NCBI RefSeq assembly: GCF_964355755.1 | Contig: NC_092673.1 | Location: forward strand, 4,092,001-4,156,000 | Source of the DNA: Antedon mediterranea | Lineage: Eukaryota > Animalia > Echinodermata | Reading direction: 5' to 3' | Length of the DNA stretch: 64,000 nucleotides | Shown: piece by piece, positions 1 to 64,000 of the stretch | Layout: each line of letters starts with the position of its first letter | Position numbering within the stretch: position 1 is the stretch's first letter | Program-made: the position numbers and the translations under genes | The notes under the pieces: generated by a model | The model's database searches: none | What the model saw: the letters and a program-made list of their open reading frames with translations, nothing else | What the model was told of the DNA's origin: nothing

Positions 1-144
1 ATTCAGCAAAGCCTCCGACTATGAAAAGGTGAGAAATGTTTCCAATGTTTGGTTCATTCAATACTTGTTCGATGCATTCTGTGATGTTATTTATAGATGG
101 TTGGAAAAGGGACTGCATTCCTTCTAACGAGAAACGTATCATTC
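1..144 (-). CDS. HSPA12: HSPA12-like exon (truncated by window edge)
   Basis: ttacag acceptor; translates GMIRFSLEGMQSLFQPSINNITECIEQVLNEPNIGNISHLFIVGGFAE(S), including the Hsp70 adenosine-binding motif. Confidence 0.92.
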
Positions 145-3100
145 CTGTAATTCAAGAAAAAAAAAGTTAATTTGCATTAAGTATTACCAGGGAGTAGGAC
201 TCGGGGCGGCGCATTTCTTTCATTGGACACCTAAAATAAATTGTGAACTAATTTATGATATCTATTTTTGACAGACTATTGATATTATACGTTAGCGCTC
301 AACCGTGACAAATCCGCACCTGAATATGAAAAGGTAAGATAAAAACAAATATGGTATAGAATCCAAAAATCGTTTGTTTAAATCAATCAATCAATCAATG
401 TCTTTATTCATGAAATACATACACATCAATTAAAAAAAACATGAAAGTTTGATGATGTAATATATTACAAAACAAATCTTAAAATTGGTAGTCAACGCGA
501 TACTATGAATCAAAAAAATATATAATATACCTTGAGGAGACCATTTCACATCTTCACTGTTGTAATCTTTCAATGCATTTTCAACTGTTGACGTCTTTGT
601 AAACTTTTTGTAATAGTCAATGAATGAGAATGGGAGCGACACATTCAATGGGTTGCTTTTCCATGGCTGTATGTTTCGTTTTCTTGCTTCAAATGCTATC
701 ATTAGATCCACCCATCCAGCTGGCCGTTTTACCTATGGAAAGTAAAAGAGGCATGTCAAAGGTTAAACTTTGTTAAACTTCTTAGGACTAGACATTTACT
801 GATTCTGTAGTTAGATAGAGTTGTGTATGCATTTGTCCATACAGCAATTAAACAATATACAAGCAGCTTTCCAAGGTTTATTTTTACATTCACACTGACT
901 AAATACAGCCCCCCTATCACTCCTGACTATCTCTTAAAGCAATGTGAAAGAGATAATATAAATTTTTAATTACTAAATAAATGAGCATTTACTTTGAACT
1001 CATCAATAAAATCTTGTCCACAGATCTCAACCAGAAGTTTTTGAAACTGCCTATCAACACTGATCGAACCAAACGTTCCTCCTGATGCCCTATGAACTTC
1101 CACTAGACCATTATGATCTTCAATTTGATGGACAGTGATGTCGACAGTTCCTCCACCGCAGTCTACAACAATGTATCTACAACCTAATTGTGAGAACAAA
1201 ACAAAAACATGTTGTTTCTGCTAAATTTAAAGGTATTGTTTTTTTCTATCCTGGTGGAAATTAAGAATCTGTCCCATACCAATGGGCAGGGATATTAGCT
1301 TTGAGAATACCTCTTTACACTATTTGATAGTGTGCAGTAATATACATTATTTAATAATCCATAAAATGCTAAAAAGTTGATCCATTCAAATGCTCAAGAT
1401 CTATTAGTCCTCTCCATCGCCATAAAACAAATATGTATTTCTCATAACCTTTGAACAAAATACTATATGGCATTTTTATCTCTATGGAGTTTTCCTCAAT
1501 GACCAAAGGTACCTTTTGTGAGATTCTCTGGAACAGTATACAGTGATGCATTCATATTTTCCACTTCAATAATGCTTTTTCTTTTACTTTTATCAGGCAC
1601 AAATTCTGTTTTCTTAAGCTGACGAATATAGATAGATGCAGCTTCTGGCTCCAGGGCAATTGTCAACTGATCTGGGTTAGACGGAGAACCAATACCAGCC
1701 TAAAAAACAAGGATAAATAAAGTAACAATATATATATTTTATAACAAAATGATTTCATAGTTTAGTACAGTGGAAGCATATATTCATTTACCAAATAAGT
1801 TGCTTTCCTTATGAACTGTTTAGCTTGCTGTTTCCAAATTGCTGGCACGGTCAGAACCCAGCGAATGTCCTGCTGGTCCACGTGATGGTCACTGCGGTCA
1901 GACACATCTTTTAATGCACGGTCCTTAAAGAATGCAAGGGCTAATTCAAACAGCTTGATGGCTGGTACATGAATGCCATTGCCTGCCTCTATCTCCGTAT
2001 CGAGATCTAAATTCTACAAGAACAAATATTTTATACAGTAATATAAAGTAAGATAAAAATATTTCTTTCTTAATCTTACCATATCTTTAATATAAAAATA
2101 GGTAACGTCAACCATATATTGAGTATAAAACAGGTTGGAGACCATTAGAAGACAAAAAAAGAAGCAAGGGAAGGGAGATGTCAGAAAGCAAGAGATTGAG
2201 GCCTGGAAGCAACACTCTAAAGCTATCAGTCCAGAAGACCATGGCTGATTGAGATAAGTATGAAAAAAGGTCATTGTATTTCTTGTACAATATATCATCT
2301 TGTTGCATGTTGTTAAAGTGGAGAATATGTAAATCAGTATTATCAGTTATCATAATTCAACTACCTCCTCACACCCCGCTCCCTTTTCCCCACACCAGAT
2401 AGATTTTGCACAACTTCCCGTAATTCTTCCCTTTAAAAAGATTTATCAACACTACCACCTGTGTAGTAAATAATAATCAATCTATCCACATTGTATTTAA
2501 CAAGCCAATTTGAACCTGTGATAATTGCAATAAATTGAACTCCATTTATCAGCTTATACTGTACATGTAGTTCAATAGTGACTGATCATAACATAACTAC
2601 AGGCCTATCAACAAGACTTCAGATTTCTCTTCTCATGTACTGTACAGTATTGTATATGGACAAATATGCAGTTATGCAGGTGTTAAGTGACTTCTCCCAT
2701 CGGCAAGGTTAAAGGTCGCCTATGGATCAAACTTAATACATCTTCAATTTCATATCCTCAAAATAATGAGCACACTATGTTATCATTGGTGACAGATTAT
2801 ATTTCCAGAAATTGGAAGATTAGAATAGCACTATTGAATACATGATGATTTCGTAAATTAAATTATTAACTTGTTGATTACATACAATCGTTTCTTTTAT
2901 CAATTTAACATGCCAGTTTAATGTCAAAAAACTTTCGGTTTTCTTTGTGTAGCAGAAAGTTAAAATATAAACACAGATCAGCAATGGTATTGCCCCTTTA
3001 AGGTCTTTCGTGGAACGTTCTGTTCAGAAAGTGTTGCACTAATTTGCCTCAACTATGGTGGTATGCCCTAACACCAAGAATATTCTGCTGGACTAAAACG

Positions 3101-6100
3101 ACGTCACTCATGCAGTACTAGATAACTAAAGTACTAATAAGTGATTTAGTGATTAAGATTATTAAATTAAATTATAAATGTACGTTTTAATACAACAGGT
3201 TTTGTCAAACTACAGGTTGATCATTAAGGAAAATTAATATGAAGAAAAACAGAAATGGAAGATGATAGCTCATTTAATGGCATCATAAAAGCCTCGGGCA
3301 ATAGTGTTCCATCTCTTAATTCCATTACAAAATATTATTGTAAACATACATTATTCATTGACATACAGTATTATAATTACTGACCCAGGAACAAATGCTT
3401 AAATAAATCATTTCAATATTCAATCAAATACACAATGTTTGATGTGCAGATATTCAATATATTAATTGTTACGCAAAGATCATTAAAGATAGTTTGCTAT
3501 TCATGTATTCAAGACTTTCCAAACACTGTAAAATATTTGATTTATTCAATTATGCTGTTTTATATACATGTAGACTTTTTATTTTGTGTGGAAAAATATA
3601 ACTGCTGGGCACCAGCACATTTTGATGTTTTGTGAGCAGTGCTTGACAAAAAATAGTTTATAACAAACCTTTTGTTTATTTTTGTAAGCAATTGGTTTTA
3701 AAGAGATGAAAAGAGAAAAGAAAGGTTTGAGCAATACTGACGTACCTCTATGCTAATTATATGGTATCTTTTTGGCAACAAAAATAGGCGTTGTCTCTTC
3801 ACATAGATATCATGCATAGGTACCATCATGGAGAAATAAGTTTTCCAATTCTCCATGATGGCATGAATAGGTATCATGATACGCTGGGAGTGGGAGTGAC
3901 CAAGATTGACAATTCAGAGTCAGACAAGGATTAATTGATAATCTGCTGTAATAATGGATTAAGTATTAGATTAATGACCTTACAGGATCTTTATCCAATA
4001 AATATTTTATAATGAAAGATTACTTGCTAATCCATAATAACTCTATGCTAATCCCCAGAAAAATAGATTTAAATGCCTATTAAAAATGCTAAAAATGTTG
4101 CAGAATGATTAAAAATGATAGTTTTTAAATAAATAAATGTTCAATTTTATTTCTTTAATATGACCCTGTAAATTTGGTATATTTTCGGCTTGCAATTGAT
4201 TTTATTTGCCTGGTTGCAGCCTTCAAATATTGAAACACGAAAGACGCCCAATTCTAAATATTCTATTGGTTGTTAATTTCAAATATTTCTCAATTTGTTC
4301 AGAAGAATTTAAAAAAAAAAACAGTTGAAACTGGAATTTTAAAAACTAAAACACATTCTCTCACATCCTATAAACAAACCCTTCAGAATGTAAACATCTT
4401 TAAGGCATTTGTCTATCTTTTATTACTACTAACATTTGACAATTTTTTTTAAATTTTGCTCTGTTAGAGTTTATGAAACATGTAATGTTCTTCAAGGGGG
4501 GCCCAGCCGGCCCGGGGCCCCTCTAAATTTCACAAATTGTAATGCAAAAGGACATCAAATTAAGTTCAGCACCCTATTTAAAAATCCTGGATCCGCAACT
4601 GTTGGCGAACCATATGACTAGGGTTGACTTTGTTTATCGTTTATAAAAACTAATATTATAATATCTTTTTAATAATCATTAAGAAATAAATAATCCTCAT
4701 TTGCAACGTAAAGCTAACAAACATGGCCTTTGAATATTGGAAGTTAAGAAAAATGGCCTTTGAATGTGCCTCCCTCTGGTCAATATCTAAAGATAAACAT
4801 TAAGATACCTTGGCTTCTGCAATCCATTAAGTCTACCTCTTAAGCATAAAACACCTCTGGAAAGCCTTACAAGAGTGTTCATGATTTGAGCCCTGGGACA
4901 GGGTTTATACAAATCCTTCGATGAGCCTACCGGGAACCAAATTGAGTCACAAGATTTTTTTTTACCTGCTGCTGAGTTCACTGACTGGTCAAATTAAGAA
5001 ATGTTATTATTATTAATAAATTATAACTGACATCAAGGAATAAGATTTATTTTTATGTGGCTTTTTAAGTTTTGCTTTATTTTATTCTGTTTGTTGGTTT
5101 GTTACATTTATTTTCCACACATTCAACAAAAGAGAACAGATATTTATACTTTAAAGAAAAAATAGATACAAAGAAGACAATGTGTGAAAGGAGATCAAAA
5201 TAAGTAATAATTACTATAAGCATTGACCATCTAAGCAGTTGTCGACATGACAAGGAAACTAAAAAGAAGATGTCTGTATACAATTATGGAACTGTCAATT
5301 GATTCTATGTATTGTTTTACATTTTTTCTCTTGAAGTGGCAACCACTTGTGTTTCATTATCTGCATTTAAATATATGTAACTGTCTTCATTTGGTTATGT
5401 AGAACCTGTCTATTGTATAAAATAAATAATTTTTTACACAAAATGCTTCAGAATAAAAGAATGAAATAAACAATTTAATTACGGTATTATATATACTGTA
5501 GTACAGTATCAAAAATTGATACAATAAATTAAATGTAATATGAGTAGAAACCCCTCCTTTATTAAGGAGATATTTCTCAATAAAACAAGGGGAAATATAT
5601 GTTTTAACACTACAGCCAATTCAATAGACACCTCTATTTAAGGGACACTTTTGTTGGAAGAACTTCCAAAAAGAAAGAGATGTGTATAGTATCTGGTAGG
5701 ACTTTTTTATAGTAGTGAAGAGAATTACATTATAGTACAACCCATAATGTGCCTCATCTTAAATAATACTCCAAGGTGTTTATATTGACCCCAGCATGAC
5801 CTTGATATGTACGCTACCTACCTACCGCAATCTAATAATAAACTACCACAAAACTGTAACCCAAACCAAATTTACATATATATTGTAGGTCGAAAAATTA
5901 TTAACATTTTAAAACTAAATCAGAAGTTTGGTGTATTTAAAAAAAGTTTTTTACAATTTTTATGGTTTAATAAATTGTGTACGTACTTGACCTTAATTTT
6001 CTTTTGCATAAGATTTTTTTTAAAGATGATAAAAAAAAAGCTTCATTATATCACTTTACTGTTTGGTTGTGATGTTGGTGTTAGTTTCCATGGTGACAAT

Positions 6101-9100
6101 GTTATAACATGATATTTTGGTTTGGATTATAGCCAAATATTTTTTGGTGATATGATTTTATTGAATAGAGTTAAATTTATTAATATATTTGTTTACCCTC
6201 TATGTTACAGTTCATACTCTTATGTATAGCATGTGAATCCAATGAACCCACTGCTTAGTAAAACTATGTGACTGTTATGTAGATTTTATGCAAATCAAAA
6301 TTCTTGCATAATTAATTAGGTGTGGCTTTCAGTGTGTTGCTTCCTGTGAAAGGTATACACTTTACAACTATTTGTTGCATTTGGATGTCACATTACCCAA
6401 ACCACTTATACTAACATGCCCTTCCCCTCCCAAACAAAATTTGTAAATGCAAGCATTATTAAAGTTTAGCACTCCATTTTCAATTTCTAAACCCTGGTTC
6501 CCCTCCGTTCCCAAGCCCCCACCCCCACTTAAATCCCTGTATCCAACACTGCAATGACATATACAATGACACCATTTTGTTGTTAATATGACCTCTATCA
6601 ATAACACAAAATTAACATTTCCAGAAATATCTGCATGAAATCACAAATTTAATAGTAGTTTATCAATACCCTGACTCCAAGCCTTAGGATACTTCTGTAT
6701 TCATTTTCAGGGGAATAAAGATGGTCTACCTGCATTTCTTTAGTTACACAGTGCATGAACATTCTTATTGCTTGTATTATTCTCTAGTGTATCAGATTTA
6801 TCAAATAACACAAGCTTCAATAGATACCTTATCAACAACTTCAACAGATTGGAATGTGAGAAATCAACAACTTCATCTATTAAAACTATTTAGGCATTAT
6901 ATACTATATATTGTATATAATGCCTCAGAAGTCAAGTCGGTGACAAAAACCTTGTGATGAACAGATGAATATATTTTGTACTTACACTCAACAGTAGTGC
7001 GCAACATTTCCAGGGTAATAAGTAGACTGTTCTCAGAGAGTCGTGCAGAGTGGAGGGGTGGGGCTTTTCACTTGCAACGCCGCCTCATGCTTTGTGTAAA
7101 TTATGAACTACTTTTGACATTTATTTTTGACATACACTTTTGTTATAGCGCTCTTCTGTTAAAAAAATATTGGATCCTTTCCTGGTTGTCGTATCTCCTT
7201 TATATGGGTCTGTTGATATGTAAATATTAAATGTTCCCACAGAATAAGAACAGAATAATGCTTGAATTGTTTTGTAGTGACGCCAGAATTGTTGAATAAA
7301 ATTCTTACCTGATTGGTGTGAAGTGGCATTTTAAAGTTATCAAAATACAACCATTTCTGAGCCTCTTTGTGTTCCATATCATGATAGAAATCCCTGGCAA
7401 CAAAACCAAACGAATGAAACTCTCCTTCAGGTGTCAGAAGTAAAGTTGATGGCATCTTCGTATTCCATACTCCAGGATCTCCGCCCTGCCACTTGCGCAT
7501 TACAAATATCTCTTCAGGATTTGTCGGAAAGCAGTATGCATACCCACTAAATGTTGAACCAAAGTCTATTGCAATCACCACTTTGTAGGTTGTGGTAAAC
7601 TGAATTGGTAAAATGCTTGGATCTTCTGGTAGTTCTGGTGCATTTTCTGGATCACATGCATTGCTGTTGTTGCGATGTACACTCTTGAGTGGTGTACTTG
7701 TTGACGGCCCATCTTCTTTAAGGAAAAAAAGTAATACACAATATGTAAAATGGTATCAGTTTTTGAGAAGACAAAGGTGAGTTTCCCACATTTTAAAGAA
7801 ATTGAGCAATAATTGACGAAGATATTGATTGATATTGATATTGATAAGTATATTTATTGTCATTTGTAAATATATAACATTTACATTAAAATGAATTAAA
7901 CGGTTTCGGCTAACAACAAATAAATAGAACTTAAACTACATAGTGAAACAATCCCACGCCGGACACCATCCTGGTACTTCTAGAACTGGTTTCAAGGTTG
8001 GTAAACAACATACATTAGATTTAAATTGCTAGATTTTTAAAGTGCTGTACAGTAGTAAAAAAAATCTTCCAATCCAACCAATATTACTAAACTATTATTA
8101 AATGTTTTAAAACTTTTAATCATGGAAAATAATAGTGTTTTATGACACATTTTTAGTCTTTGACCTCCCCCCACCCCCTTTTAGCAATGTCAAACATCCT
8201 CACTCATCCTTGAATGCAATTACTTGATGGTCAGTGCCACTGCAATGAAGCATAAAGGTAACATTGATACAGTACATCAACATGTTTACAAAGTACAATT
8301 TCTAATATACCACCTTGTATTTATCTTAAGATTGACATTTACCACAAACAATAAACAAACATGATAAAGTTTTAAAACACTTGTAACAGTAACAATAAAC
8401 TGAGGCCAGATTACTCTTTCTAGCAAATAGCAAAGTGGTCAGTCAATACTGATATAGCTATGTTGACACTGTACATAATACTAACCCTACAACAACAAAC
8501 AATTGTAGTATCAATTCTGAAGTTTTTGTTTCTAGAATCACTCATGATATTAGTAAAACTCTTACTCATGATTTTATTACTACACTTACTTAGGATTTTA
8601 GTACTACTCTTACTCCTACTCATGATTTTAGTCAAACTCTTATGATTTTAGTATTGTTTTAGTAGTAGTACTACCCTTACTACACTGATAAATTTAATCT
8701 TCTATTAACTTCTTTTTATGTATCTCCGTAGAAATCATTTTCAGTATGGTAGATTGTCCAAGTATCATTTCCTATACTTGTAAATTGATACAGTTATCAG
8801 ATTATCAAGATTCAAATATTAAACTCTGCATTAATATTATCACCGTAACTAAATATTGTATTTACACTTTCCTTTTCAAGACCCTTAAGTTGGGTCGGCT
8901 TGGCACCATTAATTTAAAACCCACTGGTTTAATCAAAGAGGAATGATATTGATATTCTCAAGATATGATACTTGATGCATAGCATAGCATAGAATATTAA
9001 CGTATTTAAACTTCTATACACCAAGTTCCATTCATTCATATTATATTATATTCTAAATTTCAACGTACAGTAATTTAAAGCATGGATGTAATTGTTTTGG

Positions 9101-12100
9101 GGTGGAGATGTGCAAGACACCCGCCTTTAAAATATTAAGTCTTTCACCCTTCCTGATCTTATTTTAAAGCCTTCCACCCAGCCCAATTTAAAATTCTGGA
9201 TACTGTTGCATATCCCACCTACCCAAAGCATTTTGACACCTATCCCTAGACATCTCTAGCTACATCTCTGATAACAATATAAAATATGTACTTACCCAAA
9301 TTAAATGACACGTCTCCAGATAATTTTAGATGTTCATCTGTATCATCAAAAATAGATTCATCTTTCAGGTCTTTTCTCTTTTTCCCTTTACTCAATTTTG
9401 AAACCGAATCATCTGACGAAAGAGAATAGTTATGTGCTTTGACCGTTCCTGATGGAGAGACGACAGCTGGTAAGGTTTTACTCTTTCGTTTCCCAGAGAA
9501 ACTTATCTTAGGCAGTCTAAAACCTTTTCTTTTATTCTTTTCTACCAAAGAGTGACTGGAACTAGAACTTTTTATGTCTTCGTCAGCTTGACTAGAGCAA
9601 CTGGTCTCCATAGCAGAAACATCTGCTGATGGATCAACCTCTGCAGAAATTCCTGCATTTACTGAGAATTCTTCTGGGCATCCAAAACCTGGAAGGCTTA
9701 CTTCCCCTTCACCAACTCCTGAAGAAAGTCCAGAATCAGAGGCAGTAAATGCTGGACTTGGTAAATCCTTGTTGATATCTGTAATGCCACCACCAGTACT
9801 TGATATATTCAATTTTAAAGGTTCGTGTGAATCTTTAATAATTACATCAACTTGTTTATGTTCTGCCGTGTCAATCTTTATCATATCCAAATTGTTTCTT
9901 TCTTGACCCTCTATTTGAGGTCTTAATTCAATTGTATCGACAACATCTTCTACAGAAGTTGATATGTTTTCTCTGTCGGATGGTAATTCTAAGCCAGATG
10001 CATTCAGAGAGAGATCTGGATCTGAGGTATCTGCTTCTCCTTTTAATTTCACATCAGAAATGATAGGTTTTTGCATGTCAACTCCATCCAATTCATCTTT
10101 CAGATCAATTACTATTTTTTCTTTATACACTTTTTCCTTTTTACTTTTTGATAATTTGAAATTTAATGAAGGCATTTTGATTTTCTTTTTAGGTTTTGAA
10201 TTAATGACTTCATCCAATTGTCCTCCATCAATTTCACTTTCTAAGTTTTTAACCTGTAATGACTTGTCCACAGAAATATCTGGTAAACTCCTGGCAGGTT
10301 CAATATCAACTGATGAACTAGGAAGCAATGTTGAGTCCTCCTCTTCTATGGAAATAGGAAGTGATAATGACAATGGTCTTGGTTCAATCTTAAAATCTTC
10401 ATCGACACCATTGGTTGATGAAGGAAGAACTTCCATCGATTTTGGGCGTCTGAGATTTTCAGTATCCATATTTATTTTGTTGGTTTTATTTTTTCGGTTC
10501 CACAAATTAGGAAAGTTGAATGAAGGTAAAGTAAAACGTTTCTTCTTTTTCTTTAATTTTGGACTCGATAGCTCAGGTTCTGAACTTCCTTTCCGTAAAC
10601 GCATTTTCACACTTCCCTCGATGCTAATGCCACGACTGACCCTAGGCTTGAAGTCTAACTTGGTTTGAGGAAGAGTTGCGGATTTCTCAGATTGTTGAAT
10701 ATAATATTCTGTTTGTAATTTTTCAGTTGATGGTTGTTTGACAATTTGAATATCACTTTCTAGTTTGGTTTTGACAATCTCGTCTATGTCTGTTTTTAAG
10801 TTAACGCTTAAAGGTTGAGACTCTCCCAAATCATAAGAATCAACACCATTCTTTGTGGTTGGTTCACTCAATTTAATATTCGCATCTACTTCATTTTCAA
10901 ATAAGATAGGATTATCTACATTAACTTCTGAATCTTGAATGTCTTGTAAGGTTGGCCTACATGTATCCAATTTTGTTGCGTCCTCAAGATCTGTTTCAAT
11001 CCCTAGATTAATATTATAATTAGATATCTCTTTTGTTTCAGGTTGATCAATGTTTATTTCAGCTGAGGTATGAAGTTCTGGAGTTTCCCCTTCAGAAACT
11101 ATACTTGAGCTTTCTTTGTTTAGCAGAACATTACCAATATCGGGAACTGTTACATTGATGTTTTCTGTTTCATGTTTTGGTACGTTTTCCATCTCCAAAT
11201 TTTGTGTTGGTATATCGATATTCTCTCCCTTATTGTCCATATTTATGTTTATATGAAGTTGTGGATGCAATTTTATTTCATTCTCATCCACATCAATTTT
11301 AATTTCAGCATCCTCTGTTGGATAGTCCAAAACTTCAGGTAGTTGGCATTCAACCTCATTATTGGTTTCGACAACAGCATTTGTTCTTAATTTCTGACTC
11401 TGAACTCTTGCATCAACATCGGGCATACATACTTGTAATTCCTCTCTATCAAGATTTGATTCTGGTAATTCTGACACTACCAGATTGTTAGTATCAATAC
11501 GTTTATCATGTTCTGCCTTAATATCAACATCTGGTGAACATGTTGTTAAATCATCTATCAAATTATCCTTTTTCTTTTTATCCCCAATTCTTGGGATATG
11601 AATGCCTCCTAGCAGGCCTTTCTTTTTGTGGGGTTTAGATTTCTTGATTTCTTTTTCTTTATTTCCATTTCCGTCATCATAACCAGCACCTATTTCAACA
11701 TCACTGTTGATAGTAATTCCTTCATCAATAGTAGCTTTTAGGCTTAAATCTTCAATATCTGGGTTTTCCTCAATAGTATCCAATGCTAAAACATCCCTAT
11801 CTTCTAAATGTAACACACCTGGATCAATATCTGTCTTTAATACCTCAATATCAATATCTGCATCAATATCTGCTTCAATGCTAGTGTCCTTTTGAATTTC
11901 TATTGTGCCTTCTATGCCAGGTTTTTCTTCACTTAGTCCTACGCCACTTTGAACTTGATCGCTCACACCTGGTATTGGAGTTAAATCACAATCCACCACA
12001 CCTTTATTTCTCTTCCAAGAAAACGATGGTAGATGTATATTAATCCCACTAAAGAATCCTTTCTTCTTATTCTTAGCATTGTTGTCATCATTATGGTCAG

Positions 12101-15100
12101 TGATATCATCTGAACTGCTACTCCTACTTTTTGAAACGTTATCATTCTCCATAATACCTTCTTCTGGAATACATTCAAGCTCTTTTTGTTGAAAATCTGT
12201 TCCAAATTCTGGAGTTTCAAACTCTTCAAAGTTGTCTTCATTTAATTCAACATCCACATTCAAAGAGGTTGAAATTACAGAAATCTGTACTTCAGCATCA
12301 GCATCCTTTATTTCCTTTTCAATTGAGGATGTGGTATCATTAATTTGATTGGACTGAGGTATGTCTGTATCAACTTTTGACTCCTCAATTTCAATCATTT
12401 TATTCCGATGTTTTTTCCCTCCAAACTTGGGAAATTGTATGCCCTTTGCGAACAACCCTTTCTTTTTCTTTTCATGTTTAGAAGAAAGTTGAACTCCATC
12501 TTCTTTCAAATCTGAGGATTCTGTTGTACTTATATCAATGGGAAAGTCACCTGACACATCACCTTTCAATTCTGAAGTGCTATGATTTTTTACATCAATC
12601 TCCTCCTTTAGGTTTACATCAGTTGCCTGTGCAATTGCATCTATTTCACTTTCTTCTGGACACACAGAATCATTTAATTCTGGGTGCATAATATCTACAT
12701 CAATTCCATCATGTTGTGATAATTCAATTTCATTGTTTTTTCTTCCTCCAAAATGTGGAATATGAATGTTGAATCCACTGAATCGATTTTTCTCTCCTTG
12801 GTTATTAATTTCACAATTATCAGATATTGTTAAAATGTCTAGATTTGATTCATTTTCAATAAGACAACTTTCATCTACATCTTTGTCTAAATCTCGTATC
12901 TCGCCATTGCCTTCAAAATTTGAATCTTTTACAACTGTAAACTTTGGATCAACATTTATTGAGGTAGTATTTAAATCACAATCTAAATGTTGTGGTGTCT
13001 CGACTCCTATGTTACAATCGACATCCTTGCGTTCAATACCTGGAACATTAAAACTGATTTCAGGTGATACCTCAGTCTCTGCATCAATGTTTTCACTTGA
13101 ACTATCTGAAATGGCAGTGTCTTTCATATTCCATATCTTTCTGTTGTTACGCTCTTTTAAATTCATATCAAACACATGCTTATCTTCTTCTGAAGATTTG
13201 CTTGAAATTTCACAATCCACATCATCTACAGCTGGTCTGTATCTGTCTTCTGAAAATTCTTTATCATCATCTAGAATCGATACGCTTTTGATAAACGTTT
13301 CAGAATTACCTTTATCGTTATTAAGAACAATTCCTTTATTTGTATCTTGTATGTTAATGTCGATAGCTATATTACAATTATCAATACTTTCTTCCATATC
13401 AATACTGCCCTTTTTGTGCTTACTTCCGAAACCTGGCATGTGGAACCCGGAAAAGAACCCTTTTTTCTTTTTGTTCCTATGTTTATTTTCCGATTCTATT
13501 CCTTCCGATGTTTGTAAATCTTCCTTATCCACATCAATACGTAGATCTTCTGATTTGTTTGCCGTTTTATCACCATTATTATCATCAAATGTTACTGGTT
13601 TATGGTCACTACAGTTAGAAACTGCCCGAGCAAACTTTATGTGAACTATTTTATTTTCAGTATTACTCTCTTTTGAATCGGCCTCCATAGTTGTACCTAA
13701 GTCAAGTACTTTATGGTCTTCTTTCTTTACTGGCTTTATATTTTCTGCAGCTTCTATTCTATCCGTACCCAAAATAACTTGTGCTTTTTTAGGTATTTCT
13801 TGCCAAGCAATACACTCATTATCTCCTTCAATGTCTGGACTGATTGCTAAAGACTCTAAATCTGGCTTTTCCTTCTTTCCGCCAGATATCTGTCTAGCGA
13901 ACCCACTTCCAAAAATGCCTTTGTTTTTCTTTGTTTTTTTCTTAGTCTTTTTCTTTTTGCGTTTCTTCCCTTTTGACAACTTGAGCACTTCATCATCCGA
14001 ACTAGTAGATGATGAAGCAATATCTTTCCCTGTCCACTGTATTTCTAGGTTTTTATCTTCTATTGGTACACCCTCTGTAGCTTCTCCTTCAAATCCTGCA
14101 TCAACACCTATTTCTTGTGTTATACAGGAAGTCTGTGCATCATTTACAATATCAATCTTTTGACCATTTTCTAATACAAACTGATCCATATCGTTATTTC
14201 TTGTTACGCCTACATCAATGCCAACAGACCCCAAATTGCTCTCTTCCTCGATCTTACTGTCATATTTGTTACTTTTAAGTGCAATATCTTTTGAGATATC
14301 AACCCCTGCACAATTTTGAACTTCCAACTCCATAGGATATAGATCATCTTCACCTTGATTTCCAATATCAACTTTATTTCCTATGTTTAGTGAGATGTTG
14401 CGTTCGCTTTGACAAGTATTGTCGGTTTTAAAATTTGTCGTTGGTTGTGATACACCTCCACTTTCTAATAATTTTTCAGCATCAGACTTATTTGTATCCA
14501 TATCTAAATTCATGTTAACCCAAACATTAGCATCCTCAAATTTTGTTGAATCTTTTTCGAAAGATGAATTATTTTCTATGTTGTCTGTTTCCTCTACCAC
14601 CAGACCTGACATGTGAATTCCAACATTTGCCGAAATATCTTCATTTTTAGTTTCTTCTTTTCCTTCATTAACATCACTTTGTCCAGTGGCTGTTGTGTCT
14701 AATGGTTGACCAAGGTCCATCTGTAAATCAATGGTCTTCCGCCCTGTCGTTTCCACATCTTCCTGTAGCTCTAACTGTGTAATCTGCTCTTTGCTTATAG
14801 ATTCACCTGAATCGTCTGGCTTATCATTCAACTTAAAATCTTCCTGTTTGGAGTTATCACTCAAATTTAATTCAACATTCTCACTGTTTGAGATTTCCAG
14901 ACAGCCTTCAAATGTTGGAATGTTAAATTTTCCACCTGTTGCACTGGTATTATCTGTTTTAAGGTCCACTTCTGACGAACCTTTACATTCATCTGATCGG
15001 CCATCTTCTTTTACAGAAGACTGTATGGTTATCTCTGAATCACCTTCACCATTTACTATTTCGTTTGAAGCTCCTGGACATTCAATCAATGTTGTTGGTA

Positions 15101-18100
15101 CTGAATCAGATTCCATTAATTCAACTGTAACTTTACTGTTCTTTTTCTTTTTATTTCCAAATTTAGGAAAGTGAAAATTGAAGATTCTCCGTTTTCGTTT
15201 TTTCATTTTCTTAGTTGTAACTTCTTTATGTTCATCGTCTGAGCTTGAACTAGGCGACGATGATGCATCAGAGATCTTACACTCTCCTTTAATCTCTGCA
15301 TCATTATTTTCTATATTGTGGTTGTCTTCTATTACTGGTAAGTTGTCACATGCTAAGTCGTCATTTGCTAAATTTGTATTTATTTCTGTCTCCTCCTTAT
15401 TTAAAATATCTGAATTGTTCATGTCATTTTCCATATCAAGTTCAAAATGGACTGATTTTCCAGGCGATTCAACATTTCTTTCTTTTGTGGTACATATTTC
15501 AGAGTCCTCAAATTGTTGAATATCAAAAGTGTTTTGTTCAATTCTTTCAATGCTAACTACTTCTTCTATTGCTTGTGATGTGATTTCTATCTTGCTGTTA
15601 TTTGGATTTTCTTCTTGTAATTCTGAAAATGAATTAATTGTTTTTGATAATTCTTCTAGAAGTTGTGCTGTGTTGATGTCCCGGACATGTTCTTTGTCAC
15701 TAGAAGGTAGAATTATTTTAGTTTCAACTTCTTCCATCACTTCAGTATTTTCTTCTTGCATAAAGTTTAAATTGTGTGTATACGATCCATCCATTTTATC
15801 TTCAATCGTAATTTCATCTGGCGCATCAACTTGGCATGTAGTCGCTTCTTTTGACATCACATTATCCACTGTAAATAATAAATATTAGTTTCAATACACA
15901 ATACATATAAGTGTATATATATATATATCCAAAGGCAAATTAATGAAAAAATGACAATGAAGTGGCTGGATCTCAATTGAGATACAAGATAGATTTTAAA
16001 AAACGCTAAATCAAAACAGTAAAGTAAAACAGCCAGAAAATGTGCAGAGCTTTCGGGCAACACTAACTAGTATACCCACTAGCCCTAATATACTTTTTTC
16101 TTTTTGTCTGTATGAATGAAACGCTTTTATATATTGAACTATGAATAATAAATCAAAATGTCAAATTGTATTATTGTTGTGTTATAACAGAGAAAGAAAC
16201 AAGCGCCTCATTAAGAAGTTTTAACGAGCTGCTAATGATGACAAAAGACAGTTATTTTACTTCGATGAGATAATACGCGCTTGTTCATAGCTATTGAATT
16301 TGGCTGAGCAACAGTGTTGCGGTGTTGGGTTACTGCTTGCTGTAGGTGTCATGCTGTGGGAAGTGCTTTTTACAGCTATACGGGTAATTAGGTTTATGGT
16401 TTACAAAACAAGTCTTAAATCTTAAAATATTTGGACATGGTCCAACTCCAATATTACAAATTTAGCTATAAACATTATTAAAGTAATGTATTAACTTTAC
16501 AGTTATATATTTAAATATCTTGCTCATTTTTCAATCAAATTTTTCTATAAATCCAGTATAAATGTCACAAAAACACAATAATTTAAATGTCTTTCCGGCA
16601 ATTTGTCTTTATAAACATCTTATACGTTAATTCATAATGAGAGTTTCCCTTTATATAACATTTTTAAATTACTGTATAGTTAGCTAAGCCAACACTATAT
16701 ATTTATTTTAACATTTGTTTGCATAATAACATTCACAATCCTCCTAATTACAGTACTGTAGTTAATTTTTCAAGAAAGTTTCGAAAGCTTACATCTTATT
16801 TTTATTTTTATTTTATTCATTTCGGCAATAGACATGAAATAATCATTGATTTATAACTACAATATGGGCAGAAATATTTAATAGTGTGCCTTATTTGACA
16901 CTCTCTCCATTTTATAAAAGTATTTTGCCTAATTTCTTTTTTTTATTTTGTTGAGATTAACATAATTAGGGAGATCTCCCTGACATAATATATGATACTA
17001 CCTACTGTATAGAAAAGTAGTTTGTAGTTTGACCTCTATATCCAACAAGAAAATCTATTTACAACTACCATCACTATATTCTCAGCAAGACACTCCACCC
17101 AAGTTCATGATTCAGTCTCACTAGGGAAACTTGTATTTGGTAAATTGAATAAAAACAGTCGTCTTTCTTGTTATCAAGTACAAATCAGATCAACCTTCTA
17201 GTCATTTTTTAAGAGCTTGGGGATTCCAACAAATGTTTATGTTTCTGTGAAACAGTCATTTTTCAAAATGTTGTCTTTTCATATTTTTTTGTGAACAGCA
17301 GGAGTTAATATCCAGCTGGCTCAAAACTCCAGAGAATGGAATTTTACAGTAGTAGCATTATGAAACGTAATACTATAAGGGATTCAAGTATTGGAAATTA
17401 TGTGAAATGAAATCTTGAAATGATTTTGAGAGGTGCAGGATTGTTCCTTTTAAAGATTGCCTTACTGTGTACATTTATTTTCTATATCAATATTAAACTA
17501 TTTATCTTCTTTATTGGCCTAGCATTCTCCTGAAGATGGTTGTAGCATAACATCCGGAATCATACTTTTATTTTCTTATGATCCAATTTAATTATTCTTA
17601 AGCTCTGTCTACACTATCAAACTTTATGTGACAAAAAAATGTGTCCATATATGGAGATGATGACGTCATATCACTACCATATTTGGGCATATAACTACAT
17701 ATACATCACAGTTTTTTTTATCAAACTACTTATTACCTTAATTTCCATCATTAATTCAGATATGAGTGTTACAATCTCTTACTTACCACCACCATTAAAT
17801 TGTATAGATAGTGTAGACGAGCTTTAGAATGAAGCCAACAAGAAGGGATGTGCCATATATGGGCTTTATGTACTATATTTATGAACTCTATTTCTAGTTT
17901 CAGCCTACTACATCCCAGGGAAAAATTTCATTTTAAAATTTTGTTTAGCAATATTGCTAATCAAACTGATTTTTGAGTCAAGGAACATAGTTTTGTATTG
18001 TATTTTTTGCTATACAATTTTCAAAATGTGTAGCAATAAGGTTGTTTTGTATAGCTTTTTGCTATGCTACACTGGCGAAATTATTCCCTGCATCCATGTT

Positions 18101-20893
18101 GATCTTTCCATGTCATCTCTATTTAGAATTCCTGCTGTAACCCCCTAAAGAACTATGAAACCCGATTTAGTTTGAGCATTGGTGGTCCAATTAGTCTGAG
18201 CTTAATGGATGAAAGTAATATAATGTTTATAATAAACTTGTAAACAAATCACATACTCTTTATATAATTTCAATGTATATAAATATTTTTCAAGTGTCTG
18301 TTGTGCTGATTTGATGAAACAAATGTTCCACCATCTGCAAATCAAACTTTATCACATCAGGTGAATATATTTTTTAAGTCTCTTTTTTTTTAACATCTGT
18401 TTTATGATATTATATTATTTTTAATTCCTTTTACTATTTTTAATTCTTATTACTAATGTTTTACTCTTTTTATAAAATTATAATATTAATGATGCATTTG
18501 TATTTTATCCTTTTGTCATACTGTCAGTATTTTACCTCTGTTTATGATATTTTATCGTATGATTGATTTTAAATATATAATTTAATGATATTAACAAACT
18601 TGTTACTGTTTTATTGAAAAGATATTATTGATATCATATTATGCAAAAAAAGTTCCCAATCAAATATGACAAATGTTTTAGTTTAAGTTTTTCTAATAAG
18701 GACGAAACGAAAGTAGAATCAGTTTTGACGGTTTTCAGAATTAGGCTTACCATACTCTTTTTCTGTATTCACAATCTGTATGTGATTTATGCGAGGTTAC
18801 TTATCATCCAAGATGGAATTTGTGGTATTTTTATCAAAACTTGGCAACTAATCAGTGGTTTCCCAGCAGGTTAGGGCAAACAAGGCCACAATACAGATTA
18901 GCACTCTCACTGGGCCATCCTCAAATAAACAGGTTGGCCTATAAACACTTTTATCATCAATACCAAATGTTTCATATCTTTTTACACCAATTAAATTCTA
19001 CTTACTCTACTAACAAGTACCAGAATATTTTTTTTTGCTGCAGAAATAACTGCTTTCATGGATGGATGTACTGTAATTGTGCACTCAGCCTATGTTATAA
19101 AGACTACTGTATATTAATTATCAGGATTTCCACATCGCCTCACACCCAAGAATCTTCTAGATACTTAAAAGTATGGTTTTATTTTACTTTTTCCCACCCA
19201 CCAACCCTTATTTTAAGGCTATATTCCTGTTTTATTAAATTGTATACATTTATATGTCATTCCAAAAACGCAATACCGTATAAAATATTATAAATTAGGT
19301 TCTTCAGAATTTTCGGTATTTTTTTAAACTTGATGTTTCTTTCTTTTCAATCAACCTAGACTGATTGATATTTTAATCAAAATTATCCCATTGAGATATA
19401 ACTCATTGTATACATTATCTCTTCACTGGTTTTTACTCTGATAGGATTGAGCTGCTGGGTGTTAAATTTAATATAAGATTATTTTAACATTCCAGTATTT
19501 TAAAAATAACTGTTTTTAATCAGAACCATAATGCTGACTTTGATCTATTTAATTTATACAATTTTGTACAATTACTCATACACATTTGGCCCATATTTAA
19601 GTACACTGTGTCGCTTTTCTTTACGCCCTTTGCTTAAATGGGCTCCTTGTCTATACTACTTTTGTTTTTGATGTACACCCCCTTTCAAACATTAACAAAA
19701 TTTATGGCCCATTTTTTATCAATTGCTATATTGTTCAGGCCAAAAATGGAAAGTTTCGATATAACTCATAAATGTCTTTATGACACTTTCTTTACCACTC
19801 AAGTTGAAAAGATGACAATGACATTACAATGATCAAACACAAATGAAAAAAAGCTTGTTAAAATGGGTTTTAAAATGGAATAAAGTTTATACAATGACAC
19901 AATGTTGTACTGTTTAAAGAAAACGAGTGTGCCGTATTTATATCAAAGAAATAAATTATAGATCTCATAAAATAAAATGAATAGCCATTGGTAGTACTGT
20001 AGTATGTATAGTAGCATTATAAGTTACACATGGCATCACTGGTGGTACGAATTAAAACATTTGACATTTGTTAAATATAGTAAGTTGTAAATGGAGATAT
20101 TTGTATTTGTAATGAGTACAATATAATTTTTAAAAATTAATAAAAATTTTTTTTTTTTATAACTTATTATTTATTAAAGATGGTCCTCTCCTAGAAGTAG
20201 TAGCCGCCCTATTATGGATACCCAATGAGGTAGTTCTACTGGCCTCTAGTCTAACTAGGATGGTCCTTTGGTCCATGAAAAGATGTATAAAATGTTAAAT
20301 ACCACCATCTATTCTAAAATAATACATTTTGGACTTATTATTGAGTTTCTTTGTCGTGCCTTGACCAAATGATACTTTGTTGTTTCTTGATTGTATACAA
20401 ATGTTGATTTTGATCGAAATAAATGTTGAATTTAATTATTCTTACCTTCTTTACTGCATGTAGGCCTATCAATTTCAAGGTTAATTTCTGCTATTCGAGC
20501 TTCATCATTAAAAACACTGACTTGAGCTGTTTCACTAATTTTATTCAAAGCATCATCATTTTTCTTAGCTTTTTCAGAAGCAGACTTCTTACTTTTCCCC
20601 TTTGACTTTTTTTTCCCTTTTTTCTTGCTTGACTTTGAAGTATTTTCATTCACAGGTTGAATAAAATTTACAGATTTCTTCTTTCCACTCATTTTTGGTG
20701 GAGTGAAATCCATAGTTTTCTCAGATTTATCATTAGTTGTTTGAAATTCTACATCACAACCAATATTATCCATGTTAGCTCCAACTGCATCATCCTCAAG
20801 TGCTTTGTGGATTCCTGTCACACCCGTGTCATCATTGGCGTTTACTTCAAATTTAAGCGAGGCAGAGATTACTTCATCATTTTTGTTCGACAT
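1..20893 (-). CDS. HSPA12: Heat shock 70 kDa protein 12 (HSPA12A/B)-like protein with giant acidic N-terminal extension; spliced gene, 3' end outside window
   Basis: Coding exons in transcript order: 20893-20446, 15868-9296, 7715-7309, 2013-1792, 1699-1513, 1183-993, 732-531, 144-<1. All junctions are GT-AG and phases match (1,1,0,0,1,0,1). HSPA12 hallmarks: [83 protein letters not shown]. An in-frame TAG lies 3 codons upstream of ATG 20893. About 2,790 codons fall inside the window. The Hsp70-domain part is secure; joining of the two upstream exons is inferred from splice sites and phase. Confidence 0.85.
531..732 (-). CDS. HSPA12: HSPA12-like exon
   Basis: [19 protein letters not shown]...VKWSPQ; tag acceptor and gtata donor. 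Confidence 0.93.
993..1183 (-). CDS. HSPA12: HSPA12-like exon (phosphate-2 motif)
   Basis: [19 protein letters not shown]...ASGGTFGSISVD...FIDEFK; AG/GT boundaries. Confidence 0.95.
1513..1699 (-). CDS. HSPA12: HSPA12-like exon
   Basis: [28 protein letters not shown]...; not in the ORF track, read from the sequence. Confidence 0.9.
1792..2013 (-). CDS. HSPA12: HSPA12-like exon
   Basis: NLDLDTEIEAGNG...[25 protein letters not shown]; ttgtag acceptor, gtaaat donor. Confidence 0.93.
2100..2275 (+). mobile_element. Possible decayed RTE-type LINE 3' fragment
   Basis: Purine-rich stretch reading GWRPLEDKKRSKGR, resembling the W-x-P...KRxRGRP motif at RTE ORF ends. The frame is broken. Confidence 0.3.
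7309..7715 (-). CDS. HSPA12: HSPA12-like exon (start of Hsp70-like NBD, phosphate-1 motif)
   Basis: ...[20 protein letters not shown]...KMPSTLLLTPEGEFHSFGFVARDFY...WLYFDNFKMPLHTNQ; gtaag donor; tandem AAGAAG acceptor, phase 1. Confidence 0.93.
8520..8690. repeat. Degenerate ~24-bp tandem repeat (ctcatgattttagtaaaactctta-like)
   Basis: The atgattttagt/actcttact core recurs about 5 times. Confidence 0.6.
9296..15868 (-). CDS. Giant exon (6,573 bp, 2,191 codons) encoding an acidic low-complexity region with recurring basic/Phe motifs
   Basis: Uninterrupted 2,207-aa ORF in AT-rich DNA. tttacag acceptor at 15869-15870 and perfect gtaagt donor at 9295-9290. Phase 1 at both ends. Confidence 0.88.
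17601..17823. mobile_element. MITE family A (PIF/Harbinger-like; TIR AGCTCTGTCTACACTATCAAAC)
   Basis: TTA-AGCTCTGTCTACACTATC ... GATAGTGTAGACGAGCT-TTA; internal catatcactaccatatttggg repeats. Confidence 0.85.
20446..20893 (-). CDS. First coding exon of the HSPA12-like gene (149 codons; acidic with a Lys-rich patch)
   Basis: 153-aa ORF MSNKNDEV... with the same composition as the giant exon. Phase-1 gtaag donor at 20445; ttcag acceptor at 20922-20923; upstream in-frame stop. Confidence 0.78.
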
Positions 20894-21108
20894 TTTGCCC
20901 TACCCCAAAGGCTTTACAAATCTGAATGAAATTCCAAGTTAGATTACTCCTTTATTACATAATGAAAACCTACATAAAACTTGGCACACATTTAAAGGTC
21001 AAATACTGTACGTACTCTGCTAAGCAATATACAAAGTGATTCTCTGTTGAGAGCAAACTTTGTTTGATGAAAACTTTGACCATCTGCTGATATATCTTGT
21101 GTACTTAC

Positions 21109-21250
21109 TCCACCTGTGCAGTTGTGGCGTTCAATGAGATTGGCCAAATCCTTTTATGACCTTGTTACATGAAATCCGAAACCCATGCATGTAGTGACTG
21201 GTAGAAGGTCATTGGATTACTGGGTTTACTAGGATGAACACCCATGAATA
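21109..21250 (-). other. Candidate 5' UTR exon of the HSPA12-like gene (5' end approximate)
   Basis: Perfect gtaagt donor at 21108-21103, just upstream of the acceptor at 20922. The exon start cannot be determined. Confidence 0.35.
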
Positions 21251-21570
21251 AAATTAAGTTATCAATTTATTTAAAAACTCCATTAATACACCTAAATAAT
21301 TATAGACCTTTTGATTTTAATGGATTCTTCATGTATGGTGATATGTATATTTTATACCTTTGGATTAAGGATTAAGTACATACATTTTTCAATGGATTGA
21401 TTGAAATGTTGATTGGAATATTGATTAGGATGAAAGTGATGTCATGCGTTATCATTATCTATTAATAGATAGATTAATATTTTTATGATATTCACATCCT
21501 CTCCATATAGAAATACTAAATTGAAATATAGTTACTTTAGTCCTAGAGGGCGCTACCACAAAAACTATGG

Positions 21571-22385
21571 CAGAGCCATATATATAAAGAGTTGCAACAT
21601 TGAAAATTAGAAGCCATTTTTGTGTCAAAGAATTCGCACGCTGAGGGCGCGCGCGTCTATTTCGTATAGCGTTTTCCTGTAGTTCATGCATTATTTTTAG
21701 ATTTTTTTGTCTATGAAATAACGCTTATATTCCGTTTTTATTTTAGTAATTGATTTTATTAATGGTATTAATTTGGTAACATATATATATTGTGTCTATA
21801 ATAACAAAAGAATAAATGCTAGGGCCTACATACAAGTCAGGATACATCAAGGCATGAACCAATACAAAAAACACACAAATTCACCCCTCTTTTTATACAG
21901 TATATGGCTCTCTGTGTGTTTTTGGCACAAACTTTCAGAGACTCGTTCATCATTTTATTTGTAATAATTTGCCTTTATTATTTTAATATTGTTCATACCT
22001 ATTCAATATATTAACAAATATATCCACGACACTTTATTATTTTATTTAGTCATCAAGCATGCATTATGAATTTAAAATGTTACATAATTGTTATTAACAG
22101 GACGTAGTTATGGGATGTTTCGTTCCAAAATCAATCAATCGAACTTTATAATGTACTAGCGCACGCGCGCGCAATATTCTTTGCCGCAAGTACTTCTTTA
22201 CGCTGTGCACATCGATATTTCACTGTAAAATGTGCAATTACATTTTTTTAAATATAAGAAAAAGTTTAAAGTATTTTCTTGCTCCTATTCTTTACATGCA
22301 TTAATGGAGACAAGTTTGACACAAATTGATCTGCATATCACGTGGCTATAATCCAATGTCGTAACTCTTTATATATATGGCTCTG
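21571..22385. mobile_element. Non-autonomous DNA transposon with 8-bp TSD (P- or hAT-type)
   Basis: ~32-bp TIRs CAGAGCCATATATATAAAGAGTTGCAACATTG and CAATGTCGTAACTCTTTATATATATGGCTCTG. Exact TSD AACTATGG at 21563-21570 and 22386-22393. Confidence 0.9.
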
Positions 22386-23028
22386 AACTATGGTAATAAC
22401 ATGTTTTTCCTTTTTTCTTCAGTTGTCTATTTTTAAGCAAATACTTTAAATAGACTTATGTTTGTATCTTGTTTATCTTGCTTTCTTTTCTTCAATTAGT
22501 GTTGTGCCACAATTTGTTGGAAATATAATATAAAATACAAAACAAGACATTTATACAAAATATAACCAGCTACTGTTTATGTTATTTACAAATATCTAAT
22601 CTTTATTCACCAATAAAAGTGTGTGTGTACTTTATATTTTATTATTATATATTTATATTATATATATTATCTCATACGTTTGGTATAAAAATAAATAATT
22701 GTTATCAAGTAAATACAGAGGTTTTTAGTAGCAATAAGAATGATAGAATATTTTTATTTATTTCTTTTCTTCAAAGTTTTCCACTTTATATTACTGTATA
22801 CCCACCTGGCATTTTCTAAAATAGTTATAGCGCCCTCAATTTTATTGAACTTTTCATTTGTAATATTGTACTTCTATCTGCTTGTAAAATTAATTTTGTT
22901 GCAATGCTATAAAAAGTGGCACAAATGTACGTAATTACTGTACCACTCATTTGTATGCACTTTCTTTTTCTCTAACAAACAAGAAATGGCACAACGCTGT
23001 CATAAATTGTTCAAAACCTTTTCCCCGG

Positions 23029-23313
23029 TTACGTAATTACCACCCCTTTGTATGCAACTTTCTTCCTCATCCCTTCAAGTAACGTCGGCCATAAGTAAGT
23101 CAAAATATGCTGTGATGAACGATTGCTACCAGGTGCACGTTGATGGCGCCCTTTATCGAATGTGATGTTGTCGTATTCAATCGTGTAAGGTTGTGGTTGG
23201 ATTGACAATTGCCAGGCAATGCGTACACATTGTTGGATGTAGTTGGTGAGAGGGATGGAGGACTTCAGAGTAGGGTATTCTGGTAGGGTAGAAAATAGTT
23301 TAGTGCTCACAGT
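23029..23313 (-). CDS. Terminal exon, MIEAP domain
   Basis: CVRIAWQLSIQ...YLWPTL...KGVVIT-stop; ccacag acceptor. Confidence 0.9.
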   Translation of the reverse strand, partial: TVSTKLFSTLPEYPTLKSSIPLTNYIQQCVRIAWQLSIQPQPYTIEYDNITFDKGRHQRAPGSNRSSQHILTYLWPTLLEGMRKKVAYKGVVIT

Positions 23314-26300
23314 CTGTGGAGAAAATGAAAGTTGGAATTTTAGTGTATGTGCCTACATTTATATTAAACCTTTAATTTGATGGATGAAATTTGTCATTGT
23401 ATATTATCATGATTCACCAGTGGAAAATTAGATAATAAATATTGTACTGTCTGTATATCCACCAGCTTGGTTTTTGTGGATGGACTTGTACAAACATTTA
23501 GTTTTTCAGTGATTTTTTGCAGTAGTAATAATACCATACCTGTGACATGTGATTAATGTCCATGTTGTCGTTAATTGTCCTTAAGAACATGAATATATTA
23601 GAATCCAAGGTGCGTGAATCGTCGGTAACTCGTAAGATGCTTCGCATGTTCTTCTTCATTAGGTAGAGTGAACTTTCGGCAGCACGAAATGCGAGCTAAA
23701 AGTAAATAACACAACAGATATGAAACTAGTATGTTGATATTACCATTCATTTTATTATTAATAGCATGTTATCAAGCCTGATTACATTGCTTTATATTTC
23801 TTCTACAGAATAATAACTTTATTCTTAAAGTGCGTTATTTACTAAAACCTTTAAATTTAAATAAATATACTGGCTTTGTTAATGAATTCAGGTTGATTTA
23901 ACCAATACATTAGTTCAATAGAAATGTGACAATACCCGTTTAAATGTATATGCATTATTGTAGATTTCCATATCCCTTGTAATTTATATTGTATTGTGCT
24001 AAATATGTTAATCTTGACAGCTTACACACAATAACACAAGCTCTGTTCCACTTGTATTTCTTCCTGTATTTTGTGTTTTGTTCTACGATGCAATTTATTA
24101 TGTACAGTAATATTGACATATTTTTATTATGGAAGCCATATCAGCCTATAATGCTATGTAGTGTAGTAATTCAATTTTATTTCTTTCTACAACATACTAC
24201 TGTTTCCAAATAGCACAGTAAATCAATTTCATGAAGTGAATATATACCTGTGTCAAATTCAATACTATAATATTAATGTTGGCATTGGGATAAAATAAAA
24301 ATATCAAATATATAGGCCATACTTTTTTCTTATGATTCTGACTGCACACAGTTTTGGCAATTTTGTTAGAATATTAACCCTCCCCACAATCATGTAGCCC
24401 TCCCCCCACCACCTTCTAAACATTGACAGTGATACCAATCCACATTGTACTTTAGATTTACCATAAACTTATTTCTCCATGGATATACTTACCACAATAA
24501 CTGAAAACAGAAGTTTATCTCTCAAATCATCACTGTGTTCAAACTGGTTCATATCAGTCATAATGTTTAGAACGGTCCATGCGTCGGCTCTCACTTCTGT
24601 GTAGAGCTTGTCGTATTCATACACCAGATTGCCAATGTTGTCATCTGGTACTTTACTGTCAATCACTACTTTGGTCTCATACTCTTCGTTTTTCTGAGTT
24701 TCCTCAGTTAATCTAAATTAAAATATATCAATAAACCCTCATGTATTAGTAATTGCCTACATAACATAATAACACTATATAAGAATCCATTAACCAATGT
24801 AACATTAATCACTAACATAATAAAAATGTAACCACAAATGTTACAAACTTCATTTAAACCATTTTGATATTTTCTGTTTTCTCATTTTTTGAGATCCTAT
24901 AGTGTGTATTAACAATCATTCCATTCAGTTGAATTGAGTAGTGTTTGAGTTATCCATTACCAGTACATTATATTGTTTTAAAGCTCTATATACACTATCA
25001 AACTAGTTTGACAAAAGAAATGTGATGTGCCCAAATATGGTACTGATATACCTAAATATGGTAGTGATATGACACCATTATGTCCATATATGGGCACATC
25101 ACATTTTTTGTCACATAACATTTGATAGTGTAGACAGAGCTCACAGTATACTCACTTTCTTATCATCTCGCTTTCTCTCTGCCGAAGCATGGTGATGTCT
25201 TCCATCGCTTTACTTAGCTCTTTCTTCATTCCTTCCATCTCCATCCGCAGGACTCTTTCTTGTTGCTCAAGTTTGTCCTTTTCTTTTTCTAATTCATGCT
25301 GAAGACTTATTTGTTTTTTCAGCAACTTTTCTACGTCCTCATGGTGATTGTTGTTGGTCTGAAGTGAATTACTTGTTTTGCTTGTGGTTTTCTGGTCTGC
25401 TTGTTTGGTGCTGCTATTTCTCATGCTACCTCTTCCAATTTTCTCTTCTGTAATTAAATAATCAAAGTAATTTGATGAATTAATAGCAATTCTAAATAAA
25501 ACCTCTTTAAAATTCATAATTGTCTGCGCCATTATTGTTGTTCTCTCCTTCTTATCAGTAATACATTAGGTTCGTACTGTAGACTATGTATTCTAGATTT
25601 ATTCTAAAGTTGTGTCTGCACTATCAAACTATATGTGACAAAAAATGTGATGTGGCCATATATGGACATGATGCTGCCATATTTGGTAATATCACTACCA
25701 CATCACGATTTGTTGTCAAACTAGTTTGATAGTATAGACAGAGCTTAGGTGGCATATTAAAAGATAGACAAGAATAAGATATGTGTTTTTTAAACAATAT
25801 TATATTAAATATAGTAGTGATGAATATGTTAGAATATTAGAATGCAATTAAATAGGAAAATTGATTTTTTTACTCTACAGTATTTGACATATAGCCTTGA
25901 AGAAATAGTAGGCCTACACTTCTTTCTGGCTGTTTTTTGCTTATTTTAAGTTAATAATAATAATATGGATTTATATACGCAACAACAAGACAAGTTCCAT
26001 CCACAGCATTGTCATTTGTTCAGTTATTTGCCTTTGGATTTATATTATAAATAAATATGAATATTTTGTATGATCTAATTCACTGCATTCCCAATTTATA
26101 ATGTTAGTACTGTATCTAACAATACAACATTTCTAATTAGATTCTGACAGTTGATATTTCGCTATAAGAACACAACCTAAGTGAAGAGTAGGCTTTGAGT
26201 TGTCAATAAAATTAAGTGTCACTGTACTGAAAACAGCATTATTTGCGGTGGCCATCAATAAGCCATTATTTTGAAAACAATTACACTGCTTTCAAATTTA

Positions 26301-29300
26301 GTGAAGCTGAAATAATGTAGAAACAACACGCAAGGCCGCCACGAAGACACTGAGTAAATCGCTGTTTAGTGTACCAACATACTGATAGTCTTGTATATCA
26401 ACTAATCCTGATAGAATATCATGGCATTGACATAAGTGTAACAACCACCTGCACCCAATCAGAAATCATTTATTGAGAAATCCTGCACCCAATTAATCCT
26501 CATTTTTAGGCCTACATTGGTAGGAAATAATATATGATTCTCATAAAATTATAAAAAGACCTATTTTTCATCTTGTGACTTTTTCTGGAGAAATAATTCT
26601 ATTTTTATGTCACGAGAAACAAATGCATGGAGAAGAAACCTAGACTTTTTTTCGGTCTATTATTTCTTTTGTTGTCATTCTTTTTCTTGTTTTTCGTGTT
26701 TGTATCATTCTAAGTGTTGAGGGTCTCAGGCATGTCATCCTCAGTTATTATGAGTTATCCTCATGAAACAAAGTTTATAAAAACAAATGTATTATTGGAA
26801 ACACATGAAAAGGGACCATAATTTGCAACTTTTATTTATAATCTATAAAAAAATGAATAAAAAAAAATCTGTATCAGGTGATAAGGCTATACACATAATT
26901 AATTATGCTAAGTAAATGGATCATATTATGACAATATTATCCATTTCATTAGATAATTATAACTATCTGTTTCGTAATCAATCATGAAACTAGTTATTCA
27001 TCATCGTTGATTTAGACAAGAGAGTTATTACACCCATAACGCCACCTGCTTACAGTAACTTCCATTAGTGCATATTGATTTGTAAACGCATCCCGTAAAA
27101 CGCCCCAGCCAAATAATTTCACAATTTTATGTTGTTGTGGGCAATGCTAATGTACGGGATGCCTGAGATAATTAAAACATGTTTGATTTTGTTGGAAATT
27201 GATAAACAAAATAGTAGGGATTTTGTCGTATTTTTTCAGTAAAAAGAAGAGATATTCCCTTTGATCTTGGAAATTAAGGTTGATCATTTCATAACTTTCT
27301 TTTTATCTAGTTTTAATTATTTTTTTCAATTGTGATATTCCACCTACCATAGAATGGAACATTGAATAACATCAGTCAACAAATTTGATTACAGTTCAGT
27401 TATCTCATCTAGGCCTATCTTGTCTATTTGTATCAAAAATGCATTTCAGCTATATTTTTGCTCCCACAAGTAGATCAATGTATATAACATTTTTTCATCT
27501 CTATATTTAAATGGCTTTATTTTGTTTCAGCTAAAATTTGTACCACAATTTTTAATTTCACATAATCTTGCAGTGTTGTATAATATACTATTTGTCTGTT
27601 TGTCCAGGTAAGTGTACACATTATTAGTCAAGAAATCTTTAAAGATATATTTTACCCCGAAAAAAAAAAAATTGTTTATACATTTTTTTGTTGAATATAG
27701 GCCTAGTTATTCACTTTGACCAAAAACTGGATCGAAAAAGAAATGATTTACCTGTTTTGGGGTAAAATTATTATTTTTCTACAGAAGTGAATAACTTCAT
27801 TAAAACTGCAAAATAGCCTATTTAAAGTCTGATTTTATTAGTCTTCATTTCATGTTTTTGTGTGGGGGACAATACATCTTTAAAATAATCTCATTTAGGC
27901 CTACACTACTGTAATATCATCAAAAGTAGTAGTTTGAATATTAAAACAGATCCAGGGGTTTTATCTCTTTTCTCATTTATTGAAAAAACAGGAATCATAT
28001 TATTGATTCGTTTCATGAAATCTTTCCAGTCAACACAAAGGGCATCTGATTACCTATCCGCTGACATTCAGCGTAGAAAGCGTAAACATCTTGTCATCTA
28101 GTCGTAAAAAGACGGCAGATTATGAATCTGAATAAAATATGCTTTCTTGCTATGTAATGTTTATATCAAAAAATGTAAAGATATCGTTTTAAAATGTGGT
28201 TTTTTCTGAACGCGAACTATACTAGGGGACACATCTATTAAGTAAGGTATCCCCTGAACAGGAGTTCTTTTAAAAATAAGAATAGACCAATCACAACAAA
28301 TTTGTTGTTATTATGTTAAAACTGTATATATGAAGAAATGTTAGTTTCCAAAGAAAAAGCACCATAGAGTATTACATAGAAATATAGCATATAAACCCAT
28401 TTGTACTGTAGTCTTAGTATAGCTGTAGTTCATTTTTACCTATGAATTATAATGTCAACACGGCCTTGTAGAAAACAGCAAAAAAAAAAAAATGAAAAAA
28501 GATATCGTGTTTAAAGAAAGTTATAATAATAGTATTGCATAATAGAGCTGTAAACATCCAAGTAAAGAATTATTATCAAATTGTTAGTTTCCAAAAACAA
28601 CCATAGCATGTTTACATCTCACTCAAAAATAATTCTGTTTTTTTTTTACTTGGAAGAAATGAATGGATTTGATATGAAGAGAGACTAGAGCTTCTCCTGT
28701 GTTTTGCACCTGTGGAAATTCCTTTCTCCTCCAAAACTTTCCTCCCAACGGCTATTTAAATTCAAAGAACACATTTTAAATAATAATATTAAGCAGTCAA
28801 GTATCTGATGCAAGATGAATTTCATAGAAGTCGGATGCCAGGACGCATTCAACATTTTTTTTTCAGGCTCCGGTTCACTTTATTCTTGATTTTAAATTAT
28901 TTTAGTAGGTATATTTAGTGAGTATCATCGTTTCATTAACATTTATTTGAAACAATCGTACATTTACAATAAGTTAAATGGTAACAATAAATAGGTTTCA
29001 GGGATTGGAAAAAGAAGTAAAAGAGCTAATTGTCTTATACCAACCCCCAAACAGAAAAAAGAGAAATAAACAGCTGAATGACATATCATTTATAGTATGG
29101 TGTTGTATGTCACAGCCTTATGGTGTGGTGTTGACTCCCTCCCCCAAAACCACATGCCTATAGTTTATCACGCCCGGGATCACGCCTAGTACCCTCTTTT
29201 TTCCCACAGTAACACCTTGATCCAGGTATCAGAAATGTAATATCTACCTTTTGACATTGATGATACTTGGTTTATCCTTTTTATCATTGAATGCAACTCA

Positions 29301-32300
29301 TGGCTATCCTCAACACTGTCTAAACGAGGGCGTGATATTATGACATTGCTTCTGTCCAATGACCGAACCCTTGTCCTGTCCTTTGAACCCCCACGCGTAG
29401 TCCTCTTTCGATCTTTTGATCTGCTACGTCGTTTCGGAGGTACATCATTTTGTTGACTTACTTTTATTCTTACTATGGTAAGAAAAAAAAGATATTAGTT
29501 ATCAATGATCATAAATGACATCATTTTCTTTCTAATTTTCTTCTCTCAGTTTTAGATAAATGAGCTCAATTGAAAATAAGTGAAAACAATTACAGTTTGA
29601 AATAACTGACTATATAAACACTTTTTCAGTGCAATATAAAGCTCTGTCTACACTTTTATAACTAGTTTAACAAAGTGTGATGTTCCTAAATATAGTAGTG
29701 ACATGACATGCATCATTTCCATATATGGGCACATCACATTTTGTTGTCACATAAAGTTTTATAGTGCAGACAGAGCTTAAGAATGAATAAAGCTCTGTCT
29801 ACACTATCAAACTACTAAATGTGGTAGTGATATGCCCAAATATGGTAATGATATGACATTATCATGTTCATATATGGGTCATCATCATTTTTGCAACCAG
29901 TGACTCCTTCCTATGACCATGTTTCCTGTAATAGGCAATACAAATCAGAAGACAGTCAACAAAAGGTTTTTATATCTTTATTGAATGTATAAGGAAGTTC
30001 AATAAAGATGAATTTGGATGACCTCATTGAATAGGAATAACACAGTCTTTGCTTTAGGCTCTGTCTACACTATCAAATTTTATGTGACAAAAAAAATGTG
30101 ATGAGTCCAAATAGACATGATGATGTCATATCACTACCATTATTATGTAAGCATATCACTACTATATTTGAGCAGTCAAACTAGTTTATAAAAGTGTAGA
30201 CAGAGGGTTATATTGCACTGAAAGTCAAAACACTAAAAAGTGGTAAAAGTGTTCATGCTTAAAAATGGTAGCGATATGACATCGTCATGTCCATGGGCTC
30301 ATCACATTTTTCTGTCACATAAAGTTTGATAGTGTAGACAGAGCTGTATTCTCTTGCTTATTAAAAATAAAACCCTTGCTACACTCTCATTTTTTTTAAT
30401 GGTTAGGCAAATAGGATAAAGTAACGTACTGTATACCTTGACATTTTTAATTGTATTTGTGTATTCTTTGTGTGGAACAATTGTGCCTAGCACTATTTAT
30501 CTCCAAAAGTGAATACACTTGTTCATAGAATCTCATTGTAACTAAACAGGTGCTGTTAACAATAGCTTTTATTTTCGCTAAATCCAACAGATTATGACCC
30601 GTGTTTGCAGATTTCTTTGAAAAAAAATCTGAATAAAAAATCTTTTATCTGGTAAAGTTCATTATTTTGTACTGTCAAGGTACAAGAAACTTTGTTTGTC
30701 TTCATAAAAAACCAAAGAAATGTCGGTTTTCAGCAAATCCGATTATTAAAAAGATACATACAGGTATTTTATGTCATCGATCAGTCCAATTATTTCTATA
30801 TATTATAGCAATTCCATTTGATCTTTATTTTAATGCATAAACAGTTAATTAGAACTATGTATTTATCTATTGAGTTACCCTGGTAAAATGAACATAAAAA
30901 AGTTAATCTTGAAAGAAACAATTAAATGACGTATAAATTGACGTAAATGAAATGATCGACTACGTAAATTCAGAATGCTAATTTGAAGTTCTAAATACAA
31001 ATTGAGGTCACTGAGATATAATGACAATTTTTAATGATTATATTATATATTTGATTAAGTTGCGTAATTACCCTAGATAAATGATCATAGTGTAGTGATA
31101 TGTTGGGCTAGAAAGAGCATGCAGATTTGATATGGATGTATATGGTTTCAAAAGATAATGTAAATGGTATATACTAAAAAAAATTAACAGAGTGTGATAA
31201 ACGTTGAAATGCTTAATTAAGAAAAGGATTTTGAAACTGAGGGCTTTGATATAGTCTGCTTTATCTATTGGTTTTTTTAAAGTCTTTCGTATTGTTGATA
31301 CGGTTTCTTATCAAATTTGTAATTTCAGGGATATGTATCGGTTTATATAGAAATGACACCATTAGTGTTTCATGAATCAGATATGGTTAAAAAAAATTGT
31401 TTATAACATTTAATGAAAAAAACACATTAGAACAAAATGATAGTGTTGAAAACAAAAGCATAACACAGACAGATTAAATTCTAAAAAAGAGTTGTTGAAT
31501 TTTCCCACACTGTCAAACAATGCACATAAAAGGCCTCAGTGATCCAAGTACTTTTGAACAAACATAAAAGATATTTTTATTATGACATCATAGGTATACT
31601 TATAATGCCTCAATTACTACAACAAACAGTCTGTACAGTCGTTTAAAATCGGTTCTTTGCCGAATAGAATATCGTAAAATCAGGAACCTTATAATAAACA
31701 TTCCAAAAAGAAACAGGAAAAGTTAAAATCCCTGCAGCAGAATTAAAAAGCCAAAAAAAAAAGAGTTATTGATATATCTAAAAATACTATACAGGATATT
31801 TCTGAATTTGTCTAATAAATATCTATCATTAATATTATCAATTAAAGATATATTTTCCCCTGAAAAAAATAATTTGTTTAAATGTTTTTGTTGAATATGC
31901 CATTATAATATTTATTCACTTTGACCAAAAAAACAAAAAAAAAGTTAACTAAAAAACTATAATTTAAAGCAAAAAATAGTAAAATTGACTACAAGTCAAT
32001 GGGATTTTTCTATGGAAGTGAATAACTTTATTAAAACTGCGAAATGGCCTATTCAAAGTCTTTTTTTATTAATCTTCATTTTTTGGGGAAACTAAATCTT
32101 TAAAATATTGATTACCTCTTTTAGAATCTGCCTTTGTATCGCATTCCAATGGAATAAAATTTTCCTCGTCACTAAAGTAACCTTGCGTCGAATAAGAAGC
32201 GGATTCTGAAAACTGCTCATCCAACATATCCTTGAAGAAATCGACTACGATCTTGAGGCTCTGTGAGTACTTAGCAATTGTAGATGCAACTTGAGAATTT

Positions 32301-33265
32301 GCGGGAATCGTCGATATCTCCTTGCGAAGTTGAGTGAATGTCAGTAACGCACTTTTGTCAAACTCGATTCTATCCTGAAGTGTTCGTAACAACGATGGAA
32401 GCTGAGCGTTCATACTCGGTTCAATAGTGTTCAAAACTGTTTTATTTTTGAACAACCTATTTTGAATTTCGTCCTGGGTTAAGGTCATTAGTTTTTGGTG
32501 ATTTCCTGTGCTTGGGTTTTTGTTAACGTAAGAAGTAAGCGTTACTGGTTTCTGATGCGTGAGACTCATCTCAACAAGTTTTGCAAGCGCAGTCTTGTAC
32601 GCGTGCACAGAATGTTCAAATTCTACTTTCAATGCATCATGCAAATTCATAAGATCTCCGTCTATACTAACTAAGCTATGTTCTCCGATCCCTTTGAGGG
32701 CAGTATCCATGAGTTTCTTGCGACTGTATAGAATCTTTATCATATCCGGGTACACAAACATAACCATTCTGAGAATGTTCACAATCGCTTTCACAACGCT
32801 TTCATCGCTTTGTAACAACCCGTTCTCTTTCTTCAACAACGGGTCATCGCGTGAACTTAAATAATTAACAATATGAAAAACTGTATTCTCGACATCAAGT
32901 TTCGCTATTGGGAACTCGTCTGGATTAGCAATAAAAAATTTAGAATAAAAACTTTCAATAACGGTCAAAGATTGTGGAATATTTTCAACGATTGCTGTCA
33001 CTGGTAATTCAGGAAGTATAGTTTTCAACGTTACCATATTTAATTGATTTACAAGATGCGAAGCATCGTTAAATTTCTGTTTCTCAACCAAAAGTTGAAG
33101 TTTATGGAGCGCAAATCCTGGGCTGATGTCTTGTACATTTATCGGGCTGGCAGCATTTTGCGAGAAACTGTGTACCCATGAGGAATCCCTCCATGGTATA
33201 TCTGCCGTGGAGGTACGCTTTTGTCGCCCTCTTTGCTTGATTACTTTGGGTTTACCGTGACTCAT
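23029..33265 (-). CDS. MIEAP (mitochondria-eating protein/SPATA18) C-terminal-domain protein, ~775 aa, 6 coding exons
   Basis: Exons 33265-32116, 29472-29248, 25447-25156, 24712-24493, 23695-23540, 23313-23029; GT-AG, phases 1,1,2,0,0. The last exon YIQQCVRIAWQLSIQPQPY...FDKGRHQR...YLWPTLLEG...VAYKGVVIT* matches the MIEAP C-terminal domain pattern and follows a coiled coil. Confidence 0.8.
23540..23695 (-). CDS. MIEAP-like gene exon
   Basis: LAFRAAESSLYLMKKNMRSILRV...; tttag acceptor and gtatgg donor, phase 0-0. Confidence 0.85.
24493..24712 (-). CDS. MIEAP-like gene exon
   Basis: ...LVYEYDKLYTEVRADAW...DKLLFSVIV; tttag acceptor, gtaagt donor. Confidence 0.87.
24982..25141. mobile_element. 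MITE family A copy
   Basis: Both TIRs and internal repeats present; one end lies ~15 bp from an exon donor. Confidence 0.85.
25156..25447 (-). CDS. MIEAP-like gene exon (coiled coil)
   Basis: EEKIGRG...VEKLLKKQISLQHELEKEKDKLEQQERVLRMEME...; ttacag acceptor, gtgagt donor. Confidence 0.85.
25608..25745. mobile_element. MITE family A copy
   Basis: Degenerate left TIR, near-intact right TIR. Confidence 0.8.
27640..27890. repeat. Dispersed repeat B, copy 1
   Basis: Collinear similarity to 31843-32110 (aaagatatatttt..cc..aaaaaaa / ttattcactttgaccaaaaa / gaagtgaataactt.attaaaactgc). Confidence 0.75.
29248..29472 (-). CDS. MIEAP-like gene exon (Arg/Ser-rich, phase 1-1)
   Basis: Open frame VRIKVSQQNDVPPKRRSRSKDRKRTTRGGSKDRTRVRSLDRS...SSMSK between a polypyrimidine-catag acceptor and a gtagat donor. 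Not in the ORF track. Confidence 0.72.
29640..30345. mobile_element. Cluster of four MITE family A copies (29640-29777, 29791-29895 partial, 30057-30207, 30265-30345 partial)
   Basis: Repeated gctctgtctacact and gtgtagacagag termini; the first copy has TAA/TAA flanks. Confidence 0.85.
31843..32110. repeat. Dispersed repeat B, copy 2
   Basis: Matches 27640-27890; a partial third copy lies near 45775-45850. Confidence 0.75.
32116..33265 (-). CDS. First coding exon of the MIEAP-like gene (~383 aa, predicted helical domain of unknown family)
   Basis: 398-aa ORF with globular amino-acid composition. Phase-1 gtaatc donor at 32115; tgacag acceptor near 33323; upstream gtgagt donor near 33801 suggests a 5' UTR exon. 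Confidence 0.85.
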
Positions 33266-36089
33266 GATTCACCTGGTTTGTCTGGATGTGATTCAAACAA
33301 TGACACAATTGGATATCATAACCTGTCAGCAAAAACAAGAAGATACAATTGTGATCTATATAAAAGGTTAATAACCATTGACATAGTTCACCAATAATAT
33401 ATGAATTTTTAAAAAAGAATTGAATGTGTTTAAGACCCTATTCAGAAATAAAAGAAAACATTATTTTTCAATAGCATCAACCACCAAATTTGGACAACAT
33501 TAATGATTATATCTATCAATAAATTATACGTATTCAATAATTTTCAATTCCTTATTTGTAATCCTTAATCCTCAAACAATTTGTATTTGTGCACTTGAAT
33601 AATTTTTTTCAAAGGCACTTGATACCTGTTCTTACCGTAACTAGTGTTCATAATATACAAATCCAAGAAATAATTGATGTAGGAACTCTGACTAATAAAA
33701 TCACCTCAGTATTAATTCTACTAAAACAACTTGTTAAAACATTAATAGTTGAAATCCACTAATTTATTAGATATTTAACAAAGAATATAACCTAAACTCA
33801 CCTGTATACTTAAATAAAATTTAGATAAATTAGACGTCGATGCGACTTGTTTCCTCGACTGACAATCTGTGAGGCAATATTTTGAGTCAACAATGAATTA
33901 GTTCCTGATGAATGACTTCACTCAGTATCTCTTCCTCTCACACATCATCAGGGCAGAGCAGAACATCATTAAAACATGTTTGTCCCCCTCTGTAGTTTGG
34001 AGAAAAAAATGTCAATAATATGGCAGAGATATTACTGAAGTTCTAAACACCACAAGATTTAAATAAATAGAACGTGTAAGTTTACACTTTAAACTTAACC
34101 TATCATACATAATATTCAAGCTAACCTTAGACAACTTATTAGTCTAGACTCTAGGCTAGTGCAGTGTGGTTCATTTTATTTATTAGCTAAGTCTAGGCCT
34201 CTAGAGTAGGCCTAGGCTAGTCCGTCATGGCAGGGCAGGGAATCCCTTGTTGTTGGTTGGCAGCAGAGAGGCCTATATGCCCAGGTCCTACCTCTTTATT
34301 AATTGATAGTATTCATATTACTGTGGCCTATGCTGTAGATATTCATTCATAGAACAGTAGTTTATATTATTACCCCTTCTTTACTTTACTTTTAAATAAA
34401 TAAATGAAAAAACCTGGCCTATGAATTATGATGATATTTTTCTTGATTAAATTATATCGTATCCATTTTTTTTTTTTCCAAAATGATTTAACAAAACAAT
34501 TTTTCTTGTTTGTAATGTATTGTAGGATACCCATCAATTTCTATAAATATGGCGAGCGAAAACCACGGTCTACCACCAGAGGACCACATAGACCATTGGA
34601 ATGGAGCTACTAACATTTACATGATAGTCATTGTTGTTTCTATCTGGCTTGTAGTTTATCTTAAGAAGTAAATATATTTTAAGTGTTTACAGTGGTAGTA
34701 GGCCTATTTTAACAAATAATTGTTATCATCGATTTCATGATAAGCCCACTTAAATCTTGGCCATGGCAATTTAAATATACCCAGTTGCAATATTCATGAT
34801 TAACATTTGGGCTAAATAAAGAAAACACAAGTTTAAAAATAAAATGAATACACCACTCTTTGATAAATGTTATGGTTTTCTTTTAAAACTAGGAATAAGC
34901 GATGGATGGTAAAATTTCTAAAAATGAGAAAAAACCAAGAGACTGAAGAGGCAAAGAAGGAACGACTTGATAATGATGTAAAACAAGTACGGCTACGGCA
35001 ACAATTGGAATCATATTATAACAGTAAGGCAATACCGCATAGTAGAGTAGAACGCTATAAGGGGACACCTTTGGGACCCAGCAAAGTTTCCCTTAATATT
35101 ATTAATTAACCAATAGGGATTGGTTGTGGCGTTGCTAAAATTTTTTTTCTGTAGTCTGTTTTTTCTAATTTCGTCACACAGACTATTTTTACAGACATTG
35201 TTTAATGTTACTGTACCGGATTTAGACTTTTACCTTTGACCATCCGTTCAGAGAAACCAGAATGATCTTAAACTAACAAGTGCGTGTTTGTTTTTGTGTA
35301 TTTCAAGTAGTGTGGCCATAATGGTTTTATAAACTATGAATGAAACATATTTGTTCAAGTTCAAATCTGCTTCCTCTCGATTGTCTTATCTAACTATTGC
35401 TACCCTTGCAATCTGCTGACTCACACACTATCAAAGCTGGTAGTCACAGTGAGTCAATTTCTGTTTAACATTCAACCACTGAATCGACAAAAATGCCTTA
35501 AACACATGCTCTCTACGGGCTGTAGCCGCATAAAAAAAGGGGTACGGTTGCAAGAGAAGCAAGCAAGAATTGGGGAGGTTGGGTAAGGACATACATCGTC
35601 CAACCTTCACTATTAAATGATGATGATCAACAAGCTCTACATTAAATAAAATAATCACTGTATGTTTTTAAAAAGTGGTGAGATTGAAACCAGACCAATC
35701 ATATTGGTGACTACAGCCATATTTCTAAACTATTTTTATGAGTAGGTACTGTAAACAAGAGAAAAACCTGTGTATGCGAAAAATTGAATGCATCAGCAAA
35801 CATATTAACCACCAACCTGCAATACTATTTTAAAAAAACAATTTTATAATGGACCATTACTATCAGAGTGTGTTCTTATTGAATTGGAAATTTAAATTGG
35901 AATTGCTATTGATTAAAGTATTATATTTAAAGTGTAAATAATAGCATGCGTTGTATGTGTGATATATTTTTATCTTATCTTTTATTTATATAGCCAGGAA
36001 GTGGGAACAGAGTTATAGCCAAGATCACATGGTTAATATGGAATGACAATCGATGATCAGCAATAAATAGAATAAACCGACATTACTAA

Positions 36090-36455
36090 GAACTTCCAGG
36101 TCTTTGACTGAAATAAAACTGGGTGAAATCCCTACTAAAAAGAAAAGCATTTCCAGGTCTTTGACAAAGAATGTACAGGTCTTTGACTAAGAATTTGCAG
36201 GTCTTTGACTAAGAACGTGTAGGTCTTTGACTTAGAATTTGCAGGTCTTTGACTAAGAGCGTGCAGGTCTTTGACTAAGAGCGTGCAGGTCTTTGACCAA
36301 GAACGTGCAGGTCTTTGACAAAGAATGTGCAGGTCTTTGACTAAGAACGTGCAGGTCTTTGACTAAGAGCATGCAGGTCTTTGACTAAGAACGTGCAGGT
36401 CTTTGACTAAGAACGTGCAGGTCTTTGACTAAGAACGTGCAGGTCTTTGACTAAA
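36090..36455. repeat. 22-bp minisatellite (caggtctttgactaagaacgtg)n
   Basis: About 13-14 consecutive near-identical units from ~36153 to 36455, plus a detached unit near 36097. Confidence 0.95.
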
Positions 36456-37199
36456 TCTTTCATGTCTTCGACTAGGGAGGTCTTTGGAGCCGTTCTTGAG
36501 CACATGGTCTTTAGTGCTTGTAGTGACACTGGTCCTGGTTAGTACTTCTACGGAAGTAGTTCAAATCATGTATGATGTCATGATTTTGTGTATACCATGG
36601 ATTTTTTATTTGCCACTTATTTGGACAGTGATGTCACATGTGAATCACATATTATCCTGTATCACAGAAGTTACCTATAATACTGGAATATTTAGATACC
36701 GAGATTCAATTGGCTGACACAATATGATTCAGACACAAAAAGCAAAGGTTTGAATGAACAAAAAAATGTATGATTGAATCGATTATACCTATTATGTTTA
36801 AAATTCTCTAGGTCAGTTTGATTGTTTAATAATGTATATAGTATTTATATCTAATCATATTTTTCTACATTAATAATTGTTTAAATTGTTCAAATGTATC
36901 AAAAGCATGAAATAAATATATCGTGGTAATGGTAAATGTTATATTGTCTTTTTCTGGTAGGTTTGTATATTATAATATTATATTATAGCATAGGCCTATT
37001 ATGTATTATATTAAATTCAATTCAAGTAATATTTTATTTCACATAATAATTGTACATATTATAACAATTCATTATAACTGCTACAGTATTACAAAATTAG
37101 AAACATGAATTATGATAAGGCATACTTTACAATAAAAATTATTTGACAGTTAAATTTAGTGTCCAAGTTCAAAGCAATTATTACAATACTGGTAAATTT

Positions 37200-37560
37200 C
37201 CGTGACCTTTTTGGGAAAGTAATTAAAATCGTTTACGTCATACAACCCGAAGTTCACCAATGCCTTGGCTCACCACTGTACCATATTTGATATGCTAATT
37301 CATTCAACTTCGTCACGTGCTTATGTCACGTGAAAGTTTATGGTCAGCATGCTGTGAGTCATAATAAACACGCCTCTTAAATACTAGGCAGTACTACGAT
37401 TGGTTAATACTGCAGGCAATTCAAGGAAGTAGCCTATCAGCTTATTTGTTTTGAAAAAGTGCTTTACGCTGATTGGCCATCGACTATTGAATGAATAATG
37501 AATGAAAATATTGTAGTACAGTAGTAATAGGCGCGCGAACGAGATAAATAATGATCTGTT
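37200..37560. promoter_or_regulatory. CpG-enriched candidate promoter/enhancer with tandem CLEAR/E-box sites and CCAAT boxes
   Basis: cGTCACGTGcttatGTCACGTGa at 37311-37333, ttacgtca (CRE-like) near 37233, gattgg near 37399 and 37470. Lies between two divergent genes. Confidence 0.5.
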
Positions 37561-37731
37561 ATAGGCTCTATTCTTTACAATATTGTATCAGATTATTACC
37601 TTACGTGTGTGTTGTATTATTCATGTTGATGGTGCCGTTAATTTCGTTAGTGTTCAGTTAATTCAATTAAAAAATAAACATTCTTGCGTACGTGATTTAA
37701 TCAAATTAGTAATACGTTCTTTCTTACTTAA

Positions 37732-37910
37732 AGCGTGGTTCCCACTAGCGACGCAACACAAGGACGTAACGAAACGCAAGTGAATTGACCAATCACAAAC
37801 GATGGCTTATTCGCTTGTGATTGCTAACTGTCTATAACTTCGCTTGTCATTGGTTAAAACGCTTGCGTTGCGTTTACGTCCTTGCGTTACGTTCTAGTGG
37901 AAACCAAGCT
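37732..37910. mobile_element. MITE family C (Harbinger-like; TIR AGC.TGGTT.CCACTAG)
   Basis: Long imperfect inverted arms with TAA/TTA flanks; a second copy lies at 51220-51372. Confidence 0.85.
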
Positions 37911-39221
37911 TTAGCCTCCTACCGTACGTGTTAAAACAAAATGATATATGATGGGAGTTTCGCCTTTTTTCGACTGTTATGAATGTATGTTGGAAATAAT
38001 CTACACCCGTGTTCGATACTAAGAAATAAAAATGTGAATAAATAAATGTTTGTGACATCCCAAGGGTCCTGGATTTAAGAAATAAGTATCATACACAACC
38101 GCACGAGAGCGCCCCATATTCATACATAATGAAACTTGTTAGTTTGAAAAAGCATCCTGTTTTAATTGGCGATTTACCTGATGGAAATGGTTTAAATATT
38201 CGATAACGATTTTTTTTTCAATTATCGTATGATATTTTTCCCTTTCAACCTGGATGCGTTGGATTAGAATTATTACGGAAGTTGTTGAGCTTTTGTATCG
38301 GAACTCTCTAGTATATTTTCAGCTATATTCGGAAATGAAATCGCGTAAAGAATACCCGGATATGAAACCGCGCACTTTCCTTGATTAGTCTTTCTTGGTT
38401 TATCCAAATAAAGGCATTCTTATCCACCCATCCCATTCATCCTAAATCGCACTGTATCGGCGTAATAGCTCTTTTTTCGGAAAATGTTTGGTCTACCAGA
38501 TATAACATAAATACGAAAAAAAGTGAAACAAATAATTTTGGAAATAAAGGCGGAGCCCAGATTTATACGTCGCGTTTTTTAAAAATAAACTGAGCTATAT
38601 TTAGATAGATCGTAAGGTATATAGACCAATGTAAGAAAAAAGGGCCCCGGCCACTTGGACCTGAAGCATCAAGTACAATTCCCAGAAGGCTTATAACATG
38701 CTAATTGATTAAATTAATTGCGTCACATGGTGACATTTACTCACTGAAAATAAATAGGCCGCATGTATTTAATACACATGATGATGACTGGTCGATTTAG
38801 GTAAGGGATGAGTTATTATTTGTGCTTCAGTGGTTTGTTTTTGACATTCCAAGCTAATGGATTGTTGCATAGATGTGATATATCTTATTAATTATCTTTA
38901 TTATTTAATATTCAATTTAATACTTGTAATGTAACATTGCAGATAGGGTATGTGCTTCAATTCCCGAAAAGTATATACCAATACGTACGCGACGAATGAA
39001 CGTTAGATTGTATTTTGATTGGTTGATCGACCATTGATGACGTATACTCACACATTTTTCTATTTGGCGGAAACAAAAACGTAGGAAGGAAAAGACAACA
39101 AATGTGTGGTGTGACGGTGAAGTCACATGTAATGGCTTGGATTTTCAAAGAATATTCTATTTATTATTCCAGCACTTACTCTTTATGTTTAGGTTTACAG
39201 TAACATTGATATTATTTTACA

Positions 39222-39257
39222 ATGTTTTCATTGCGGAAGTGGTTACATCGACCGAAG
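39222..39257 (+). CDS. ZFYVE28: ZFYVE28 coding exon 1
   Basis: ATG...[12 protein letters not shown] then gtaaat donor. Confidence 0.9.
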
Positions 39258-42200
39258 GTAAATTAAAAGTACAGTTATATGTTTGATGATGCTAGGCTAG
39301 GCCTTAAATTAGCTCGGTCTCTAGGCTTTAGCGAGCTGATGGCGGTCTGTGGAGAGCTTCATTGCTCTCCAACGTGTAGGAAAACGGTATCGCGTTACTC
39401 CCACACACTTTGCAAAGTTGCAGGCAGTGGAATGACAACGTTTTATACTCTTCCATGCTATATCTAAGCATATGTTTACCTTTTTTTAGTAACCTTTCTC
39501 CTCGCCAACCCTAGGACCGGTATCCTACTTAATTTATTATTATTATGATTTATCATTTAAATTGATAAAATAGATAATAAATTGGTGTCTTGATTAAATA
39601 ACCCGGTGATATCTTCTTCTTCCCATTTAGCCTAGTGCAAACTTCAGACTTGACTATGTGAAGCGAGTGAGTTAGTTTTTTCGTAAAGACCAATTTGCAC
39701 AGTGGCTGTGTGTGACAGTGGCTGTGTTTGTGTGGACTAGTACACCGGGGTAACCCCCTACTCGTCTCGAAAGATGTACTAGGTTCTTTAAAGTGCACAT
39801 GAGCTATGTGTACACTGGACCTACGGTTTATAGTCCTTATCCGAGAAGACTCGTTCTACCACCAGAACCATGGAGCGAGTGAGCCTCGAACCCTTGCCGA
39901 TGTTATGGCTACGTAATTACGGTTCCACTGTCTTAACCGCTCGGCCACTCACTCGCTCTAAGAATATTGCCTAGGCTAGGTGCCCTTCCCGGTGCCCTTA
40001 CTAAACTGTTGGACACATGTTGGGATTACACAATATATTCAGTGAACTATTTCCTGATATATTCAATGATAATGATATTGACTGTTGTATAATATTGTAC
40101 TACTGTATGGATAATAATCATATTACAGGTTCACAGAGGATTGACTACCGCATGTTTTCTAATGCAATTCACAATAAATATCAATGGTAGGATAAAGTCT
40201 AAGAGGTGCCTGGTATACGACGATTGATTATTAAATTATGATATTAAATATGAACAATTTGAAATGAGTTGATTTTGTTATTTCATTCTTTAACTAGGCC
40301 TAAAAGATGACTGTTTTCTTTAAGGAAACTAGATTTTTATTGCGGAAATTGCAGTTCAGAAATCTTTAAAATTTGGATTTTTTTTTTTCAAAATAGGAAG
40401 TTTTGGCCTAAAATTAGACCGAAGCATCCCTGCACCTCTAAACATTCCTCATTCAAAATAAGTTGATACTAAAAAGACATGAATGAATTGTGGAAGTTCA
40501 TTTTTATGTGACCACTTTTGTTAATGTTATTGTCTACAAGGAAACAGACTGCAGTTGTACTGAATATTAGATATATGAGAATGAAACCATAACATTTACT
40601 ATAAAAGTGAACAAAAGATTTAATTGCATTGTATGAAGCTATGCAGTGTTGAAAGCACAGTCAGGCATCTCAGGAATGCAAACGGCCTTTGTACATGGTA
40701 TACATTTTTTCACCTTAGAAAATTTTTCTGCTATTTTTGTCACAATTACCAATACCTTAAAACATTTCAGGTAAACTGAAACAAAAATTTAGGTGTGTAA
40801 TAATATTTAATTTTGTACCCTGTATCAAATGTATACGTTTACGTATCAAATGTATACGTTTACTGACACCACTTCATTCAATTCTTTGGCAATGTTTTTG
40901 AATATTTTTGCCATATTATAGAGGAAAGAGTGTTGTTTTATAAATTGTTATTATAGCAATTATTTGATATTTATTTTGAATTCAAATAATATATTCTACT
41001 CAGTATATGGATGGCAAACAAGGTATACATTATTGTGGTGTAAAATGCACACACTTATAATGATATGGTTAAATTCAAAGGTCATTATACCACCAAAATC
41101 GCTGCAAAGGTCAATGCTGTTCACACAGTAGAAACACTACAGTGGCTAAGGGGCCATTGCTTATTGAGCAAGAGAGTAAATTGATAGAATACTATGTGTA
41201 TCTGTTTATGGTATTTTCTTGCTAATTTAAAAAGATCCCCAAATCAGAAAATATCATTTTAGAGTAAAAATTATGAGCTACATACTGTTCTTTTTTGGAT
41301 TTTTCAAAAAGAAAATACAGACCCGAAGTAATCATATCACCATCATATTTAGGCACATCACACTTTTTTTGTCAAACTAGCTTTCTACAGTACTGTAGAC
41401 AGAGCAATGTGATATCTAGAGGAATCTAATACAGAATACAAAAAACATTCTCATGATTACTCTACTTTTTTTTTCCAGAAAACTGATACGCAGTTACTAG
41501 CCAAGCTGTATTATGCAGATGATGAACTGAATGCAATTTCTATGGAATTGGACAGTTTTGACGGCAGAGAAGATCCTGAAAGATGTACTATCTTGGTCAA
41601 TCAGTTACGAAACTCACAGGATAAAGTTCTAGGTAAGTCATTCATGGACTTATTGTGGAGGATCCAGGATTTTGAAATATGGTAGAGGGGCCCAGGGCCT
41701 AAAAGTAGTGAAATGAAATTATTTTTCATTAAACTATAAATTGGCAAATTTCAATTTAGAAAAATGATATAAACATTAGATTTTAAATTTTGTAATGAAA
41801 TACTGTATGTGAATCCAGATATTTTATTGATTGGCTTTAAAAAATATTCTACTGCAGCATTGGTATTTATGAATGAAAACATAGACTAGACTAGAGTTAA
41901 ATTGATTACTGAGCCATGACACAGATTGGTACGAGAAACATGTGACTACATTCGTTTATTTTTTTTGTTTCCTGACGTTAAAGGTTAAAATCTGTTACAA
42001 TTATCTATCCAGAAAAATTTAAATGACATTAAAAAGATCACTGAGGAATATGTACTGTAGGATACTATGAATAATGATGATAAAAACATCAAATTTGACT
42101 TGCACAGTGCAAACATGTTGAATTACTGTACAGTGTGTTATTTTGGAATAAATTGAGTGGGTGGCATACGGTATCATAATTACCTAAAACAGCCATCTCT

Positions 42201-45200
42201 ACAGTATGAGCATCTATAGTGTATGGAAGAGTACAATTTAAAACTTTTTACATTCCTTAAAAAAAATAATGCTTTTCTTGTATACATCAAAATAATTTAA
42301 TTTGCATTCAAAAGCAGAAAATAATTAAGGACCATTAGTATCAACATGAAGTTTTTTTTGCAACCATTTATTTTGCAGCCCTTCATTTCATCACTATATA
42401 AAAGAACTCGAAAATAAATGGTTGCTAAAAAATGGCTAAAAAAAAACCCTTCAAAATATAAATGGTTGCAAAATAAACAGCTGCAAAATAAATGGCTGCA
42501 AAATAAACGACTGCAAAATAAACGACTGCAAAATAAGACTGAAAAATAAACGACTGCAAAAATGACTGCAAAATAAACGACTACAAAATATTAAACGACT
42601 GCAAAATAAACGACTGCAAAATAAATGACTGCAAAATAAACGACTGCAAAATAAGACTGCAAAATAAACAACTGCAAAATATTTTATGACTGCAAAATAA
42701 ACGATTGCAAAATATTTTATGACTGCAAAATAAACGACTGCAAAATAAACGACTGCAAAAAATGACTGCAAAATAAACGACTGCTAAAAATGACTGCAAA
42801 ATAAACGACTGCAAAATAAACGACTGCAAAATAAACGACTGCAAAAAATGACTGCAAAATAAACGACTGCAAAATAAACGACTGCAAAAAAAACGACTGC
42901 AAAATAAATGGCTGCAAATAAAAACGGCTTCAAAATAAACAACGACGATGTTTTTATACTTGTCAGGAGCATAATGAGGCTCACTTTCTATAAAAAAAAT
43001 CTAAATGAATGATCATACTGTTTAGAATATCTGTTATTTTCAAGATGCTTGTTTTTTTAAGGACTACTTTATTACATTCAATCGATCTTGTCTTTTCACC
43101 TGCATTGATATGAATTAACATTAATCACTATTAATGTTGTTTTATACTCCTACGCCACAACATTACTTTGATGTATAGTACTGTGACTCTAATCAAAGTT
43201 GATTGATTGAATTTAAAAGTAGGGTGTTGGCTTGTTTATATTAAGTATACTTAAAATCTATGCCTCACAGAGGATAATTAAATTAACCTAATAAACTCAC
43301 AATATGAATATGATTTTTGTACAGTATATCTACCCTGTTTTATTTTTAAACATTTGTTGGTAATCTGTGACCTGACTGATGATATCCACCTGTTACAGTT
43401 GTTTCATTGACCTTTTGTGTTATCTTTAGGATTCCTATTAAATACATTTATTGTAATGTAATAATAGAATTAATTCTGATAATTAAATTTAATGTAAATA
43501 TTATGCAAATTATTAATAAATTTAAACAATGATAATTAAATTTAATGTAAATATTATGCAAATTATTAATAAATTTAAACAATGATGATGGAGGAATTTT
43601 ACAAAAAAAAAACAAAGGTACAGTTAAGGCGTCTGATATCTGTGAAATATAACAGATTGCTTTAAAGTGGAGCTACACTCAGACTTTCTCAGCTTATATT
43701 ATGTTTAAGTATGTTTAATTGAAAGTGATTACATTAAAAAAAACAGGAAAAATACGGAAATATTTTCCAAAAACTCATTTCTAAAATATCGGTCAGAAAA
43801 TAGTGTTTTTTAACAAATTACAGTTTTTCAGTAACTTAGGGGTTGTTAGTTTACAATACGTCGCGAAACGCGTTACACTTAGTGACTGACGCGTTTTAGT
43901 CGCCGGTTCAACGCATTGATGAAATGTCTCCCCTTTGGTAAATTATGTGTCGAAAAATGGGGAATAAATTTTATACACACAATTAATACGATTTGTTTAG
44001 GCCTAAGTAATATTTCCGATAAGAATGTCAGTATAATTTACATGTAACCTCATGATTTTCACTGTACAACAACAGCATAATAATCTTATCAGATTGCTTT
44101 TAACTTTAAGCTAGGGCTAGGCCTAGCTAAGCCGTATGCTCAGCCAAGCTAGCCTTAAATTTTTGTCTAGAGGCCTATGTATTCATAGGCATGGTCGTTT
44201 CGCCCCATTTATCGTTCTTGGGTTTTCTCGCACATTAAGAATTGTGAAACACAAAATCCTATACAGAACAAGAGTAGTAAAGAGTAGTAAAGCGATGTGC
44301 AAGCTTAGACCTGACTGAAAAGCAACTATTCAGGCACCCTATCATGGCCCATGGGTAGGCCAAGGTCGGGTGCCAGCAAAACAAACTTCACTGCTGTCAG
44401 CCTAGCCTAGCTAGAGGCCAAGCAGCAACGGTACATACCTACACTCTAGTAGGCCTAGGCCTAGCTTTATTGAATATATAGCCACGTCTTTCTCAAATCT
44501 CGTTAAATTTGACATTTTAGTAATAGTCTCATAATCACATTATTACACTGTGAAACATAATAGGGTCATATTCAGAATGTTTTAATATACTTTTCGCCCG
44601 TCAAAAATAACATCGCGACAAAATAACAGATCGCCAGCTGCAGTAGTGTGATTGTGAAAAATGTCACGTGATCGTACTCCCTAGCAAAATAAAAAACCCA
44701 ATTGGACCCGAACGGGGGAAAGTGTCTATTTACGCAAAATTGCGCAATGTATACGTGATAAAAATACCAGAAATAGAAAGATCTGGAAAAATTACATAAA
44801 TAGACATTTTACATTTTTTTTTGGTGAAGAAATGAATTTTTTAGGATTATTCCAATATACCCCCCTTTTGCATGTAAAAGAATAGGAAATTACAAGGTAT
44901 CCCCCCAAAACGCAAAAAGGCGTGATTTTCAAGAAAATCGTACTCATTTAAAAAAATTTCAAAAAAATATGAAGTATAAGGGATGATATTTTTAAATAAT
45001 AGTTGAAATGTATGAAAAATAGTAATTTTCTGGGTGGAGCTCCACTTTAACAGTTTTAAACTTTATATTTTATTTAACCATAAATTTAAATACTGTAATT
45101 ATTCAAATGTACGGATGCTATCAGTAGATATTATCATGCCATTTAAATTAAAATAATATTTTCAAGACTATAAAAGTGTTATCTCAAATTCATTGTTATC

Positions 45201-48200
45201 ATACTAAAGCTCTACACTATCTTTATATTATATTATTATTATATTATAATATCTTATATTATATTGTCTACACTATCAAACTAGTTTGACCAAACAAGTG
45301 TGATGATAGTGATATGTCATCATCATGTCCATATATGGGCATATCACATTTTTTGTCACAGTTTGATAGAGCTTTATACAAAAGTTAACAACCAGAGCAA
45401 CAGATTTCATTCTCCCCTTTTTCTCTAAACTCTAAATTCCCTAAATGTAATCATAATAATAATGCACAGCCTTGCTTACTATGAACTGCAACAATATGGT
45501 AGTATAACCGGATGATGTATTACATCATTAAATTGTCTATTAAATTGTCAGATATAGAAGGTCATGATTATGTCAAAAAATGAATAACTGTAAAAAAAAT
45601 GTTAATAATGTCATGGAACAGTAGGGCTTGATGTACAGGTTATACTTGTCTGGCATACTGCACATCTCTTCGTGTACATGAATTCTGTAATGTGATTGGT
45701 CACTATGTACGCGAGATAATTCCGTATTACAAATCAAATGGATCGCACTGGTAATACTGTGTGAGCCAGTACCTGTTTTGCCCTAAAAAAATAATTTTAA
45801 AACATTGTTTTGTTGAATAGGCCATTTTATTATAATATTTTTTTTGGTCAATATTTTAGATTTATTAGTTAAATGTCTTGTTTAAAAATATTAAGTTTCA
45901 TTTTCAGGGTTATTTTTGGAGCACTACTGTACAATAAATCTCATCTAAACTTTAAGAATAGTATCATATATCCTGTCTTATTGTCCGGATATTGTCACAT
46001 AAAACAATGCACTACATTCAATCTAAAGTTTGTACAAAAGGTTTCGTTTTATCTTTGTGAGATTTAATAGACTAGTTTTATAGCATTATTTTAAATGTAA
46101 GATTTTATGCATCCAACATACAGTACACAGAATACAGTACATAACAAAAGACTTACAATAAGTGTCTGCCGTTGCATCGATGATTGATCACGTATCTGCA
46201 TGAAATCTTGTTAATTATTACAATCCTTAATGTTGATGTTTTAAGACGTGATGTTCTATTATTCATTTGAAACGACTAATATAACTGTCATTCTTTATTT
46301 TATTCATATCAACAGTATATATAAAAGAGAATAACTACATACAGATATACAATGCCAAGAAGAGACAATAGCAATATTAAAAAGTAGGCAACCGGTAAGG
46401 TATCGTAACTGTTAATAAAACTTATTAATAATGATATTAATAAATTATTGTAATAATAAGTACTTGGAAACTAGTTTAAATGCAGAGAGCGACAGATAAC
46501 TATTTAATATTTTGGCCCTTATTGAAGATTTTAATATATTTGATAGGTTATAAACTATTTACTAAAAAATATAACTTTAAAAAGGTTGGACGTTATCACG
46601 GAAACAAACAAAAATACAAATTAAGTACGATTACTGTACTTGGTATTTTGCCAAGTATTCATTAAATATTCATAAATTATAGGGATAAACTTATACTTTA
46701 TCAAAACATCAATAACTTTAATATAATAAAATGGATTCTTTTTTTATAGAATTGGGGTTAAGACAACCTTAGCACAGAACTAAACAAATAATTGTGATTT
46801 ATGTTTTAAGCTCTGTCTACAGTATGAAACTAATTTAACAGTAGACAAAAAAAAGTGTGATGTGCCCAAATATGGTAGTGATATGCCAAAATTTGGTAGT
46901 GATATGACATCATGTCTATATTGGCACATTACATTTTTTTGTCACATAAAGTTTGATAGTGTGGAAAGAGCTTTAGGAATGACTCATGTTGCACTAAACT
47001 TTTACCCATTTCCACACCTTAACACTCAATGTGCCTAAATAATTTGCTGGCAGGCATGTGTCTTTGAATCATATAATAATTCTTACTGTGTATAGCGCAA
47101 ACGCAAGCTCTCAATGCGCTGCACATTATTAACCCAGTCATTTTTTGGATCATACACGTATGGAAACATACTCCCATAGATAATGCAGCTAGTAATCAGT
47201 GCAAAGATGATGGCGGAGAGAGGCAAATGTCACGATCAGTAATCAAACGTCCAACACGCTGTGCCACACTCCCTCACTATAATCATAATTTTCATAGTTC
47301 TATCTACTTGTTTATTAATATTAGTGTAGGTTACATTGTCATTAAGTTTGTATACTGTAGTTGTCTACTATTTTAGGCATTATAGTATTTTAAAGTAAAT
47401 AATGAATTCAATAATTATTCAAATTGTAGATAATTTATTCTAAACACTAAAACTCAACAATTCAAAATATTATAATATAAACAATAACAATAATTTAAAT
47501 CGTATATTATATTTTTGTTAAACTGTTAGTGTTGAAACTGATTGTTTAGGATTTTATTTTGTCTCTTTAAAAATTGATTTTAGTGCCACTGCCAGTAGTA
47601 ATAAAATATTCTTCGATTTTATTTAAATTTTATGCAATATGATTGATAATGAGTATGTAATCATATGCTATTATTAAAATGACACTTTAAACACAGATTT
47701 GTTGAGAATAATAATATTGTATAATTTTTGTATATACTGTAAAAATGTTACCTAAAACATTATTCACATTAATACAACATTCCTTGTTGTTTACAGTTAT
47801 CCATCGGCAATATAGTACCAACAAAAATGATGTTTAACCCCAAAAATAAGTAGTTACCAAAAACAATTTTTTTTAAACGAACATACCAACTTGTACACCA
47901 CATGATGCAATCAATTTTATGTTCAAAAAGGTTTGCTATGTTTTTTGAAGGTTTGCAGGGTTTTGCAATACCCTACAGTTACACCTCACATTAGGGCAGC
48001 AGACTAACAGGTATAAAATGTTTATAATATAATTTTATTTTATAGTCTGGAATTCATTAACTAATTATGATGTGTTTTTTTTCTACAATAGGTTTGATTG
48101 AAAATATAATGGAGTGTGCAATTCCAAATGATCGAGCGAATCGTGACTTTCGTGCTAAGTTTCCTGACGACGTACTCCAAGACAGTCTTGCCGGTCAACT

Positions 48201-51200
48201 GTGGTTTGGAGCTGAGGTAAGGGTCAAGAATAAAGTATAGTATGGTATATTAAAAACATAATTTTTATTGGTCACCCATGCCAAGGGGACTTGGAGCTAA
48301 AGTGGTCTAATCAAGGATCTGGTGGTACCTGTAAGATCGTATTTCTAGACCAGTTATTACAAATATTACAAATCAGAAGGAACGTCATTGCACAATGCAT
48401 GATGGGTTTGAAAGCAATAGCGCCACCGTATATTAAAAACTTTATATACTGGTGGTGGCGCTATTGCTCCCAATTCCGTCCCATCATGCATCGCTCACGC
48501 TATTTTCGATAAACCTTATTACTGCTGTATATTGTCCTACAGTAATACTGTATCTTGTCCTCTGATTTAAGATTATTTTGATAAAATCTCACGGTCAACA
48601 AATTTTGCACCAAATTTGCATAATTGTACTCAGACTTTACTAATGTTACTAGCATTTTGCCTTTCAAGTAGTAGAAATGGACTTGATATCGACCTGTTAA
48701 TAACTAGTGCGTTTTTATAATTTACAGTGTATAGTAAATTTGAAAAAAATGTAGGTCTATGGAACAGAAACTAGGACATTTAATGTTCAATTTATAGAAA
48801 ATTAAATAATGTATAATTAGTTTCAATGTAAAAATACATTTCAGTTTAATATACTGTATACTTTTTTTTTAAATCACTCAAGGTAATTGTCACATTTTCT
48901 TAAATTAAATAACATTTTTTTAAATAATTTGAAGGAAATTGGGTTATTAATGAATGCGTACATCTAGCATTGTTTATAATTAATGTATCTGAACGTTAGA
49001 CTACCTAGAAATAGACATGTATTCATTTTTCATTACTTTTCTATGTATATTTATCAAAACTGAAAGGAAATAGATAATCACATGTTGTCCATTGTCTAGC
49101 AGATATATTGCTACGTTGTACTATTGAAACTACACTGTACAATTATACAAAATGATTAATGATTTATGAAAACTGTACAAAATAAATTACATAATTTTTT
49201 CCAATGTCAATTTATGGAAACTAGCCAAAGTTTTATTAACAATTAATGATTTATGCAAGTGTACTATTTTTTTATGGTAAAACTATTATTAATGTTAGTA
49301 TAAGCAAAAAGTAATTTTTTTATTATTTATTTGATATTAAATTATTTTATAAACATACTACCAATTGATGCACTGATTATGTTTAAATAAATAAATAAAA
49401 CTGACTCCAAATAAAGAGAGGCAAGCCATGATTCAACCTTATTTTATGTGATTTATTTCTTTATTTGATCATCATCAAGAATGATGATCATGGGCGCGTG
49501 CCGTTACTGGGCTAGGCCTGCGCAAGCAGGGAAAGCCCGGACTAGCCCACGATGATTTTCTGATGATCAAATAAAGATTGAAATGTTAAATCATGGCTTG
49601 CCTCTCGTTATTTGGAGTCAGTTTTATACAATGTTATTTAAATATACTACATTAGCAGCAAATTAATGATTTATTAAACCTTCAACAAAGAGGCTTATAC
49701 TTGAAACCATACAGTAGATCAGTACCACTGTATAAAATGAACAATAAATTATTTTCAATTTCCTTGAGGATTAATGATACTTTGCGTTGATTCAATCCTA
49801 TAGATACTACTACACTAATGATATTAATACTACTTAAACAGATCACAGTAGAATAGCGGTTAACATACATTTATTTATGTCTTGATTCATCTTGTGCAGC
49901 TGCTGCTCAAACAAGATAGTGAGCTTGATTATTTAGATTCTCTTGCTAAAGTGGAATCGCTAGATACCGTAAACAAAGTGTCCCAAGAGCTGTCCTCGAA
50001 TAGGGTATTAAAACATAATATTAATATTATCAGATATTATTTAGTTTTCCAAGAACGTGTCCCCTTTAATAGATGCATCACAAAAGGGGTTTTACTGATA
50101 TAATATATTTCAGCATTATTGCCAGATTTCAGGATTGCTGGCAATCTGTCTAAAAGTTACCAATGCTACTGTATTGTAACCTATGAACATATTATTTGTG
50201 GTAGTAATCAATCACACAGAGTTGAAATGAGTCACTTGAAATCTAGCTATAAATACTTTATTGGGTTGTTCCAACATAACACAATATAAGTGATACTTCA
50301 ACCCACGAGGTCTCTCCATCTTCAACCCACAAGGTCTCTCCATCTTCAACCCACGAGGTCTCTCCATCTTCAACCCACAAGCTCTCTCCATCTTCAACCC
50401 ACGAGCTCTCTCCATCTTCAACCCACAAGGTCTCTCCATCTTAAACCCACGAGCTCTCTCCCTGAACCCCCTTTATAGAGTGACGTTAGACCCACTCATA
50501 CATTAGTAACAAAAAATGGAAAATAAATAAACAAAATGATAGTGTTAGTTTTTGTTCGTTTACGATTATATATTATTATAAATAAGTTAATTGGGCATTC
50601 ACTGAGATTTTTCTTAATTGGAAATAATAGCAAATTTAACTGCGTCCGTATGGAATATTTTATTTATTGATTAAATTTAAATAAAATCACCTTGATCTAT
50701 TAAAAAAAATAATCAGATCAGCCCTTAAAAGCTGTTTACAAATAAATGCTAGTAATATTGTCCAAATAGCCGTTAATAATTGATTCAGCGATGCGTCTAT
50801 TGCAATGAGAATAGCATTAAGCTGAATTAATTGAAAACAATCACATGCAGACGCTACTGCGCTTGATTCCTGTTACATTGGAAAGCTTTACTGTTAGACT
50901 TGGCATTAGTCAAAGAAAAATGCCGCTTTAAATTCACTACTTGAGTATTCACGTTCATTTGCCAGCTATTTTAAAATAGCACTTGAAATAATGTGCTTGC
51001 TGTGTTATGGTTCAAATCTGTAAGACTGCTATGTGTACTTATGTATTGTATGTAGTATTTACTGTGCTATTCTAGTATGCTTACCCTGGAATATAGAGTA
51101 ATTCCATCGTTTAATAATATTATTTTTGACCCGCTATACAAAATAAAATATTTAGGTTTGGGAGAGGTGGTTATACTAAGCCAGTACGATATTAATTAGA

Positions 51201-54200
51201 AGAGCGATTTCCTTGGTTAAAATTGGTTCCCACTAGAGACGTAACGCAAGGACGTAACATATTGTAAGTGATTTGACCAATCACAAGCAATGGATTATTC
51301 GAACAGACATTGGTCAACTCGCTTGCATTGCGTGTACGCCATTGTGTTCCGCCTCTAGTGTAAACCAAGATTTAGTAGAGACTCATTCTTGTTTGAAATG
51401 GAAAAAAATATTGATTATTATTGTTTAATATTTATTATTTATGACATATTTTTTTTTGTAGTGTCTTGCTGCTGGTTCAACTATTATGCAACGTGAAATC
51501 GAGAGTGCAGCTTTAAGGCCACTTGCGAGGGCGCTTATTGGAAGTTTAGATTCATTACGCAACATGCTCAAGGATCAGTGTCTAAAAAATATCAATAATT
51601 ATTCTGATAAGGTTTGTGCCGTTCACTCCTTAATTGTCTTAAAGCTCTGTTTACACTAACAAACAGTATGTGACAAAAAAATGTGATATATGGACAGGAT
51701 GGTGTCATCACTACCACATTTTGGCATATCACTACCATATTTGGGCACATCACACTTTTTTTATCACATAAAGTTTGATAGTGTAGACAGAGTTTTAGTG
51801 GATGTGTTTATTGTGATTAATTTTTAATAGTCTAGCCTATAAATCATGTAGGACATAATCACCCCTTTTTTATCCTTAAATACCCTATAAATTACATAGG
51901 GCGTAGTTTACCTCTTCTTCATCATAAGCTGCATTTTAATTTTAAATTCAACATTCCTGAGGTTGCGCTTCCCAGAAGGTTGTGGTTCCATCTAGATATT
52001 CTTTGTTCTTTTCTCCAATCAATGTTCTGTACCTGTAAGGCCAGCTACCTATTATTGCGTGTAATTGCTGCCTCAATGTGGTCAGCCTACTGGGCCAAAA
52101 GCTAATTGTTATCATTTGAAAGTAGAAAGATATGCTGCTATATGTTTAGAGATATGATGCAGCTAAATAATATGTAATGTTTCTTTTAAAGAAATGTTTA
52201 AATGTTTGAGGAATCCAAAAAAGTGAAATGGCCTTTATGACTTGGATTGGATTGTGGTTTTGTCTATATGCAGATGTTTCATGTAATAATAACATTTATT
52301 CAGCATGTTTTATCAAGAACAATGTTCCCAGGAGCAAGCAATAGGCGTAGGCCTGAATAGAATTAACTGCTCTTACTCCAACGTTCAGCAAATTAGTTAA
52401 ATGACATTAACAATACATAAACTAAATATAAAAATAATAAATGAGTTTCATGTGAGTTTAAATGTGGGAAAATGATATTACATAACATTATAAATATATT
52501 TTGCTCGTCTTATCTTTAGGTAAAATCAGCATTGAAACACTTTGATGTGATATCGTCAGAGTTTGAATTGAGCTATGTGAGTGCAATGGTACCGGTCAAG
52601 ACTGCCCTGGATTATGATACCCAACAGGACGTTATTATTTTATTCTGCGAAACAGTGGACAGGTGAGGTGTTAATATTAACTACCATACCTGTTGATTAA
52701 TTGACCTTGAATGTCATTCATTTCTAGGAAAAGACTTGGAAATCAATAGTTGCTGCGATAATCTTATTTTATGAATGAGTGCGTTTGTTGTAAACAAATA
52801 ATAGGAAAATAATGCTTAAAAAAAGAATGTCATTTCGACTTCATCATGGGGTTATTATCAAATAACAGAAGAATGATGTTTTGACTACATCATGGGGTCA
52901 TTATCAAGTCCAATGAAGAAATTCTAAAAAGCAACTAATTATATAACACACACCAAGTGTCAAAGTTTAAATAACAAAGACCTATTGTCTCATTCTGTCT
53001 GGTTTTAAACAAAGGTTGGTATCAGAAACCAGACTTCTGAAGGAAAATACTATTGCCCATGGATGTGATGTAATAAAATTGGGGGAAAAAAAGTTAAGGA
53101 TGGGTAGAACGATAAACAGTGAAAGATTATAAAAAGCTTCTTTGTAGGGGTAATATTGCTTGCATGCACTCCATTTAAAGACCATCTTTGTGACCAGGAA
53201 ACCAAGCTAGGAATGCAACCCAAATTCGCAAATCCCTCCCTGGGCATCCCTATTCAAAAGACACCCTTAATTAGACAACATCTTGTGTTGTGTTAATTTT
53301 TTTTTCCAATAAACAATTTAGAATATTCAAATTTTCACCTGAATACGGTATTTTTTTTGCCAACAACAAAAGACAAACATTGGATAAGAAGGTTTTAATT
53401 CCTATGCGTAAATTTTTTTTTTTTTTCAGTTTTAATGAAATGTTGCAATTACGATGGGTCAATGATTGACGATATTGTGACACCTAGCGAATTCTAATAT
53501 CCATTTTTTATTTAAATAAGAGACAGTTATGTTTTTTCAATAACGTAACAGTTTTTTCTCATCTTCTTAAATTTCATTAGAGCTGTGAAGGAGAAATTGC
53601 TGTCGCAGGAGATGATTGATGATTACGATGCGGCGCTTATGTTCACATTACCCAGGCTCGTTATAGTGTGGTATGTTTCAATATTCTATATGTATTAACT
53701 CTTAAGGGTGTTTCACACCTAAAAAATAATTGACCCTACTCAAATTCATCACCTCAGGTTTTTCATGAATATTTCTAAATGCTTATTCTCAATTCCGTTT
53801 AAGGCTCTATTCCTGCTTGCCAAACATTGATAATTATGATTACTACTATTACAGATACATTTGTGATTAATTCCCACAATAATACTAATTTAAAGTTAAT
53901 CAGTTTAAGTTATGTTATGATGTGCTATACTACTACATATATTATGTATCTGTACATAGTAATATATTCATTTATCCAGGCATACAAGTTATTTTGGCAT
54001 GCTGCCAACTTCAATTCTTTCCCATCATTAGAATGCAGTAATTGTCAAGAAGAATGCCTTTTATTATTCTGTCTAGGCCAAGCAGGAAACCATTACAATA
54101 CTAGAAATGTAAATAGATTTTTGTCTAGCATCAAATTGGCCGAGAGCCAATTTAGGCGAACAACATATTGACTATCAGCCTCTATAGTTGAGTGTGTCTT

Positions 54201-57200
54201 ACCATTTTACCATTGTAAAGAATAGGATTACTGGATTTGTTGATCTCTAGAGGGAGTTTATCTGTTAAGTTGTGTTTGATATCAAATGTTTGCAGTAGTA
54301 AGCCACTGTCAACTACTATAATATTCTGATTATATATTAAAATATGCATTATTCCCTTTAAATATTAATCATTACATTACACATCCTGAATTTGATTTAT
54401 CGAACATAGCAATGAATATTACTTTTTTTTTCAGCACTAATTTTATATTTTTATGAATGTGTTATCATATTATGTAAGCATTTTAAAGAATAAATATGAA
54501 ATAGCATTTTTTATTATTATTAATTTCTATTTCATGTTGTTTTATCTTGTTAGTGGTCTTGTTATCTTTCCTGATGGGCCTCTAAACGTTGACGTGCCAG
54601 CAAGTAAAATGTCGGAATTGTTTCGACCTTACCGAAATGTTCTGCGTAAAATTAGGTGAGTAAAATGTTATGAATATATCTTTTGTTCTTGGTATTCGAT
54701 ACATTGATTCCTTTGCAGCTCATAACAAAGCTATACTGGAATTGAGTAAAGGTAAAGTGTCAGAGCCAAAATGTGCAAAAAACCTTACTGGTTCTTGGTT
54801 TGATAATCCATTTTTACATCTCAAACTTTGTCTAAAGCCCGGCGCACACTAGAGCTTTCGGCTGAGCCAACTGGCACGAGTAACACTTGGCTCAGTAACA
54901 AATTTGCCGCAAACTATGTTCGCGTTCTATCGGACGCACACTAAACGCCTTCAGTACGCGATTTTCTGATTGGATAATTACTTACTACGCTATACAGCAC
55001 GCGCTGAAATATCATAATAAATCAGAACATGTCATGCGCAGTGGAATTTTTTAGTGAGCAGGAAGCTCACGTTCGGCGCACACTTGAGGAAAATGGCACG
55101 CGTGCCAAAAAATATTAAACACGATAGATATTTTCCTCAGCGGCACGCGTGGCCGATTCCTCACGAAATCCCCGGCGCACACTGTGAGGCAAGTGTTACT
55201 CGTGCCAGTTGGCTCAGCCGAAAGCTCTAGTGTGCGCCGGGCTTTAAGCTCTATCTATCAAAGTTTATGTGACAAAAAAAATGTGATGTGCCCATATATG
55301 GACATGATGATGTCATATCACTACTATATTTGGGCATATTTCTACCATATTTGGTCATACTAGTTTGATAGAGTGTGTAGACAGAGCTTATGGGTAAGAT
55401 GCTTTGACTGAGCTTTGTGGATAAAACAGGCACTAACTGCTGTCAAATCAAAATTTCTTCTTTTCTTTTTCCGACAGAGAATTATTGTGCACATTAACAA
55501 CTATTGAATTACATTTATTGGAAAAGGCCTTAAGTAGCAATGACCTGTCGTGGGAAGACATAGAGAAAGAACTCATCGCCCTCAATGGTACTACCGCCAG
55601 TAAAGCTATACCTATGCTACACGGACGCGCAAACAACCACATGCAATCGCCAATCAGAAGTCTTGGTCACAATGACATGTTTGGACAATCGCCAGCTAGT
55701 GTCAGTACACTAACGGAACGTTCCACACTATGCAGCAGCTTCCCATTGGATTGTGATCTGGAACAAATGGAACCAGCAAAATCCTGTGGGAATGACTTTT
55801 CTGATCAGATGTTGGAATACTTAGTGGCAGATTCTCTTCCTTTTTCAAGTAGTCATTTATCGGAGGACAACGTTCAAAAATTGAGAGATGCAAAAGAGAA
55901 TGTGAATAACACAAATGGACATTTCATTGATGATCTGCCTACTATACAAGTTAATAACACTACTGAAACCAATGGTGATGACATACGTCACAAGAGATGT
56001 CGAAGGTCAAGTGAAAGGAGGCGGTCAAGTGGTAGTTCGCGTAGAAGAAATTCCTCCCAGTGTAATGGAGATTTATCGTCATCTTCTGTTGGGAAAGATT
56101 CCGCACTAACGGAAGAAATAGATGTGCAATGTGATAGGCGTTTTAGCGAATCTACCAAAAAATCAAGCATGAAAGGGGACGATGATTCTGGTAACCCAGG
56201 ATCAGAGAGAGAAACATCTTCTAAACATACAGACAATAGAACAAATGGCTCGGGAGCAAGCTCGGAATTATCGGACAAAGAAGCGGTAAAGAAATACTAC
56301 CTTACGGCTAACGGGAAAGTTAGAAGCGGTGGGAACACGGAATGCAGTTCACGAGAGGGCAGCGACGATGCAGGAACTACTCTAGGCCGTAAAGGTAGCG
56401 AACCAGATGAAAATATACTCCAAGAATGCAAGGCTAGGATAACCAGTATGAATGCGCACCGCGAAGCACCGCGCACCGAAAATCATAAACCTGCAGCAGG
56501 GCTTAGCAAAAAATCAACTCTTGGTTTGGAAACGTGTACTGATTATACTATGACACGCTTTCTATCAGACCTCGAAAATGTTGAATATTACGATCACACG
56601 AACCAAGATGAGATGTTGCCAGATGAAGAAGATGGCGAAGGTGATGTTTTCTACCTGAGTAAGGTTCAAGCATCCGATAGCAATCATGATAGTAATAACG
56701 GAACAAAGTCGCATACAAGATCACCCAGTGTTGCCAGCACTGGTAGCTCGATGTCGTCGCTGTCGCAGAACCGTATCGTGGGGCATCATGCCGGGGCAGG
56801 GTTGAGATCAAAGTCAATGGATAACCATAGCAGATTTAGTGATGATGGTGAAGAGTATGATGATGAGGAGTATGACGATGAGTGTTCTACCTGTTCTTGT
56901 TCCACATGTGAACGCTTTGAGGCACAGAATGAAGACTTCAAATGGGAATCGGATGATAGGTACAGTAATTAACTAATTACTATAAAGCAAAACACTTTGC
57001 CAAGTATAGTATTTGCTTTGTTTGTTTGTTGGCATGATAGCACCTACTATTTTATTCTGAATTTTTCGGTGAAAATAGGTATATACTTACATAACATGTC
57101 TATTGAAATTCAAGAAAATCGGCTTATAAATAACTTCACAAAAAAAAAATTTGTATTCTTTTAACATGGGCCAAAATATCATCATGCAAAGTATCATGTC

Positions 57201-60200
57201 TTGCTTTGCATTCTTTTTAATTTCAAGGACCGGTAATTGAAAAATAGAGTTAAGATAATTGAAAACCCTCCTTTACGTGGTCCTGGAAATTAATTTAAAA
57301 AAACACTCGGATTCACTAGAAACTTTTTAAAAATGAAAGCCTGATGAAAATTTAATTAAAATACTTTGAAATAAAAATGTATTCTTAATTTAATTTCTTC
57401 TTGAGTAGGATGATTTTTAATACACCAAGGAATTGAATTATACAGTAGGTGAACAAGCTATTAATTAAAGTAACACAAATTTTAAAATAACACAACTTTA
57501 GCTTATTAAATGTACTGTATTTAATCAAATTTTGTGTATGACTATGTTGTGTATTTATTCGACTGCTTTTATTTACATATAAAAGCTAGAATGAACTGGT
57601 CTGGTTAATCTTAAAAAATTTAAATTTATTAAATGAAGAAACAAAATTAAATTCAAAAACAGTAACCTCTCATTTCAACTAATTACTTGGCAAAATAGAA
57701 TTTTGCTAATTTTAGTACCTGCTTTTTTTGTTAGCATGATAGCGCCTACAATTTTCAAGTTATCATTCTGAATTTTTTGGTGTAAATAGGTATACACTTA
57801 GAGAACAGTCAAGAAAATCTGCTTATTAATAACTTATGGTACTGATATGACATATGACATTGTCATACAGCTTGATAGTGTAGACAGAGCTTTAAAGTAA
57901 CTCTTTGTTGGTTCCCAAAGATGTTACCCTATTGGTTATACAGTATACAGTAGTTATATATTCCTGTACACTGTTATTTTGCTCTCGATAATTGATGGAT
58001 ATTTAATTCAGAAATTCTTTATTTTTTAGTGACAGTGATTCTACTTCCTACTTATCGGACAATCATGATGATCATGAGATCGCCATGGCGATCAAAGCAG
58101 CTGAGCAAGCAGCCAAAGAAGAGACGAGATCACGATTCAGTAGTACCAGTGATCTTGTACACCGTTTATTTGTTTGTGTGGCAGGTTAGTACTTTTTACG
58201 GTAATACAGACAACTCTCCCAATACCGGACACATTTGGACTGACCTAATATATCTGGTGTTCTGGAAAGTTCGGTAATCAGAATGTGTTTTTAATGGTAA
58301 AAATTTAATTTTAGACCTTTTGGACCTCAAGGAAAGTCTAGTTTTGAGAGAGTTTCCAGTTTTTAGAGAGTCTGGTATTGGGAGAGTTGACTGAAAACTG
58401 TTTAACCATAGTTGAGCAATGTTGAACCCATTAGAATGAAAGAATGCCTTTGAATATTGGGTGCTTTATTGACCCTTTGGAGAGTAAAATAGTGTAAAAT
58501 TGTCTTTGCAATATTGATTGTATGCTTAAGCTCTGTCTACACTATCAAACTTTATGTGAAAAACTAGTTTGATAGTGTAGACGGAGCTTAAGGGTAAGAT
58601 GATTTGTTCTCATTGCATTGGCCTTCAGATGGTTGGTTCCATGTATAGGCACAGTGCAATTTGAAAAAAGGAGTAAACAATTGTCTCCCAGTGTGTTGAA
58701 CTGGGTAGGCGCTGCACTGCTGGGTGTTGTGGGTGCGTAGAGGGCATAATCCTGTTTTTCCTGTATGAACCTGATTACAACTACAATTGTTTCTCAAGTT
58801 TTTCTTGTAGAGGGTGACAAGTATATCTGTAATTTGATTAATTATTATTTTCAGGTGTCGCAGATCAACTTCAGTCTAACTATGCCAGTGACTTGCGCAA
58901 CATTTTAAAAACTGTATTTGAGGTGAAATGCCTTGACCCCTTTGATATTAGTAACCTTGTTCAAACTCTACCGGAAAACCCGGAAGAAGAGACAGCTACA
59001 TTCCTAAACCACATCAATCCGTCTGCACAAGCAATGCCAGAGGTGTTTGAAGAACGACACCGTCATGGAAGTGGTCACAGCGGGGGCGGAATAAACGGAG
59101 AGGAACGATGTTTGAGGCACAACAGCGGGGATAGAAGAGCACGGCACAATAGCAATCATAGTGGGAGAGTCGGAGATGAAAAGCGGCGGCATAACAGTAC
59201 AAGGAGTAGAAATAAATCGGGTCAAAGGGTCGAAGGTTAGTACCATTTGTACATTTATTATATTTAGGCAAATTGCGAAGGATAACCGTAAGCAAATTCA
59301 TTCACTATCCTTCCTAAAGGTGGCAATCCCGTTCACAAGACAAACATATACACAAGATGCTCTAAAAAAAGTCTTATAAGTCTTTGAGGAGAGTGGAGTT
59401 GTAATTTGTCATTTGTTGAAAAAACATCCTGACATATGACAGAAATTGAGCCCAGGACCCCAGAGCCAAGCATCATAACCACCAAGCCGCAACTCCACTC
59501 ATTTTTCAATTGCAATTAAGATGTGTGTTCATTATTGTAGTTGTCTACTATACATTAATTTAATTCATACAGGGTATTTTTCTAATTTGACAGGCTTACC
59601 ATGTTGGCAGCCAGATGAACAGTGTACACATTGTTTCGGATGCAAATCACAGTTTACAGTTCTTAGACGAAAACATCACTGTAGGAACTGTGGCAAGGTA
59701 AGCATTCAGCTCTTTCTGCACTATCAAACTAGTTTGTGATGCGCCCAAATATGGTAGTGACATGCTTAAACATGGTAGTGAAATGACATGATCATGTCCA
59801 TATTTGAGCACATCACATTTTGTTGTCGCATAAAATTTGATAGTTTAGACAGAGCTTTAGACATTGCAATGTATGGGAATGCCCAATACTGTAGTATAAA
59901 AATGTGACTTTGTAGTACTACTTGGAAAGTATGCTTTACACTCATACCTCATCCTTCGGATTTTATGTTAAGCTGTTGGTTCTGTGTAATAAAGGGCAAA
60001 TAAATGTTACAATGAAAAGGGGTTCTTCAAGTCAGCCGACCATAGTAGACTCTACACCTGGTAAATGCAAGGGAAGACCTAATCTGGTGCCATGTACATC
60101 AACTTACTAATAATTTAATATTTCTTTTTCAAATGAGTTACTTGTACACCAGTCATAACATGTAAATAAAGTGTTTACATTCCATAGTGTGCCTACTGTA

Positions 60201-60361
60201 ATTCAATATCCAGTATTAAATATGTAATAATAAATTTCTTTCAGATTTTCTGTGCTAGATGTTCCGCGAATTCAGTTCCATTGCCGCGATACGGTCAACG
60301 GAAGGCAGTACGTGTGTGCAATCGTTGTTACATGTTCCATGTCACCCCATTCCAACAGTGA
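39222..60361 (+). CDS. ZFYVE28: Lateral signaling target protein 2 homolog (FYVE-domain protein), ~1,012 aa, 12 coding exons
   Basis: Exons 39222-39257, 41479-41632, 48092-48216, 51462-51611, 52520-52662, 53581-53670, 54554-54655, 55478-56959, 58030-58184, 58855-59235, 59594-59697, 60245-60361; all GT-AG and phase-consistent. LST2 signatures: [96 protein letters not shown] finger: WQPD...[10 protein letters not shown]...[14 protein letters not shown]. Confidence 0.96.
39535..39958 (-). mobile_element. tRNA-derived SINE with Deu/Nin-type core, in ZFYVE28 intron 1
   Basis: Minus strand has A box TGGCCGAGCGG and B box GGTTCGAGGC, then core CTTCTCGGATAAGGACTATAAACCGTAGGTCC...TTAAAGAACC...GAGTAGGGGGTTACCCCGGTGT, resembling the Deu/Nin SINE domain. 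An (AAT)n-like tail lies near 39535. Confidence 0.8.
40822..40863. repeat. 21-bp tandem duplication (gtatcaaatgtatacgtttac x2)
   Basis: Direct reading. Confidence 0.85.
41479..41632 (+). CDS. ZFYVE28: ZFYVE28 exon 2
   Basis: [51 protein letters not shown]. Confidence 0.95.
42460..42940. repeat. ~15-bp minisatellite (gactgcaaaataaac)n
   Basis: About 30 variable units; an inverted copy of the unit lies at 42358-42380. Confidence 0.95.
43478..43583. repeat. Perfect 53-bp tandem duplication
   Basis: gataattaaatttaatgtaaatattatgcaaattattaataaatttaaacaat x2. Confidence 0.9.
43666..45046. mobile_element. Non-autonomous TTAA-targeting DNA transposon (Kolobok-like), 1.38 kb
   Basis: TTAA-AGTGGAGCTACACTCAGA ... 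TCTGGGTGGAGCTCCACT-TTAA. AG termini with TTAA TSD; no long ORF; CpG- and ctaggcct-rich interior. Confidence 0.85.
45208..45373. mobile_element. MITE family A copy (degenerate)
   Basis: TIR fragments and internal repeat. Confidence 0.7.
46809..46972. mobile_element. MITE family A copy
   Basis: TTA/TTA flanks, both TIRs. Confidence 0.85.
47085..47280 (-). mobile_element. Possible decayed SINE fragment
   Basis: tatagcgc...ctcaatgcgct resembles the reverse complement of L2-type SINE tails; tRNA boxes are eroded. Confidence 0.35.
48092..48216 (+). CDS. ZFYVE28: ZFYVE28 exon 3
   Basis: [41 protein letters not shown]. Confidence 0.95.
48396..48491. repeat. Short palindromic element (hairpin/mini-MITE)
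   Basis: tgcatgatggg..agcaatagcgccacc..gtata / tatac..ggtggcgctattgct..cccatcatgca. Confidence 0.75.
49396..49626. mobile_element. Foldback/MITE element D
   Basis: taaaactgactccaaataa.gagaggcaagccatgatt pairs with aatcatggcttgcctctc.ttatttggagtcagtttta; inner arms ctttatttgatcatca / tgatgatcaaataaag. Confidence 0.8.
50296..50461. repeat. 24-bp minisatellite (cttcaacccacgaggtctctccat)x7
   Basis: Direct reading; explains the repetitive ORFs at 50212-50478. Confidence 0.95.
51220..51372. mobile_element. MITE family C copy
   Basis: Similar to 37732-37910 along its length. Confidence 0.8.
51462..51611 (+). CDS. ZFYVE28: ZFYVE28 exon 4
   Basis: [25 protein letters not shown]...NYSDK. Confidence 0.95.
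51643..51794. mobile_element. MITE family A copy
   Basis: Both TIRs; starts ~30 bp after the exon 4 donor. Confidence 0.85.
52520..52662 (+). CDS. ZFYVE28: ZFYVE28 exon 5
   Basis: [27 protein letters not shown]...LFCETVDR. Confidence 0.95.
53581..53670 (+). CDS. ZFYVE28: ZFYVE28 exon 6
   Basis: [30 protein letters not shown]. Confidence 0.94.
54554..54655 (+). CDS. ZFYVE28: ZFYVE28 exon 7
   Basis: [34 protein letters not shown]. Confidence 0.95.
54836..55243. mobile_element. MITE family E (Harbinger-like) with perfect 54-bp TIRs
   Basis: AGCCCGGCGCACACTAGAGCTTTCGGCTGAGCCAACTGGCACGAGTAACACTTG and its exact reverse complement; TAA/TTA flanks. Confidence 0.92.
55247..55388. mobile_element. 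MITE family A copy abutting element E
   Basis: Shares the TTA flank with element E. Confidence 0.85.
55478..56959 (+). CDS. ZFYVE28: ZFYVE28 exon 8 (large, disordered central region)
   Basis: Begins [18 protein letters not shown] (conserved LST2 helix) and coincides with the 495-aa ORF; gacag acceptor and gtacag donor, phase 2-2. Confidence 0.92.
58030..58184 (+). CDS. ZFYVE28: ZFYVE28 exon 9
   Basis: [38 protein letters not shown]. Confidence 0.94.
58207..58393. mobile_element. Tc1/mariner (pogo/Tigger-like) MITE
   Basis: ta-CAGACAACTCTCCCAATACCGGA ... TCTGGTATTGGGAGAGTTGACTG inverted ends. Confidence 0.75.
58529..58588. mobile_element. Minimal MITE family A copy (TIRs only, 60 bp)
   Basis: agctctgtctacactatcaaact...agtttgatagtgtagacggagct. 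Confidence 0.85.
58855..59235 (+). CDS. ZFYVE28: ZFYVE28 exon 10
   Basis: [24 protein letters not shown]...GQRVE. Confidence 0.93.
59385..59500 (-). mobile_element. Possible decayed tRNA-headed SINE
   Basis: Minus strand gagtggagttgcGGCTTGGTGGtta (A-box-like) ... gggctcaattt (eroded B box) ... caactccactc. Confidence 0.45.
59594..59697 (+). CDS. ZFYVE28: ZFYVE28 exon 11 (FYVE N-half)
   Basis: [34 protein letters not shown]. Confidence 0.96.
59708..59856. mobile_element. MITE family A copy
   Basis: Both TIRs; starts ~10 bp after the exon 11 donor. Confidence 0.82.
60245..60361 (+). CDS. ZFYVE28: ZFYVE28 exon 12 (FYVE C-half, stop)
   Basis: [41 protein letters not shown]. Confidence 0.96.
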
Positions 60362-60775
60362 AGCTGAGTTCAATTCAATATTATGATCTTGTAATATATA
60401 CCTATAAAGTATTTATTTATATGCCTTATTGCGATATACTATACTCTGACATCACAGTTTTCAATGGTACCATACTCACATGAAGTGTATTTATTTTTTT
60501 TAATATATATTTATTGATATGTTAGAACTCATCAGAGCCTATCTGAATGTTGTAAGCATCCGGTCACTTATTAGTGCAAATTCCAGATGTTAATAATAAT
60601 AATGAGATATCGACTATCTCTCTATATTTATTTAAATGCAGGTTCCCTCCAAATATAGACCAGAGTTTTATTGGCCAGATTTATCATCTGGTTGATGGGT
60701 TAACTATCTCCATTTTTGGTTCTTATTTTATCCAATTTAAGGAGGTTGCTTATAGGCCTGTACATGTTAAATGGA

Positions 60776-60932
60776 AGCTCTGTCTACACTATCAAGGTTT
60801 ATGTGACAACAAAATGTAATATGCCCATATATGATGATGTCATATCACTACCATATTTGTGCATATCACTACCATATTTGTGCATATCACTACCATATTG
60901 GGAGCATAAAGTTTGATAATGTAGAAAGAGCT
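60776..60932. mobile_element. MITE family A copy, in the probable ZFYVE28 3' UTR
   Basis: Both TIRs and three internal catatcactaccatatt repeats. Confidence 0.85.
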
Positions 60933-61196
60933 TAAGATATGTAATGAAATATTTATTAACATAGATTCCAGGTGTATTTGTGCATAGAAAATGTGGCAAT
61001 TAGTTGCATATATTAATATATATCTTTGTTTTATTTATTATTGCCTTGTAATTATTACTATTTATGCCAAAAATTATAAATATTAATAATATAATAATAT
61101 TTATATATAAATTGGTCTTATAATAATGTATTTTGAATTACTGTAAGTTCTTATACCATGTGGAGACTAGAGAAACAGTTATTACCTGCAAGTATC

Positions 61197-61328
61197 CAGT
61201 AAAACCCCTATTAAGGGGACACTTTGGGACCAAGCATTTAGGTTGGCTGTAGTGTTAAAATATATATTTCTCCTTGTTCAGGAAAGTGTCCCCTGAATAG
61301 ATGCTCCCCAAAGAAGAGGTTCTACCGA
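61197..61328. mobile_element. pogo/Tigger-like MITE remnant (ttaaggggacac family)
   Basis: cagtaaaacccctattaaggggacac...gtgtcccctgaatag...gaggttctaccg; related fragments near 5545-5660, 28220-28265, 35058-35095 and 50056-50100. Confidence 0.55.
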
Positions 61329-61339
61329 AGGTATATAAG

Positions 61340-61440
61340 TGATTTTGATAACTCCAGAGGGCGCCATATGGATGGATCATGGACAGTTTTGTCCCGATTT
61401 ACCTTGTAAATACGGCACCCTCTGGAGTTATCGAAGTCGC
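61340..61440. repeat. Short inverted-repeat element
   Basis: gattttgataactccagagggcgcc ... ggcaccctctggagttatcgaagtc. Confidence 0.75.
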
Positions 61441-62744
61441 TCATTATGCACCGTTTACACAGCTATTTAAATAAGATGACACAGGAATGCTGAATTTAAT
61501 GTAAACTGTATACACATTTACCAGGGTAAGAGAACTACCTGAGTAAGAATGAGTCAACCGCGACATACCCATAGTTTTCATTTTCTATAATGATATTTTG
61601 CAGTGTACAACTGTTACTTGATCCTACCACATATTGAGTTTCTGATACAAAGTATATAATTTTCAAAATTTTTTTAATGGCAATATTTTAAAATAAATAC
61701 AAGAGATATTATAATATTTATTATATATTGTTATATATTAATATATCAGTTTGAAGCAAAATAATCTATAGAATAGTATTATATTAAGAAAACATTTAAG
61801 TTTGTAAATGTACATATGTATTTATTGTTTTAACTTTTTAATTTTAGAACGCCTTTTATTTCTGTAGTTTGGTGCTGGCTACACATGTGAATATACCTTG
61901 TGGTCACTTGTACTTAACTCACTAAACACAGTGTTGCTCATCCTTAAAATACAGTTCTTTATTTTTGAAAATGTTTGATTCTCTGCACACAATTTTTTAA
62001 TGTTGTCTCAGAAGTTCTTAACAAAAGTAAATAAATTGAAATATGCAATATGTATGTTAAGGTTCCCAAATTATGTTCAGAGAACATTTATAAATTCATC
62101 TAAATAATCAAGGTGTACATATGCAGTTTTGTTTTAAACATACAGCGGCATTATGTGAGTAATAATTTTGGTTACAAAAGTATTGTAAACACTTCTCTAT
62201 AAACAAAAAAATATTCACTGTTGTGAAATTTACAGTAAAACAATGTATTATATATAAATAAATATAATATTTATTATTTTGGCATTATAAACTGTATATT
62301 CCCAGTATGTACATACAGTATGCATATAAAATGAATATATGTATATATAGCTATGTGTTTGATATGCATACTTATATATACTGTATAAAGTTTAAAACTG
62401 TAAATATTTTTTTATATAAGTACATACAAAATGCAAAGAATCTCATTAATATTGGTTATTTATGTATTTTCTTTGAATCTAGCATTCAATTCTGACCACA
62501 TTCGTCTTGGATGACCTAAATATCCTGTTTAGTATATTTATGTTTTAAATTCACTGTTATTTAAGTACCGTAATATTGGTAAATTTAAATTATACACAAC
62601 ATGCAAGTATATGTAGGTTTAATATATGGTGTTGTGGTGTGTCCTGGTGACATGGTACCCTGGTGGTATGCTACCATGGTATGGTGATATTATAATGCCC
62701 TAGTGATAATAGTACTCATTACTAATCCGTGTGTTGCCTTGGCG

Positions 62745-63298
62745 ACATGGTACCTTGGTGACATGTTGGTAACATGGTACCTTGGTGACGTTGGTAACAT
62801 GGTACCTTGCTGACATGTTGGTAACATGGTACCTTGGTGACATGTTGGTAACATTGTACCTTGGTGACATGTTGGTAACCTGCTACCTTGCTGACATGTT
62901 GGTAACAGGCTACCTTGCTGACATGTTGGTAACATGGTACCTTGGTGACATGTTGGTAACATGGTACCTTGGTGACATGTTGGTAACATGGTACCTTGGT
63001 GACATGTTGGCAACATCCTACCTTGGTGACATGTTGGTAACAGGCTACCTTGGTGACATGTTGGTAACATGCTACCTTGGTGACATGTTGGTAACATGCT
63101 ACCTTGCTGACATGTTGGTAACCGGCTACCTTGGTGACATGTTGGTAACATGCTACCTTGGTGACATGTTGGTCATGCTACCTTGGTGACATGTTGGTGA
63201 CATGTTGGTAACAGGCTACCTTGGTGACATGTTAGTAACATGCTACCTTGGTGACATGTTGGTAACATGCTACCTTGGTGACATGTTGGTAACATGGT
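62745..63298. repeat. 27-bp minisatellite (taccttggtgacatgttggtaacatgg)~20
   Basis: Direct reading; generates the spurious MLPTCHQGT and WYLGDMLVT ORFs. Confidence 0.95.
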
Positions 63299-63884
63299 AA
63301 TGTATCTGATATCTTGGTGGTATGACACCAATATGGTATGCATGCTTCCATTCTGGTTACTAGGTATGATGGTATCATTTTTAACTGCTTTAAACTTGGG
63401 TATAGACCAGTTAATAGATGCCTTAAGCAATCTCCTTCAGTGTTATCCTAGTCAAGCTAAGAAGCTAACCCAGTCAAGGAAGCTATCAACAGTCGGACCC
63501 AGCATATATTTGGATTCTAAAGAAGACTGCCTCTTGGATGCGACTGGCATCAGTGGGAGAAACGAAACTGCACTGTACTGTACTTACAGCAACTATTGTG
63601 TAGTTAACTGTAAACCATTCCATGGTTGTTAAATTATTACATAGTGTCTTTATCATACCCATTCTTAATTGTTCCCATAGTGCCCTATTTCTCATGCGAC
63701 CTTATTCTTTTTTATCAACCGTGTCTTTCGGATAGGACTTTAGGCCATAGCCCATCATATATAATTAAGTAAATATACCTATGTTTAGGAAATGACAATT
63801 TAAGTAAATCTTGAATATTCATAGATTATCCTTGCTGGCACATAACAAGAAAACCCTATCCAATATCAAAATATTAAACTACGA

Positions 63885-63990
63885 ACTAGTTGGTCAAAAA
63901 AAATGTGATGTGCCCAAATATGGTAGTGATATGATGTCATATGGGCACATCACATTTTTTTTGTCACATTAAGTTTGATAATATAGAGCT
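63885..63990. mobile_element. MITE family A copy (degenerate)
   Basis: Internal repeat and right TIR remnant. Confidence 0.7.
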
Positions 63991-64000
63991 TTATAACTGA

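What the first reader, a model, noticed from the sequence alone, without database searches (positions are those of the whole stretch)
7309..20893. Giant HSPA12: an Hsp70-12 domain tethered to an ~2,380-aa acidic disordered arm
Seen: exon 20893-20446 (phase 1) splices to exon 15868-9296 (phase 1-1), which splices to the HSPA12 exon starting at 7715 (phase 1). All splice sites are canonical and there is no stop. The 7715 exon has no ATG before the phosphate-1 motif, so it needs an upstream phase-1 donor, which 9296 (gtaagt) provides. Known: vertebrate HSPA12A/B are ~680 aa with short N-termini, and the family is expanded in some marine invertebrates. Inference: this is a ~3,000-aa chaperone-like ATPase on a long, flexible scaffold, an architecture I do not recognise as described.
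Basis: partly seen in the sequence, partly recalled or inferred. Interest (0 to 1): 0.85.

Follow-up and report, generated by a model that had tools for sequence, protein, structure and literature searches.

The report
Giant-armed echinoderm HSPA12 chaperone
Spliced RNA contigs show that this crinoid-like animal's gene for the Hsp70 relative HSPA12 encodes a 2,982-residue protein, four times the vertebrate size; its long, predicted floppy arm is studded with about ten lysine- and phenylalanine-rich patches, kept across echinoderms, that likely hold the ATPase on membranes.

Summary
Contigs of one RNA-like run join 20446/15868 and 9296/7715 exactly, four other runs cross 9296/7715 unspliced, and eight exons translate letter for letter into the first 2,791 residues of a 2,982-aa protein already held in the public collection. 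It is the conserved HSPA12 orthologue (sister to the crinoid Anneissia), not one of the expanded bivalve copies, and keeps the Hsp70 nucleotide motifs. The giant form is no oddity: RefSeq holds 'uncharacterized' orthologues of 2,692-3,973 aa in crinoid, sea star, sea urchin and sea cucumber, and many mollusc and arthropod orthologues have 600-1,900-aa arms; vertebrate N-termini are short. New here: the acidic arm carries 5-11 copies of a polybasic F-x-x-P-K-F-G-K-K patch in echinoderms, better conserved than the spacers; the only non-crinoid hits among 1.8 billion proteins were nematode FERM proteins and a water-flea AHNAK/periaxin-type PDZ protein. A short N-terminal word is shared with molluscs, so the arm is probably old and lost in vertebrates. 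Membrane binding is inferred, not shown. Ten literature searches gave no description; the scan had no earlier HSPA12 note.

The parts
20446..21087 (-). First exon as far as seen in RNA-like contigs; coding from ATG 20893 (149 codons), with the conserved N-terminal words K-F-E-V-N (aa 14-18) and G-I-H-K-A-L (aa 27-32) and one lysine-rich patch (20656-20555)
9296..15868 (-). Giant 6,573-nt phase 1-1 exon, aa 150-2340: acidic, predicted disordered arm
15120..15239 (-). Basic-aromatic patch with P-K-F core (aa 360-399)
13884..14006 (-). Lysine-rich patch with degenerate core (aa 771-811)
13407..13493 (-). Basic-aromatic patch, variant core (aa 942-970)
12714..12818 (-). Weaker patch picked by eye (aa 1167-1201); below the BH threshold
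12390..12488 (-). Basic-aromatic patch (aa 1277-1309)
12009..12068 (-). Basic-aromatic patch (aa 1417-1436), 17 of 18 aligned residues identical in Anneissia
11568..11666 (-). Basic-aromatic patch (aa 1551-1583)
10485..10595 (-). Basic-aromatic patch (aa 1908-1944), 30 of 37 identical in Anneissia
10104..10208 (-). Basic-aromatic patch (aa 2037-2071)
9462..9554 (-). Basic-aromatic patch (aa 2255-2285)
7309..7715 (-). Exon 3: linker and start of the HSPA12 nucleotide-binding domain (phosphate-1 motif at aa 2390; invariant Lys 2469)
1792..2013 (-). HSPA12 exon 4 (T-V-P-A-I-W motif)
1513..1699 (-). HSPA12 exon 5 (E-P-E-A-A motif)
993..1183 (-). HSPA12 exon 6 (phosphate-2 motif D-C-G-G-G-T-V-D)
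531..732 (-). HSPA12 exon 7
1..144 (-). HSPA12 exon 8, running off the window (adenosine motif V-G-G-F)

Best explanation
This is the animal's conserved HSPA12 gene, spliced to encode one 2,982-residue protein in which a predicted disordered, acidic 2,380-residue arm carries about ten lysine- and phenylalanine-rich patches that likely dock on acidic membrane surfaces and so would hold the lidless Hsp70-type ATPase at the cell cortex or endosomes. Shown: the splice pattern, the orthology, the nucleotide motifs, the patches and their conservation. Inferred: each patch binds anionic lipid by lysines plus inserted phenylalanines, the acidic spacers (about 110-580 residues) stay extended and repel the membrane, and many weak contacts add up to a tunable anchor, possibly released by phosphorylation of serines and threonines inside the patches (as recalled for MARCKS). 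Inferred by analogy: the C-terminal domain then works as a nucleotide-switched adaptor on receptor tails, as human HSPA12A does on SorLA.
For: Gene and product. Orthology: quick IQ-TREE of 55 domains puts it with Anneissia (SH-aLRT 100), echinoderms (98), a hemichordate (99) and vertebrate 12A/12B (98), apart from the bivalve fusion paralogues. Nucleotide motifs: phosphate-1 Asp/Gly/Thr, Lys 2469, E-P-E, D-C-G-G-G-T-V-D are invariant in 36 of 36 aligned orthologues; the model of the Lytechinus orthologue (pLDDT 82) matches full-length DnaK/BiP at E 1e-23. Patches: 11 basic-hydrophobic peaks in the arm against a mean of 2.0 (max 5) in 200 shuffles (threshold 0.6 and 19-residue window as in PMC6960411, passages read; scale values recalled); 59% identity to Anneissia inside peaks against 37% outside. 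The polybasic + P-K-F pattern occurs 7 times in the window arm (shuffle mean 0.07), 5-11 times in the 6 other full-length echinoderm arms, and 11 times in the 3,973-aa Apostichopus protein, of which only a C-terminal fragment had been seen when the pattern was noticed. A profile of nine window patches found 5 proteins among 1.84 billion at E up to 0.001: itself, Anneissia, two Mesorhabditis FERM proteins (22 and 24 copies) and a Daphnia PDZ protein whose PDZ best matches AHNAK2 and periaxin; FERM and periaxin/AHNAK proteins are membrane-cortex scaffolds (established knowledge; PMC7072810, passages read). Two unnamed annelid-like or unplaced arms keep lysine/aromatic patches in other wording (10 peaks each; above all 50 shuffles), which fits a physical rather than a sequence-specific role. 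HSPA12A binds the SorLA tail in an ADP/ATP-dependent way and co-localises on vesicles (PMC6345817, abstract and Discussion read).
Against: No lipid-binding, localisation or protein-level evidence exists here. BH sites are only potential lipid sites and some bind proteins instead (PMC6960411). The pattern was first read by eye from these proteins, so the window's own shuffle test is post hoc. The strict pattern is absent from 9 of 9 named mollusc and 11 of 11 named arthropod arms and occurs once in each hemichordate; BH peaks do not exceed shuffles in the spider, Artemia, lobster or pearl-oyster arms, so the mechanism cannot be general for long HSPA12 arms. Per copy the likeness to the FERM and PDZ repeats is weak: a profile from non-crinoid echinoderms scored 3 window patches but 0 FERM/PDZ copies at 10 bits, and a Daphnia profile scored 0 window patches. 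Lysine runs also read as nuclear signals, and HSPA12A was seen in cytosol and nucleus. Spacers are still 37% identical between the two crinoid-type proteins, so they may carry functions of their own.
Confidence: 0.5

Rival explanations
1. The patches are short protein-binding motifs of the AHNAK/periaxin kind: the alternating hydrophobic core binds a partner protein, and the arm is a multivalent scaffold that gathers many copies of that partner near the ATPase.
For: The F-x-x-P-K-F core is kept with a fixed proline across four echinoderm classes, more than plain lipid binding needs; the nearest non-echinoderm hit with a PDZ is AHNAK/periaxin-type; S. purpuratus XP_011671541.2 was auto-named AHNAK-like; the Atlas's first hit for the arm was an AHNAK2 cluster at 0.78, a lead only; a short AHNAK region binds S100A10-annexin A2 (PMC7072810).
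Against: The patch profile found no AHNAK or periaxin peptide in the PDB and no vertebrate AHNAK among its 5 hits; cross-profiles fail per copy; S100 proteins are recalled as vertebrate-only; other phyla keep the lysine/aromatic make-up without the core.
Confidence: 0.25
2. The lysine runs are nuclear or nucleolar signals or condensate stickers, and the arm is mainly a low-constraint spacer that grew by internal duplication.
For: Polybasic runs such as aa 771-811 lack the aromatic core; arm length varies from about 400 to 3,400 residues among orthologue models; human HSPA12A is partly nuclear.
Against: Aromatic residues are concentrated in the patches (23 of 65 Phe in 15% of the arm) and the core is conserved across classes; ten copies are not needed for import.
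Confidence: 0.13
3. The giant product is one isoform and a short HSPA12 from an alternative first exon does most of the work.
For: Both Lytechinus models begin with 8 residues that are unlike the long forms and then join the same acceptor-exon sequence as the long S. purpuratus form; shorter RefSeq isoforms exist in Haliotis and Argiope.
Against: In X1 the only listed joint into 7715 comes from 9296, and none of the 11 ATG-to-donor candidates in intron 9295-7716 resembles the Lytechinus start. Contigs drop rare forms, so this is weak.
Confidence: 0.1
4. Two genes or an annotation merge: the giant ORF ends at its own stop near 9246 and HSPA12 is separate.
For: The giant frame does reach a stop 50 nt past the donor; X1 holds low-depth unspliced intron pieces; some genome projects split the locus (Apostichopus PIK56584/PIK56585).
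Against: A single contig joins 9296 to 7715 exactly; fused models with a homologous N-terminus recur in four echinoderm classes, hemichordates and molluscs.
Confidence: 0.02

Closest known systems
Vertebrate HSPA12A/HSPA12B (PMC6345817: abstract and Discussion read; PMC13580251: one passage read)
   Same: Orthologous ~600-aa domain (53% identity to caecilian HSPA12A), same nucleotide motifs, no helical lid, no EEVD end.
   Different: Vertebrate N-termini were 48-83 aa in 9 of 9 checked; only 1 of 60 long hits to a vertebrate query was a vertebrate, a catfish model fused to a reverse-transcriptase domain (weak evidence of absence). Here the N-terminus is 2,380 aa.
RefSeq 'uncharacterized' echinoderm orthologues: Anneissia XP_033119508.1 (3,099 aa), Diadema XP_072177149.1 (3,065), Asterias XP_033632868.1 (2,692), Patiria XP_038070790.1 (2,806), Acanthaster XP_022080725.1 (2,816), Apostichopus XP_071827908.1 (3,973)
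   Same: Same architecture, same N-terminal words and the same repeated patch.
   Different: Computed gene models with no functional name; spacers differ in length and sequence. None of my searches found them discussed in print.
AHNAK / AHNAK2 / periaxin family, incl. the Daphnia PDZ protein KAI9552138.1
   Same: Giant disordered repeat region; the Daphnia protein has 42 pattern hits of the lysine-rich + P-K-F kind.
   Different: No PDZ domain in this protein (0 Pfam hits); repeats here are sparse and not tandem; per-copy profiles do not cross-match at 10 bits, so convergence is at least as likely as descent.
Nematode FERM (protein 4.1-like) giants CAJ0572865.1 and CAJ0930456.1
   Same: 22-24 copies of a nearly identical patch in acidic spacers.
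   Different: Head domain is FERM, not an ATPase; copies are near-identical tandem units.
MARCKS / AKAP12-type acidic disordered proteins with polybasic-aromatic membrane patches (recalled, not tested by a call)
   Same: Acidic extended chain with lysine/phenylalanine patches containing Ser/Thr.
   Different: No sequence relationship was tested or seen; no myristoylation start here (Met-Ser); they have no ATPase.
Expanded bivalve HSPA12 paralogues with CARD, Roc or ankyrin fusions
   Same: HSPA12-type domain behind an N-terminal addition.
   Different: About 30% identity, separate long-branch clade, folded N-terminal domains rather than a disordered arm.

Membership tests
HSPA12 subfamily (orthologue of vertebrate HSPA12A/B) | Domain groups with vertebrate HSPA12A/B rather than with canonical Hsp70 or divergent paralogues | tested here: met
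   (deuterostome set of 16 rows, SH-aLRT 98; conserved set of 43 rows, 98; quick tree); 53% identity over the whole domain
HSPA12 subfamily (orthologue of vertebrate HSPA12A/B) | Hsp70-type nucleotide-binding fold with atypical sequence | tested here: met
   Fold of the Lytechinus orthologue as stand-in matches DnaK/BiP, E 1e-23, 18% identity; profile hits Hsp70 chains at E 1e-7; Pfam HSP70 not reached
HSPA12 subfamily (orthologue of vertebrate HSPA12A/B) | No alpha-helical lid (PMC13580251) | tested here: met
   The stand-in model ends in beta strands; P0099 ends at the same place
Hsp70 ATPases | Phosphate-1, catalytic Lys, E-P, phosphate-2 and adenosine motifs present | tested here: met
   the first Thr of phosphate-1 is Ser in 2 of 36 rows (this protein and Anneissia); the equivalence of Lys 2469 to Hsc70 Lys71 is recalled, not aligned by a call
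Hsp70 ATPases | Measured ATPase or chaperone activity | not testable with these tools
   Only the ADP/ATP-dependent binding reported for human HSPA12A
Canonical cytosolic Hsp70 | Helical lid and C-terminal EEVD | tested here: not met
Expanded bivalve-type HSPA12 paralogues | Branches with the divergent, domain-fused copies | tested here: not met
AHNAK/periaxin family | N-terminal PDZ domain | tested here: not met
   No Pfam or PDB PDZ hit for P0099
AHNAK/periaxin family | Repeats homologous to AHNAK-type repeats | tested here: inconclusive
   Summed hit to the Daphnia member at E 5e-6 but no per-copy match at 10 bits, no PDB peptide hit, Atlas 0.78
Basic-hydrophobic (BH/MARCKS-type) membrane-binding proteins | BH score above 0.6 in unstructured regions | tested here: met
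   11 peaks against 2.0 in shuffles; scale values recalled
Basic-hydrophobic (BH/MARCKS-type) membrane-binding proteins | Measured binding to acidic phospholipids | not testable with these tools
   Needs liposome or cell assays

The most novel reading that the evidence does not exclude
The ancestral bilaterian HSPA12 was a long-armed, membrane-associated ATPase adaptor, and vertebrates kept only the catalytic stump. In echinoderms the arm became a giant cortical scaffold using the same repeated membrane- or partner-binding word as invertebrate AHNAK/periaxin-type PDZ proteins and nematode protein 4.1: an unnamed short motif placed behind three unrelated head domains.
Probability: 0.3. Interest if true: 0.72.

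Novelty: new variant of a known kind. Interest (0 to 1): 0.52.

Why it matters
A 2026 review calls the function of HSPA12 unknown (PMC13580251, passage read), and work on it rests on the short vertebrate proteins or on counts of bivalve copies. If most other bilaterians carry the conserved orthologue on a long arm with membrane-type patches, that points to where the domain acts and gives a testable motif. It also matters for annotation: these proteins reach no Pfam family (0 hits in 10 long orthologues) and carry names such as titin-like, mucin-2, enolase-phosphatase E1-like or AHNAK-like, so Hsp70 surveys that start from PF00012 can miss them; one gastropod survey reports not finding hspa12 (PMC10969875, passage read). 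The gene models themselves are not new.

Tried and rejected
No whole genome is held for this window, so copy number and exon structure in relatives could not be checked. The run search listed no holder on record as RNA; X1 is treated as RNA because of its spliced joints. Pfam found nothing in the giant exon or in 10 long orthologues. The patch profile found no relevant PDB chain. Single-sequence AlphaFold2 of 767 arm residues gave pLDDT 31 with no fold, which fits disorder but is expected without an alignment. A complex prediction of the HSPA12 domain with one arm patch (idea: the patch as a built-in pseudo-substrate) returned no answer. An AU test on 18 rows did not reject a tree holding 11 long-armed orthologues together without vertebrates (p 0.10), and that smaller tree did not recover the deuterostome set; loss in vertebrates therefore rests on the accepted animal tree and the shared N-terminal word, not on this gene tree. 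The careful tree search did not finish; supports are SH-aLRT only; 55 of the fetched proteins were used. RVxF-like PP1 words (5 against 1.8 expected) are shared only with Anneissia and are not enriched in the other arms: not pursued. No Lytechinus-like short first exon was found in intron 9295-7716 and no 6-nt microexon in intron 530-145. In one search the window's arm was cut at residue 862 by a loose pattern, so its 'elsewhere' count covers less sequence. Literature: 10 searches (terms HSPA12 with long N-terminal/isoform, disordered/invertebrate, phylogeny/bivalve, AHNAK, SorLA/palmitoylation, echinoderm, Apostichopus; AHNAK/periaxin evolution; BH sites) gave no description of a long-armed HSPA12; the library is open-access only and supplements were not read. 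Look-ups of earlier scan findings by place and by words held none on HSPA12.

Full report
Observation. Five public runs hold the stretch. In run X1 one contig of 6,175 letters lies on 15063-9296 and then on 7715-7309, and another of 1,473 letters lies on 21087-20446 and then on 15868-15041. The 9296/7715 joint skips 1,580 bases with intron-type ends and appears in X1 only, 0 of 3 other runs; X2 crosses both sites unspliced. X1 also joins the five downstream exons. All eight exons translate exactly into residues 1-2,791 of P0099, a 2,982-aa protein that the collection already holds for this DNA. A MIEAP gene with its own stop near 23029 bounds the locus upstream. The support is one RNA-like run and contigs only; no record spans the whole transcript.

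What the domain is. The C-terminal 600 residues are HSPA12. In a quick tree of 55 domains the protein is sister to the crinoid Anneissia (82% identity), inside echinoderms, then with a hemichordate and with vertebrate HSPA12A/B, and far from the bivalve CARD, Roc and ankyrin fusions. The nucleotide motifs are invariant or nearly so in 36 aligned orthologues, except a Thr-to-Ser change in phosphate-1 shared with Anneissia. A model of the Lytechinus orthologue folds as an Hsp70 without the helical lid, as described for the subfamily (PMC13580251, passage read).

How common the giant form is. Searching for long proteins with this domain gave 74 hits: 2,692-3,099 aa in crinoid, sea stars and a sea urchin, 3,973 aa in a sea cucumber, 1,628 aa in a hemichordate, up to 2,542 aa in snails and 1,300-1,900 aa in many spiders, mites and crustaceans. 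Some echinoderm models are short (Lytechinus 682, Amphiura 1,025), either split models or short isoforms. With a vertebrate query 1 of 60 long hits was a vertebrate, a reverse-transcriptase fusion model, and 9 of 9 vertebrate N-termini checked were 48-83 aa. So the architecture is real, widespread and already computed in RefSeq, but under uninformative names and without a Pfam hit.

Anatomy of the arm. It is 20% Asp+Glu and predicted unfolded. It is not uniform: 11 basic-hydrophobic peaks cover 15% of it and hold 124 of 293 Lys+Arg and 23 of 65 Phe, and they are 59% identical to Anneissia against 37% for the rest. Most share a lysine run followed by a hydrophobic core ending P-K/S-F and then G-K-K. 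A pattern for this occurs 7 times here, 5-11 times in the six other full-length echinoderm arms, 4 times in a partial S. purpuratus model, 0 in the short Amphiura model, once in each of 2 hemichordates, in 2 of 3 ENA proteins, in 1 of 8 other unnamed proteins, and in 0 of 9 named mollusc and 0 of 11 named arthropod arms, with shuffle means under 0.12 (42 proteins). The pattern was read by eye first, so the Apostichopus count (11) is the fairer test. A second, single word at the very N-terminus (G-x-Y/F/H-R/K-x-L/I at residues 23-41) is in 6 of 7 echinoderm, 2 of 2 hemichordate and 9 of 14 mollusc proteins, 1 of 13 unnamed or annelid ones, 0 of 24 arthropod and 0 of 9 vertebrate ones, and once elsewhere in about 64,000 arm residues. 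It resembles a tyrosine sorting signal (recalled), but the window has His at that place. It shows that the ATG at 20893 is the orthologous start and that the arm's front end predates the protostome-deuterostome split. On the accepted animal tree this implies loss in vertebrates; the gene tree alone does not prove it (AU p 0.10).

Where else the patch occurs. A profile of nine window patches, run over 1.84 billion proteins, gave 5 hits: this protein, Anneissia, two Mesorhabditis FERM proteins and a Daphnia PDZ protein. The nematode proteins repeat a nearly identical patch 22-24 times and the Daphnia protein has 42 pattern hits; its PDZ domain best matches AHNAK2 and periaxin. These are cortical scaffold families. 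Against a common origin: cross-profiles do not score single copies at 10 bits, no AHNAK peptide was hit in the PDB, and the Atlas lead to AHNAK2 is weak (0.78).

Mechanism. Most likely (0.5) the patches bind acidic membranes by charge plus inserted aromatics, the acidic spacers stay extended, and the summed contacts hold the ATPase at the cortex or endosomes, where it would act on receptor tails as human HSPA12A does on SorLA (PMC6345817, abstract and Discussion read). The BH test only flags potential lipid sites (PMC6960411, passages read). The main rival (0.25) is that the core is a protein-binding motif, as a short AHNAK region is for S100A10-annexin A2 (PMC7072810, passages read). Nuclear signals or a neutral spacer (0.13), a dominant short isoform (0.1) and a two-gene artefact (0.02) follow.

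Novelty and verdict. The gene model is known to databases; ten searches of the open-access library (listings seen, with passages of PMC11750468 and PMC10969875 read) found no account of a long-armed HSPA12, of the repeated patch, or of the short vertebrate form as the derived state. Subscription papers and supplements were not seen and may bear on this. New variant of a known kind; interest 0.52, rising to about 0.72 if the arm proves ancestral and the patch a shared cortical motif.

Noticed in passing
window 25565-23029 (-): Upstream neighbour is a MIEAP-domain gene (last exon 23313-23032 hits PF16026 at E 1e-23) ending at its own stop; it bounds the 5' end of the HSPA12 gene.
   Followed up: partly
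window 33268-32072 (-): 399-codon open frame with no confident Pfam hit; Atlas leads (all under 0.9) point to exocyst/COG-type helical proteins and a KIAA0825-like cluster.
   Followed up: partly
window 55437-56969 (+) and 58842-59237 (+): Open frames of 511 and 132 codons, probably exons of another gene; no confident Pfam hit.
   Followed up: no
window 17588-17716, 24969-25144, 25595-25747, 29650-30350, 46801-46977, 51630-51797, 55249-55366, 58516-58591, 59700-59861, 60763-60935, 63884-63987: A short element of about 130-170 nt with inverted-repeat ends and an inner 21-nt repeat, in ten or more copies in the window and with summed contig depth above 100,000 at 17.6 kb: a very abundant MITE-like family.
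   Followed up: no
window 531/144 junction: RefSeq isoform pairs of Anneissia and Acanthaster differ by a two-residue Val-Pro insert at this junction, and five other ambulacrarian pairs also differ by two residues in length; no matching 6-nt microexon was found in the window's intron.
   Followed up: partly
P0001, P0177 (Lytechinus): Short HSPA12 models start with eight residues holding two cysteines and then join the same exon as the long forms: a possible alternative, perhaps lipidated, first exon in sea urchins.
   Followed up: partly
window 20677-20663 and about 15458-15444 (-): Two RVxF-like PP1-docking words (aa 73 and 287) are kept in Anneissia but not in other echinoderms.
   Followed up: partly
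P0196, P0197: Mesorhabditis FERM (protein 4.1-like) proteins of 5,419 and 3,683 aa carry 22-24 near-identical tandem units with the same basic-aromatic patch.
   Followed up: partly
window 21083-20991 (-): A 30-codon upstream open frame lies in the transcribed leader before the main ATG (read; leader extent).
   Followed up: no
window 36154-36454, 42467-42940, 50296-50461, 62745-63299: Tandem arrays of 22, 15, 24 and 27 nt; the last two long open frames near 42.6-43.0 kb and 62.7-63.2 kb come from such arrays.
   Followed up: no
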